From positions 248,001 through 312,000 of the forward strand of contig BROI01000010.1 in the NCBI GenBank assembly GCA_027923505.1: 64,000 nucleotides of DNA, read 5' to 3'. Both the position numbers and the translations under genes were made by a program. The notes beneath the pieces are model-generated. The model had not been told where the DNA came from. It saw nothing but the letters and a program-made list of their open reading frames with translations, and did not search any database. This document shows, one piece after another, positions 1 through 64,000 of the stretch. The DNA is from Mayamaea pseudoterrestris (lineage: Eukaryota). Position 1 is the stretch's first letter. Each line of letters begins with the position of its first letter.

Positions 1-564
1 TACATCGTAGTTGGCTAGGTTTTACATCTAATATATGAAAGTACATATCAACGCTTTGGTATTAACCACCTTCAGGGCTCGGCTAGAACTATACGAAACG
101 GAACTTGCGCACTGCATCTTCCCGGCGCTTGCGTTGTTGTCTGCAACAACTCGCCTCGCAAAAACATATATAGTGACTGCTGCATTGATGGTTGATCCGT
201 GGGATCGGCTTGCGCAAGCTCAGCAGCGCATCATAATGCACCGTGTGAGTATAATATTCAAAACACCCCGTTCCAGGAAACGAATTCGTCCCGTGTGTGC
301 TAACTAGATAAGCCAGCATTAACGCGATAAGCCAGCGTTAACGATGGAACATTCACTGCAGTCAAGCGCAGAGTATTCTGTTGCAGACGTCGGATGGTCG
401 AATCGTTGTGTTAGCGTTGTACGTGCTTCACGCGCAGCACATGCGGAAATATTAACTTTGCCAGCAACGACATAGCTAGCCAAAGCGCGGCTCGCGTACC
501 AGCGCGCCAGCCACTCGTGCATGCGTCGCGCCATGGCGATGGCGCGCCGCTCATTCATTTCACC

Positions 565-1204
565 ATGACTCCAGCAACAGCAACCACCGCTCAGTCTCCG
601 TTGGGCCGGGTCGTTACCATTCCCATTCACTTTGCGGGTAGTAACGCTGACGGCGACGATGTTCCCGAGTGGGCCATGATTGAAATCAATGGCGAGCTCG
701 TCGTTCCGCCGTTGAATGATGATGCAGACGACGATGATGCAGACGAGGAAGCTACGAAACACGTCAGGAGCGATCAGTTGGAGCTTGGATCGATTCGGTT
801 CGATGGAGAGGTATGTTGATAAAAGTGAAAATACTGCCTGCCGTTTCATTCATTGGCGAAGCCTTTGTGTCGAAAATCCGTGCTCGGATCGTAATCGTCG
901 CTCATTCCATTCTATCATTTATCTGTCATAGACTCCAGTCATGATACTCGGCAGCCACGAGCTCATTGGAACAGTTGAAACGCTCAAGCAGCCCTTTTGC
1001 GTCCTGCGCAAGGAAGTGGTCGAGCCGTTGACCGACAATGAATTTGCCATGAGTGAAGAAACGCCTGCAAACGCAGACGCTACAAATACAAGTGCAAGCA
1101 GCAGTGACAGCAGCAGGAGCGTGTCCTACGTCGTGCAAGGCGTCGTGACTCGCAAACTTTTGTTCAACAAGTACCCCAAGGTCATTATGCGATCCATGCG
1201 GTGA
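565..1204 (+). CDS. CTF8: Chromosome transmission fidelity protein 8 (Ctf18-RFC subunit); exons 565-810 and 932-1204
   Basis: GTATGT donor at 811 and ATAG acceptor at 931 join two ORFs in frame. Motifs EWAMIEINGEL, ELGSIRF, MILGSHELIGTVETLKQPFCVLRK and VVTRKLLFNKYPK fit the Ctf8 family. Confidence 0.85.
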
Positions 1205-2140
1205 GGCGAAACTTGAGTCGGTGGTCGACGCTTTGTGCGTACTGCGTACTTGATGGAGCGGTGGCTACTCGAGCCGGCGAATTTGACGACTGCATTCACT
1301 TCCTGATCAATAGTCGCCACGTTTATCGCAGTCGGTAGCGGGTGTGTAAGATGATGCCGCTTGGGTCGTCGGCGACGAAAGCAGCTATGAGGAACAAACA
1401 CTATATGCAACAGTCAACGTTTCTATGTATTAACCACAATCTTTAACTCAACTATCTTTCATTTCACGTCTCTAGCCGATATCTTTTTTTTTGTATGTGC
1501 ACAGATCGAATGCAACCAAGTCTCCTGCATTGGTCCTTTTTTGCCGACAAGGTGAATGAGCGGATTGGAGGTGCAGCATCCAGCAGGCAGGCCTTTTTTT
1601 GCCACGACGGAACGAAAGATTGTCCACAAGCCATTCATTCAAGCACTCTTCAATGACTGCGAGCCGCTACATCTGCGCATGGGAAGTTTCCAAATGCGGA
1701 AAGTGTTCGCTTGGCATGTCATGCCTTGCGACAGGTGCGCAAGTCAATATGGCCACGCTGCGTACAAGCTGGTGGAAGCGGTACCATGTAGAATGAACGG
1801 GTAAGTTCATTCGATTGGACTACATACTACGGCAGCTCTATACCGTATTAATAGCTCTAGCCTTTCACCATGCACTTTGTCAATGTTGCATGTGTGTATA
1901 GCAAATAAAAATCTTCATCGCATCGCCAAAACGTCATTCATTATTGATACGACACTTAAAGTTCGCATTCATTGCCGCTTATTAAGAAGGAACGGCTCGC
2001 AGAGCACCTCCTCGCGTCGATGTCGACCGATGCGCCATGATGAATCGAGCCGCCGTTTTGCATTCACACTTCTTCTTGTCATTAAGGAATCCAGCATTCT
2101 ACTACTATACTGCAAATCTTACATACTACTATTTACCATC

Positions 2141-3977
2141 ATGTCGACTACTTCTTCTAATGCTTCATTGACCATGTCCATCAAATGGGGCAAGGAGACG
2201 CTCAATTTGACGGCTCCGTCTCCACTCACGGCCGCATCGCTCCTCCAATTTGTTTCGCAAGCCACTAGCATTCCCATGGACCGCGTCAAGCTCTTGAGCA
2301 AAACCAAGGGACTCTGGAAGGGAGTGTTGCATGTGGAAACTACCGACTTGTCGCGCATTGACTGGACTGCACTAAAGCAACCAGTTCAGCTGCTACTCAT
2401 GGGATCCGCCGTTCAAGACGCCCCTCCATCTACACCAGTCGTTTTTTTGGAGGATTTGCCGGCCGAACAAGTGGCGCAGCTAAAGGAGCCGAGCGGATTG
2501 GTCAATCTGGGCAATACCTGCTACTTGAACAGCGTGACGCAGTGTCTCCGGACAGTGCAGCCACTGCGTGACGGATTGAGCGAGTTTAACGTGAATCGGA
2601 GTAGGAGAAGCAATGGCAGCAGCAGCAATCAGTCGTTTACATTCTTGACCAACGCGCTCCAGCAAACGCTCAAACAACTGGATCAGCAGACGGATGCGTA
2701 CGAGCCGCATCATTTGGTGCAGGCGACGCGGACAAGCTTTCCGCAGTTTGCCCAGCGGGGACCGCACGGACAAGTGCAGCAGCAGGATGCGGAGGTAACT
2801 ATGAATATATACTAGAGGGAAATCATTATTCGTCTTTCGATTGCTCACTTCACTTCACTTTCATTTCATTTAACAGGAATTCTACTCCAACTTGTTGACG
2901 GCCTTGGCAGCCGAGACGCACGGCGCGCAGCACATTTCCTCCGCCTTCAAAACCAACAGCACGTTTGACGCAGACCAACTATTGGGTGCAAACAATCTCG
3001 TGGACGCCTTGTTTGGTTTGCGCATGGAGGAAACGTTAACGTGCGACGAAGTGTCCGACGTTAGCTTGGAGCCGCCGGTAATTTCGTACGACTTGGCGCG
3101 CAAGCTTGTTTGCAACATTCAGGGTGGCGGAATATCGGCAACGACTAATAGTGCAATGACGAGCGCCAATATCGACAATACCAACGTGACACACATTGCC
3201 CAAGGCATTCAGCTGTCGCTCAATGGCAGTATTGAAAAACACTCGACCGCACTCGGCCGCAACGCCGTTTGGACGCGCACGCAGCGCATTAGTCGCCTGT
3301 CACCCTACTTGGCGGTGCAGTTTGGTCGCTTTTACTGGAAACTGACGCCCGACTCGGCCGACCATTCCGGCGTCAAGTGCAAAATCATGAAGCCAGTGAC
3401 GTTCCATGCGACGCTCGATATCTACGAGTTTTGCGCGACATCGGTGCAAGCGGTGTTAAAGCAGGCGAGAGATGCGGCGCTGGCGGCAGAAGAGGATGTC
3501 ATTGCCAAGAAACTAAAGGGACAGTTGGAGCAGCAGCAGCAAGGTGATGATGAAACGACGAATGGCGACGACGTTGCTGCTGCCGCTGATGTGGACATGA
3601 ACACGAGTCAGCAAGACATGGCGGTGGACGACGACGAACTGCAGGCCGCCTTGGCCATGAGCATGGAACCGGAGCAACCGCCCGTCGGACCTGGCTTGCC
3701 AATTAACTTTCAAGGCATTTACGAACTCTTTGCCGTGGTGACGCACAAGGGTCGCGACGCCGATGGTGGTCACTACATGGCCTGGGTCAAGGCGGAGCAG
3801 CAGCAGCAACGAGGCAATGACGTGACAAAGATTGCCGACACGGACGTGGACAATGAGGATTGGTTCGTCTTTGACGACGACCAAGTCAGTCCATGCAAGA
3901 CGGAGGATGTGTTGAAATTAAAGGGAGGCGGCGATTGGCACATGTCGTACATTAATTTCTATCGGGCAAAGAAATAA
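2141..3977 (+). CDS. UBP6: Proteasome-associated deubiquitinase Ubp6/USP14 (N-terminal UBL plus USP domain); intron 2795-2876
   Basis: UBL-like N-terminus (IKWGKE...LLLMGS), Cys box GLVNLGNTCYLNS, QQQDAE|EFY across the splice junction, His box THKGRDADGGHYMAWVK and the family C-terminus LKGGGDWHMSY. Confidence 0.95.
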
Positions 3978-4296
3978 ACGGCCGTATTCTTGATTGTAGT
4001 TGGTACATTTTGCGTTGCGCACTTTCTAATAAATCCTTATCACTCAGTAATGTGCATGTAGCGAGCTCTGCGTGAGCAACGAACGGACTAACTGTGAGTT
4101 TCCCGACGTGCGTCCTTTTTGCTGCGGCTTTATTCACATATTCATACAAATTGCATCGTTGTCTGTAAATATGCCGGCATAAAGACGAGGACCTATATGA
4201 CCAAAACATTGTACTATATGTTTATTTACAACTACAGCATGTACTCGCGAACGTCATACTTGCAACACCATAATTTTTTATGCACCAGCAGCAGCC

Positions 4297-5227
4297 TCAA
4301 ATCGTCTGCGTACAGCCAGCATTGTCTTCGTCATCATCATCTTGCGTCATCACAAGCATGATTGCACTGCGCGCCTCTTTCTGCAGGGCTTTGTTGTTTG
4401 GGAAGCGCTGCATGGCGTCGAATAACAACCGAGCGCCACCTGAACTAATAATTTGCGGACGAAACTGCTTCCGAAAGCTGAAGATTTTGAGCCACTGAGC
4501 GCACACAAGTTGCATGCTTTCGAAGTCCTTTGAACGTTCCATGACAGCCGTCATCTTGGTTATGCCAGCGAGCTTGTTGACGAAATGCTCCGCACGATGG
4601 TGGGAATTGTTAATGATAAGCTCGACAGCAATGCACACCCGAACAACCAAGTCTTCGTTCTCTGAATGCTCCTCCAACATCTGTAGCATCTGCTCCAGCA
4701 TTCCCATCCAAATGAAAGGACGCTTCTCGGAAGTTCCGTCTTTACACAAAACATCGATGAGAACTGCCAAAGCCAGAATCAGGACATCTAAATGATGAAT
4801 CCACTTCTTCATCAGCACTTTCAAAAAGCAATATCCACCAAGACTTGCAAAGATCATTGCATTTTCTTGCTCGCGCTCCAGATTTCCGTTTTCTTCAATT
4901 TTCATTAATGAGTCCAAATCCTTCAACGCCACAATAACAATCTTCGTGTCGTCGCTTTGAACGTCCTCCGTAAGCAATTTGGCGATGGTGAAACCATGGT
5001 CCTGAAGGACTATCTCATTCAGCATCATCGCTTTGTCCGCATCTGTTGCCATGACACGTTTGTAATCTAACGGTCGTTTAGCTTGTTTTCGGCGCTTTGC
5101 ATCGGGCACACTCTCCACCTCTGATGGTACGTCAATCTGACTGCAAAGGAAAACATGTTCTCGATGATTAGCCAACCTTACACTGTGGGCGAATGAATCA
5201 CACTCTCGAAACTTACTTGGAGCTCAT
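4297..5227 (-). CDS. Armadillo-like helical-repeat protein of unknown function; likely micro-exon 5217-5227 and intron 5141-5216
   Basis: 292-codon ORF with ARM-like helices (LGGYCFLKVLMKKW, LAGITKMTAVME, SGGARLLFDAMQRF). ATG AGC TCC AA|GTAAGT...TTTGCAG|T splices in frame. Confidence 0.6.
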
Positions 5228-5281
5228 TGTCAGGGATATTAAGTGCAGCGTGAAGGAGCTGTGAGCCGGAGAAGCAACAAG

Positions 5282-5584
5282 ATTTATGGGGACAGCAATT
5301 TCGATGTCAGAATGCAGCTTCAGCGCGGAACGGCCCAACGTGAAGCTTGCCTCTAAATAGCACTCGCGCAGTTCTAACAGAGGCCCGATCAAGCTTTCCT
5401 CCCACCTCTGCCAATCCATTGTTGCCAATCATTATGAGGGACATTGATTTCGATGTCCGAATGCAGCTTTAGCGTGGAGTGGCCCGAGCGTCATGTTTGC
5501 CTTTAAATAACACTCGAACAATTAAAACAGAGGCCTGATCAAGCTTTCCTCGCACCTTTGCCAACCCAATGGTGCCAAAATCAT
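5282..5584. repeat. Diverged tandem duplication, two copies of ~150 bp, intergenic
   Basis: Shared blocks atttcgatgtc-gaatgcagctt, cactcg, aacagaggcc-gatcaagctttcct and gccaa recur at ~150-bp spacing. Confidence 0.85.
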
Positions 5585-5652
5585 GCTTCAGATTGGCCCG
5601 ACAAGAACCGACGTCTTAAAAAGCTAGCAGCAAATTCTGATTTGCGACTGCA

Positions 5653-7858
5653 TCATTCTAGTTCTTGCTCATTATAAACATAGAGGAATCCGTTGCTGAA
5701 TTGTGGCAAGTTCATGCTGTACACAGGCATCGCTCGCGGCTGTCGAAACGGATTCATTCTGACAGAATTGCGGCTGGCTGCACCACCCAGGCTAGCACAT
5801 TGAACGGCGCTCATTTCGTTGTAGTCGGTAAAAACGCCAACCACACTTGTGTAGTCACGAAGAAAGCGCACGACGCTTCGCCAACTGGGGTATGCGTATA
5901 GGCCTGCATTAAATCCAACAATCATGTCGGGTGCACCAGTTCCACAATCGAAACGAGGATCAAGCGTATCACCATATGAGCCACTCTGCACGTAGATGTT
6001 CAAGCCATCCGTCAAGGTCGTCGAAAACGTACAACTGCCACCACCTTCTCGCAGGTTTGGAGGCAACATGTCTTCGCGAACGATAAAGACAAGCTCGAGT
6101 GCCACATTTTGCGGAAGCAAATACGACACCTCTCGAAAAAGATCCAAAAAGTTCATCTCCTTCTCCGCTCCAACCATATGTATCCGCAGTGGTCGTTTCA
6201 ACATGCGAGCCACCATGCATGGCACCGCTCCATACTCGACAATGGCGTAGTATAGCGTCAAGGGAAATGTTAAAAGCAGCGCCGCGATACTGTATTGTCC
6301 AAGGTTCCGCAAGCGATAGTAATCCTCCCATGACTGCAAGCGCAGAAATCCCAGTTCGTTTCGCGCACTCTTGGTATCTTCGTCTGCAGTGGCTCGTCCG
6401 TCCGATGGAACGTCAATTATTGGACCGAAACCTTCCGCATAGGACAGTCGTTTGGTGATATCGACCATCTTGGCACTCTCGCTGTCACCCCCAGACCAAC
6501 CACCAAACTCGGTCCTCCACCAGCTCGTAGACTCCTGCATAATGCCATGACGCTTTAGAAACGCATGATACGGATCGTTGGACAATTGACAGTCGCGGCC
6601 GACAATCGAATCGACCCAATCCCCCATTCCGGCAAACATGGAGAGCTCCTGGCGATTGTTCACGTATAGCTTCCACGTCGAGCACATGCACTCGTGCGAC
6701 CAGCTGTCGGAGCAATTGAAACATTTGGATGCGTGTGTGAGACAAAACGATTCTGCAGTATACGACACAGACGACACAAGCATGCAGTTTGTGATTGTGA
6801 ATATTCAATACGTACCCATGCACCAGCCGACAAACGTCGTTGCAAAAGTAGGCGCCGCGGCAACCAACGCAAAGGGTATTGGCAGGCCTTCGACACTGCA
6901 GACAGAGCGGGCTCGTGGCAACTATAAATTGTTTGTGTTGACTATGCTGCTCCACGGTCGCCTGGCTGCCAATTTCATGATTTGATTCATGTTCGCTCTC
7001 ACTGCTGCTACAACTTTCATCCAAGTCACCGTCATGTCTACGCTCAGAACGGTCATTTTCGTCACTATCACATGGTTGTTGCTGCTGCAACTCCACCTTC
7101 ATGACCTTGGCCAGCTGGTCGAGGGCATCTTGATCGTGGTAGTTGTGCATGGCGGCGTTTCCGAGCCAGTTTGGAATGATTCGATTTGAACATAATTTAT
7201 CGTCGTCGTCGTCGTCGGATGTTGTTCCTGCTTCTCCATTGTATCTTCGTTCATGATGCATCATTTCTTGCTGCAACGACTCGCGCAAGTCGGGACTGTA
7301 AGTGCCGGCAGCAGTCAAGGCTAGCAAGATTTGTGCGGGCGTCTGATGCATTGCCAATGTCGCCGCAGTTTCCACAGCCGGCGCCAGCAGGACGCATCCC
7401 CTTAACTTGACGTGCCACAATCCGCAGGCCATGGCGATGCGCGTCGCGCGCACGTTTGGTGGTTGCGCATCATGATGATTTGCATGATGATTGTTCGTTT
7501 TTTGCAAGATGCTGCTGCAAGTGTAGGCGGACAGTCCGGTTGGAAAGTCGCCCTGACGCGGCCGAATCAGTAGCGTCGGCGTGATTAGCATCAAGTCGTC
7601 CTCGTCAAATGCAGTCTGGCTAGAATCATTATTGCGGATGGCGTCGTCCATGTGAGTAGCAGCATCGTCATTCAGTTTTCGAAAGGCTTGCTTGAGCAAC
7701 TGTTCGAGTGACAGCTGCGACTTGATGGATTCGTCGTGACTCTCATCAATCTCCACCAGCTTCAACGGTACGCGTTCATCACAATGGACAAAAATGATCC
7801 ATTTCTGAAACGGAGGTGCTGCTGCTGAAAATTCATTCAATGTTTCCGGAGCAGCCAT
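5653..7858 (-). CDS. MYND zinc-finger protein with MSS51-like C-terminal domain; intron 6704-6815
   Basis: CLQC...CVGC..AYFC...C...HG|WSHEC MYND finger completed across a GTACGT...ACAG intron. C-terminal IHMVGAEKE, PDMIVGFNAGL..YPSW, VFTDYNE and NPFRQP motifs are typical of the MSS51/ZMYND15-type domain. Confidence 0.8.
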
Positions 7859-7885
7859 GACGGATTGGAACGAACGAGTGTGCAC

Positions 7886-8385
7886 GACGCGTCGTCAACG
7901 AATCGCTGTATTTGACGATGAAAGTTGTCAATAGTTAATGTTCATCGGTCATGTTTGCTTTCCATTGATGCTTTCACGCCGTCGTCTCCATGATGCTTTT
8001 TGCAGCTACTATAATATTACAGTTCCTATCGTTTTGTTTGCGACGGCGCTGAAATCCTCCATGGCGGATGACAGACATGATGATACGGCACACTAACTTC
8101 AACCGGCACTCACGTCTTGTTGCACCGAAACACGTCAGCCCGTCCGTCGTCCGCCTCGTGACGTTCGCCAAACCATCTTTGCCGCTGCAGCTGAAAGCGG
8201 AAGGAAAAGACTACACTATATATGTAATAGTCGCCAGAGTGGCGACACTAACCGCCTTTGAAAGCTGCTTGGTTGCAGATAAGCCCCGCATGTTGAAGAG
8301 CATCTTTTGATCCTCCTTCGCCCTGCTCGGAGCCAATTGCAGCTCGACGACGCCGTTTAGCAAGCAATTTCATCTTGACTCGAAC
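7886..8385. repeat. Copy A of a duplicated promoter-like segment (copy B 9715-10055)
   Basis: Colinear shared blocks: gtcaacg, tgacgatgaaa, tcggtcatgtttgc, ttcacgccgtcgtctccat, aacttcaaccggcact, gtgacgttcgccaa, caattgcagctcgacgacgc, cttgactcgaac. Confidence 0.85.
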
Positions 8386-8438
8386 TCGCTTGCTGCTCTA
8401 TTTTTCATATCAATTGCTCCGACAAACCACAACAAGTA

Positions 8439-8978
8439 ATGGCCTCGCCTATTCAAAGTATTGTCCAAGAAGGTGTTGTCCAAGATCCACAGCTGCAATT
8501 GAAAGTGACAGGTGCAAATCTTCCTCCTGCATCATCACAAAGCCAAGATGGGCTAGACGATGGATCTCGACAAGGAGTGGTAGGAAACACCACCACACAC
8601 ATGTCATCAGACGTCAATGCAGGTGACAGAGCTTCATACGGCGAGCAGACACATGGGCCAAGTCCACTAATCGATGGGAGCTCTCGTACGAGCGTGCAGA
8701 CTCAAGAGACCAAGAAATGGAAAATTATGTCCCACGCAGATTTTATGGTGCAGGATCCTATTACGACACGCCTGTATCAGCGTGATGATAAAGCTCAACA
8801 GAATAGCAATGCTCAAGTCGAGAATCAGACTCAAGAGACCAAGAAATGGAAAATTATCTCTCACGCAGATGTTATGGTGCAGGATCCTATTACGACACGC
8901 CTGTATCTGCGTGATGATATAGCTCAACAGATTAGCAATGCTCAAGTCGAGAATCAGACTCAAGAGACCAAGAAATGA
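8439..8978 (+). CDS. Orphan ORF with 43-aa tandem repeats, possibly truncated or pseudogenic
   Basis: ATG-initiated 179-aa ORF. It ends at a TGA in repeat 3 where repeats 1 and 2 have TGG. Confidence 0.35.
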   Translation: MASPIQSIVQEGVVQDPQLQLKVTGANLPPASSQSQDGLDDGSRQGVVGNTTTHMSSDVNAGDRASYGEQTHGPSPLIDGSSRTSVQTQETKKWKIMSHADFMVQDPITTRLYQRDDKAQQNSNAQVENQTQETKKWKIISHADVMVQDPITTRLYLRDDIAQQISNAQVENQTQETKK

Positions 8979-9061
8979 AAAATTATGTCCCACAAAGATT
9001 TTATGGCGCAGGATCCTACTACGACACGCCTGTATCAGCGTGATGATAAAGCTCAACAGAA
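8697..9061. repeat. 129-bp tandem repeat, ~2.8 copies
   Basis: cagactcaagagaccaagaaatg(g/a)aaaattat starts at ~8697, ~8826 and ~8955. Confidence 0.95.
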
Positions 9062-9714
9062 GAAATAAGTTTGATCCTCTTTTTTAACCCATTAAACAAG
9101 CAAACCACCATCGAGCTCTTTTTGGCCTTTAGACCAACATGTAGGATGGATGCGTATACCAAACCCACTGATGTCATTATTTGCTCGTCACAAGCCTTAT
9201 TGACCAGTCGTGGGTTCATCAGGGTACCATATTTTAAAATATAGGAGGCCTCTTGGGCGCTTTTACTATGTGTCACGCTTGCCCAATCGCGCTCCATGGG
9301 AATTATTCATCCGTCTCGACGGAAAAGGGTTTTGCTAAAAGCCTTGATCCAAATCAATTTCATTGTGGATGTGTACTGATTCACCCATACTGCTTTTGAC
9401 TTCCCCGACGACCACCATGGCCTTGCTTCTCCTTCCACCGCAGCCAGCAGTCACGACCATATTAATACTCGTGCAGTGGGCGCAATGGCGCCAACATTGA
9501 CAATGAGTCCATGCAACATGCAACGGAACAGCGCGACGGACCTTGGTTTAGGATGTTTTTGCTTCAACAGAACAATGTATGATAGAGTTATAAAGGAGAT
9601 ACAAAAAGAGATGGCAAGTCAGGTGCTTGGGCGAGCGGTGCTTCATGCGGCATGTGGTGCTTAGTGCTCGTTTGCTCGTTGACGATTCCAGAGCAGCCAT
9701 GACTAGATGTGCGA

Positions 9715-10055
9715 GGCGCCGTCAACGAGTCGTCGATTTGCTATATCTGACGATGAAATTAGTCAAGAGTTATCGTTCCTCGGTCATGTTTGCGTTCATA
9801 TATATATTGCGTTCACGCCGTCGTCTCCATCGCAGCAATTGTAATTACAGAATTCATCGTTTTGCGACGCGGAAATCATCATGGTCGATGACGGATGTTG
9901 CAAACTTCAACCGGCACTTATTTTATGTCGTAGCACACCACGTCAATCCGTCGTCCGTCTCGTGTGACGTTCGCCAACCATTGCCAAGGAACAATTGCAG
10001 CTCGACGACGCTGTCGTTTTGAAAGCTACCAAGCAGCTTCATCCTTGACTCGAAC
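9715..10055. repeat. Copy B of the duplicated promoter-like segment, directly upstream of RCL1
   Basis: Same blocks as 7886-8385, but lacks ~150 bp present in copy A (~8184-8333). Confidence 0.85.
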
Positions 10056-10083
10056 GACAATTAGCAGCAAGTCTGTCACTATC

Positions 10084-11316
10084 ATGACGAATACTAGCAG
10101 TAACTCAAACACACTTGTATTCGACGACGGCGCCGTGCAGTTGCGCCAGCGCTTGGTCGTGAGCATATTAGCTTGTCGCCCCCTGCTCATTCGCAACATT
10201 CGCGCCGACGACGTGCTAGCGCCGGGACTGCGAAAATACGAAGTCTCCTTTCTGCGTTTGTTGGATAGCATGACGAACGGCAGTAGACTGGAGATTAACG
10301 CGACGGGAACGCAGCTGCGGTTTGTTCCCGGAGTGCTAATGGGAGGAGAGATACATCATGACTGTCCAGTCGATGACGACGACGATACGCAAGATGCATC
10401 CAATAGACCAAGAGATCATGAAAACAACAAAGATGCAACATCATCATTATCAAATCGCTCCATTGGCTGGTTTTTGGAAGGCATTCTGCCCCTCGCACCC
10501 TTTGGCAAGGAGCCCCTCCACGTTCACTTTACCGGAATCACCGACGGAACATGCCACATTGATCCCTCCGTCGACTACTTGATGCAAGCGGCACTGCCAT
10601 TGATGAAATTTTTTGGCGTTGGCGTCGACAGTTTTGACGCTGACGTCTTTAGCCCGCAGCCGCCGCGCATGTTAGTGCAGCGCCGCGGCGCGGCGCCAAG
10701 TGGAGGCGGGCTCGTGGAAGTATACGTTCCATGCGTCAAGACACTCCAGTCCATCGACTACACTGATTCCGGTAAAATTACTCGCATTCGCGGATCGTGC
10801 ATTAGTACCCGCGTGGTGAGCAACAGTGCGGCCGCGCGCGTGGCTTACGCGGCAAAGGGGTTACTATTGAAGTTGCTGCCGGACGTTTGGATCAGTGCGG
10901 ATGCGCATACAATCAAGCGGCACCAGTGCGGACCAGACCCGTCACTGTCGTGTGTCTTGTGGTCACTGTCCAACACGGGAGTAATATTGGTGGCGGAACA
11001 GACGCGTACTTACGAAAAACAACTGCCGGAAGATTTAGGTGTGGCCGCGGCGGCGGCGCTGCTGGAGGAGGTGCGACGGGGCGGATGCATCGACACGCAC
11101 AGTCAATCGCTGGCGCTGCTGTGGATGCTGCTCACGCCCGAGGATGTCAGTCGGATTCGACTCGGGACATTGTCGCAGTATACGATTGAATCGTTGCGAC
11201 TGTTCAAGCGCGTGTTTGGTGGCGAGTTCAAAATCGTGGCGGATCAGGAAACCAAGACGGTGCTGCTGAGCTGCCTCGGCACGGGATATAGAAACATGGC
11301 GAAGGCTAGTTCGTAA
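10084..11316 (+). CDS. RCL1: RNA 3'-terminal phosphate cyclase-like protein Rcl1 (18S rRNA biogenesis)
   Basis: LRQRLVVSIL, PGLRKYEVSFLRLLDSMTNGS..EIN.TGT, APFGKEP, RRGAAPSGGG and C-terminal CLGTGYRN; intronless. Confidence 0.95.
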   Translation: MTNTSSNSNTLVFDDGAVQLRQRLVVSILACRPLLIRNIRADDVLAPGLRKYEVSFLRLLDSMTNGSRLEINATGTQLRFVPGVLMGGEIHHDCPVDDDDDTQDASNRPRDHENNKDATSSLSNRSIGWFLEGILPLAPFGKEPLHVHFTGITDGTCHIDPSVDYLMQAALPLMKFFGVGVDSFDADVFSPQPPRMLVQRRGAAPSGGGLVEVYVPCVKTLQSIDYTDSGKITRIRGSCISTRVVSNSAAARVAYAAKGLLLKLLPDVWISADAHTIKRHQCGPDPSLSCVLWSLSNTGVILVAEQTRTYEKQLPEDLGVAAAAALLEEVRRGGCIDTHSQSLALLWMLLTPEDVSRIRLGTLSQYTIESLRLFKRVFGGEFKIVADQETKTVLLSCLGTGYRNMAKASS

Positions 11317-11647
11317 TGTTATATGAGTTGTACATATATGTGTAATGATGATTGTTGTAGTGATGATAGCAAAAAGAGATTGCGGTAGGAGGTTATGGCC
11401 GTCACGCAAAGTCACAAGAACGGGAACCGGAACGACACGGAGTATGCCGCGGGAAAGTCTGATTTCCTCATCCGTTGACGACCTCTCTCCGCAAAGCCGC
11501 AACGCAATGCCAACGGTACAATTATTGCGCGAGTCGTGATAGAGAAGTGTTGATTGAGGCATGGAGTGTCACCGAAATCGAGGAGAGCTCAGCGTATGTT
11601 GCGCCGCTCATAGTATGCGACCAAGCTGAGCATACTACAATTTTACT

Positions 11648-12446
11648 ATGATAATCTCAAGCATTGATGGAACGTCAACGGAGCCTTCTTCTGAAATGCC
11701 AATGGAAGGACGCGTTATTGACGTAGATCTGTTCGCGGAGAAGGTTGCGTCAACCATTCAGCAAAAGCTTCGCTTGCCCGCAAACGAACCCGACTCCACG
11801 ATGCCGTCGGAGATCATGGTCGACGGATGCAGCACCCAAGCTGAAAGTGTTCCGCGATTTGATATAAAACTAGGAATCTGCGTTTACAAGGAAGGGGGTG
11901 AGTAAGACGTTTGTATATTCGATTGAATCGCTTTATCGTCTAACGTGCTTGCTACGCTTGTTTACAGCTGCTGCGTACGAGTACGTTTACATGAAGTCAG
12001 AGCTCGCCGCTCAAGATGACTGGCAGGGCCTCTTTGACGAAATTCGATCGCGAGCGTTTGCGCAGTACCGTCGACACATTCCGCCAGAGTACATCAAGTA
12101 CACTTGTACTGACGCGGCGGGAGACGTGATTTCGATTGCTAGTGGCGTAGACTTAAAGACTGCGTCCTTGTATGCGTCAACCAACCCAATGACAATCCTT
12201 GCCTTGCACGAATGCAGCTGTGTGTTCTACAAGGTAAATGGAACAACATGTCATAATGCTATTAATATCATGTGCTGCTCCGAGTGCGACAAGAGATTCG
12301 GGAGAACCGAACTCAGATTTTCGCTGGTGCTGTCTAAGATCGAGTCGATTGGAAACATGAAAACCACAAACATGTCGGAGCTCTACATGTGCCATTACTG
12401 CATTGCAAAGAACGACACGCGTAAATCGCCCGAAAAACTCTTGTAA
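11648..12446 (+). CDS. Hypothetical protein with PB1-like acidic motif and Cys/His-rich C-terminus; intron 11898-11967
   Basis: GTGAGT donor and TTACAG acceptor join the two ORFs in frame. YTCTDAAGDVISIASGVDL resembles the PB1 OPCA motif. CSEC...MCHYC resembles a ZZ-type zinc site. Confidence 0.55.
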
Positions 12447-13094
12447 GTGTATGGCGACCGCGATGGAGATGCATTTCGATATCGCACTGACACGAATTAA
12501 CGTTTTAATAGCATCACGCGCGATGTAACAGGCGACATTGTATTCATGACGGAGTAACTGGACGCTTTTGTCATTTAAGTTGCTTGCAATTGATGTGTCT
12601 GTGCATCTAGCGTCGACCAGCTGTTGAAACGGGTATATCAATACCAACTTGGTTGTATGTTTGGTCCTCAATATTCGAGAACTGTATACTTAATATACTC
12701 AAAACATTTTATAATAAACAGAAGCTACTAATCTGTCTTGTTCCAAACGCGACTTTGCTTTTAGCCGAGCAGGCTGCTTGCCAAATGGCGGATCTTTCCT
12801 TTGCTGGTTCCATCGCGATAGCTAGTTTGAGTCCCGGACCGACGGTTCACTTACCGCCTTACTTGAAACGACGACCATGCACGCGACAACTGCGGCAACA
12901 TCGTTTCGACAAGGTACTCGCTTGCAAGGTACGCCTTCTTCTTCTCGTCTGCTAGTCTTGTATGTTGAAAAGAGCTATACTATAGAAGGAATTTAAAGAT
13001 ACAATAACTTGATTTGCGCTTCAAAGCTTTCCTATCCTTGACTCACCCATTTTTCTTGTTCTCGCACACCGCAGTTTCACTCCATCTTATTAAT

Positions 13095-13538
13095 ATGGAC
13101 GCTGACAAAGTCGCCGAACTCCGCAAGAAGCGTCAGTTCCGCAAGTTCACCTTTCGCGGAATCGAGCTGGAAGCGTTATTGGACTTGACGAATGACGAGT
13201 TGATGGACTTGGTCACGGCGCGGGCCCGCCGCCGCATGAGCCGCGGCCTCAAGCGCAAGCCAATGGCATTGATCAAGCGTCTCCGGCAAGCGAAAAAGGA
13301 GGCGGCGCCGGGAGAAAAGCCCCGCGGCGTCAAGACGCACTTGCGCAACATGATTATTGTGCCGGAAATGATTGGATCGATTGTTGGTATTTACAATGGA
13401 AAAATGTTTTGCGGAGTGGAAATGAAACCGGAAATGGTCGGCATGTATTTGGGAGAGTTTGCCATTACCTACAAGCCGGTTCGACATGGACGTCCTGGAG
13501 TCAGTGCGGCGCATCAGACAAGATTTATTCCGCTTTAA
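13095..13538 (+). CDS. RPS15: 40S ribosomal protein S15 (uS19)
   Basis: [55 protein letters not shown] and C-terminal RFIPL. Confidence 0.97.
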
Positions 13539-13811
13539 TGATGTTGTGGTTATGGTGGAGTTGAATATCTGCAAATGAGCATGGACCCTATGTCGTGCTG
13601 GTTTGTCATAGTTTAAGGTATTTGCTCTACTAGACAAACTCTTGTATTGACTCTTCTTCATTGTATACTAGCGGCATGGACTACCGGTACAGTTGAGGAG
13701 TTGCTTCATAGGCGTGAGCATGATGAGCTTCTTCTCGTTCCGACTTGCGCACTGACGCTGCAACAACCTTAGTAGCATGAGAAGCGGTAGCCTCGACGAA
13801 CATCGTAGTAA

Positions 13812-14249
13812 ATGTACAAGAACAGGAATAGAGAAACCATATCTCATTATGATGCAGATTGCGCTTCCGGCCATTATCTCTTGAGCGAGAATGGGATGCG
13901 ACGGCAATGCGGGAGCAATTTTTGCCGCGCATGGGTACCGTCGGATGGATTGGGGACGACGCTGACACCGCATCCTACCTTTGTCGCCAGCGACCTGCGA
14001 CGTACGCGTGTGGATGGGTGGAAAAGTCTGCCGAGGCACTACAAGCCAGCGTTTGAGCGATACCTAAATGTGTACCGGAAGTCTGGATTGCATGCGGCTG
14101 ATAGGGGGCACGAAGCGCACGCACACATGCACGGCAAATATACAAAAGTGTCTGGCATGACTTCAAGACATTTGACAAATGTTGGTTATCAAAGCGCGGG
14201 TTACGCTTGCGCTACGTGGCTGTCAAAATGGCGAGTACGTTCGCTATAA
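13812..14249 (+). pseudogene. Partial paralogous fragment (or upstream exon) related to the HA-domain gene
   Basis: PHPTF...GWKSLPRHYKPAFERY(L/F)N is shared at DNA and protein level with 14983-15095. Confidence 0.45.
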
Positions 14250-14505
14250 AGGCTCGCTCATGTACCATGTTGTCCTTGTGGAGCTGCAGGAAATAGAAAC
14301 ACGCGCTTCGTCAAAAAGAGTTCCAACGGCAGGGCAACAATGGCGAGGCACTGCGGAATAAGCTACTACTGCTGTCGAAGAAAGTTTTATCATTTTGCAA
14401 TGCTATAATGGTACTGGCGTTGATGCTGACGGTCAAGCCATTGGCGGTTTGCTCAGTACAGTTCATTTCGACTCTAACACTGATAGTCGCAAATTTGCAT
14501 AAGCC

Positions 14506-15585
14506 ATGATCAAAATTCAAGGCCTCTTTGGATGGCTTTGGGCCAAGGTAGCAACGATGCGCCACCTGTTTCTGCAGCAGAAGGAGCAATGCCAACGGGC
14601 AGTGGGGGAATACAACAATCCGCATATCATGTCAGTACAAGGCATGGGTAAAGCACTCTCTGCTTCGGCTAATTGGGCGCACGCGGCCATGGCAGGGAGC
14701 CGACCGTCATGTACAATGGTGCTCGAGGACCAATTGTGTGACGGTATCAAACCCAAAATGTTTGTGCATCGCATTTTGAAACGAGTCGGCAATAAGATTA
14801 CAGGTGCTGCTGCTGATGCAGAGTCACTGTTGGCTATTCTTGAAGGTGTTTGGAACGTACTGGGAATTGCGGTACCATGGGGCAAAATGCATTCTTACAA
14901 TGACGTTTTACAGTTGGCAAGGGAGGGTGTGAAAGAACTGGGTGCAAGAATTTTCAACAGTGGATTGGACCTAATGTTCGAGCCACATCCTACATTCTCT
15001 GCCGGCAACCAACGACGCATGCTGGTTGCTACTGAAGGCGGGTGGAAAAGTCTACCGAGGCACTACAAGCCTGCGTTTGAGCGGTACTTTAACATGAACG
15101 GAAGCTTGAATCGCATTTCCATTCAAGATGAAGCGAATCAATATAGTGGTAGTGTCCGCCAACAGTGGTCAAGCTACAAGACGGTTGACAAGCAGTGGCT
15201 TCTTGACCGCGGTTTTGATCCTCACCCATACATTACCGCATGGAACACGTTCTTTCAAAAGCTTTTGGACTTTCAATCAACGTATGGGCACATGGATGTT
15301 CATCCATTCTATTACCAGTTGCCCGTCACGGAGGAAACTCGGCGATTCAAGGCTCTCTATGACTGGATTCTCAAGCAGCGTCTACGTTGCACCAGCAAGG
15401 AAAAGTTTGCTGGCCAGTCCAACCAAAGCACAACAAATACACCACGAACAAGTGAGCAGCAACGCATCAAGGTGGAGCACGAGTTTTTGCTGTTGTCGAT
15501 TGGATTTTCATTCAACATGCGGGAAGATTCCTGCAAGCTGTCGCTTTATAGGATGCTTTCCATGATCAATCCTTTTTTGGACTAG
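14506..15585 (+). CDS. Helicase-associated (HA) domain protein
   Basis: C-terminal WNTFFQKLLDFQSTYGHMDV...LYDWILKQR...LLLSIGFSF matches the HA-domain pattern, which is expanded in diatoms. The 5' end is uncertain. Confidence 0.75.
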   Translation: MIKIQGLFGWLWAKVATMRHLFLQQKEQCQRAVGEYNNPHIMSVQGMGKALSASANWAHAAMAGSRPSCTMVLEDQLCDGIKPKMFVHRILKRVGNKITGAAADAESLLAILEGVWNVLGIAVPWGKMHSYNDVLQLAREGVKELGARIFNSGLDLMFEPHPTFSAGNQRRMLVATEGGWKSLPRHYKPAFERYFNMNGSLNRISIQDEANQYSGSVRQQWSSYKTVDKQWLLDRGFDPHPYITAWNTFFQKLLDFQSTYGHMDVHPFYYQLPVTEETRRFKALYDWILKQRLRCTSKEKFAGQSNQSTTNTPRTSEQQRIKVEHEFLLLSIGFSFNMREDSCKLSLYRMLSMINPFLD

Positions 15586-16304
15586 TCTAATGTAAACGTG
15601 CGTTGCCTTTATTTTGAGTAGCTATTGTATATATGATAGTGCCGGCCTTGACTGAAAGCAGTGATGAACCCATGATTGATCAAGCATGCCCAATGAAGTG
15701 CCAGGTCACAAGCTAGGCAGACATCCACGCGCTCCGCCACGGACTACCATGTCCGCAGCCACCAGCGCAAGTGCCACCGCCTTGCGACATTCCACCACCT
15801 ACTACCATACAAAAGTTCCATGTCCAAAGTTAGTTTTGTGATAGACTCTTAGTGAGAAAGCCCCAGCACCGCGTCAAGGTGGTCTATCTTCGCCAGGGAA
15901 AACGTGGGTTCAGCGAGATGTGCCATAAAGGAACTCACGATTGTTAATCATAAGCGCTAGTCTCACAGCCTTGAGATGGAGGCGCCAGGTCCGGGAGCCA
16001 CTTTCGTAGCTATTATGTAACTGCACGCAAAACCGTCCGGACGCCAACCAGCTGTGTGACACCTGCCAACATTCACTGTTACACCCAGTGCCGCTCGATC
16101 CACGATCAGAGCCACCATATTTATAAGTGCTTGGCACACTTGCTCGAATAGGAGAATCGTCCAGCCGAGGCCAAAGTAAACTCCATTCAGACTAATGATC
16201 TAAGAAAGCTGAAAAGGATTATCCTAGCAAGCAGACCCAACCACCAGAATTATCGAAACAAGTGTGCACCAGCAATCGACACATAAAAGTTGTGACGTTG
16301 CGAC

Positions 16305-16362
16305 TGGACTATACCCAATGGACTGTTCCCCGATGGACTGTTCCCCCATGGACTGTACCCGA
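16305..16362. repeat. 14-15 bp minisatellite, 4 copies (tggactgtwccccva)
   Basis: tggactatacccaa / tggactgttccccga / tggactgttccccca / tggactgtacccga. Confidence 0.9.
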
Positions 16363-16902
16363 CTCCAAGCCAGAAGAACTCAGGACTCAAAGCAACCTTA
16401 TCATAAACAGCAATGAAGCTATCTAAAGGTCTTTTGTAGTGAATTGGTGCAGCGATTGTTGTCAATGACATGCGACGCTGCTTGCCAGAACCGACCGGCC
16501 AAGACAAAGGGTGTGTGACAGTTGCTTGATGTATAAAGAGTTATACCTCCCAATGGCTGTGGTGCTGCACTTAAATCAAAGGGAACCTTTCCGCGCAGCG
16601 TGACCCGCAACCCTACTCGGCTAAGCAACTGTGAGACGATTCATTCGATCGGCATACGATTTCGACAGTTTTAGTACAGCGGTAACGAGTGACGCATGTG
16701 GTTGACTATAAAACAGCTGAGACTCACAAATGACTATTGTGTTGACGTGAAAAGTTTGACGCCAAGGCGGCTTAGACAAGTCATGTTGTGCATTTGATAA
16801 AACATACTAAAAACAGCAGGATATTGGAGCAATTGTGATTTTAAGTACTCATGTTAATGGATTGCTACAGTAGTATGCTCGTCAGCTCTTGAATCAAAGA
16901 GT

Positions 16903-16918
16903 GCCATTGAAAAATGGC
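16903..16918 (-). promoter_or_regulatory. Histone mRNA 3' stem-loop of H3 (GCCATT-TTTC-AATGGC)
   Basis: 6-bp stem with 4-nt loop, ~50 nt after the H3 stop and flanked by CAACC and AC. It differs from the H4 element only at one loop base. Confidence 0.85.
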
Positions 16919-16969
16919 GGTTGTTTGTAGGTAGCATGCGTAAGCATGGTGGTAAATCAGCAAGTGCAA

Positions 16970-17461
16970 TTACGAGCGCTCTCCACGGATGCGACGGGCC
17001 AACTGAACGTCCTCTGTAAAAAGGGGAAAAAATTGCATGAGATATTGAAATGGTGCAAGACTCAAGGCTTCACGCAACAACAAAAATACTGAACTGGGCA
17101 TGATTGTGACTCTTTTTGCGTGAATGGCGCAGAGGTTGGTGTCTTCAAAGAGGGAAACCAAGTACGCCTCCGCCGCCTCCTGCAGGGCCAAGACGGCAGA
17201 CCCCTGGAAGCGCAAGTCGCTCTTAAAGTCCTGCGCAATCTCACGAACGAGACGCTGAAAGGGAAGCTTGCGAATGAGCAAGTCGGTGGACTTTTGGTAG
17301 CGACGAATCTCGCGGAGGGCGACGGTTCCTGGACGGTAACGGTGGGGCTTCTTGACACCTCCAGTGGCAGGGGCAGACTTGCGAGCAGCCTTGGTGGCGA
17401 GCTGCTTGCGGGGAGCCTTTCCTCCGGTGGACTTGCGAGCGGTTTGCTTGGTACGGGCCAT
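16970..17461 (-). CDS. H3: Histone H3; 81-nt intron 17014-17094
   Basis: [21 protein letters not shown]...; removing A|GTTCAG...TTTACAG|AG restores [17 protein letters not shown]. Confidence 0.97.
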
Positions 17462-18268
<807 letters not shown>

Positions 18269-18314
18269 GAATCTACGGTAGTCGCCCTTTGCACCAGTCA
18301 AACATACACCAACC

Positions 18315-18330
18315 GCCATTTTTAAATGGC
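18315..18330 (+). promoter_or_regulatory. Histone mRNA 3' stem-loop of H4 (GCCATT-TTTA-AATGGC)
   Basis: 6-bp stem with TTTA loop, ~46 nt after the stop; context CAACC...ACAC. Confidence 0.85.
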
Positions 18331-19062
18331 ACACAATAGTCAAACAATAGTCAAAACATTAAATTTACTCGCTTGTCTCTACCAAAGCTCGTCTGTATCA
18401 TACAATCGTAGGTAGCCACACTTGCTCACGTAGTACTTGATGCGAGAAATGACCCTTCGACTCCTTCTCGTGCACGCAACTGCGCAGCTGCATGCATTGC
18501 CAAACAGAGCTTTTGGTTGAGCGCTTAAAACGTTTTTGCTCGGCGAGACGACGTGGTGCATACATGGCTGGTTGAGCGACTGGCTTGGCAAGGCACCAAG
18601 GCACTGGGAGTGCTCACGGCTGGAACCTTGCTTGACCTACTTTGTACCCATAGCTACATCATGTCACTAAACGATTGTAGCAAATCCAAGTAATAAAACT
18701 AGTGCACAACTCGATTACTGTAGTTTCATACAGGCGACTGTTGCCGCTTGTCATCTCGACAAAAGAAGGAGACCCTTGGACAGTAAAAACGACTCTTGCT
18801 CCAACTCGACTCGCTGCATCGCAAACGTCCTATGAGTGGAGTACTCGTAGCAATTGGACTAAGCATGAATCGTCTCTCTGGCGTGTACGTCGCTTGCGCT
18901 CATTCGTCATCCAGGCGCAAAAGTGTTTCCATTTGTGCAGTTGGCTCAGTGACGGGCAACTTGTAAAGGTGTGAGTGCCCTTCCCATGTGTAAATACGTA
19001 CGTGCATGCGTCGCTGCTTGCCAGCGACGAAGGTACAATAAAATGCGGTTCCAGCAATGTCT

Positions 19063-19395
19063 CCGATTCGTCCAACTGCTTTCGAGTCGTTCACGTCCAT
19101 ACGCTTTCCAGTCGTTTCTGCCGTCCATACGCTTTCGAATCGTTTCGTCCAATTGCTGACAAGTCGATTCGTCCATAAGCCTTCGAGTCGGTTCGGCCAT
19201 GCGCTTTCGAGTTGTTCGTCTATACGCTTGAAATTCGTTTCATATATTCGCTTTCGAGTTGATTGTCCATACGCTTTCCAGTCGGATTGTCCATATGCTT
19301 TCGAGTCGCTCGGCAAGTTTGTATTCGAGTCGTTTCGTCCATACCGGTGCGCTTTCGGGTTAATTCACCATATGCTGTCGAGTCGTTTCGTCCGA
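19063..19395. repeat. Degenerate ~24-bp minisatellite (consensus about tcgtccatacgctttcgagtcgtt), ~13 copies
   Basis: Recurrent gtccata and gctttcgagt words at ~24-27 nt spacing. Confidence 0.8.
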
Positions 19396-20284
19396 TGACA
19401 AATCTGTACTGGCTATTAGCAGCACAGCATCTCGTCCCATGGCCCTTTTGTGAGCCCATCCGAAACACTTTGAATGCTCGCACGTCGTACAAGTATTGCC
19501 GACTCGTTGCATACTTGCCCAACAAACTTGTCCGGAGCAATGCAGTCGCACAAGTCATCGTCCATCACATTGACGGTTCACTCCATGTAGCCTTGCGCCA
19601 AGGATTTGCATGTAGCAAACGACGACAAGAACGCCTGCCCTTGTTTCGCCAATAACAGACTCTGTCGGAAAACCATGAGCCGCTCCCAGCTGCTTGAGCA
19701 AATGATTGTCTCCCATGTATCACTGCTGCTGCTGCTGCTGCTTAGAAATGTCCGGCTCCGAAAAGAGCGTGAATTTGTTTCCGACTGATAAGTCGCAGTA
19801 GTCCGTCACTCCGTCCATTCGCAAAGACAGCGTTCAAAATTTCCAATTCAGAATCGCCTCGGCTTTTCCATTGAATATTTGCGTCCGTGCCGCCGCGTCC
19901 AACAAGCCTTGAGCGCTTCAACAACGAGCGACGAATCTAAGACTCGCAACACCAGAAAGCTTGCGGAGATTTTCGTCGCGGTCTTGCGGAACCGCGAACG
20001 ACAGACGCAAATCTTCCAATCATGGCAAGGAACATGTTATTCTCAATAGCTACATTGAAGCAGAACGAGCCTTGAGACGACGGTAGGTCTCCATATTGTC
20101 GCTCTCATGTTGTGTGTGAATTGCAAAGTTGCGATGGGCGGATGGCGGCGATGATGATGGCATAAGTCGTATCGGGACAGAAATTTGTTGTAACGCAGCG
20201 ACGTTAAGCGGGACTGAAAACATGAACATTTTCGCAGCGCGTCCATCCGTTCCTCCCACAGAACAAAACAAAACAAACACCACC

Positions 20285-23259
20285 ATGGCGGACAAAGGCA
20301 AGCGCAAGCATGTCGGAGGAGGCGGAGGCGGTAGCAATGCCTTTAAAGGGTTGGGACTCTCCGATCCCGTGCTCAAGGGGATTAATCGACTGGGATTTAA
20401 GGTACGTAAACATTGTTTGAAAGCGAGAGTTGGAACGGCTCCGTTGGTTTTGCATGCAAATGCCAACAACAACAACTCACTCATCACTCGCCTCATATCA
20501 CACAGAATCCCACTCCCGTCCAGCGCAAGGTTCTTCCCGTCGCACTTTCGGGCGTCGATACCGTCGCCATGGCGCGCACGGGATCCGGAAAAACGTGCGC
20601 CTTTCTCGTGCCATTAATGGAAACACTATTGAAGGACAATCAACAGCAGCAGCAGCCCGGCGTGCGCGGCTTGATCCTGAGTCCGACGCGCGAACTGTCC
20701 GTGCAAACTTTGAAAGTATTTTACAAGCTCGCCTCGGACACGGAAATGAAAGCGATTGGCATTCACGGCGGCGAGGGCATGGAGAAGCAGTTTTCGTTGC
20801 TGGCCAGTCAGCCGGATGTGATTATTGCCACACCGGGACGACTGGCGCACCACTTGTCGGAGATTCCCGACTTTTCGCTCGCCCAAGTCAAAATGTGCAT
20901 ACTGGACGAGGCGGATCGACTACTGGAAATGGGGTTTGCCTCACAGATTCGGGAGATTCACAAGACCATTCCGGAGCATTGTCAAAAGTTGCTCTTTAGT
21001 GCGACACTCCCCAAAGTGTTGGTCGAGTTTACAAAGTCGGGCTTCTGCAGCAACAGTCCCATTATGGTGCGACTCGACCAGGAGGCGAGCGTTTCGGAGG
21101 AGCTGCGGATTGCTTTCGTCACGTGTCGCAGCCTGGACAAGGATGCGGCCATGATGCACTTGCTGGATTCGCAAATTTATAAAAATGGTAGTGGAACACA
21201 AAAGGACAAGCTGACGATAGCCAACGAACCGAACAATAACGGCAGCAGCAAGGGCAAGAATGGTAGCAGCAAATCCAAAAAGGACCAATCAACTACCCTT
21301 GCCAAACCTGGCTTGACGCTCATTTTCGCCGCCACGCGCCACCACGTGGAGTACATTTCCACGCTGCTCCAAGCATCCGGTCACGACTGCGGCATGATTT
21401 ACGGAACGCTCGACGCCGAGGCGCGAAAGGTCAATTTGGCGGCGTTCAAGGCGGGTCACAAGCCCATACTAGTTGTGACGGATGTGGCGGCCCGCGGCAT
21501 TGACGTGCCGCTCATTGACCATGTCATTCACTACAACTTTCCGGCGTCGCCCAAGCTGTTTGTGCATCGGAGTGGACGAGCGGCAAGAGCAGGGCGGATT
21601 GGATACTGCTGGGGATTGGTCGAGCCGGATGAGTTGCCATACATGATGGACTTGCACTTGTTCCTGGGACGCAAGCCAACGGTTGGAGCAGCCAACGAGC
21701 AATACACATTGGCGGAAATGACGCCGGACATGGTGCACTATGGATCACTGCCCGAGTCAATCATCACCGAGGAGGTGGAAAACGTGCAGCGCATTCTCAA
21801 CGCCGAACTGTCGGGATCGCAGCAGGCCGAGTCGTTGCGCGCACTCACCAAGGTTTGCAGCAACGCCATGAAGCAGTATCGCAAGACGCGCATGGAACCG
21901 TCGCGCGAAGGTATTCGTCGCGCCAAAACAATACTGGAAGGTGAGCGACTGGAGACTGGTCAGCGACTTGGTGGTGGATCCATTCCGCCACATCCACTGT
22001 TGCGAAGCATTGCGCTGGAGCGACAAGTCAAGGCTGGCGATGGTTTGGGAAGCGTTGCTAATTCGCTCAAGCGAGAAGAGTTTCTACGTGCCGTATCCAA
22101 CTTTCGACCGAAAGAGACTGTATTTGAAGCCTTTGCCACGGGCGGTGGCAAGGATATTGGCGTTGTGAGTCATGTGGACAAGGGACGAACTGTTGCTAAG
22201 AGCAAGCATGATTCCAGTGCAGCCCTTGATGCCATGAAGCACATGCGGCGGCAAATGAGAATTTCGCGCGACAAGGGTGCCACGTTAATGGTGGCCGGTA
22301 GTACGATTGCCGATGAAACGAATGAAATACGCGACAATTTGAACCAGCAAGTACGATATGTCGGCGGTGCCAATGGTGACGAGTCATTACAAGACGAAGT
22401 GGTCGATGATTCCGTTGTCTCTACCATGATCTGTCCAGAGACTGTGCGAGTGGAGCAAAAGCCTCGCATGTCTCGCTTTGATCGCAAGCAAATGAAAAGG
22501 ACAGGCGCAGCGGCTACTGTTGCTCCTGCACCCATTGACGTTGCCGCTGCTGACAATCACGACGACAATACCTCCAACCACATTAACTCCAAACGCAAAC
22601 GCGGTTCCGACTTTCGCGATCCATCCTTTTACATTGACAATGAAATCACTTCCAACCCGGAGCAAGCCCAGCGCTCGCGCCAAGTGGAAGCTTCCCTGCA
22701 ACCGAGCGCCGCCTCAAATATGCGCAACGCCATGGGCCACGCGCACCGCCTAGAGGAAGCCATGCTGGACATTGTCGGCGACGAGAACGAGCAACTGGTG
22801 AAGTCGCACCGCATGATGCGGTGGGACAAGTCCAAGCGCAAGTACGTGCAAACGACGGTTGGTGAGGAACTAAAGGGTGACTCCAAGAGCAAAAAGATGC
22901 GACTCGAGTCCGGGCAGTTGGTGAGACGCAACGACAAGGCCAAGTTGGGTGATTTGTATGTCAAGTGGCAAAAGAAGACGAACCGCAGCATTGGGCGGAG
23001 TGGTGTCTTTGACGATGGTGACAATACACCTGCTGCTACTCCTGGTGCTGTTGGCTCGCACAAGAAGGGCAAGTCGACTGCCAAGGACGAAATCAAGTCG
23101 CTGACCGCCATCAAAAAGGAGCGCGCCAAGAAGCAAAATTTGAAGATGAAGAACATGAAGAAGGGCGACCGCCGCGTGGTGGAACGAACGCAGCGCGACG
23201 CCAAGACGTTTAGCAAAAAGAGCTCGGCATCAGGCAAGGGTGGTAAGAAGCGTAAATAA
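20285..23259 (+). CDS. DBP10: DEAD-box RNA helicase DDX54/Dbp10; intron 20402-20505
   Basis: Q motif GFK|NPTPVQRK, MARTGSGKT, PTREL, DEAD, SAT and HRSGRAARAGR, plus the DBP10 C-terminal motifs WDKSKRKYV and RLESG. Confidence 0.95.
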
Positions 23260-23720
23260 CAAGTACAATATGATTGGATGCAGCTTCCACTAGTTGCTAC
23301 TAAACTAGACGGATTGTATATGCATAGCAAGTTGACATACAGTAGCTAGCTTTCGCAGTGGCGGTGGCATCATGCGTTGAACCATCACGACGCTGACAAT
23401 TTGAATAGCTAAATAATTCGAAAAAATGTGTCACGGTGAAAGATCCAAGCGTCGTCACCATGGCGTGGCAAACGCAAAAACATCGCGACAAGGACTCTTT
23501 CCGCTTTGAACGAGTACTTTCATAGAAATCATTGAGGTACTACTTGTAGAGTCGCCGTCTTGCTTGCGATTAAAGCTTTTTGCTAGTCGCTTTTTTTCTG
23601 TTGTCATCCATAGCTTTGCTCACCCTCGTCCGTTTTTCTCCCTTCACGAAAAGCTGGAATCACAGCCTAGCAAAGACACTCTACATCAAAAAGACTGTTT
23701 CAAAATCCTGTCTCAAAATC

Positions 23721-24752
23721 ATGCCTCGAAGCGATGGCAATGGCCTTGGCTCTTGGAGCGGCTCGAAGCGTCGTCGCAAAAAGTCAAAGTCGAATGTTGC
23801 ATCTGCATCACACAACAACAACAATAACAATCAGCCGCAAACGTACTACGAGATTCAGCAAATTCTGCGCAGTCGCCTAACGGCGGATGGAAGCCGCGAA
23901 TACTTTGTTCGGTGGAAGGACTGGTCGGCGGAGCACGACTCGTGGGAGCCGCGGCACCACTTGACAAGTCAAGCCTTGGAAATTGCGGATGCCATGGATG
24001 AACAGAAACTAAATGAGAAGAATGAGCAGCAGGAGCAGAATGATACTGACAATGATACTGACGGCGGACATGTCAAGACTGCTGTAGATGCGGCAGCGCC
24101 GGAAATGGATGCCGTGAAGTCAAATCATGATATGAATGACTCGGACCAAGACATGCTGGACTCGTCCACCTTTAGCTTTTCGGACATCGGAGACGAAGAA
24201 CATCATGGACATGAAAAGATTCCGGATACCAAGCAAGTCATTAATTTGATGATTGATGACTCATCGAGTGACAATGACTCATCGGACAATGATGTCAAGG
24301 AATCCATTTCAGCTGCGGCAATTGCTGCCCCTCGCAAGCGAACAAATAATTTGTTTGATTTGATGAATCATGACTCGAGTGATGACGACGACTCCATTTC
24401 GGTATTCGCCAGTCGCAAGCGAACGAACGATTTGCGTCATGCTACGTCGAACGAAGCTTTGGTGATGGCAGAGCCAGTGGTTTCGGGTGCTGCTGCAGTC
24501 GCGACGACGCCGTTGCGAGTGTTGTCGGCGGAGCAAGTCATTGACTTGTGTCATGACGATTCGTCGGACAGTGACGACGACGAAGATGCCAATCGCAAGC
24601 GAATGAATGGCTTGCTTCGTAATCCGCATGGTAGCAGCTCCAACGAAGCTCTGGAGCCAGAGCCAGTAGCGTCGGCTGCTGCAGGTTCGTGGACGACGCC
24701 GTTGCGCGTGCCTTCGCCAACAATCATGACTCCAGCAGCAGCGACGATTCCT

Positions 24753-24788
<36 letters not shown>

Positions 24789-26579
24789 GCGGCTCCAACT
24801 AGTGACATTGCCAACGATGGTGATACAGCCACTATTCCTCGACACGACGCTGCTTCCGCCACGTTGCTGCAAGCTAACCAGCTGCACTTTCGTCCCATTG
24901 CTCGCATCCACATCCACGAGCCAGACGCGCGCTCCAAGGTGACGGACGCACGATCCCATGGAATTCCAGTCGTTGTGACGGGGCATGCCGGATGGGCGCA
25001 GTTTGCCGCCAATTGGCTCCGAAATTGCAATTTAGACGAGTTGCTCGACTTGGCGTCGCAAAACTACGAGTTGGATGTCGAGCGCATGAAGCAAGACATT
25101 GGCGACGAGTTGGTGCCAATCATGAAACAGCATGCAAGCTACGATCAAGATGGAAGTTTGATTGCAGGCTTTGAAACGGTGCAACACTTTTTGGATCAAT
25201 GCTGGAGCAATGAGGCCGCTCCCGAAAAGCTGTACTTGCACCAGTGGCAATTTCCGCTCTCCAAGACTGCCGCGGCGAAGCTCTGCGGTCGCGGCAAGAA
25301 TGTGCCGCTTCCCGTACTTGGCGAGGATTTGCTCAAGTACTGGCACGATGACGTTCAGGATGTGCCGTTTCAGTACATATTCATGGGTCCAGCGCAAACC
25401 ATGACCAAGCTGCATCAGGATGCGGGTGGCTTGGCCATTACCATTGCGCCCATTGTCGGTACCAAGGAGGTTGTCTTGCTTCATCGAGACGATGGCAAAC
25501 GATGCTTTGCAAACATGGAGGCTGACGTTGACTATCCCGACTTGGTGCGATTTCCTCGCATGAAGTGGGCGCGGCTGTACAAGTCGGTGCTTGAGCCTGG
25601 CGAGATTTTGATCATGCCGGCGGGAACGTATCATCAGTGCCGCAACACGACGCATTGCCTTTCCTACAGCCGCTTTTTCCTTGACTCGGTCAATTTACTC
25701 GAGTTTTTCGAGTCGTTTGTGGCGAACGATGCGAAGGATACGGACCATGACGAAATTCTTTGGAACGCCATGGTGGACATGGATAAGCAGCTAGGCACGT
25801 ACGTCAAGCATCATCCGGTAAGTTCTAGCGTTGACTGTCCAAAGATGAATGCAGTTGCGGAGGAACTGCAGTTGCTCCGTCATGTAGGCCAGGAAATGTA
25901 CAAGGAGTACGTGAATCGGGAGGATTTACATAATCTTACTCAGTGGGCGCAGCATCTGGACGAGGTGGACGAAACACTTCACAACTACCAGTATCGAAAT
26001 GCCATCAATCCGCCAATGTTCCAAAAGCTTGCATTTGCCTTGCCGGAAATGCCGAATCGTCGGCGCGCTGCTGCGGCGTCCCGTAAGACTGAACGACCTC
26101 GAACAAAGACAAGGGCAGGTTCCGACTTGATCGGTCATGCTATTCGCCACCAGCCCAAAGTACCACCTCATTTAAAGCATTGTTCGCTTTCGGCGCTTGT
26201 CGATCTTGTGGAAGGTGAGCGAGTGCGCATGCGCTTGCATGGACACCTTGTGGAGGCTAGCGTCATTGAGCGGCGCCAGAACATGAATGCTGCTTACGTT
26301 CACTATCATGGCTATGGAGATTCCGAAGACGTTTGGCTCCCAGCATTGCGGCTGTTTACGTTGGAAGAGGATGGACAGATTGCACCTGCGAATTTTGACA
26401 ACCTTGCAGTCGGTGCCAAGGTTTACATTAAAATTAGTGGTGAGCAGTTTCAGGCCACCGTCAAGGAGTTTCGATCGTGCGCATTCTATCTCCTCATGCT
26501 GCGCCTTGGTCGCAAGAAGGACGACACGCCGATTAAAATTTGGCAAACACGAGACTCTATTATTGAGAAGGTCAATTGA
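23721..26579 (+). CDS. Chromodomain - JmjC - Tudor-knot protein (putative chromatin reader and demethylase/hydroxylase)
   Basis: Chromo YEIQQIL...EYFVRWKDWSAEHDSWEP; JmjC IFMGPAQTMTKLHQD...LEPGEILIMPAGTYHQC (HxD...H intact); Tudor-knot GERV...AYVHYHGYGDSEDVWLP. Confidence 0.85.
24753..24792 (+). repeat. (GCA)n trinucleotide run encoding poly-Ala
   Basis: gcagcagcagc... within the chromo-JmjC gene. Confidence 0.9.
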
Positions 26580-26800
26580 AACTTGTGTAGAATGTGCTGT
26601 TTTATCAAAGCAGCGCTGACTCTCTGATAGAATGGGTCGGTTCATACGAGCTGAGCAACTATACGTCTGTGTAGTAACTTGAATAACCATATGCATTAAC
26701 ATATTGTCTGTCATTAATGTAAATGCAATTACTTGAACGGCTGGGGCAACGAACTATCGAGCAACAACGAACGTTCGCAACCTGCATTCTGCTTTGCGTG

Positions 26801-28717
26801 TCACCGCCTTCGTATCCAACGAGCAATGAAGAAACCATCGCTGTCATGCAAATGTGGCAACAGTTGCCGGTGATGAGGTTTGCTGCCACTGTTGCTGACT
26901 TTCGTAACGGGCCAAACGGCGGTATCAAAGTCCCACGGCTGCCAGCCAACTCCAGCTTGCTCCTCCCACGCATCGGCCACTTGCTCATTCTCCCACTCTA
27001 AAATAGAGCATGTCGCATATACAAGCCGCCCACCGGGTTTTACAAGTTGAGACGCTCGCTTCAAAATGTCCAGCTGCAAGGCCGGAAATGTGATGCGAGC
27101 GCCACGCTCCGTCAAGATCCACCGCTGGCTGGGTCGTCGCCGCAAGGCTCCCGACGACGAGCAAGGAGCATCCACCAAGACCACGTCTGCGGCGTCGTGC
27201 AAAAAGAATTCATCGTTGTCAATGATACAGGTCGTTGCATTGATGACTCTCGTGTGAATATTGATAAAGTCGTGATCCAGCAAGCCAGCTCGCGGCAGAC
27301 TCCCTTTTAATTGACGCAATCGTTCCGGTACAACGTCCATCGCCCAAATGTGACTCTGCCGCTTGCTGCTAGTTTCATTGTTATAATCGTCTCCATTCGA
27401 ATATTGCTGCTGCTCCTGCTCTTGCTGCTGCATCATCATATTGCTCACCAGTCCCAACGTTTTGCCGCCATTGCCGGCACAGTAGTCAACAATAACAGAG
27501 TCACTAAGTCGCGCTTGCGTCGCCGCACAAATGAGCTGCGAGCCAACATCCTGCACTTCCATCCAGCCGTTCTTCCAAGCCGTCATGCTCCAAATGGATG
27601 GCGTCGTAGCTGCTGGTGAAAGTGTGTGGTCATTGTCGACACATGTAAATGGCTGCTGCTGCAACGGCGACAATCGAAGGCAACCAGCGGGTGGCGGCCA
27701 AACGACGTTATCATTTGCACCGTCCTCTTCGCCATGACGCTGCTCCAACGATACATTGTCCACCACCAACAGTGTCACATTACACTCTTGCTGCAGCGCT
27801 TGCATCAACGATTCGTCGTCATGACACTTGACGGCGTTGCGCCGCAGCGTGACTGGTCCCGGCTGGTTCAAAACGTGCGCCAGTCGCTCGGCATTGTCGC
27901 AACCATACTGCCGCACCAGGGCCTGCGCCAAAAATTCGGGAAGACTGCACTGGACGGAGAGGCGTGTGGCGTCGTCGGTGGGCCAAGTAATCGTGGCCAG
28001 CGTTTCGACCATGGCGCCAGCCATGTGGCTCACGTGGTAGTCCACCATGGATTGCACCTTGCATTCGTCGTCGTCGTCCATGAATCGTTCAGTTGCAGCA
28101 TTTACCACATTTCGAGTTGTCATCGTTTCATTCCATATATACTCGTAGCGCCGCTTCCAGACGCACGTTCCCAAAATGATCGCGGACAGTCGGGCTCGCA
28201 TCCACTTTAGCTCGGCACTGGATAGCGATAACAAAGATGAGACGTTGCTGCCGTCGTTGTTGCTATTGGCTGCAGTCGTCTTGGTCAAGTTGCGCAAACA
28301 CTGCTGCAGCGCCTTTTCGGCGGATACCATTGTATTGTTGTTGTTCATGGGAAACAAGACTGGCCGCAACGCTTGCACGGCCAAGTTGCGTGACGCTTGC
28401 TCCAGCTGCTCGAGTCGATGGCGATCATGTTGCTGAATCTCAATATCGTCTTGGACTGGCATCGCATGCAAGTGCAGCTTCAATGTGACGACACTATTTC
28501 CGGTAAACCGACCCAGATTCCTTCTCGAAACGAATGATGAGACTCCATGACTGCCACCCAGCATGAAAAGAAGTATCAACAAGAATCGTCGCAAGCCACT
28601 ACCAAATTTCGCCGACCCCGACGCCGATGCCGATGCTGATGCTGACGCCGATGCTGATCCTGATGCCGATCCTGATGCCGATGCCGATACTACTCCTGGA
28701 ATGGACGGTACTACCAT
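26801..28717 (-). CDS. RsmB/NOP2/Sun family RNA m5C methyltransferase, probably organelle-targeted
   Basis: EVQDVGSQ, VDYCAGNGGKT, VLVDAPCSSSG and LVYATCS (both catalytic Cys present), DGFFIA. N-terminal hydrophobic stretch is followed by VSS-FV. Start codon uncertain. Confidence 0.9.
   Translation of the reverse strand: MVVPSIPGVVSASASGSASGSASASASASASASGSAKFGSGLRRFLLILLFMLGGSHGVSSFVSRRNLGRFTGNSVVTLKLHLHAMPVQDDIEIQQHDRHRLEQLEQASRNLAVQALRPVLFPMNNNNTMVSAEKALQQCLRNLTKTTAANSNNDGSNVSSLLSLSSAELKWMRARLSAIILGTCVWKRRYEYIWNETMTTRNVVNAATERFMDDDDECKVQSMVDYHVSHMAGAMVETLATITWPTDDATRLSVQCSLPEFLAQALVRQYGCDNAERLAHVLNQPGPVTLRRNAVKCHDDESLMQALQQECNVTLLVVDNVSLEQRHGEEDGANDNVVWPPPAGCLRLSPLQQQPFTCVDNDHTLSPAATTPSIWSMTAWKNGWMEVQDVGSQLICAATQARLSDSVIVDYCAGNGGKTLGLVSNMMMQQQEQEQQQYSNGDDYNNETSSKRQSHIWAMDVVPERLRQLKGSLPRAGLLDHDFINIHTRVINATTCIIDNDEFFLHDAADVVLVDAPCSSSGALRRRPSQRWILTERGARITFPALQLDILKRASQLVKPGGRLVYATCSILEWENEQVADAWEEQAGVGWQPWDFDTAVWPVTKVSNSGSKPHHRQLLPHLHDSDGFFIARWIRRR
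28612..28690. repeat. Hexanucleotide-like repeat (gccgat/gctgat) encoding (SA)n in the methyltransferase N-terminus
   Basis: gccgatgccgatgctgatgctgacgccgat... Confidence 0.85.
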
Positions 28718-29365
28718 TGTTCTACGGTCGTCCCACTGCAAAGCTAGTTCATTGCATCATTTTCGTCATTTTGAACTCAAACTACGACTCGAATTGCTGT
28801 TTCTTCACAACATTATGATCGCGTCTCATATCATGGTGCAAATGGGATGGTCGCGATGTTGCAAATGTTGCGATGTCGCATCACCACTCGAGCAATACCG
28901 CTCCGACGTGGCGTCACTGCCGCGCCGGCGCGCCACGCCATCATCCGCGGATCCCTTCGCTCGCACATTGCCGCATCGAGCGATCCATCGAAGCAAATCA
29001 ATCAAGGCTCTTTCAGTTCCAAACGAGAGGAGACTATCTGATCCGAGAGAAAGATTCCATTGAGCAATTAAAAAGGCAGGAGTAAAAGGCAGGCAAGTAC
29101 TACTATTGGTATTGATCATGCAGGCGAGCCATGATGACCGAATGTGCACGAGGTTGCACGAAAATCCAAGAGAATTCTTGCATGTGCCGCAGCGAAACGG
29201 ATGTATATTTCAACGCTCCTATAAGTTTGGACTGTCTCGTGGAAGTGATAATCACGTAAATTTCGACTGACACATTTGCTTGCGTTGTTTGCTTCGTGTT
29301 TCGTGTATTTGCAGCAACTTCAGGAATTTTTCAACAGAGGCAGAACAAGTCACGTCAATACTACC

Positions 29366-31747
29366 ATGAACACCATGAGCAATACCAAGACTCTACTTCC
29401 CCGCCTTGGCGCGCGGGTTGCCATTACCTTTGAACCACCCATGGGCGAATTGTTTGGCGTGGTGCAGCGCGTCTGCGAGTCGATAAACGTGGACGCCGAC
29501 TATGGATGCCAAGACGATGGCTGTTTTGTGGATGTCGACTTTGACGATGGCTATCAGGAAAAGAACTGGAAGTGGGATGCTAATCGTTGTCGCGTGATTG
29601 CGGCTGGTGCAGACGGCAAGGTGCATGTTGAGAGTCACGCGAAAATGAAGGAGGAGCCAGAGGAAACGGCAAGCGCCACGCCAGAACCAACCGTAGAGGC
29701 TTCAGAAACCAAGCCCAAGACTGACGAACATGAAGAGGAAGAGGAAGAGGAAGAGGAGGACGATGAGGAAGAAGATGATGATTCGGAGGAGGATGACGAC
29801 GACGAGGATTACGAGTCGGACGAGTCGTCCACCAACCACTTGAAGCGCAAGGACTCTCCGTCACCCGCGTCTGGTGAAGCGAAAAAGGCCAAGGTTGACG
29901 ACGACTGCGACGACATGAAAGACGATGATGATGACGACAAGCCTCACGCCGTCGTTTCGCCGACATTGCGCAAGGATCAAGAGTTGCAGCGAACCCAAGG
30001 TGGTGAAGCGAAAATGGCCAAGGTTGATGCCGACAAAATGGAGGACGAAGACACGTCTACACTCAAGACGGATCGCGAATTGTTGCGAATCGAGAGGGTT
30101 TTGGCTAAAGCGATTGGAGCGACGGCTGCCGACGATGCGGCCGCCACAACTCCTGCAGCGATGGAAGCATCGCCAGAATGCAAGACGTACACAAGCTTGG
30201 CGAAGCCAGTTGCGAATGATAAGGCTGCTGCGTCTGCGACGGCGGTTGACGCTGGTGCCATTCCTCATGTGATTTTTGGGTCGCCAGAGTGCAAGACGTA
30301 TCGAGTTATCGAGTGTCAAGCTCATTTAAAGGCCATTACCGAGCCTAGTGCCGGGACAGTTTCGGCGAGCAAGGCTCCAGTTGACCGTCCTGATGAAATC
30401 TTTGCGTCGCCAGAGTGCAATACGTATCAATCCCTGACCAAGAGCAAGTCGGCTGCCAGCGAGCCTACCGGTAGTGCTGGGACAGCTTCGGTAATCAAGG
30501 CTCCACAGGACCGTCCTGATGTAATTTTTGCGTCGCCAGAGTGCACAACGTATCAATCATTGACCAAGAGCAAGTCGGCTGCTGGCGCGTCGGCCGCGAG
30601 TGGGTCGAATGGAAACGCACACACGTTTTATACATATTCACCAATCGGTGGACCGCGCTCGGGTACTATTGGCAGTGGACTGCCCAAATCGGCTGGCAAG
30701 CCCTTTGCTCGAATGGAAAAAGGAGGTCAAGATGCGGCAGCTGCCTTTGTTGCAGCGACTTGTCGTAATGCTGCTCAGGGCGGTTATGTACACTTGACGC
30801 CGCAGGGCAAGCCTTCCGCAATGACGCCCAAGGCGAGCTCTGGCGCGCACAATGACGTGTATCAACCAGCGCGTCAGTCTGCCAAAGCAATGGCTTGCTC
30901 GGAAGCTGTAATCGAATCGAATCGCGGCAAATGGGGCAGTGGCGGCAAGGCGAATGGAGCCACCAGTCTTTTTGAAGCGTCTGGAAGCGAGGACGACTCC
31001 CGGTCTGATGATCGGGCATATTCGAACAAGGACATTGCTGGCGCCCCCAAGGAGGATGAGGAATTGAGCGAGAGCGAAAGCGAAAGCGAAGTTGAGAGTG
31101 AATCTGAGGTTGATGACGATTCGAAGAATGTCGACGTAAATGAGATGAATAACCAGATCAACAATGATGACGCAAATGGTACGGATAGCGAAAATGAGAG
31201 CGAGTCAGAAAGATCATCTATATTTGACGACGTTGGCGTCACTTGCTTGGTCCATTCTGAGGGCGATGAAAAGGACGATGATGACGATGACGATTATGTC
31301 TTCAAAGCTTCGCACTATCATTCGTCAAGCGGAAGCGACCTTGGATCGGACAATGATGAGAGCGTTGCGAAATTGCAGGATGGCACTGCCTCGGATGAAT
31401 ACCAGGAGGAGGATGGAGCTTTGGATGCAATGACAGACGACGTTGATGGAAAGGTGGAAGCAGACGAACAGGTCAATGTCGCAATTGAGCCCAAGGTTGC
31501 AGCTTGGAAGCGTCTCTTGCGTGGTCTTTTCTGGTTTGTTTGCGTTCTGGCCAAGCTGTTTACCTATGCGTCGGTTGCTTTTACTGTCTGGTTCTTTTGC
31601 TGCTTTGTCTTTATCCACTTGAACAAGAGACATGGCCACTTTATGGATGAGTCGTTTGCTCGCGCCCAGGAAACTTGTGAAGCCATGGAGGAGTGGACCA
31701 AAGGACTTGGCAAGATGATTTGGTCATACTTGCCACGATACGAGTAG
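29366..31747 (+). CDS. Acidic low-complexity protein with Tudor-like N-terminus, four SPECxTY repeats and a C-terminal transmembrane segment
   Basis: Long ORF with GARVAITF...GVV...VDVDFDDG, repeats SPECKTY/SPECNTY/SPECTTY and hydrophobic tail LFWFVCVLAKLFTYASVAFTVWFFCCFVFIH. Confidence 0.7.
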   Translation: MNTMSNTKTLLPRLGARVAITFEPPMGELFGVVQRVCESINVDADYGCQDDGCFVDVDFDDGYQEKNWKWDANRCRVIAAGADGKVHVESHAKMKEEPEETASATPEPTVEASETKPKTDEHEEEEEEEEEDDEEEDDDSEEDDDDEDYESDESSTNHLKRKDSPSPASGEAKKAKVDDDCDDMKDDDDDDKPHAVVSPTLRKDQELQRTQGGEAKMAKVDADKMEDEDTSTLKTDRELLRIERVLAKAIGATAADDAAATTPAAMEASPECKTYTSLAKPVANDKAAASATAVDAGAIPHVIFGSPECKTYRVIECQAHLKAITEPSAGTVSASKAPVDRPDEIFASPECNTYQSLTKSKSAASEPTGSAGTASVIKAPQDRPDVIFASPECTTYQSLTKSKSAAGASAASGSNGNAHTFYTYSPIGGPRSGTIGSGLPKSAGKPFARMEKGGQDAAAAFVAATCRNAAQGGYVHLTPQGKPSAMTPKASSGAHNDVYQPARQSAKAMACSEAVIESNRGKWGSGGKANGATSLFEASGSEDDSRSDDRAYSNKDIAGAPKEDEELSESESESEVESESEVDDDSKNVDVNEMNNQINNDDANGTDSENESESERSSIFDDVGVTCLVHSEGDEKDDDDDDDYVFKASHYHSSSGSDLGSDNDESVAKLQDGTASDEYQEEDGALDAMTDDVDGKVEADEQVNVAIEPKVAAWKRLLRGLFWFVCVLAKLFTYASVAFTVWFFCCFVFIHLNKRHGHFMDESFARAQETCEAMEEWTKGLGKMIWSYLPRYE

Positions 31748-32629
31748 GAGTTGGCGATGCGCCAACGGGGTCGACCCTGGAACGTTTGCATTATGGCATG
31801 GTTGCGGTTGGCAAGTTTTACATTTTACTTTATGATTGAGTTAGTTTCTGTTGAGAATGGTGATAGCTTGGAACTGACATACATGATATAACGATTTAGC
31901 GTTTTACTTTATTGCAAGTGGTAGCGTTTTATTCAACTTCAACTGTTCCGGCAAAATCCGCCTTGCCGGCGGATCGCGTGTTTGGGCCGAAACGGTCATG
32001 TCTTGCTGCATGAATGGAAGCAAATAATAGTCGATGTATCATGTCGGCACCAAGTATGACATGGCAACATTAACACTCACAGTCAGCTCGATCATTTGGC
32101 ATTACGCAAGGGCTCGTAGGTGGCTGCATTGATCAATGGGCGAGCGACGAGGATTACTGATGGAAATGGGCTTATATACTTAGCGTGTCAGTTGTGAGTC
32201 GTTCCAAAATTACACAAATGACCGAATGACCGCCGAAAGCTCGACCATGACGCTTGCCACCGTCGCAATCTCTACATCTCTACATCCATAGACCATATCC
32301 AGCGACCGACGAAAGCCAGCGCGTATTATTGTTCTGCAATTGCGCATTCAGATATAAGGCAAAAAGAGGTCGAGATAACAACATTACAGCACGAGAGTCG
32401 AGGAGGCGCCGGTCGCCGACCTATTTGTTGCCGCTTTGCTCATTTCGCCTGGCGATTCCAGACATGGATTTTATATCCAGACCACTTCCTGGGGTGCAAA
32501 AAAAAAAAGATATCGAAAGAGACGCGGATGCGAAGAGTAATCAAAAACCATGAGAGTCGTTCTCAGAGCTTGACAAACATTTGAAACGCTACACAGACAG
32601 TCCATTTGTATCTACTTTCTGCTTACACC

Positions 32630-34591
32630 ATGGTAAGATCAACAATCGTCAATCACAAGCTCGTGAGCGATACAAATGCTATTCCCAGGGACTCGGCTGG
32701 TGATGAGCTGGAGCGTCTTCTTCAGGACAGCCAATACCTAAAGAGAATGATGAAGGGTCCGATGAAAGAAAGGTCCGCAACGTTTGCTGGTGACACGCCT
32801 TGCCTGGTTTCACCGGACCACTTCGGAGTGTGCATTCATTGTGGCCAATGCAAGAAATATAGTGTATTCTCTAATCACTTCAACTTGAACAGCGCAAAAG
32901 ATCGCTGCTCTGCCCTTCGAGAGTTTGCGCAAGCCTATGTACGCGCCATTGTGCTTAACGAACCGACTCCTGCGTGGCCCACTGACCTTCCAACTGATGC
33001 CAATGGCCGGGTTATCAAAACATGCGCTACTCCTCCGGATCGGCAGCATGACTCTGTTCTTCCGACGACGTTCATTGACGAAAATCTCTCATTTCCATAC
33101 GAGATTGAAAGAGGCGATTTTAAGCACGGACGACCGAGGATTCTGACAGAGCCAAACCAAAAGGTCCCGCATAAAGTCTACATCGGCAAGCCAGTCACTT
33201 GTTTCGTATGCCATAAGCAAGGTCTCGATCCTTACTCTTTGGGCCAGCATTGCCGCACCAAATGCTGCCAACAGTATCGACGTTTCATCATGGAAAGGCT
33301 ACTTTTAAAGCAACAGGCCTTGATATTGCGATCGCATTGTCGAACGACAACGTGCCTTGGACCTGCACGTCTTTCAGATACACGAGAGGCGAGAGTGCGT
33401 ACTAGAAAGCAAGCCATACCAATTGATTCGTTTCCTACCAGCATCACGACTCCCCCCAAGGGTTACTTTGATTTATTCAAAGCAGCTGCCCATATCGGTC
33501 CGAGCATTCGGGTGACAAAACTTCATGATATTGAATGCTTTTTAAAACGATTTGGTGCTTTGTCCGAGCCATCGGATCTCAACAAGGTTGCAAAGGGGAC
33601 TATATCCGCTGACGCCATTCAAACGGAGCATGATGCAGACGTCAGTTCGTCCAGTGCCTACAGCGGAGTAGCCAACGCGATGTACACTCAAAGCCATCAT
33701 GCATCAACGAATGATATTACCGTTGACCAAAATCACCAGTTGATGAATGCAAAAGCTGAATTGGATAATCCGAATCTGTTTCGATACAAATTGATCGTCG
33801 GCAATTCACGTCCCGAGCCGGACAAGGTTGGAAATGTGCAACATTGCGTTGATCTTGCGACACATGCGCAGAGCAAGCGCAAGGCTTTTACATCGCCAGG
33901 TCGGTTTAAAAAGAAGAGCAAAAAGGCAAGGGTTTCTACACCAGACGCGGTTGTGGTTGCGTCGACAAATCAGTTTGAAGGTTCGACTGCCGCGAGAGGT
34001 ACCATTGCCCGTCCTGCCGATGCACGACGAGAAGCAGGTTCAATGCATACTACAATCCCTGCACGAAAAACAGCAAGCAGAACAAAGACACGAACTTGCT
34101 TCCCTGCAGCAACAGAATATGAAACGCAGCGACATGGCACGCCTCGCACTAGAACTTCAATTGAGCGCACTTGCGAGAAGGAAATAGATTCGACTAACGC
34201 GAAGGAAAACGGCAACAGACGCACCGAGGCCGTCAGTGGCCAGTCGTTTGTGTTGAACAACAATCAAGTGGAACCCAAGGCTTTGCCTGTTGTCCCAGAC
34301 CAAGTAGTGGTATCGCAGGAGCAAGGGAGCAATAGAGAGTTTGCCGTAATAGAAGGAACGGAAGGAGCCGATGAAAGCAAACGGGAAGAAAGAGTCAAAG
34401 CTGACGACGATGCCGTAGTCGCTGCATCAGCCCAAGTTTTCCAATCAGCAGCATGGCAGCGACCTTGGCGTTGCACTGCTATGATCATTCGCGTCTTAAT
34501 GAAGGTTATAGTGGTGGCTTGGGCTGCTTTTACATTGTGGTTCTTTCTTGTATTTCTCCGCATCCATTGCACCGATTCGAGCCGCGAGTAA
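32630..34591 (+). CDS. Hypothetical protein with two zinc-finger-like motifs, a basic NLS and a C-terminal transmembrane anchor
   Basis: CIHCGQ...NHF...C and CFVC...QHCRTKC; RFKKKSKKAR; tail IIRVLMKVIVVAWAAFTLWFFLVFLRIH. Confidence 0.65.
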   Translation: MVRSTIVNHKLVSDTNAIPRDSAGDELERLLQDSQYLKRMMKGPMKERSATFAGDTPCLVSPDHFGVCIHCGQCKKYSVFSNHFNLNSAKDRCSALREFAQAYVRAIVLNEPTPAWPTDLPTDANGRVIKTCATPPDRQHDSVLPTTFIDENLSFPYEIERGDFKHGRPRILTEPNQKVPHKVYIGKPVTCFVCHKQGLDPYSLGQHCRTKCCQQYRRFIMERLLLKQQALILRSHCRTTTCLGPARLSDTREARVRTRKQAIPIDSFPTSITTPPKGYFDLFKAAAHIGPSIRVTKLHDIECFLKRFGALSEPSDLNKVAKGTISADAIQTEHDADVSSSSAYSGVANAMYTQSHHASTNDITVDQNHQLMNAKAELDNPNLFRYKLIVGNSRPEPDKVGNVQHCVDLATHAQSKRKAFTSPGRFKKKSKKARVSTPDAVVVASTNQFEGSTAARGTIARPADARREAGSMHTTIPARKTASRTKTRTCFPAATEYETQRHGTPRTRTSIERTCEKEIDSTNAKENGNRRTEAVSGQSFVLNNNQVEPKALPVVPDQVVVSQEQGSNREFAVIEGTEGADESKREERVKADDDAVVAASAQVFQSAAWQRPWRCTAMIIRVLMKVIVVAWAAFTLWFFLVFLRIHCTDSSRE

Positions 34592-35155
34592 AGGCCAATG
34601 TTGACGGAGTGTGAGGTGTCCGGAAGACGAGGTTGTCCAATATGTATGACTACATGACTGCATGCGCAGACTATATAAGCAATATGCTGACATGCATTGT
34701 TCCACATTATGAACTGCATGATGTACGAGTATGAAATCACTGCAACTGGCGCTGTATACAATTTGCATCGATATTGAGTTATATGTTTTACTATAAATAT
34801 CCTGTTGATTGTCTGTTCCGTAGCTTGTAAAGTGCGCATGTCGTTGCCATGCAGATTGGCTCTTAAAAGTTGTCTGACAGTGAGTTATACGTTTGGTGAA
34901 ATTGATACGATAGGTAGCTGAACTGGAGCATCGAACTACGTGACGTGTTTGTGACGAATGACGATTCAGTCCCGCACAATTTCTATTCAGTCGTGCATTC
35001 GGCTTCCCGGAGCTTCGACGCGTGACATGTGCACGTGAATACTCCATGGAAAAGCTTCAAACTCGATCCACCAGTTCATCCGACAGAATTGATCCTGCTT
35101 TCTCGACACTACAACAACGAACGCAACCACAGGACAGCGTCAAGCTCATTACAAA

Positions 35156-36889
35156 ATGAATCTTGACACTACAATCGATGGAGCAGACGTCGAGTCTTTT
35201 GCCGACAATGAACGAGCAAGCAGCAGCTGCAGCGAAACCAAGTCTCGCACATTGGACGAGCGTGACACCAAGGATCAGTCGAAAGGCAAGTTGGCGAAAC
35301 AACCTTTAAACGCCGCCGCCGCTAGCATTCACAAGCGTGAACTGAGCATATTTTACTGGGTAATCTTGGCGGCATCGGTCTGGGTCATTGTCCCCGTGAT
35401 TGTGCCGATTTTGAGCTCGCTTCAAAACGAGCATGGAATATACAGCGGCGAGCATCAAAGTATGCAACCAAAAACAGCTTCATCAGCCTGCTGGCTGGGA
35501 GTACCACTATTGCGCGACTATGATGCATTCAGTATAGACGAATGGCTGAAAATGTTCAAGACTGACCTTGAGCAACGACGAAACGATCCGACCGACTCCC
35601 ATCCGTTGCATCGCACAATACTTGCCATGACGAGCGACGGGTCATTGCTTGCCATGAACTCTCCGGAATGGAAACGCGAGGTTCATGTCGTACAAACGCG
35701 CTTGGAAATAACCGAGATGCACAAGATTGTGCAGATTATCTCGTTGGACCTGGATTATAACGATTTTGTGATACGACTCAACCTTTCCGACGACGGCTCC
35801 ATGCTGATTGTGGAAACGATGCATCGTCGTCTCGATGTCTATCGAGTCCTTGACGGTTCCCACGTGGAAACGATTCGAAAGATTGATAACGACGACACTG
35901 ACGTCGCCCACCAGATTGGCCGCACCATGATGCAAAACAAGACCTTTCTTTCCTTTCTTTCTTACGAAACGTATGGCACCAACAAAGAGGAAAGAGACGA
36001 GTCGCTAGCGACAAAGCAAGTTTCGCAAACCTGCGGAAACCAATTTATCATGCAACTGGTCTACATGCGCAGTGATTCTTCCCGCGAATGGAACGACTGG
36101 GCATTGGCCTTGGCACAAGTGCAGACGTCAGTGAACAATTACGCAGCCTGCAATGGACCATTGACTGTTACCTCCTCCAAGGATGGGTCCACCATTGCTT
36201 GGCTACTTGGAGAAGGTGACAATAGCAACAAGAGGAGAAATCCTTTTATAACCAGTCCTTTCGTAATCAGTCGCAATGTGCCGTTGCTCCACATTGTGCG
36301 TCGTCTTGACTTTGACAAGCCTCCGCCCATTGACCAAGGCTCCATGGTATCGCCCAACAGCACTCAGCAAATCATTCAACTCGTCAACGCCAATGCCAAT
36401 TCCGGCAATGATGACGAACCATGCAATAGCTACACGTTTGCCATGGCGGCATCATCCAATGGAAGAAAATTGGTGGTGGCGGTGCAGTGCGCGAGTACTG
36501 AGGAGGCAGTACTCAAGGTGACGTTGCATTTGTTGACGCGCAACGAGCACCTTGGCGAATACAAGGAGCGGCAAACACCAATGGTGCGCCAGATTCAAAT
36601 ACTCGAAACGTTGGCACATTTACAAATGTCAGTGGAAATGTCGGGTGACGGCGATGTGGTAATGTTGACCGTGGATGGAGCGTGGCTCGAGGTCTGGAGC
36701 GGCAACGACTTGTGGAAACAACCAACGCGGAGTCGATCTAGTGTCCCCTACCAGCCACATGCAGCCATTTCGTCGGCGACATCTAAAAATGCAGACGCCA
36801 TTGTTTTGGCGACCATGGATGAGTCCACTGGAAGCGGCAGTGTTTGCCTGTTTCGAAAGCGGCCGCCAAAGTTCAAGCACGATCCTTGA
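35156..36889 (+). CDS. Type II membrane protein with beta-propeller-like repeats
   Basis: TM segment IFYWVILAASVWVIVPVIVPIL, then recurring SDGSLLA, SDDGSMLIV, SKDGSTIAW, SSNGRKLVV and SGDGDVVML blade-like motifs. Confidence 0.6.
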   Translation: MNLDTTIDGADVESFADNERASSSCSETKSRTLDERDTKDQSKGKLAKQPLNAAAASIHKRELSIFYWVILAASVWVIVPVIVPILSSLQNEHGIYSGEHQSMQPKTASSACWLGVPLLRDYDAFSIDEWLKMFKTDLEQRRNDPTDSHPLHRTILAMTSDGSLLAMNSPEWKREVHVVQTRLEITEMHKIVQIISLDLDYNDFVIRLNLSDDGSMLIVETMHRRLDVYRVLDGSHVETIRKIDNDDTDVAHQIGRTMMQNKTFLSFLSYETYGTNKEERDESLATKQVSQTCGNQFIMQLVYMRSDSSREWNDWALALAQVQTSVNNYAACNGPLTVTSSKDGSTIAWLLGEGDNSNKRRNPFITSPFVISRNVPLLHIVRRLDFDKPPPIDQGSMVSPNSTQQIIQLVNANANSGNDDEPCNSYTFAMAASSNGRKLVVAVQCASTEEAVLKVTLHLLTRNEHLGEYKERQTPMVRQIQILETLAHLQMSVEMSGDGDVVMLTVDGAWLEVWSGNDLWKQPTRSRSSVPYQPHAAISSATSKNADAIVLATMDESTGSGSVCLFRKRPPKFKHDP

Positions 36890-37435
36890 CTCTACTCTGT
36901 CCGCTGCCGCTACATATGTATGACATACATTACAACGTTGCATTTCTGTGTAAAGGAAAGGAGCGGGCTTTTTAGCAAAACTCAAAGTCAGCTTAGCCTG
37001 GCTCGCTCCGTCGCGTCTACCTCATAATTGTCGCTGGCTCTTGCGCCGTGCTTTGCTTGCAGGCCAACAATGGCGTCACCTCCGAGACGGTCAATATCAA
37101 CATTGAACTTCTACTACTAGCAATTGGTCTGCTTTATTGCCGTGTGTAGCGATCGTGCAATCGTTTGGCGAATCTTGATAGTACGGTAACTGAACATAGC
37201 TATGGTGTCGCAGCATCAATGGCGCACGCACGTCCATCCGTGAACGTATATTTTTGCGCGCCAGCCTTGCCGCTTCGAGCCACTCGCACTGATCGACCAT
37301 GGACCAAGCATTATCCAACATCGACGAGCAATCCGATATAGTTGTAAATCAACAACTGGAACAAGCGATTATTGTTTTCAAGGACGATTTATCGAGCATT
37401 CAATTGATTTATTTCCTGCTCGAGTCGTCGAACAT

Positions 37436-39190
37436 ATGAGTGGAGCCGCCGAAACTGCGACGAGCTGCAGCAGCCGCAAGCATGACGACTGCAACGACGA
37501 CGTTGCATCATCTGCAACCGCCATGGATCTCGACACTTCCGCGCCTGACGCAACCGAAACAACAATGACTGCAGTAGAAAATCCGCACGACTTGCTTGGA
37601 AAATGTGACGAACGATTCGTCTCCTGTATCGCAGTCAACGATCCTACTCCGCCCGCCTTTTTCAACGACTTGATGAAGCTGCAATCAACTTTTACTTTAG
37701 ATGCAAACGCAGAAACTCGCGATGTAACCATTCCAGCAAAGACGCCATGCATTCCATGCGATCTGCTCATGAATCATGCCGTGATTTATTGGCTCGAATC
37801 GGCGGAGCGTCTCGTGGAGGAGCGACGACGAAACATGCAGGCGGCAACGGCAAGCTTTGAAGCGTCATTACGCAATGCGACAGCTACTACAAATAATGCA
37901 ATGGCTACTCAGAATACCTCTGCTGCTGCTGCAACGAATTTTGCTTGTTCCCCTGCTTCTTGGCTGCGACGTTTGTTTTTGCAAGTTGGTCTGCGCCTGC
38001 ACTTTTATGCAACACATGGCGAAGCGTTTCTGCAAGCTTACGATATTCAGTTTAATATCAGCAGCAGCTGCAAGAAGAAGATGAACAACAAGAGTAAGAA
38101 CAAGAAGAAGACTGCTCGAAAGATCAAGACGAGCAAACTCACAAAAAACATTGCTAGCGCCGTTTCGCCGCGGCAGCTGCTACTTGACGACTTGATTTCC
38201 CTGCTGTCGTTGGCAACCTTTTGCCTCACCCCTAAGCGCACGATATTGCCCTTGACTGCGGAAATTGATGCGGATGGGTCAGCAGCAGTTGCATCGACGA
38301 GTCCTACGACCGTCGTTGACAATATCAAGGTGGATTCGAATAACAATATTATCAATGACAATGTTTCGTCAGCTCCACCAAGTAGCAACGTTGCTTCTGC
38401 CAATGCCGCACAAGATGTGATGTCGCCCGAGTCACTCTGGGAATTTTTGACGCACTGCATGGAGCAAGCATTGCCGACGGCCAAAAGTGTGGCAGTCGCG
38501 AGCTTGGTGCAGGAGCTGTACGACCACTTTGAACTGCAGAATCCACTTGCTGCTGCAGCTGACAATGACGGCAAATTGTCGCCACTGAAGCGAACGCGCA
38601 AGACTACTCGAGAGCGAAACGCTGCGAATGGTACAACTGAATCCGTATCCATGTCGGCATCGGTTGCTTCCGCCACCAAGTCAACCACATCGAGCTCCAA
38701 TGCTGATGCGGCCACGATTGACGACATGAGCTCGCATGCCTCTCTTCTACGTCTCGAAAGCCAAAAGGCACCTGATTTCAACAATAACAACATCAAGAAG
38801 AAGGCAAATCCGCTGCTGCAAGGATCGACGAAACGCTTCACGGGGAGTCACTTTCACACGGATTTGTCGAGCCATGCCTTTCAGCAGGTTGTCACGGCAC
38901 AATCCAAAGCGACATTGGCGAAATCAATGACAGGTGCACCAACACGATTTGCAGCAGCGGCGCGGTCGCAGCATCCAGCGTCGCGACAATCGCAGCAGCA
39001 CGAGACTAGCTACAACTCTGCGTCGTCCAAAGCTCGCGGCGGCGGCACTACCAATACTGCAGCTTTTACTCATGTACATCATAACAAAGCTCCACTGCCG
39101 CGAAACATTTTGGCACCAGCGACTCCCTGCAAACCAAGGAGCAAGCCGCGCAACGACTTTGTCGTGGCTGAAACGCCGCAGCGCAAGTAG
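37436..39190 (+). CDS. Probable divergent Sld3/Treslin (TICRR)-like replication initiation factor
   Basis: LFLQVGLRL...LLDDLISLL...LWEFL...LP...LQELY-like helices recall the Sld3/Treslin domain. Paired terminal CDK sites APATPCK and VVAETPQRK. Confidence 0.55.
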   Translation: MSGAAETATSCSSRKHDDCNDDVASSATAMDLDTSAPDATETTMTAVENPHDLLGKCDERFVSCIAVNDPTPPAFFNDLMKLQSTFTLDANAETRDVTIPAKTPCIPCDLLMNHAVIYWLESAERLVEERRRNMQAATASFEASLRNATATTNNAMATQNTSAAAATNFACSPASWLRRLFLQVGLRLHFYATHGEAFLQAYDIQFNISSSCKKKMNNKSKNKKKTARKIKTSKLTKNIASAVSPRQLLLDDLISLLSLATFCLTPKRTILPLTAEIDADGSAAVASTSPTTVVDNIKVDSNNNIINDNVSSAPPSSNVASANAAQDVMSPESLWEFLTHCMEQALPTAKSVAVASLVQELYDHFELQNPLAAAADNDGKLSPLKRTRKTTRERNAANGTTESVSMSASVASATKSTTSSSNADAATIDDMSSHASLLRLESQKAPDFNNNNIKKKANPLLQGSTKRFTGSHFHTDLSSHAFQQVVTAQSKATLAKSMTGAPTRFAAAARSQHPASRQSQQHETSYNSASSKARGGGTTNTAAFTHVHHNKAPLPRNILAPATPCKPRSKPRNDFVVAETPQRK

Positions 39191-39406
39191 TAAACTACAA
39201 AGGTGTGGGTGAGCTGCTGCCTACGAGTATACACTAAAACGTCAGTAACAAGCGCTTGCTACTATATTGACATGTATAGAAATAATCTGCGTATCTACTC
39301 GAATCGTATGCAGCTTGATCCAAAATGTTGGTTTGCATATATTAATGCTGTCATGATGGTGCAACGTCGCCACCAAGATTTGATTTCTCACAATCATGTA
39401 ATTTAT

Positions 39407-40990
39407 TTACTCATCCAAACACGCCTTTCGCAGTTTCTCCCTCTGCTCCGGCCCGAAGCCAATCCAGTCGCAGTATCCTTCCACACTGCCATACTCCTTG
39501 TCAATGGCCTCCAATGTTTCGCGCATGACACTCGCCGGCGCCCCCAGAAACGTTTTCGCATCCAAACTCCGCTGCGAGAGCGCCCCCACCATGGCCTTGT
39601 GGTCGTTCATTTCGGCGTACACATTGGCCGACAAGGAGTAATCCGTGACAATATCCTCTCGATTGACGCCGCACAGACTCAGTATGATTGCCGCAATCAT
39701 GCCGGTCCGATCCTTGCCCGCCGTGCAGTAGAATCCCACGGGATGTCGCTGCCGATCCGCACACAGCTCCAACACGTACTTGATTCCCGGCGCGCCGTAG
39801 CGCAGCAGCAGCTCGTTGAGCATGTTGAGTCCGCCGGCGTTGATTTTCGCCAGAAACGGTTCCTTGACGGAGGTGCGAATGCGACTCGACAGTAACGCCC
39901 CCGGCGATTTGATCATAGCGGCCAAGGTGTCGCGCTTGCGGACGCGGCCGAGCGTGCCCCTCACATACTTGAGCTCGTTCATCAGTGACACAAAGTGGCG
40001 CTCCCGGCGGTTCTTGAACGGCAGCTGCGAGGCCGGGACACTGAACTCGGGGTCGTCGCAGTCCAAGTCGCAGAGTACATCGGTACTGTCGGTGGAAGAA
40101 GCCGCAGTAGTACTAGGTGCATCTCCCGCTGCAGCTGCATCCGTCACGGTCGTTTCCAACGTATGTTCCGTCGCCGCCGCGGCCAAGGTCGCCATTTTTG
40201 GTTCATTCTCCATGATATCGATAATGGTCTTGTCCCGACTCTTGCTGTTACCATCTTGTTCCTTGTCGTTGCGACTCCAAAACGGCTCTTTCACGGGAAA
40301 TTCATCCGCCATGAGTTCGCGCACGCAGCCATTCATTTGCTTGTGAATCGTATTGCTCCGACTCGATTCCTTGTAGACGAGGCTGGTGAAATTGCCAAAC
40401 AAGTCGGACCGCATGATACCAGCGCGATCCTCCTTCCACTCGGTGAGCGACCGCAAATCAATGAGTGTTTGAAACTGCAAGTCATTCAATAGTATGTTTA
40501 CGTCATGTTCACTCGCGTCACTGACGCGGCCCATGCGAAAGAGGCGATTTGGTTGCACCTTGACGTTACTACTGCTATTTGTGGTAGCCGACGCCAAGTC
40601 GCGCGCGTTCTTCACTTGGGCAAAGGGTAAGTTGCGCGTCTTGCATAGTTTTTGAATATTGGAAGTCGCATCTGAGTCTGTAGTACTCATACTAGTACTA
40701 CTGCTACTTGCTGTACTCGTCACGGACGCTGCATCGGCGCTGGCAATCTTGGCCATGGGTGCGTCGCTGGCGGCGGCACTGGCGGCGGCGGAAAGGCTCC
40801 TCAGTGTAAATCCCCGACTATTGGAGCATCCTGCCGCCAACAGTAGGCGCGTCTTGCATGACAGCATCATGTTATTTCGTGGCGGCGATGGCTGAAAGCT
40901 TGTTACGGATATAATGACGACGAGCAATAGAATGGCCAATGGAAGGGAAAGGAAGAATCCAAGAGTCACACTGCGATTCAATGAACGCAT
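39407..40990 (-). CDS. IphP/PtpB-like tyrosine/lipid phosphatase (Y_phosphatase3 family), likely plastid-targeted
   Basis: NARDL, LFRMG, IDLRS..E, P-loop FYCTAGKDRTG and DYSLS; signal peptide ending in VTS-FQP. Confidence 0.85.
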   Translation of the reverse strand: MRSLNRSVTLGFFLSLPLAILLLVVIISVTSFQPSPPRNNMMLSCKTRLLLAAGCSNSRGFTLRSLSAAASAAASDAPMAKIASADAASVTSTASSSSTSMSTTDSDATSNIQKLCKTRNLPFAQVKNARDLASATTNSSSNVKVQPNRLFRMGRVSDASEHDVNILLNDLQFQTLIDLRSLTEWKEDRAGIMRSDLFGNFTSLVYKESSRSNTIHKQMNGCVRELMADEFPVKEPFWSRNDKEQDGNSKSRDKTIIDIMENEPKMATLAAAATEHTLETTVTDAAAAGDAPSTTAASSTDSTDVLCDLDCDDPEFSVPASQLPFKNRRERHFVSLMNELKYVRGTLGRVRKRDTLAAMIKSPGALLSSRIRTSVKEPFLAKINAGGLNMLNELLLRYGAPGIKYVLELCADRQRHPVGFYCTAGKDRTGMIAAIILSLCGVNREDIVTDYSLSANVYAEMNDHKAMVGALSQRSLDAKTFLGAPASVMRETLEAIDKEYGSVEGYCDWIGFGPEQREKLRKACLDE

Positions 40991-41558
40991 CCTTCGAAAA
41001 AATGGACCACAAGACAGCTTGATGCGCGGCGACTCCAGTAGCAATTAAAATTTAGTAACAACAAGGTAGCAATAATGCATGAATTGAAAGAATCGTCTAT
41101 GCTGCTTGCTGCATCAAGATTCATCGAGCGATGAGCGATGACGACGATCGTCGTTGACGACGACGATGAAACGTGTTCAGTGGTGGTGAGACATAGAGAG
41201 CTTTAGTTGGTGGCGAGTGCGCTGCGACAAAGAGCTAACGAGAAGGAGCAAAGAACGAAAGTTGGATGCGTTTCCGTCGCTTTAATATACGCGCTCACAA
41301 GTACGTTTGGCAAAAGGCGACGCTGCTACTCATCTATCTATACACGAAGAATGGATTGAGCCATTGCGAACTTGACAACCGTCAACGACCGTCACGGCGC
41401 AGGCGGTCGATGGATGCGTCGCCAAGCGAAATGACTCTTGCGTCTAACAAAAAAGTAAACATTGTCATGAACCACTATAGATCAACTTATACCTTTTATG
41501 ACACATGCAAGCTTTATTTCTCTCTCTCGTCCATCATTTTGCCTTGATATATTCATCA

Positions 41559-41930
41559 TTAACTCGTCGTTTTAAGAGCCACTTTCATTCCCAGCGCCTG
41601 ACAGTGCGCGTCGACGCTGCATCCAAAGTACCGCGTCTTGGTCGATCCAATGTGAATGACGCAGCGATGGACACTGGATCCGCACTTTTTAATCGCACTT
41701 CCAAAGTTGCATGACTGAAAGGCTGCTTGGTTGGGAAACTCGTAAACATTGTGGGTGCCGGACCACTGAAAGACGACAATGTCGCCTTTATTGACGCGCT
41801 TGGTTTGCGACACACCTGGTTGCCAGCGAATGGTGCGAGTCGTTGCCAGTGTCAGTGGAAGCTGCGTGGAGAGCAGCAACATGAACATCATGCAGATTAA
41901 AGGGAAGATTGAGCGTGTCTTGGACAACAT
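41559..41930 (-). CDS. Secreted phytocyanin/cupredoxin-like blue copper protein
   Basis: Signal peptide; GDIVVFQW..THNVY...FQSC; YFGCSVDAHCQALGMKV gives an H, C, H, M type-1 copper ligand set. Confidence 0.8.
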   Translation of the reverse strand: MLSKTRSIFPLICMMFMLLLSTQLPLTLATTRTIRWQPGVSQTKRVNKGDIVVFQWSGTHNVYEFPNQAAFQSCNFGSAIKKCGSSVHRCVIHIGSTKTRYFGCSVDAHCQALGMKVALKTTS

Positions 41931-42920
41931 GATGGTGACCTTTGCTTTAACCGGTGTGAAAGGAGAGACGAGATGATAATTTTGACTTGCAGAGCTTAAG
42001 TGCGGAAGCAAATGAACTTTGCGGAAGCTGGTGTTGTTGTGGTTTGAGCTCTCAAGCATCCACATAATACGGTCGGTTCGCATCCCTTGAGGGAACCATG
42101 GCAGTTCGCGCTCGCCAAATCATCCGAAGAGACTGCGACGTGGATTGGTACCGATACGATTCCAAGCATGAAGGGACGAAGAAGATGCTTTCATTGAAAG
42201 GATAATGGAGGCGGATAGTAACGAGTATCCCTTTTGAGCATGGACTTGGCAATGCCTTGATGTCGCAAATAGGAATTGCGCGGCGTGCCGCCAAGAATGG
42301 CGATGATTCAGTCGACCGCAATATGGTAGTCGACGGCAAAAAAGTCTATGATGCAAATCGCAGTAGACGCGCCTGTTGCAGCGTTGGCTCGAAAACATAC
42401 GGATGACCATTCCATGCCGCAGAAATGGACGAGGCGGGTGATGACGCCTTTGGTATTGCAGCAGTCATCGACCGTGACGAAGCCGCCTCTATTCTACAGG
42501 CGCGGCTGAGGCGCAGGCGGAAGCATACCATCTCCTCAAAAACAAAGGCATGCTGGTCGCGTCCTTGGTACTATACACTGGCTGGGCCGTCAAGATTGAC
42601 GTCGTTGCCGCCGACAAAGTTGCGGAAGGAATCGCGCCCGGGATGACGGCGCCATGGGGCAATAAAAACTCTTGTCACAAGTGACATTTTATTTTTTCGC
42701 ACGACTGCTTTGACACGACCACTTTCATTTTGGCGCCAAGGATCGGAACTCCTTCGCAACGCACGCGGTGTCACGTTGACGGCACGAACAGCCCTTCCAA
42801 TGGAATATTCGAAATGCCGACGGAGTTTGTTCACCTTGCGAGGAAGAACAAAATGTTAATGATCCAAGCATCTGCTGCAAACTAGCAAAACCAATATACA
42901 CTACCATTTCTTCTGCAGCC

Positions 42921-44789
42921 ATGCAAGACAAGGATATCATGCTAAATCGATCCATGCGTCACGCGAGTCGAGCAACGCAATTTCATTGTTCTGATGCCGC
43001 GTCCATGCCAAGTCAAACGTCATTGTCAAAGAGCGGAACAAGAGGAAGGCGACGGCGGAGGGGCCTCGTGTATAGCAGCTCAAGCTTGCGTATAGTCGCT
43101 GCCAATGCCTTGCTGCTCCTGCTGCTATCAACGAACAATGTCGTTGTCGCTTTTGCTTGGACCTCATTTTCGTCGCAACCGACGTTCCATGCCAAGTCAA
43201 GCATTTCATCAGCATTTACTCATCGTTTTGGAACGCAGCTACGAGTCGGAACAATGTTTGATGAGAATGAAGCAGACGCAGCCGCAAGACGACGAGGTTA
43301 CGCGCCGTTGGACTACGCGAGTCAGCAGGCGCCAGGCAGCAATGTTTTTGCATTTCCTTCCGACGCTTCGTCGTCGTCATTATTTCCAGTCATTTCCGCG
43401 TCACTGCTGCTGGCGAGCAACACGATTGGCGCCAGCTGCTTGGCGCTGCCGCAAGTGTGCGTTGGGGCTGGCGTTGGGCCCAGCATGATGCTCTTTCTGG
43501 GCGCTTACTTGTTGAATTGGGTGTCGGGCTTGTGCATTGCTTATGTTGCCATTCAGGCGCAGCAGGAATGCAACGACGAAACAATACAAGAAGGAGATTC
43601 ATCATTGACCGTTTCATCCTTTCGCGACTTGGCCCAGCACGAGCTTGGCGCCACTGGAGCAACCGTCGTGTCGTTGCTTTCCGTCTTGGTCAACGTGTGC
43701 GCCTTTACGTACGACGTTTCGCGCATGGGTCCTTTGGCGAAACACACCATCGAGTCAATCATGTTGCCAATGGAGAGTGTCATGTCGAGTACTTTTTCAC
43801 TAGAGTCACTGCAACCAGGACTCATGCTGACATGGACGGGTCTATTGGCGGTGTTGGTGGCGACGCAAACCAACCAGAAACTGTCCGTGCTGGCGTCCGT
43901 CAACGTTGCAGTCCTCTTGATTGCTTTTGCGTCCGTCTTGGTGGTGCCAGCAACGGGAGTCACGTTGGATACAGGAGGAGGACTTGATGCTGGTGGAGCC
44001 ATGCATGCTCATGCCGCCTTCGAATCCATGACGCAGCTTTCCGCCGCCGCGGAAACAACTGCACAATTACTCGACACTACCAATTCCATGTGGCAGGCGG
44101 CGCCAATCATTCTCATGGCCATGGTGTATCAAAACATTGTCCCCAGCATTGTCAAACTGCTCCACTACGATTGGCACAAGACGGTGGCGGCCATTTCCAT
44201 TGGATCCGCCCTTCCCCTGGTGCTGTACACGAGTTGGTGCGCTAAATGCTTGATGGCAAATGGCAGTGAAAGTGCCATGTTGAGCGGCGGCGGTGGCATG
44301 GCGGGATTGGTCTTGATCATCTTTTCCGTCGTGACAGTCACGGGCAGCTCGCTGGGAAGCATCATGAGTCTGTCCGAGGAGATTTCGCCCCATCTCAACA
44401 AGTCCACTGCTGCCGACGACGACGAGACGCGTGGAAATGGCAATGTCAGCCCGCCGGAACCAACGGCGAATGACAGATATTCAGCGTCATCCGTCATGTT
44501 GGCCGTTTGCGTTCCGCTTGGTGCCAACTTGATCATGGGTCAAGGCGCCGACTTTACGCCGGCACTGGCGCTGGCTGGATCCGTCGGTTCCCCCTTGCTG
44601 TATGGGGTGATTCCTGCCATGATGCTACACGCGCAGCATGAGCGGCATAAGCAATTGACTCGGACGCTCGACTGGAACGGCAGCGAAAGCAAGTCGCGCG
44701 ACAATGACCAATGGCCATCTATTGCAAAAGGCTTGCCACTGTTGGGCATTCTATCAATGGCTGCAGTGTTTGGTCTCGAGCATTTTTGA
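42921..44789 (+). CDS. Tryptophan/tyrosine (HAAAP, TyrP-like) permease, probably plastid-targeted
   Basis: NTIGASCLALP, YQNIVPSIV, GSALPLVLY, LYGVIPAMM, many TM helices and an N-terminal targeting extension. Start uncertain. Confidence 0.8.
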   Translation: MQDKDIMLNRSMRHASRATQFHCSDAASMPSQTSLSKSGTRGRRRRRGLVYSSSSLRIVAANALLLLLLSTNNVVVAFAWTSFSSQPTFHAKSSISSAFTHRFGTQLRVGTMFDENEADAAARRRGYAPLDYASQQAPGSNVFAFPSDASSSSLFPVISASLLLASNTIGASCLALPQVCVGAGVGPSMMLFLGAYLLNWVSGLCIAYVAIQAQQECNDETIQEGDSSLTVSSFRDLAQHELGATGATVVSLLSVLVNVCAFTYDVSRMGPLAKHTIESIMLPMESVMSSTFSLESLQPGLMLTWTGLLAVLVATQTNQKLSVLASVNVAVLLIAFASVLVVPATGVTLDTGGGLDAGGAMHAHAAFESMTQLSAAAETTAQLLDTTNSMWQAAPIILMAMVYQNIVPSIVKLLHYDWHKTVAAISIGSALPLVLYTSWCAKCLMANGSESAMLSGGGGMAGLVLIIFSVVTVTGSSLGSIMSLSEEISPHLNKSTAADDDETRGNGNVSPPEPTANDRYSASSVMLAVCVPLGANLIMGQGADFTPALALAGSVGSPLLYGVIPAMMLHAQHERHKQLTRTLDWNGSESKSRDNDQWPSIAKGLPLLGILSMAAVFGLEHF

Positions 44790-45118
44790 ATCTTTTCTCG
44801 ATATTGACAAGATGCGGTGACGTGAAGCAACATAGTAGTCTTTGCGTGTTGTACATACTATAACAGACAAATTTTGTACATGTGTTAAAGCGTTGCGTCC
44901 ACAAACACTAATATAACTTGTTTACTGTCGCCGACAACGTATGTCGGTGCCCGCAATAATTCCCCTCGCGTTGCAAGAAGACTACATCTCATCTTCATAT
45001 AACTAAATATACGAAAGATGGTAGTGTAACAAGGGTCAAAGATTGGATTATTTACCGTAATATACACAAAAAAGACCCACGGCTCAATCTCAAAGCTTTG
45101 TAGCATGAGAGAACCAAC

Positions 45119-46045
45119 TTAGAGCTGGGAGGTGACCGCGTCAACATGGTCGGCGACAACACCAAGGTTGACAAAGATTTCCTTCTCGTTGACTAATTCT
45201 TGGGCAACGATACCAGCCGCACCAAGCATGGCCAAGCGTCCGTTCTGGAGCTCCTTGGTCTGCATCTCGGCAAACTCCGCTGGGTCAGTGGGCTTGAGTC
45301 CAAAGGGGTCGAAGCCAACGTCACCTGGGTAGTAGTCAGGGTTGAGGAACTTGCCCGAGTCGAGGGCGTTGCTGGGGGCTCTCCATCCGCGAAGGGCGCG
45401 GTTCAACTCGAGTGTACCAATGGTAAAGGCAAGAATCTCAAAGAAGAATGGCGCCGCTTGACGGACAACGTCAAGGTGGCGAATGGAGGGGCCAATGTCG
45501 CGCGCGGCGCTTCCAAAGAGCGGATGGAACTTGAGCGGCTGCTCCGTGACAAGCATACCAACAGTGGCAAGCATGGCGACACGTCCGTGCTGGAGCTCAG
45601 CCTCACGGTACTCCTTCATCTTTTCAAGGCTAGCCGTTTGGGCAAAGCCAAGGGGGTCAAATCCTTCCGGAATGGGGTCAATGGCGCCTGGAAGACCATA
45701 GGCAAAGACGTTGTTGTCCGGGGACCATCCGTTCATGGACTTGGCAGAGTCGAGCTGCATGTTGGACTGGCCCTGTTTGTGTTGAGTTGTGATGATCAAG
45801 AGTGTGAGAGTTGGTCGGTGGTCCATAAGAAAAGCTAGGTCGTTGCTTGTCAGCAAATGTTTATACTCATGGACAGGTCAAAAGATCCTTGAAAGATTTG
45901 ATGGATCTTTTGGTCTGCTCGTTCATCACTCTTTCGATCGGCAGAGTCACGCAGTCTCTTTCGCTGCAACAGATTCACTTACATTCTTGGACGGAGCAAA
46001 GGCAGCGGCAGAGGCAATGAGGGAGGCGGCGAGAGCAAGCTTCAT
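45119..46045 (-). CDS. LHCX: Light-harvesting stress-related protein Lhcx (LI818 family); exons 45983-46045 and 45119-45772
   Basis: MKLALAASLIASAAAFAP signal; GTAAGT...AAACAG intron in phase 0; EAELQHGRVAML, FHPLF, YYPGDVGFDPFGLKP and TKELQNGRLAML. Confidence 0.92.
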
Positions 46046-46545
46046 GGTTTTAAAATGCAATGTAGAAAGTGTAAGTTTGTAGATTGTGAGAGCGATGGAA
46101 GATTTTGCCGACCGTGAGGGACACGCTTACGAGAGACGAAAAAGATATCGGATCGTTTCCTCTTCGATTTCCGAACGCTATCGAATTGGTGAATCTTCTG
46201 TGACGCAAGGGCGATATCACTGCGAACGGGACTGACGTGGTGTGATGTCATGATCTGAGTCGAGGGTCTGCGTCTGTTTAGTTACGCTGCGACTATAGGT
46301 AGTTTTTCTCGTCGCGCAAAATGCGAGCTGGACATTCTGCCATAGGCTCATAACAGGTGTATACTATAGTCTACCATTGCTGTGCCACCGACAGGGTCAC
46401 TCAGAGCAACGGCACCAAACCACAAAGGAGCAAGGATGTCCAATACACCATGGATAGCTCATTTGAAATGCACAAAGCCTTGTCAAGTTCAAGCAGCTTT
46501 CAATGCCAGCCATGATCCATGTGTTCCACTGCAAGCGACTAAACT

Positions 46546-47760
46546 TAGCTTGATGGAAGGTGGCAATACTGCAAATGATGGGGATGACCAAAGTTTGCTT
46601 GCGCTGCCGCTGCTGCTGCATAACACACAGTCGCACGTAATACAGTGTATCTACTCCTGTATCGTCAGGAAAAAAATGAATTGACCAACATTGTATGTGT
46701 CATAGTACCTCACAAATACCTTGTCTAAAGGTGGCAATGGCTAAAAAGACAATCAGGGCCATAGTTTGATGGGTTGGATTCATGGACAGCACTTTTGTTC
46801 TATCTGGCCCATCTACTCCCACAACTTTTCCAAAACTTGAGCTTGCCAGGCTTGTTTGGGTCTGTTGGCCTCATTGATATCTTGGCCCATGGTGGTAATG
46901 TTTGTAAGTGATGGGGATGCCCAGCGGACCTGGTGGTGTGGTGTGGTGACATGATACTTAGCAATTTGGAAGCTAGCATGTCTATTTTCAAAACTTGAAG
47001 GATTTGCATGACCACCAAGGTTGTAGAGGTTGATTGACTTGACCAATAGCTTGGTGGAAGGTGGCAATGCTGCAAATGATGGGGATGACCAAAGTTTGCT
47101 TGCGCTGCCGCTGCTGCTGCATAACACACAGTCGCACGTAATACATTGTATTTACTCCTGTATCGCAGGAAAACATGAGTTGACCAACATTGTATGTGTC
47201 CTAGTACCTCAAAAATATCTTGTCTAAAGGTGGCAATGGCTAAAAAGACAATCAGGGCCATAGTTTGTTGGGTTTGGATTCATAGACAGCACTTTTGTTC
47301 TATTTGGCCCATCTACTCCCACAACTGTCCCAAAACTTGAGCTTGTCATGTTGGTTTGGGTCTGTTGGCCTCATTGATATCTTGGCCCACGGTGGCAATG
47401 TTTGTAAGTGATGGGGATGCCCAGCGGGCCTGGTGTTGTGCTGTGGCAACATGATACTTAGCTATGTGGATGCTAGCATGTCTATTCCCAAAAATTGAAG
47501 GATTTGCATGACCAACAAGGTTGTAGAGGTTGATTGACCTGACCAATAGCTTGATGGAAGGTGGCAATGCTGCAAATGATGGGGATGACCAATGTTTGCT
47601 TGTGCTGCCGCTGCTGCTGCGTGACATACAGTTGCATGGAATACAGTGTATCTACTCCTGTATTGCCAGGAAAACATGAGTCGACCAACATTGTATGTGT
47701 CCTAGTACCTCACAAATACCATGTCTAAAGGTGGCAAAGACTAAAAAGACAATCAGGGCC
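46546..47760. repeat. ~500-bp tandem repeat (~2.4 copies) built from three diverged ~167-bp sub-monomers
   Basis: tagcttg(a/g)tggaaggtggcaat at 46546, 47047 and 47547. Internal ggtgg(c/t)aat anchors at ~46559, ~46730, ~46891 and ~47060. Confidence 0.9.
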
Positions 47761-50700
47761 AATCCCTTGTCCCTTATGTTCATTTGGCATGGTGAAACCC
47801 CGCCATGGCATCCAAGTTGCTCAGTGACGGCGAGAAAGAAAATTATTTTTCAGCGCATCTTCAAGGGTCATCTGCCTAGAAGGCGCCACTGGTGCACCAA
47901 TGGAGCATCCTATGAGCACCTGCATGGCCAAATCCTTGTCCCGTATGTTCATTTGGTGTGGTAAAACCCCGCCATGGCATCCAAGTAGCTCAGTGACGTT
48001 GAGAAGGAAAATCCTTCTGAGCGCCAGTTGAAGGGGCATCTGCCTAGAAGGTGCCACTGGTGCACCATCGGAGCATCCAATGAGCACCTGCATGGCCAAA
48101 CCCTTGTCCCATCTGTTTGTTTGGTGTGGTGAAACCCCGCCATGGCATCCAAGTAGTTCACTGACGGCGAGAAGGAAAATCCTTCTGAGCGCCAGTTGAA
48201 GGGCCATCTGCCTAGAAGGCGCCACTGGTGCACCAATGGAGCATCCAATGAGCACCTGCATGACAAAACCCTTGTCCCATATGTTCATTTGGTGTGGTGA
48301 GACCCCGCCATGGCATCCAAGTAGCTCACTGATGGCGAGAAGGAATATCCTTCTGAGCGACAGTTGAAGGGCCATCTGACTAGAAGGCGCCACTGGTGCA
48401 CCAATGGAGCATCCAATGAGCACCTGCATGGCCAAACCATTGTCCCGTATGCTCATTTGGTGTGGTGAAACCCCGCCATGGCATCCAAGTAGCTCAGTGA
48501 GGGCGAGAAGGAAAATCCTTCTGAGCGCCAGTTGAAGGGGCATCTGCCTAGAAGGCACCACTGGTGCACCAATGGAGCATCAAATGAGCGCCTGCATGGC
48601 CAAAACCTTGTCCAATATGTTTATTTGGTGTGGTGAAACCCCGCCATGGCATCCAAGTAGCTCGCCTAGAAGGCGCCACTGGGGCACTAATGAAGCATCC
48701 AATGAGCACCTGCATGGCCAAACCCTTGTCCCATATGTTCATTTGGCGTGGTGAAACCCCGCCATGGCATCCAAGTAGCTCAGTGATGTTGAGAAGGAAA
48801 ATCCTTCTGAGCGCCAGTTGAAGGGCCATCTGCCTAGAAGGCACCACTGGTGCACCATTGGAGCATCCAATGAGCACCTGCATGGCCAAACCCTTGTAAC
48901 GTATGTTCATTTGGTGTGGTGAAATCACACCATGGCATCCAAGTAGCTCAGTGACGGCGAGAAGGAAAATCCTTATGAGTGCCAGTTGAAGGGCCATCTG
49001 CCTAGAAGGCGCCACTGGGGCACCAATGGAGCATCCAATGAGCACCTGCATGGCCAAACCCTTGTCCCATATGTTCATTTGGTGTGGTGAAACCCCGCCA
49101 TGGCATCCAAGTAGCTCAGTGATGGCGAGAAGGAAAATCCTTCTGAGCGCCAGTTGAAGGGCCATCTGCCCAGAAGGCGCCACTGGTGCACCAATGGAGC
49201 ATTCTATGAGCATTTGCATGGCCAAACCCTTGTCCAATATGTTCATTTGGGGTGGTGAAACCCCGCCATGGCATCCAAGTAGCTCAGTGACGGCGAGAAG
49301 GAAAAACCTTCTGAGCGCCAGTTGAAGGGCCATCTGCCTAGAAGGCGCCACTGGTGCACCAATGGAGCATCCAATGAGCATCTGCATGGCCAAACCCTTG
49401 TCCTGTATGTTAATTTGGCGTGGTAAAATCCCGCCATGGCATCCAAGTAGCTCAGTGACGGCGAGAAGGAAAAACCTTCTGAGCGCTAGTTGAAGGGCCA
49501 TCTGCCTAGAAGGCGCCACTAGTGCACCATTGGAGCATCCAATGAGCACCTGCTTGGCCAAACCCTTGTTCAATTTGTTTATGTGGTGTGGTGAAACCCC
49601 GCCATGGCATTTAAGTAGCTTAGTGACGGCGAGAAGGAAAAACCTTCTGAGCGCCAGTTGAAGGGCCATCTGCCTAGAAGGCGCCACTGGAGCACCAATG
49701 GAGCATCCAATGAGCACCTGCATGGCCAAACCCTTGTCCCGACCCTTGTACCGTATGTTCATTTGGTGTGGTGAAACCCCGCCATGGCATCCAAGTAGCT
49801 CAGTGACGGCGAGAAGGAAAAACCTTCTGAGCGCCAGTTGAAGGGCCATCTGCCCAGAAGGCGCCACTGGTGCACCAATGGAGCATCCAATGAGCACCTG
49901 CATGGCCAAACCCTTGTCCCATATGTTCATTTGGTGTGATGAAACCCCGCCATGGCATCCAAGTAGCTCACTGACGGCGAGAAGGAAAAAACCTTCTGAG
50001 CACCAGTTGAAAGGCCATCTGCCTAGAAGGCGCCACTGGTGCACCATTGGAGCATCCAATGAGCACCTGCATGGCCAAACCCTTGTCCCATATGTTCATT
50101 TGGTGTGGTGAAACCCCGCCATGGCATCCAAGTAGCTCAGTGACGGCGAGAAGGAAAAACCTTCTGAGCGCCAGTTGAAGGGCCATCTGCCTAGAAGGCG
50201 GGGCACCAATGGAGCATCCAATGAGCACCTGCATGGCCAAACCCTTGTCCTGTATGTTCATTTGGCGTGGTAAAATCCCGCCATGGCATCCAAGTAGCTC
50301 AGTGACGGCGAGAAGGAAAAACCTTCTGAGCGCCAGTTGAAGGGCCATCTGCCTAGAAGGCGCCACTAGTGCACCATTGGAGCATCCAATGAGCACCTGC
50401 TTGGCCAAACCCTTGTCCAATTTGTTTATGTGGTGTGGTGAAACCCCGCCATGGCATCCAAGTAGCTCAGTGATGGCGAGAAGGAAAAACCTTCTGAGCG
50501 CCACTTGAAGGGCCATCTGCCTAGAAGGCGCCACTGGAGCACCAATGGAGCATCCAATGAGCACCTGCATGGCCAAACCCTTGTCCCGTATGTTCATTTG
50601 GCGTGGTGAAACCCCGCCATGGCATCCAAGTAGCTCAGTGATGGCGAGAAGGAAAAACCTTCTGAGCGCCAGTTGAAGGGCCATCTGCCTAGAGGCGCCA

Positions 50701-53700
50701 CCAGTGCACCATTGGAGCATCCAACGAGCACCTGCTTGGCCAAACCCTTGTCCAATTTGTTTATGTGGTGTGGTGAAACCCCGCCATGGCATCCAAGTAG
50801 CTCAGTGAAGGCGAGAAGGAAAATCCTTCTGAGCGCCAGTTGAAGGGCCATCTGCCTAGAAGGCGCCACTGGTGCACCAATGGAGCATCCAATGAGCACC
50901 TGCATGGCCAAACCCTTGTCCCATATGTTCATTTGGTGTGGTGAAACCCCGCCATGGCATCCAAATAGCTCAGTGACGGCGAGAAGGAAAAACCTTCTGA
51001 GCGCCAGTTGAAGGGCCATCTGCCTAGAAGGCGCCACTGGTGCACCAATGGAGCATCCAATGAGCACCTGCATGGTCAAACCCTTGTCCCGTATATTCAT
51101 TTGGCGTGATGAAACCTCGCCACGGCATTCAAGTAGCTCAGTGACGGCGAGAAGGAAAATCCTTCTGAGTGCCAGTTGAAGGGCCACTTGCCTAGAAGGC
51201 GCCACAGGTGCACCATTGGAGCATCCAATGAGCACCTGCATGGCCAAACCCTTGTACCGTATGTTCATTTAGTGTGGTGAAACCCCGCCATGGCATCCAA
51301 GTAGCTCAGTGACGGCGAGAAGGAAAATCCTTCTGTTCACCAGTTGAAGGGGCATCTGCCTAGAAGGTGCCACTGGGGCACCAATGGAGCATCCAATGAG
51401 CACCTGCATGACCAAACCCTTGTCCTGTATGTTCATTTGGCGTGGTAAAATCCCGCCATGGCATCCAAGTAGCTCAGTGACGGCGAGAAGGAAAAACCAT
51501 CTGAGCGCCAGTTGAAGGGCCATCTGCCTAGAAGGCGCCACTAGTGCACCAATGGAGCATCCAATGAGCACCTGCATGGCCACCTTTCCGCGAAGCGGCC
51601 AAACCCTTGTCCTGTATGTTAATTTAGTGTGGTGAAACCCCGCCATGGCATCCAAGTAGCTCAGTGACGGCAAGAAGGAAAAACCTTCTGAGCGCCAGTT
51701 GAAGGGCCATCTGCCTAGAAGGCGCCACTGGTGCACCAATGGAGCATCCAATGAGCACCTGCATGGCCAAACCCTTGTCCCGTATGTTCATTTGGTGTGG
51801 TGAAACCCCGCCATGGCATCCAAGTAGCTCAGTGACGGTGAGAAGGAAAACCTTCTGAGCGCCAGTTGAAGGGCCATCTGCCTAGAAGGCGCCACTGGTG
51901 CACCAATGGAGCATCCAATGAGCACCTGCATGGCCAAACCCTTGTCCCGTATGTTCATTTGGCGTGGTGAAACCCCGCCATGGCATCCAAGTAGCTCAGT
52001 GATGGCGAGAAGGAAATTCCTTCTGAGCGCCAGTTGAAGGGCCATCTGCATAGAAGGCGCCACTGGTGCACCAATGGAGCATCCAATGAGCACCTGCATG
52101 GCCAAACCCTTGATCAATATGTTCATTTGGCGTGGTGAAACCCCGCCATGGCATCCAAGTAGCTCAGTGACGGCGAGAAGGAAAAACCTTCTGAGCGCCA
52201 GTTGAAGGGCCATCTGCCTAGAAGGCGCCACTGGTGCACCATTGGAGCATCCTATGAGCACCTGCATGGGCAAACCCTTGTCCTGTATGTTCATTTGGTG
52301 TGGTGAAACCCCGCCATGGCATCCAAGTAGCTCACTGACGGCGAGAAGGAAAATCCTTCTGAGCGCCAGTTGAAGGGCCATCTGCCTAGAAGGCGCCACT
52401 GGTGCACCATTGGAGCATCCAATGAGCACCTGCATGGCCAAACCCTTGTCCCATATGTTCATTTGGCGTGGTGAAACCCCGCCATGGCATCCAAGTAGCT
52501 CAGTGATGGCAAGAAGGAAAATCCTTCTGAGCGCCAGTTGAAGGGCCATCTGCCTAGAAGGCGCCACTGGTGCACCAATGGAGCAATCTATGAGCACCTG
52601 CATGGGCAAAACCTTGTCCAATATGTAAATTTAGTGTGGTGAAACCCTGCCATGGCATCCAAATAGCTCAGTGACGGTGAGAAGGAAAATCCTTCTGAGC
52701 GCCAGTTGAAGGGGCATCTGCCTAGAAGGCACCACTGGTGCACTGATGGAGCATTCTATGAGCACCTGCATGGGCAAACCCTTGTCCTGTATGTTCATTT
52801 GGTGTGGTGAAACCCCGCCATGGCATCCAAGTAGCTCAGTGACGGCGAGAAGGAAAATCCTTCTGAGCGCCAGTTGAAGGGGCATCTGCCTAGAAGGCGC
52901 CACTGGTGCACTGATGGAGCATCCTATGAGCACCTGCATGGGCAAACCCTTGTCCTGTATGTTCATTTGGCGTGGTGAAACCCCGCCATGGCATCCAAGT
53001 AGCTCAGTGACGGCGAGAAGGAAAATCCTTCTGAGCGCCAGTTGAAGGGCCATCTGCCTAGAAGGCGCCACTGGTGCACCATCGGAGCATCCCATGAGCA
53101 CCTGCATGGCCAAACCCTTGTTCAATATGTTCATTTGGCGTGGTGAAACCCCGTTATGGCATCCAAGTAGCTCAGTGATGGTGAGAAGGAAAAACCTTCT
53201 GAGCGCCAGTTGAAGGGCCATCTGCCTAGAAGGCGCCACTGGTGCACCATTGGAGCATCCTATGAGCACCTGCATGGCCAAACCCTTGTCCCATATGTTC
53301 ATTTAGTGTGGTGAAACCCCGCCATGGCATCCAAGTAGCTCAGTGACGGCGAGAAGGAAAAACCTTCTGAGCGCCAGTTGAAGGGCCATCTGCCTAGAAG
53401 GCGCCACTGGTGCACCAATGGAGCATCCAATGAGCACCTGCATGGCCAAACCCTTGTACCCTATGTTCATTTGGTGTGGTGAAACCCCGCCATGGCATCC
53501 AAGTAGCTCAGTGACGGCGAGAAGGAAAATCCTTCTGAGCCAAGTAGCTCAGTGATGGTGAGAAGGAAAAACCTTCTGAGCGCCAGTTGAAGGGCCATCT
53601 GCCTAGAAGGCGCCACTGGTGCACCATTGGAGCATCCTATGAGCACCTGCATGGCCAAACCCTTGTCCCATATGTTCATTTAGTGTGGTGAAACCCCGCC

Positions 53701-56700
53701 ATGGCATCCAAGTAGCTCAGTGACGGCGAGAAGGAAAAACCTTCTGAGCGCCAGTTGAAGGGCCATCTGCCTAGAAGGCGCCACTGGTGCACCAATGGAG
53801 CATCCAATGAGCACCTGCATGGCCAAACCCTTGTACCCTATGTTCATTTGGTGTGGTGAAACCCCGCCATGGCATCCAAGTAGCTCAGTGACGGCGAGAA
53901 GGAAAATCCTTCTGAGCGCCAGTTGAAGGGCCATCTGCCTAGAAGGCGCCACTGGTGCACCAATGGAGCATCCAATGAGCACCTGCATGGCCAAACCCTT
54001 GTCCCATATGTTCATTTGGTGTGGTGAAACCCCGCCATGGCATCCAAGTAGCTCAGTGACGGCGAGAAGGAAAAACCTTCTGAGCGCCAGTTGAAGGGCC
54101 ATCTGCCTAGAAGGCGCCACTGGTGCACCAATGGAGCATCCAATGAGCACCTGCATGGCCAAACCCTTGTCCCATATGTTCATTTAGTGTGGTGAAACCC
54201 CGCCATGGCATCCAAGTAGCTCAGTGACGGTGAGAAGGAAAAACCTTCTGAGCGCCAGTTGAAGGGCCATCTGCCTAGAAGGCGCCACTGGTGCACCAAT
54301 GGAGCATCCAATGAGCACCTGCATGGCCAAACCCTTGTCCTGTATGTTCATTTGGTGTGGTGAAACCCCGCCATGGCATCCAAGTAGCTCAGTGACGGCG
54401 AGAAGGAAAATTCTTCTGAGCGCCAGTTGAAGGGCCATCTGCCTAGAAGGCGCCACTGGTGCACCAATGGAGCATCCAATGAGCACCTGCATGGCCAAAC
54501 CCTTGTTCAATATGTTCATTTGGCGTGGTGAAACCCCGCCATGGCATCCAAGTAGCTCAGTGACGGCGAGAAGGAAAATCCTTCTGAGCGCCAGTTGAAG
54601 GGCCATCTGCCTAGAAGGCGCCACTGGTGCACCAATGGAGCATCCAATGAGCACCTGCATGGCCAAACCCTTGTTCAATATGTTCATTTGGCGTGGTGAA
54701 ACCCCGCCATGGCATCCAAGTAGCTCAGTGACGGCGAGAAGGAAATTCCTTCTGAGCGCCAGTTGAAGGGCCATCTGCCTAGAAGGCGCCACTGGTGCAC
54801 CAATGGAGCATCCAATGAGCACCTGCATGGCCAAACCCTTGTCCCGTATGTTCATTTGGCGTGGTGAAACCCCGCCATGGCATCCAAGTAGCTCAGTGAC
54901 GGTGAGAAGGAAAATCCTTCTGAGCGCCAGTTGAAGGGGCATCTGCCTAGAAGGCGCCACTGGTGCACCATTGGAGCATCCAATGAGCACCTGCATGGCC
55001 AAACCCTTGTCCCATATGTTCATTTGGTGTGGTGAAACCCCGCCATGGCATCCAAGTAGCTCACTGACGGCGAGAAGGAAAAACCTTCTGAGCGCCAGTT
55101 GAAGGGCCATCTGCCTAGAAGGCGCCACTGGTGCACCAATGGAGCATCCAATGAGCACCTGCATGGCCAAACCCTTGTCCCATATGTTCATTTGGTGTGG
55201 TGAAACCCCGCCATGGCATCCAAGTAGCTCAGTGACGGCGAGAAGGAAAAACCTTCTGAGCGCCAGTTGAAGGGCCATCTGCCTAGAAGGCGCCACTGGT
55301 GCACCAATGGAGCATCCAATGAGCACCTGCATGGCCAAACCCTTGTCCCATATGTTCATTTGGTGTGGTGAAACCCCGCCATGGCATCCAAGTAGCTCAG
55401 TGACGGCGAGAAGGAAAATCCTTCTGAGCGCCAGTTGAAGGGCCATCTGCCTAGAAGGCGCCACTGGTGCACCAATGGAGCATCCAATGAGCACCTGCAT
55501 GGCCAAACCCTTGTCCCATATGTTCATTTGGCGTGGTGAAACCCCGCCATGGCATCCAAGTAGCTCAGTGACGGCGAGAAGGAAAAACCTTCTGAGCGCC
55601 AGTTGAAGGGCCATCTGCCTAGAAGGCGCCACTGGTGCACCATTGGAGCATCCAATGAGCACCTGCATGGCCAAACCCTTGTCCCATATGTTCATTTGGC
55701 GTGGTGAAACCCCGCCATGGCATCCAAGTAGCTCAGTGACGGCGAGAAGGAAATTCCTTCTGAGCGCCAGTTGAAGGGCCATCTGCCTAGAAGGCGCCAC
55801 TGGTGCACCATTGGAGCATCCAATGAGCACCTGCATGGCCAAACCCTTGTCCCATATGTTCATTTAGTGTGGTGAAACCCCGCCATGGCATCCAAGTAGC
55901 TCAGTGACGGCGAGAAGGAAAAACCTTCTGAGCGCCAGTTGAAGGGCCATCTGCCTAGAAGGCGCCACTGGTGCACCAATGGAGCATCCAATGAGCACCT
56001 GCATGGCCAAACCCTTGTCCCGTATGTTCATTTGGCGTGGTGAAACCCCGCCATGGCATCCAAGTAGCTCAGTGACAGCGAGAAGGAAAAACCTTCTGAG
56101 CGCCAGTTGAAGGGCCATCTGCCTAAAAGGCGCCACTGGTGCACCATTGGGGCATCCAACGAGCACCTGCATGGCCAAACCCTTGTCCCATATGTTCATT
56201 TGGTGTGGTGAAACCCCGCCATGGCATCCAAGTAGCTCACTGACGGCGAGAAGGAAAAACCTTCTGAGCGCCAGTTGAAGGGCCATCTGCCTAGAAGGCG
56301 CCACTGGTGCACCAATGGAGCATCCAATGAGCACCTGCATGGCCAAACCCTTGTCCTGTATGTTCATTTGGTGTGGTGAAACCCCGCCATGGCATCCAAG
56401 TAGCTCACTGACGGCGAGAAGGAAAATCCTTCTGAGCGCCAGTTGAAGGGCCATCTGCCTAGAAGGCGCCACTGGTGCACCATTGGAGCATCCAATGAGC
56501 ACCTGCATGGCCAAACCCTTGTTCAATATGTTCATTTGGCGTGGTGAAACCCCGCCATGGCATCCAAGTAGCTCAGTGACGGCGAGAAGGAAATTCCTTC
56601 TGAGCGCCAGTTGAAGGGCCATCTGCCTAGAAGGCGCCACTGGTGCACCATTGGAGCATCCAATGAGCACCTGCATGGCCAAACCCTTGTCCCATATGTT

Positions 56701-59700
56701 CATTTGGCGTGGTGAAACCCCGCCATGGCATCCAAGTAGCTCAGTGACGGCGAGAAGGAAAAACCTTCTGAGCGCCAGTTGAAGGGCCATCTGCCTAGAA
56801 GGCGCCACTGGTGCACCATTGGAGCATCCAATGAGCACCTGCATGGCCAAACCCTTGTCCCGTATGTTCATTTGGCGTGGTGAAACCCCGCCATGGCATC
56901 CAAGTAGCTCAGTGACGGCGAGAAGGAAAAACCTTCTGAGCGCCAGTTGAAGGGCCATCTGCCTAGAAGGCGCCAATGGTGCACCAATGGAGCATCCAAT
57001 GAGCACCTGCATGGCCAAACCCTTGTTCAATATGTTCATTTGGCGTGGTGAAACCCCGCCATGGCATCCAAGTAGCTCAGTGACGGCGAGAAGGAAAATC
57101 TTCTGAGCGCCAGTTGAAGGGCCATCTGCCTAGAAGGCGCCACTGGTGCACCATTGGAGCATCCAATGAGCACCTGCATGGCCAAACCCTTGTCCCATAT
57201 GTTCATTTGGTGTGGTGAAACCCCGCCATGGCATCCAAGTAGCTCAGTGACGGCGAGAAGGAAAATCCTTCTGAGCGCCAGTTGAAGGGCCATCTGCCTA
57301 GAAGGCGCCACTGGTGCACCATTGGAGCATCCAATGAGCACCTGCATGGCCAAACCCTTGTCCCATATGTTCATTTAGTGTGGTGAAACCCCGCCATGGC
57401 ATCCAAGTAGCTCAGTGACGGTGAGAAGGAAAAACCTTCTGAGCGCCAGTTGAAGGGCCATCTGCCTAGAAGGCGCCACTGGTGCACCATTGGAGCATCC
57501 AATGAGCACCTGCATGGCCAAACCCTTGTCCCATATGTTAATTTAGTGTGGTGAAACCCCGCCATGGCATCCAAGTAGCTCAGTGATGGTGAGAAGGAAA
57601 CATTTTCTGAGCGCCAGTTGAAGGGCCATCTGCATAGAAGGCGCCACTGGTGCACCATTGGAGCATCCTATGAGCACCTGCATGGGCAAACCCTTGTCCT
57701 GTATGTTCATTTGGCGTGGTGAAACCCCGCCATGGCATCCAAGTAGCTCAGTGACGGCGAGAAGGAAAATCCTTCTGAGCGCCAGTTGAAGGGCCATCTG
57801 CCTAGAAGGCGCCACTGGTGCACCAATGGAGCATCCAATGAGCACCTGCATGGCCAAACCCTTGTCCCGTATGTTCATTTGGTGTGGTGAAACCCCGCCA
57901 TGGCATCCAAGTAGCTCAGTGACGGCGAGAAGGAAAAACCTTCTGAGCGCCAGTTGAAGGGCCATCTGCCTAGAAGGCGCCACTGGTGCACCAATGGAGC
58001 ATCCAATGAGCACCTGCATGGCCAAACCCTTGTCCCATATGTTCATTTGGCGTGGTGAAACCCCGCCATGGCATCCAAGTAGCTCAGTGACGGCGAGAAG
58101 GAAAAACCTTCTGAGCGCCAGTTGAAGGGCCATCTGCCTAGAAGGCGCCACTGGTGCACCAATGGAGCATCCAATGAGCACCTGCATGGCCAAACCCTTG
58201 TCCCGTATGTTCATTTGGCGTGGTGAAACCCCGCCATGGCATCCAAGTAGCTCAGTGACAGCGAGAAGGAAAAACCTTCTGAGCGCCAGTTGAAGGGCCA
58301 TCTGCCTAGAAGGCGCCACTGGTGCACCAATGGAGCATCCAATGAGCACCTGCATGGCCAAACCCTTGTCCAATATGTTCATTTGGCGTGGTGAAACCCC
58401 GCCATGGCATCCAAGTAGCTCAGTGACGGCGAGAAGGAAAAACCTTCTGAGCGCCAGTTGAAGGGCCATCTGCCTAGAAGGCGCCACTGGTGCACCAATG
58501 GAGCATCCAATGAGCACCTGCATGGCCAAACCCTTGTCCCATATGTTCATTTGGTGTGGTGAAACCCCGCCATGGCATCCAAGTAGCTCAGTGACGGCGA
58601 GAAGGAAAAACCTTCTGAGCGCCAGTTGAAGGGCCATCTGCCTAGAAGGCGCCACTGGTGCACCAATGGAGCATCCAATGAGCACCTGCATGGCCAAACC
58701 CTTGTCCCGTATGTTCATTTGGCGTGGTGAAACCCCGCCATGGCATCCAAGTAGCTCAGTGACGGCGAGAAGGAAAAACCTTCTGAGCGCCAGTTGAAGG
58801 GCCATCTGCCTAGAAGGCGCCACTGGTGCACCAATGGAGCATCCAATGAGCACCTGCATGGCCAAACCCTTGTCCCGTATGTTCATTTGGCGTGGTGAAA
58901 CCCCGCCATGGCATCCAAGTAGCTCAGTGACGGTGAGAAGGAAAATCCTTCTGAGCGCCAGTTGAAGGGCCATCTGCCTAGAAGGCGCCACTGGTGCACC
59001 AATGGAGCATCCAATGAGCACCTGCATGGCCAAACCCTTGTCCCGTATGTTCATTTGGTGTGGTGAAACCCCGCCATGGCATCCAAGTAGCTCAGTGACG
59101 GTGAGAAGGAAAACCTTCTGAGCGCCAGTTGAAGGGCCATCTGCCTAGAAGGCGCCACTGGTGCACCAATGGAGCATCCAATGAGCACCTGCATGGCCAA
59201 ACCCTTGTCCCATATGTTCATTTGGTGTGGTGAAACCCCGCCATGGCATCCAAGTAGCTCAGTGACGGCGAGAAGGAAAATCCTTCTGAGCGCCAGTTGA
59301 AGGGCCATCTGCCTAGAAGGCGCCACTGGTGCACCATTGGAGCATCCAATGAGCACCTGCATGGCCAAACCCTTGTCCCATATGTTCATTTGGAGTGGTG
59401 AAACCCCGTTATGGCATCCAAGTAGCTCAGTGACGGTGAGAAGGAAAAACCTTCTGAGCGCCAGTTGAAGGGCCATCTGCCTAGAAGGCGCCACTGGTGC
59501 ACCAATGGAGCATCCAATGAGCATCTGCATGGCCAAACCCTTGTCCCGTATGTTCATTTGGCGTGGTGAAACCCCTCCATGGCATCCAAGTAGCTCAGTG
59601 ACGGCGAGAAGGAAAAACCTTCTGAGCGCCAGTTGAAGGGCCATCTGCCTAGAAGGCGCCACTGGTGCACCAATGGAGCATCCAATGAGCATCTGCATGG

Positions 59701-62320
59701 CCAAACCCTTGTCCCATATGTTCATTTGGCGTGGTGAAACCCCGCCATGGCATCCAAGTAGCTCAGTGACGGCGAGAAGGAAAAACCTTCTGAGCGCCAG
59801 TTGAAGGGCCATCTGCCTAGAAGGCGCCACTGGTGCACCAATGGAGCATCCAATGAGCACCTGCATGGCCAAACCCTTGTCCCGTATGTTCATTTGGCGT
59901 GGTGAAACCCCGCCATGGCATCCAAGTAGCTCAGTGACGGCGAGAAGGAAAATCCTTCTGAGCGCCAGTTGAAGGGCCATCTGCCTAGAAGGCGCCACTG
60001 GTGCACCAATGGAGCATCCAATGAGCATCTGCATGGCCAAACCCTTGTCCCATATGTTCATTTGGCGTGGTGAAACCCCGCCATGGCATCCAAGTAGCTC
60101 AGTGACGGCGAGAAGGAAAATCCTTCTGAGCGCCAGTTGAAGGGGCATCTGCCTAGAAGGCGCCACTGGTGCACCAATGGAGCATCCAATGAGCACCTGC
60201 ATGGCCAAACCCTTGTCCCGTATGTTCATTTGGTGTGGTGAAACCCCTCCATGGCATCCAAGTAGCTCAGTGACGGCGAGAAGGAAAAACCTTCTGAGCG
60301 CCAGTTGAAGGGGCATCTGCCTAGAAGGCGCCACTGGTGCACCAATGGAGCATCCAATGAGCACCTGCATGGCCAAACCCTTGTCCCGTATGTTCATTTG
60401 GTGTGGTGAAACCCCTCCATGGCATCCAAGTAGCTCAGTGACAGCGAGAAGGAAAATCCTTCTGAGCGCCAGTTGAAGGGGCATCTGCCTAGAAGGCGCC
60501 ACTGGTGCACCAATGGAGCATCCAATGAGCATCTGCATGGCCAAACCCTTGTCCCGTATGTTCATTTGGCGTGGTGAAACCCCTCCATGGCATCCACGTA
60601 GCTCAGTGACGGCGAGAAGGAAATACCTTCTGAGCACCAGTTGTAGGGGCATCTGCCTAGAAGGTGCCACTGGTGCACCAATGGAGCATCCAATGAGCAT
60701 CTGCATGGCCAAACCCTTGTCCCGTATGTTCATTTGGCGTGGTGAAACCCCTCCATGGCATCCAAGTAGCTCAGTGACGGCGAGAAGGAAAATCCTTCTG
60801 AGCGCCAGTTGAAGGGGCTCTTGCCAGAAGGCCGCACTGGTGCACCAATGGAGCATCCAATGAGCATCTGCATGGCCAAACCCTTGTCCCGTATGTTCAT
60901 TTGGCGTGGTGAAACCCCTCCATGGCATCCAAGTAGCTCAGTGACGGCGAGAAGGAAATACCTTCTGAGCGCCAGTTGTAGGGGCATCTGCCTAGAAGGT
61001 GCCACTGGTGCACCAATGGAGCATCCAATGAGCATCTGCATGGCCAAACCCTTGTCCCGTATGTTCATTTGGCGTGGTGAAACCCCTCCATGGCATCCAA
61101 GTAGCTCAGTGACGGCGAGAAGGAAAAACCTTCTGAGCGCCAGTTGAAGGGGCGTCTGCCTAGAAGGCGCCACTGGTGCACCAATGGAGCATCCAATGAG
61201 CATCTGCATGGCCAAACCCTTGTCCCGTATGTTCATTTGGTGTGGTGAAACCCCTCCATGGCATCCACGTAGCTCAGTGATGGCGAGAAGGAAAAACCTT
61301 CTGAGCGCCAGTTGAAGGGGCATCTGCCTAGAAGGCGCCACTGGTGCACCAATGGAGCATCCAATGAGCACCTGCATGGCCAAACCCTTGTCCTGTATGT
61401 TCATTTGGCGTGGTGAAACCCCTCCATGGCATCCAAGTAGCTCAGTGATGGCGAGAAGGAAAATCCTTCTGAGCGCCAGTTGAAGGGGCATCTGCCTAGA
61501 AGGCGCCACTGGTGCACCAATGGAGCATCCAATGAGCACTTGCTTGTCCAAACCCTTGTTGCGTATGTTCATTTGGCGTGGTGAAACCCCTCCATGGCAT
61601 CCAAGTAGCTCAGTGATGGCGAGAAGGAAAATCCTTCTGAGCGCCACTTGTAGGGGCATCTGCCTAGAAGGCGCCACTGGTGCACCAATGGAGCATCCAA
61701 TGAGCATCTGCATGGCCAAACCCTTGTCCCGTATGTTCATTTGGTGTGGTGAAACCCCTCCATGGCATCCAAGTAGCTCAGTGATGGCGAGAAGGAAATA
61801 CCTTCTGAGCGCCAGTTGAAGGGGCATCTGCCTAGAAGGCGCCACTGGTGCACCAATGGAGCATCCAATGAGCACCTGCATGTCCAAACCCTTGTCCCGT
61901 ATGTTCATTTGGTGTGGTGAAACCCCTCCATGGCATCCAAGTAGCTCAGTGATGGCGAGAAGGAAAATCCTTCTGAGCGCCACTTGTAGGGGTGTCTGCC
62001 TAGAAGGCGCCACTGGTGCACCAATGGAGCATCCAATGAGCATCTGCATGGCCAAACCCTTGTCCCGTATGTTCATTTGGCGTGGTTAAACCCCTCCATG
62101 GCATCCAAGTAGCTCAGTGGTGGTGAGAAGGAAAATCCTTCTGAGCGCCAGTTGAAGGGGCATCTGCCTAGAAGGCGCCACTGGTGCACCAATGGAGCAT
62201 CCAATGAGCATCTGCATGGCCAAACCCTTGTCCCGTATGTTCATTTGGCGTGGTGAAACCCCTCCATGGCATCCAAGTAGCTCAGTGATGGTGAGAAGGA
62301 ATATCCTTCTGAGCGGCACT
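47757..62320. repeat. Satellite array of 168-bp monomers, ~86 copies, ~55% GC
   Basis: Consensus ggccaaacccttgtcccatatgttcatttggtgtggtgaaaccccgccatggcatccaagtagctcagtgacggcgagaaggaaaaaccttctgagcgccagttgaagggccatctgcctagaaggcgccactggtgcaccaatggagcatccaatgagcacctgcat (168 nt, 92 G+C by hand count). Confidence 0.99.
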
Positions 62321-62324
62321 TCTG

Positions 62325-63503
62325 TGTAGCTGGTGACTGTGTGGCTCTTTGCCCTCCCCGATTACTGATGCTACATTTGAGCTGGGAATGATTGTTATGC
62401 ACCAATATCACCGCATATGTGTCCCCAGGGATAGCCAGAACAGAAATCATGGAACAAGACTATTCGGGGTAGTCATTAAAGGCCGCACACTGTAGAACCT
62501 TGCAGCTGGTTACTGTTTGGATCTTTGCCCTCCCAATCAACTGATGCTACATGTGAGCTGGGATTGATTGTTATGCACCAATCTCACCTCATAAATGTCC
62601 ATAAACATATCCAGAACAGACTTCATGGAACAAGACTTTTGGGAAAAGCTTTTGAAGGCCACACATGTAGCACCATGGAGCCGGTTACTGTGCGGATTTT
62701 TGCCTTCCCAAACAACTGATGCTACACGTGAGCTGGGAATGATTGTTATGCACCAATCTCACCGCATACATGTCCCTAAGAATAGCCAAAACAGAATTCA
62801 TGGAACAGGACTATAGGGGGTAGTCTCTGAAGGCCACACATGTAGCACCATGCAGCTGGTTACTGTGTGTATCTTTGCCCTCCCAAACAACTGATGCTAC
62901 ATGTAAGCTGGGAATGATTGGTATGCACCAATCTCACCGCATACATGTCCTCGAAGATAGCCAGAACGGACTTCATGGAACAAGACTTTTGGGAAAAGCC
63001 TTTGAAGGCCACACATGAAGCACCATGGAGCGGGTTACTGTGCGGATCTTTGCCCTCCCAAACAACTGGTGCTACATGTGAGCTGGAAATGATTTTTATG
63101 CACCAAGCTCACCGCATATGTGTCCCCAAAGATAGCCAGAGTAGAATTCATGGAACAAGACTATTGCAGGTAGTCATTGAAGGCCTTACACCGTAGCACC
63201 ATGGAGCAGGTTACTGTGCGGATCTTTGCCCTCCCAAACAACTGATGCTACACGTGAGCTGGGAATGATTGTTATGCACCAATCTCACCGCATATGTGTC
63301 CCCAAGGATAGCCAGAACAGAATTCATGGAACAGGACTATTGGAGGTAGCCTTTGAAGGCCACACATGTAGCACCATGGAGCTGGTTACTGTGTGGATCT
63401 TTGCCCTTGCCCTCCCAAACAACTGATGCTACATGTGAGCTGGAAATGATTGTTATGCACCAATATCACTGGATACGTGTCCCCAAGGATAGCCAGAACA
63501 GAG
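62325..63503. repeat. 175-bp satellite, ~6.7 diverged copies
   Basis: ctg(a/g)tgctac anchor at 62365, 62541, 62716, 62891, 63066, 63242 and 63423. Confidence 0.95.
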
Positions 63504-63604
63504 TTGGTTGCAGTAGGATATATCCCGACATGTCTCACGACATTACTTGGAATACTGCAGCTGCGACCTAGATGATGTCATGGTTGTGGTGCATGCAATG
63601 ACCC

Positions 63605-63985
63605 CTAATAATAAACGTGTTAGCTATCCCAAACACATTGCTTTAATTTAGGAGTATGCTCTCAGAGAGCCATCAATTACGACTAAATTACTGCAATCTC
63701 TAGCCTCTCCTTGTGTGAGACCGTTGATCCTACCACCTCCCCGCTCCGCGAATGTGTTTATGCATTCTGCATTCTGTCATCTACCTACGGCTGGCTAATA
63801 ATAAACGTATTAGCTATCCCAAACACATTGCTTTAATTTAGGAGTATGCTCTCAGAGAGCCATCAATTACCACTAAATTACTGCAATCTCTAGCCTCTCC
63901 TTGTGTGAAACCGTTGATCCTACCACCTCCCCGCTCCGCGAATGTGTTTATGCATTCTGCATTCTGTCATCTACCTACGGCTGGC
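63605..63985. repeat. 190-bp direct repeat, two near-identical copies
   Basis: ctaataataaacgt...ctacctacggctggc at 63605 and 63795; about three substitutions between copies. Confidence 0.95.
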
Positions 63986-64000
63986 CAGTAATCTTCGATG

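What the first reader, a model, noticed from the sequence alone, without database searches (positions are those of the whole stretch)
46546..63985. Composite nucleosome-scale satellite domain: candidate satellite centromere or heterochromatin block in a diatom
Seen: genes stop abruptly ~500 bp upstream of the Lhcx start. They are followed by >17 kb of four consecutive tandem families with unit lengths of ~3x167, 168, 175 and 190 bp. A large homogeneous 168-bp core is flanked on both sides by short, more diverged families. Known: satellite centromeres of plants and animals often have mono-nucleosome monomers and a homogeneous core flanked by older satellites, whereas the centromeres mapped in Phaeodactylum are short AT-rich non-satellite regions. 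Inference: this ~55% GC array may be a satellite-type centromere not typical of described diatoms, or a subtelomeric/heterochromatic block.
Basis: partly seen in the sequence, partly recalled or inferred. Interest (0 to 1): 0.8.

Follow-up and report, generated by a model that had tools for sequence, protein, structure and literature searches.

The report
Diatom satellite island ending in Helentron
This 17.6-kb patchwork of tandem repeats between two diatom genes is real, but it is one of many such silenced-looking islands on each chromosome piece and ends in a small rolling-circle jumping element, so it is unlikely to be the chromosome's single centromere, although the genome-wide layout resembles centromeres spread along whole chromosomes.

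Summary
The arrays are real: 500 bp x2.4, 168 bp x87, 175 bp x6.7. The '190-bp family' is a local duplication of the end of a non-autonomous Helentron (HINE). That HINE has the same ends as an autonomous Rep-PIF1 element on C25, and the terminus occurs 86 times genome-wide. Genes resume 29 bp later, mid-contig. The 168-mer lies on at least 15 of 41 contigs, often at several sites. All of contig C23 is 18% satellite, in 11 islands, with no AT-rich peak. The dominant 169-bp family (about 5% of the assembly) is absent here. CpG loss points to long methylation. The 175-HINE joint recurs with different 3' flanks, so satellite probably travelled with the element, but only 3 of 18 168-bearing blocks have HINE ends. 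Verdict: dispersed heterochromatic satellite island (0.68); single centromere 0.10. A repeat-based holocentromere is not excluded (0.15). The scan noted similar islands elsewhere in this genome; I saw no note linking them to a HINE.

The parts
45119..46046 (-). Light-harvesting (chlorophyll a/b-binding family) gene; its promoter faces the island
   Evidence: PF00504 E 2e-39 on ORF 45122-45826; start codon at 46044-46046
46371..46544 (-). 175-bp copy of the 3' end of an ABC1-kinase-like gene on C5, CpG-decayed; left edge of the island
   Evidence: 83% identity; CpG 12 in the C5 copy, 3 here; 10 of 29 substitutions are CpG transitions; ABC1 match weak, E 0.008, below cut-off
46546..47761 (+). 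500-bp satellite, 2.4 copies (506-513 bp elsewhere), probably an old trimer of about 167 bp; dispersed family
47757..62315 (+). 168-bp satellite, 87 monomers, homogeneous core; the last ~12 monomers carry a variant tied to the 175 junction on C10, C23 and C34
62328..63509 (+). 175-bp satellite, 6.7 copies; widely dispersed family (136 candidates, 40 scored)
63510..63756 (+). Non-autonomous Helentron (HINE / HLE2), 247 bp, internally deleted against 370-bp solo copies; altered 5' inverted repeat, intact 3' end, TT on both sides
63605..63984 (+).
63975..64000 (-). Stop codon and last codons of a macro-domain gene; right flank
   Evidence: ORF L001 1975-3411; PF01661 E 1e-12

Best explanation
The block is one of many dispersed, long-methylated satellite islands in a compact diatom genome that keeps a library of unrelated repeats of 168-181 bp or multiples of that length. 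It is silent filler chromatin, not the chromosome's single centromere. Steps: (1) a HINE landed at a TT inside a 175-bp monomer (shown by sequence). (2) The 175+HINE composite, in one lineage with 168-mers in front, was copied to new TT sites by the RepHel of the autonomous partner: the 3' end is kept exactly and the upstream satellite cargo varies (inferred from shared joints and unrelated 3' flanks). (3) Arrays grew locally and were joined to other families (here the 500-mer) by unequal exchange or re-inserted circles (inferred). (4) CG methylation silenced the island and eroded its CpGs (inferred from mutation pattern). Unit length set by nucleosome spacing is an inference only.
For: HINE: 5' ends follow TT in 34 of 41 and 3' ends precede TT in 41 of 42. 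An inverted repeat pairs the two ends. 86 termini genome-wide, control 0. The C25 element has the same ends around a 2373-aa ORF with DUF6570, Helitron_like_N, PIF1 and C48 domains. Composite: the same-phase 175-HINE joint is at 11 of 41 5' ends by the script's test, plus the window's own. A two-change variant of the 5' end occurs in 8 copies on 7 contigs, all next to 175 arrays, and in none of the other 29. Nine composites have 8 different 3' flanks. The 168-175 joint is in the same phase on C10 and C23 and nearly so on C34, and the same 168 variant adjoins it in all three. Dispersal. C23 has 11 islands of 1.6-31 kb, CpG o/e 0.36 against 1.12. Three DNA-methylase-family loci are present. Diatom methylation is described as isolated CG-methylated repeat islands (PMC9998398, passages).
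Against: No HINE end at the left edge, so the block is not one bracketed element. Only 3 of 18 168-bearing blocks have a HINE end within 3 kb, and some flanks read were shorter than that. 11 of 14 HINE loci sampled carry no satellite. So the HINE explains part of the spread, not all. The composite loci were picked by a query holding both parts. The known end-bypass model captures 3' flank (PMC5148889), whereas the cargo here is 5'. The 3' hairpin is weak. Methylation was not measured. No AT-rich centromere was found on C23, so CENH3 must sit somewhere, possibly on islands.
Confidence: 0.68

Rival explanations
1. The islands are the units of a repeat-based holocentromere or polycentromere, as Tyba arrays are in Rhynchospora, and this block is one unit.
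For: Islands of 1.6-31 kb lie along all of C23, 7-136 kb apart. Monomers are 168-181 bp. A rolling-circle carrier is involved. No low-GC peak on C23: lowest 2-kb G+C 44.5%, at most 4 low windows per 3 kb. No per-contig clusters of long A/T runs. A CENH3-like H3 is present on C2 (73% to H3, one extra residue). Tyba: 172 bp, ~20-kb arrays, Helitron-associated, CENH3-bound (10.64898/2026.01.17.700053, passages).
Against: Tyba is one family; here there are many, and this block lacks the dominant 169-mer. Density on C23 is about 21 islands per Mb against 0.9-2.1 in plant holocentrics. Phaeodactylum is monocentric by ChIP. Oyster has dispersed HINE-borne arrays without this role being claimed in the passages read. 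C23 was chosen for holding a sister array and has no telomeres.
Confidence: 0.12
2. This block is the single regional centromere of C10, chosen epigenetically from among several islands.
For: It is large, with a homogenised core and older edges. It is the largest island seen in the ~10% of C10 read. No AT-rich alternative in that part or on C23.
Against: C10 has further islands at 129 kb, 408-411 kb and its right end. C23 has 11 islands, four of them 11-31 kb and comparable to this one. Large 168 arrays were seen on only 4 contigs. Genes abut both sides with no pericentromeric zone.
Confidence: 0.1
3. The islands spread only by recombination and re-insertion of repeat circles; the HINE is a bystander that inserted into satellites independently.
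For: 15 of 18 168-bearing blocks lack HINE ends. Family order varies: 175-500-169, 500-175, 169-500, 168-169-352. HINEs also land in other arrays (L052).
Against: A shared derived 5' variant and a shared joint combined with different 3' flanks need the composite to have moved with an exact HINE end.
Confidence: 0.08
4. The block is an assembly artefact.
For: Contigs of this assembly start or end inside satellites; array length may be wrong.
Against: Short-read contigs cross the left junction at the depth of the flanking gene in two studies (78 against 70, possibly the source sample; 19.3 against 18.8). Monomers are all distinct and show an ordered variant gradient shared with C34. The right junction and the array length were not checked with reads.
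Confidence: 0.02

Closest known systems
HLE2 elements: Helentron/Helitron2 and their non-autonomous HINE/DINE-1 partners (PMC4067079, PMC11417382, PMC5148889; passages read)
   Same: Short inverted repeats near both ends, TT target, shared ends with an autonomous Rep-helicase element carrying DUF6570, tandem self-insertions, conserved 3' end.
   Different: 3' hairpin weak; partner has a C48 protease domain and no endonuclease hit in Pfam; no diatom mention in the passages searched in PMC4067079 and PMC11417382.
Cg_HINE elements of the Pacific oyster carrying dispersed satellite-like arrays (PMC7492417; passages read)
   Same: Short arrays of about 170-bp repeats scattered among genes and tied to non-autonomous Helentrons.
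   Different: In oyster the repeats are central, between the element's ends. Here they lie outside, upstream of a damaged 5' end (between the ends only in L029), most islands have no HINE, and unrelated families are stacked.
Repeat-based holocentromeres of Rhynchospora (Tyba, TCR1 Helitron; 10.64898/2026.01.17.700053; passages read)
   Same: Nucleosome-length monomer, arrays of tens of kb among genes along the chromosome, rolling-circle carrier.
   Different: Tyba is one CENH3-proven family at about 1-2 arrays per Mb; here many families, about 21 islands per Mb on C23, no CENH3 data.
Diatom centromeres of Phaeodactylum tricornutum and Fistulifera solaris (10.1101/096016; 10.1101/2021.11.10.468027; passages read)
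   Same: Nothing in sequence; same algal group.
   Different: Those are short, low-GC, non-satellite, about one per chromosome; this is 45-54% G+C tandem DNA, and C23 shows no low-GC peak.
Plant and animal satellite centromeres (alpha satellite, CEN178; recalled, not from a call)
   Same: Monomer length; homogeneous core with older edges.
   Different: 17 kb instead of megabases; many islands per contig; family on a minority of contigs.

Membership tests
HINE / HLE2 (63510-63756) | Short inverted repeats near the 5' and 3' ends | tested here: met
   11-13 bp repeat pairs the ends in a solo copy; the window's 5' copy has two changes
HINE / HLE2 (63510-63756) | Insertion at TT, sharp ends, unrelated flanks | tested here: met
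   TT before 34 of 41 5' ends and after 41 of 42 3' ends; 8 different flanks in 9; empty sites not examined
HINE / HLE2 (63510-63756) | Autonomous Rep-helicase partner with the same ends; DUF6570 marker | tested here: met
   C25 element, 2373 aa, PF20209, PF14214, PF05970; marker per PMC11417382
HINE / HLE2 (63510-63756) | Stem-loop near the 3' end | tested here: inconclusive
   Only a 3-bp stem predicted
HINE with central tandem repeats (whole block as one element) | Array enclosed between the element's 5' and 3' ends | tested here: not met
   No HINE end in 44500-47800; arrays lie upstream of the 5' end
Monocentric satellite centromere | One major array per chromosome, shared family | tested here: not met
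   168-mer on at least 15 of 41 contigs, several sites each; 11 islands on C23; contigs are not telomere-to-telomere
Monocentric satellite centromere | Dominant satellite of the genome | tested here: not met
   169-bp family: 7023 exact hits, none in the window
Any centromere | CENH3 occupancy | not testable with these tools
   Only a candidate gene was found on C2; hallmarks recalled, not from a call
Phaeodactylum-type centromere | Short region with windows at or below 32% G+C | tested here: not met
   Block 45-54% G+C; at most 1 low window per 3 kb in C10 248-340 kb
Repeat-based holocentromere | Short arrays spread along whole chromosomes among genes | tested here: met
   C23, 1 contig of 41 read in full
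Repeat-based holocentromere | One (or two) families mark all units | tested here: not met
   C23 islands use the 168, 169, 175, 181, 346-352 families in different mixes
Subtelomeric satellite | Next to telomere repeats or the contig end | tested here: not met
   294-312 kb of 1,067 kb, genes on both sides
Methylated heterochromatin | 5mCG and repressive histone marks | not testable with these tools
   Indirect only: CpG depletion and CpG transitions

The most novel reading that the evidence does not exclude
This diatom has no AT-rich centromeres; kinetochores form on many nucleosome-length satellite islands per chromosome, a repeat-based holo- or polycentromere reached independently in stramenopiles. 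New units are seeded by a Helentron that drags upstream satellite along, and new monomers are born from captured nucleosome-sized pieces of host DNA such as the 175-bp ABC1 gene fragment at the island's edge.
Probability: 0.15. Interest if true: 0.88.

Novelty: new variant of a known kind. Interest (0 to 1): 0.5.

Why it matters
Described diatom centromeres are short AT-rich stretches. I found no paper on dispersed satellite libraries, HINE-borne satellites or holocentricity in diatoms (searches; open-access library only; papers on this particular organism were not searched). A 30-Mb algal genome with about 5% of one satellite and up to 18% satellite on one contig, all at nucleosome multiples, gives a small system for asking how unit length is set and how rolling-circle elements spread satellites. 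One CENH3 experiment would separate inert islands from a new centromere type.

Tried and rejected
Coding repeat: the 168-mer has an open frame on the minus strand (ORFs to 625 aa), but 403 synonymous against 1130 non-synonymous changes and 42 stops against 55 expected show no clear selection; Pfam hits had no significant single stretch. Common ancestry of the 168, 169, 175, 181, 352 and 500 families: none above z 4. Whole block as one element with inverted ends: no left end; one diverged inverted end beside the C23 sister array is taken as a separate insertion. My first monomer split used an anchor that matched twice per unit and was redone. The 22-mer count for the 168 family (203) misses one variant (1 hit on C23), so it is no copy number. 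A/T-run search is a weak test. Telomere repeats were not seen at the 8 contig ends read, out of 82. No RNA holder listed. Summed contig depth over the 500-mer is no copy number. No diatom nucleosome repeat length found in PMC4504042 passages. DNMT type of the three methylase loci was not determined. No supplements were read; those of bioRxiv papers are closed and could bear on novelty.

Full report
Observation. TRF finds arrays at 46546-47761 (500 bp, 2.4 copies), 47757-62315 (168 bp), 62328-63502 (175 bp, 6.7 copies) and 63605-63992 (190 bp, 2 copies). The 168 array has 87 monomers, 74 of exactly 168 bp, 98% identical to consensus centrally and 95% at the edges. The units are unrelated to each other. 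Two thirds of the 500-mer align end to end at offsets of 162-172, so an old trimer is plausible. CpG o/e is 0.26, 0.42 and 0.29 in the three arrays against 1.14 in the genes; CpG transitions run at 0.058 per site and monomer against 0.013 at other C/G sites.

Limits. The window is G000:C10:248001-312000 in a 1,067-kb contig of a 30.6-Mb, 41-contig genome. A light-harvesting gene starts 500 bp to the left. A macro-domain gene stops at 63975-63977, and CpG-normal DNA follows. The island is closed and interstitial. Short-read contigs cross its left junction at single-copy depth in two studies, one possibly the source. Its left edge, 46371-46544, is a 175-bp copy of the end of an ABC1-like gene on C5 that has 3 CpGs where the source has 12; I take C5 as the source because it is in an open frame.

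Genome context. The 168-mer was found on 15 of 41 contigs (lower bound: 54 matches were not listed), with large arrays on C10, C22, C23 and C34 and several sites on C1, C10 and C23. The 500 and 175 families are dispersed on their own. Other loci add unrelated 169, 181, 352 and 346-352 families in varying order. I read C23 in full, chosen because it has a sister array: 18% satellite in 11 islands of 1.6-31 kb, 7-136 kb apart (short arrays of a 42-bp family left out), CpG o/e 0.36 against 1.12, no low-GC peak, no telomeres. A 23-mer of the 169 family has 7023 exact hits, about 1.5 Mb or 5% of the assembly by calibration on C23, and none in the window. By my tally of the arrays seen, the 168 family has some 500-600 monomers (inference, lower bound).

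The right end. The sequence after the 175 array recurs beside 175 arrays elsewhere and stops sharply. Its terminus has 86 matches, control 0. Solo copies are about 370 bp, with inverted repeats near both ends and TT on both sides: 34 of 41 5' ends and 41 of 42 3' ends. On C25 the same ends enclose a 2373-aa ORF with DUF6570, Helitron_like_N, PIF1 and C48 domains, followed by tandem solo copies. These are the features given for HINE/HLE2 elements (PMC4067079; PMC11417382; passages only), except for a weak 3' hairpin. In the window the HINE spans 63510-63756, and the 190-bp pair duplicates its 3' part with flank.

Co-movement. The 175-HINE joint is in the same phase at 11 of 41 5' ends by the script's test, plus the window's own, which a short deletion hides from that test. 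A two-change variant of the 5' end is in 8 copies on 7 contigs, all beside 175 arrays, and in none of the other 29. Nine composites have eight different 3' flanks. The 168-175 joint matches between C10 and C23 and nearly C34. One 168 variant adjoins the 175 array in all three, and C10 and C34 share the whole gradient. This points to a composite copied with an exact HINE 3' end. Against: no HINE end on the left, only 3 of 18 168-bearing blocks have one, and 11 of 14 sampled HINE loci have no satellite. The published bypass model takes 3' flank, although multiple 5' termini and a more conserved 3' end are described (PMC5148889). Recombination or circle re-insertion must do much of the rest.

Centromere? 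Phaeodactylum centromeres are low-GC and single by ChIP; predicted Fistulifera ones lack high repeats. This block fits neither, and it fails the one-per-chromosome and dominant-family tests. Yet C23 has no AT-rich alternative, a CENH3-like H3 exists on C2 (73% to H3, one extra residue; hallmarks recalled), and the layout recalls Tyba holocentromeres, though with many families and about ten times the array density. I give 0.10 to a single centromere here and 0.12 to this block being a holocentric unit.

Novelty. Dispersed HINE-linked satellites are known from oyster and Drosophila. Searches listed no diatom case; PMC7290008 and PMC7082073 (oomycetes) were seen as listings only, and papers on this organism were not searched. 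Earlier notes of this scan describe many similar islands in the same genome and HLE2 elements separately; they are unchecked and came after my own tests. Verdict: real, a new variant of a known kind, interest 0.5.

Noticed in passing
G000:C2:130344-130610 (L137:144-425): Divergent histone H3, 73% identical to canonical H3 with one extra residue in the loop region: candidate CENH3.
   Followed up: partly
L013:1-4543 (C1, 2.718-2.723 Mb): Two 169-bp arrays in opposite orientation flank about 115 copies of an 8-bp repeat.
   Followed up: no
L013:5365-5691, L017:4637-4963, L008:2516-2842: A 327-bp CpG-rich sequence, 99.7-100% identical at three loci, inside or beside satellite arrays: probably a young separate mobile element.
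   Followed up: no
L045:5400-6060, minus strand: A second small ORF between the RepHel ORF and the 3' end of the autonomous C25 Helentron; six or seven HINE ends follow in tandem.
   Followed up: no
L049-L050 (C12, 208-220 kb): A CpG-depleted RepHel ORF (1823 aa) lies about 1.3 kb from a 346-bp satellite block and lacks the HINE ends studied here: a second element family.
   Followed up: partly
L014 and L015; L011 and L012: Satellite islands duplicated with kilobases of flank (99.9% over 4.3 kb, C4 and C38; 87-97% on C1): segmental duplication or uncollapsed haplotypes.
   Followed up: no
C23 at 54.7, 120, 209.6, 343 and 387 kb; C12 near 104-120 kb: Short arrays of a 42-bp repeat between genes, not CpG-depleted.
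   Followed up: no
G000:C23:307151-307492: A two-copy 168-bp tandem duplication (94%) in otherwise unique DNA, beside the lowest-GC 2-kb window of the contig; perhaps a nascent satellite.
   Followed up: no
window 16970-17617, minus strand: Canonical histone H3 gene with an intron; a near-identical copy is on C12.
   Followed up: partly
window 5284-5578, 8697-9061, 19064-19344, 30346-30582: Small tandem repeats of period 150, 129, 24 and 126 in the gene-rich part.
   Followed up: no
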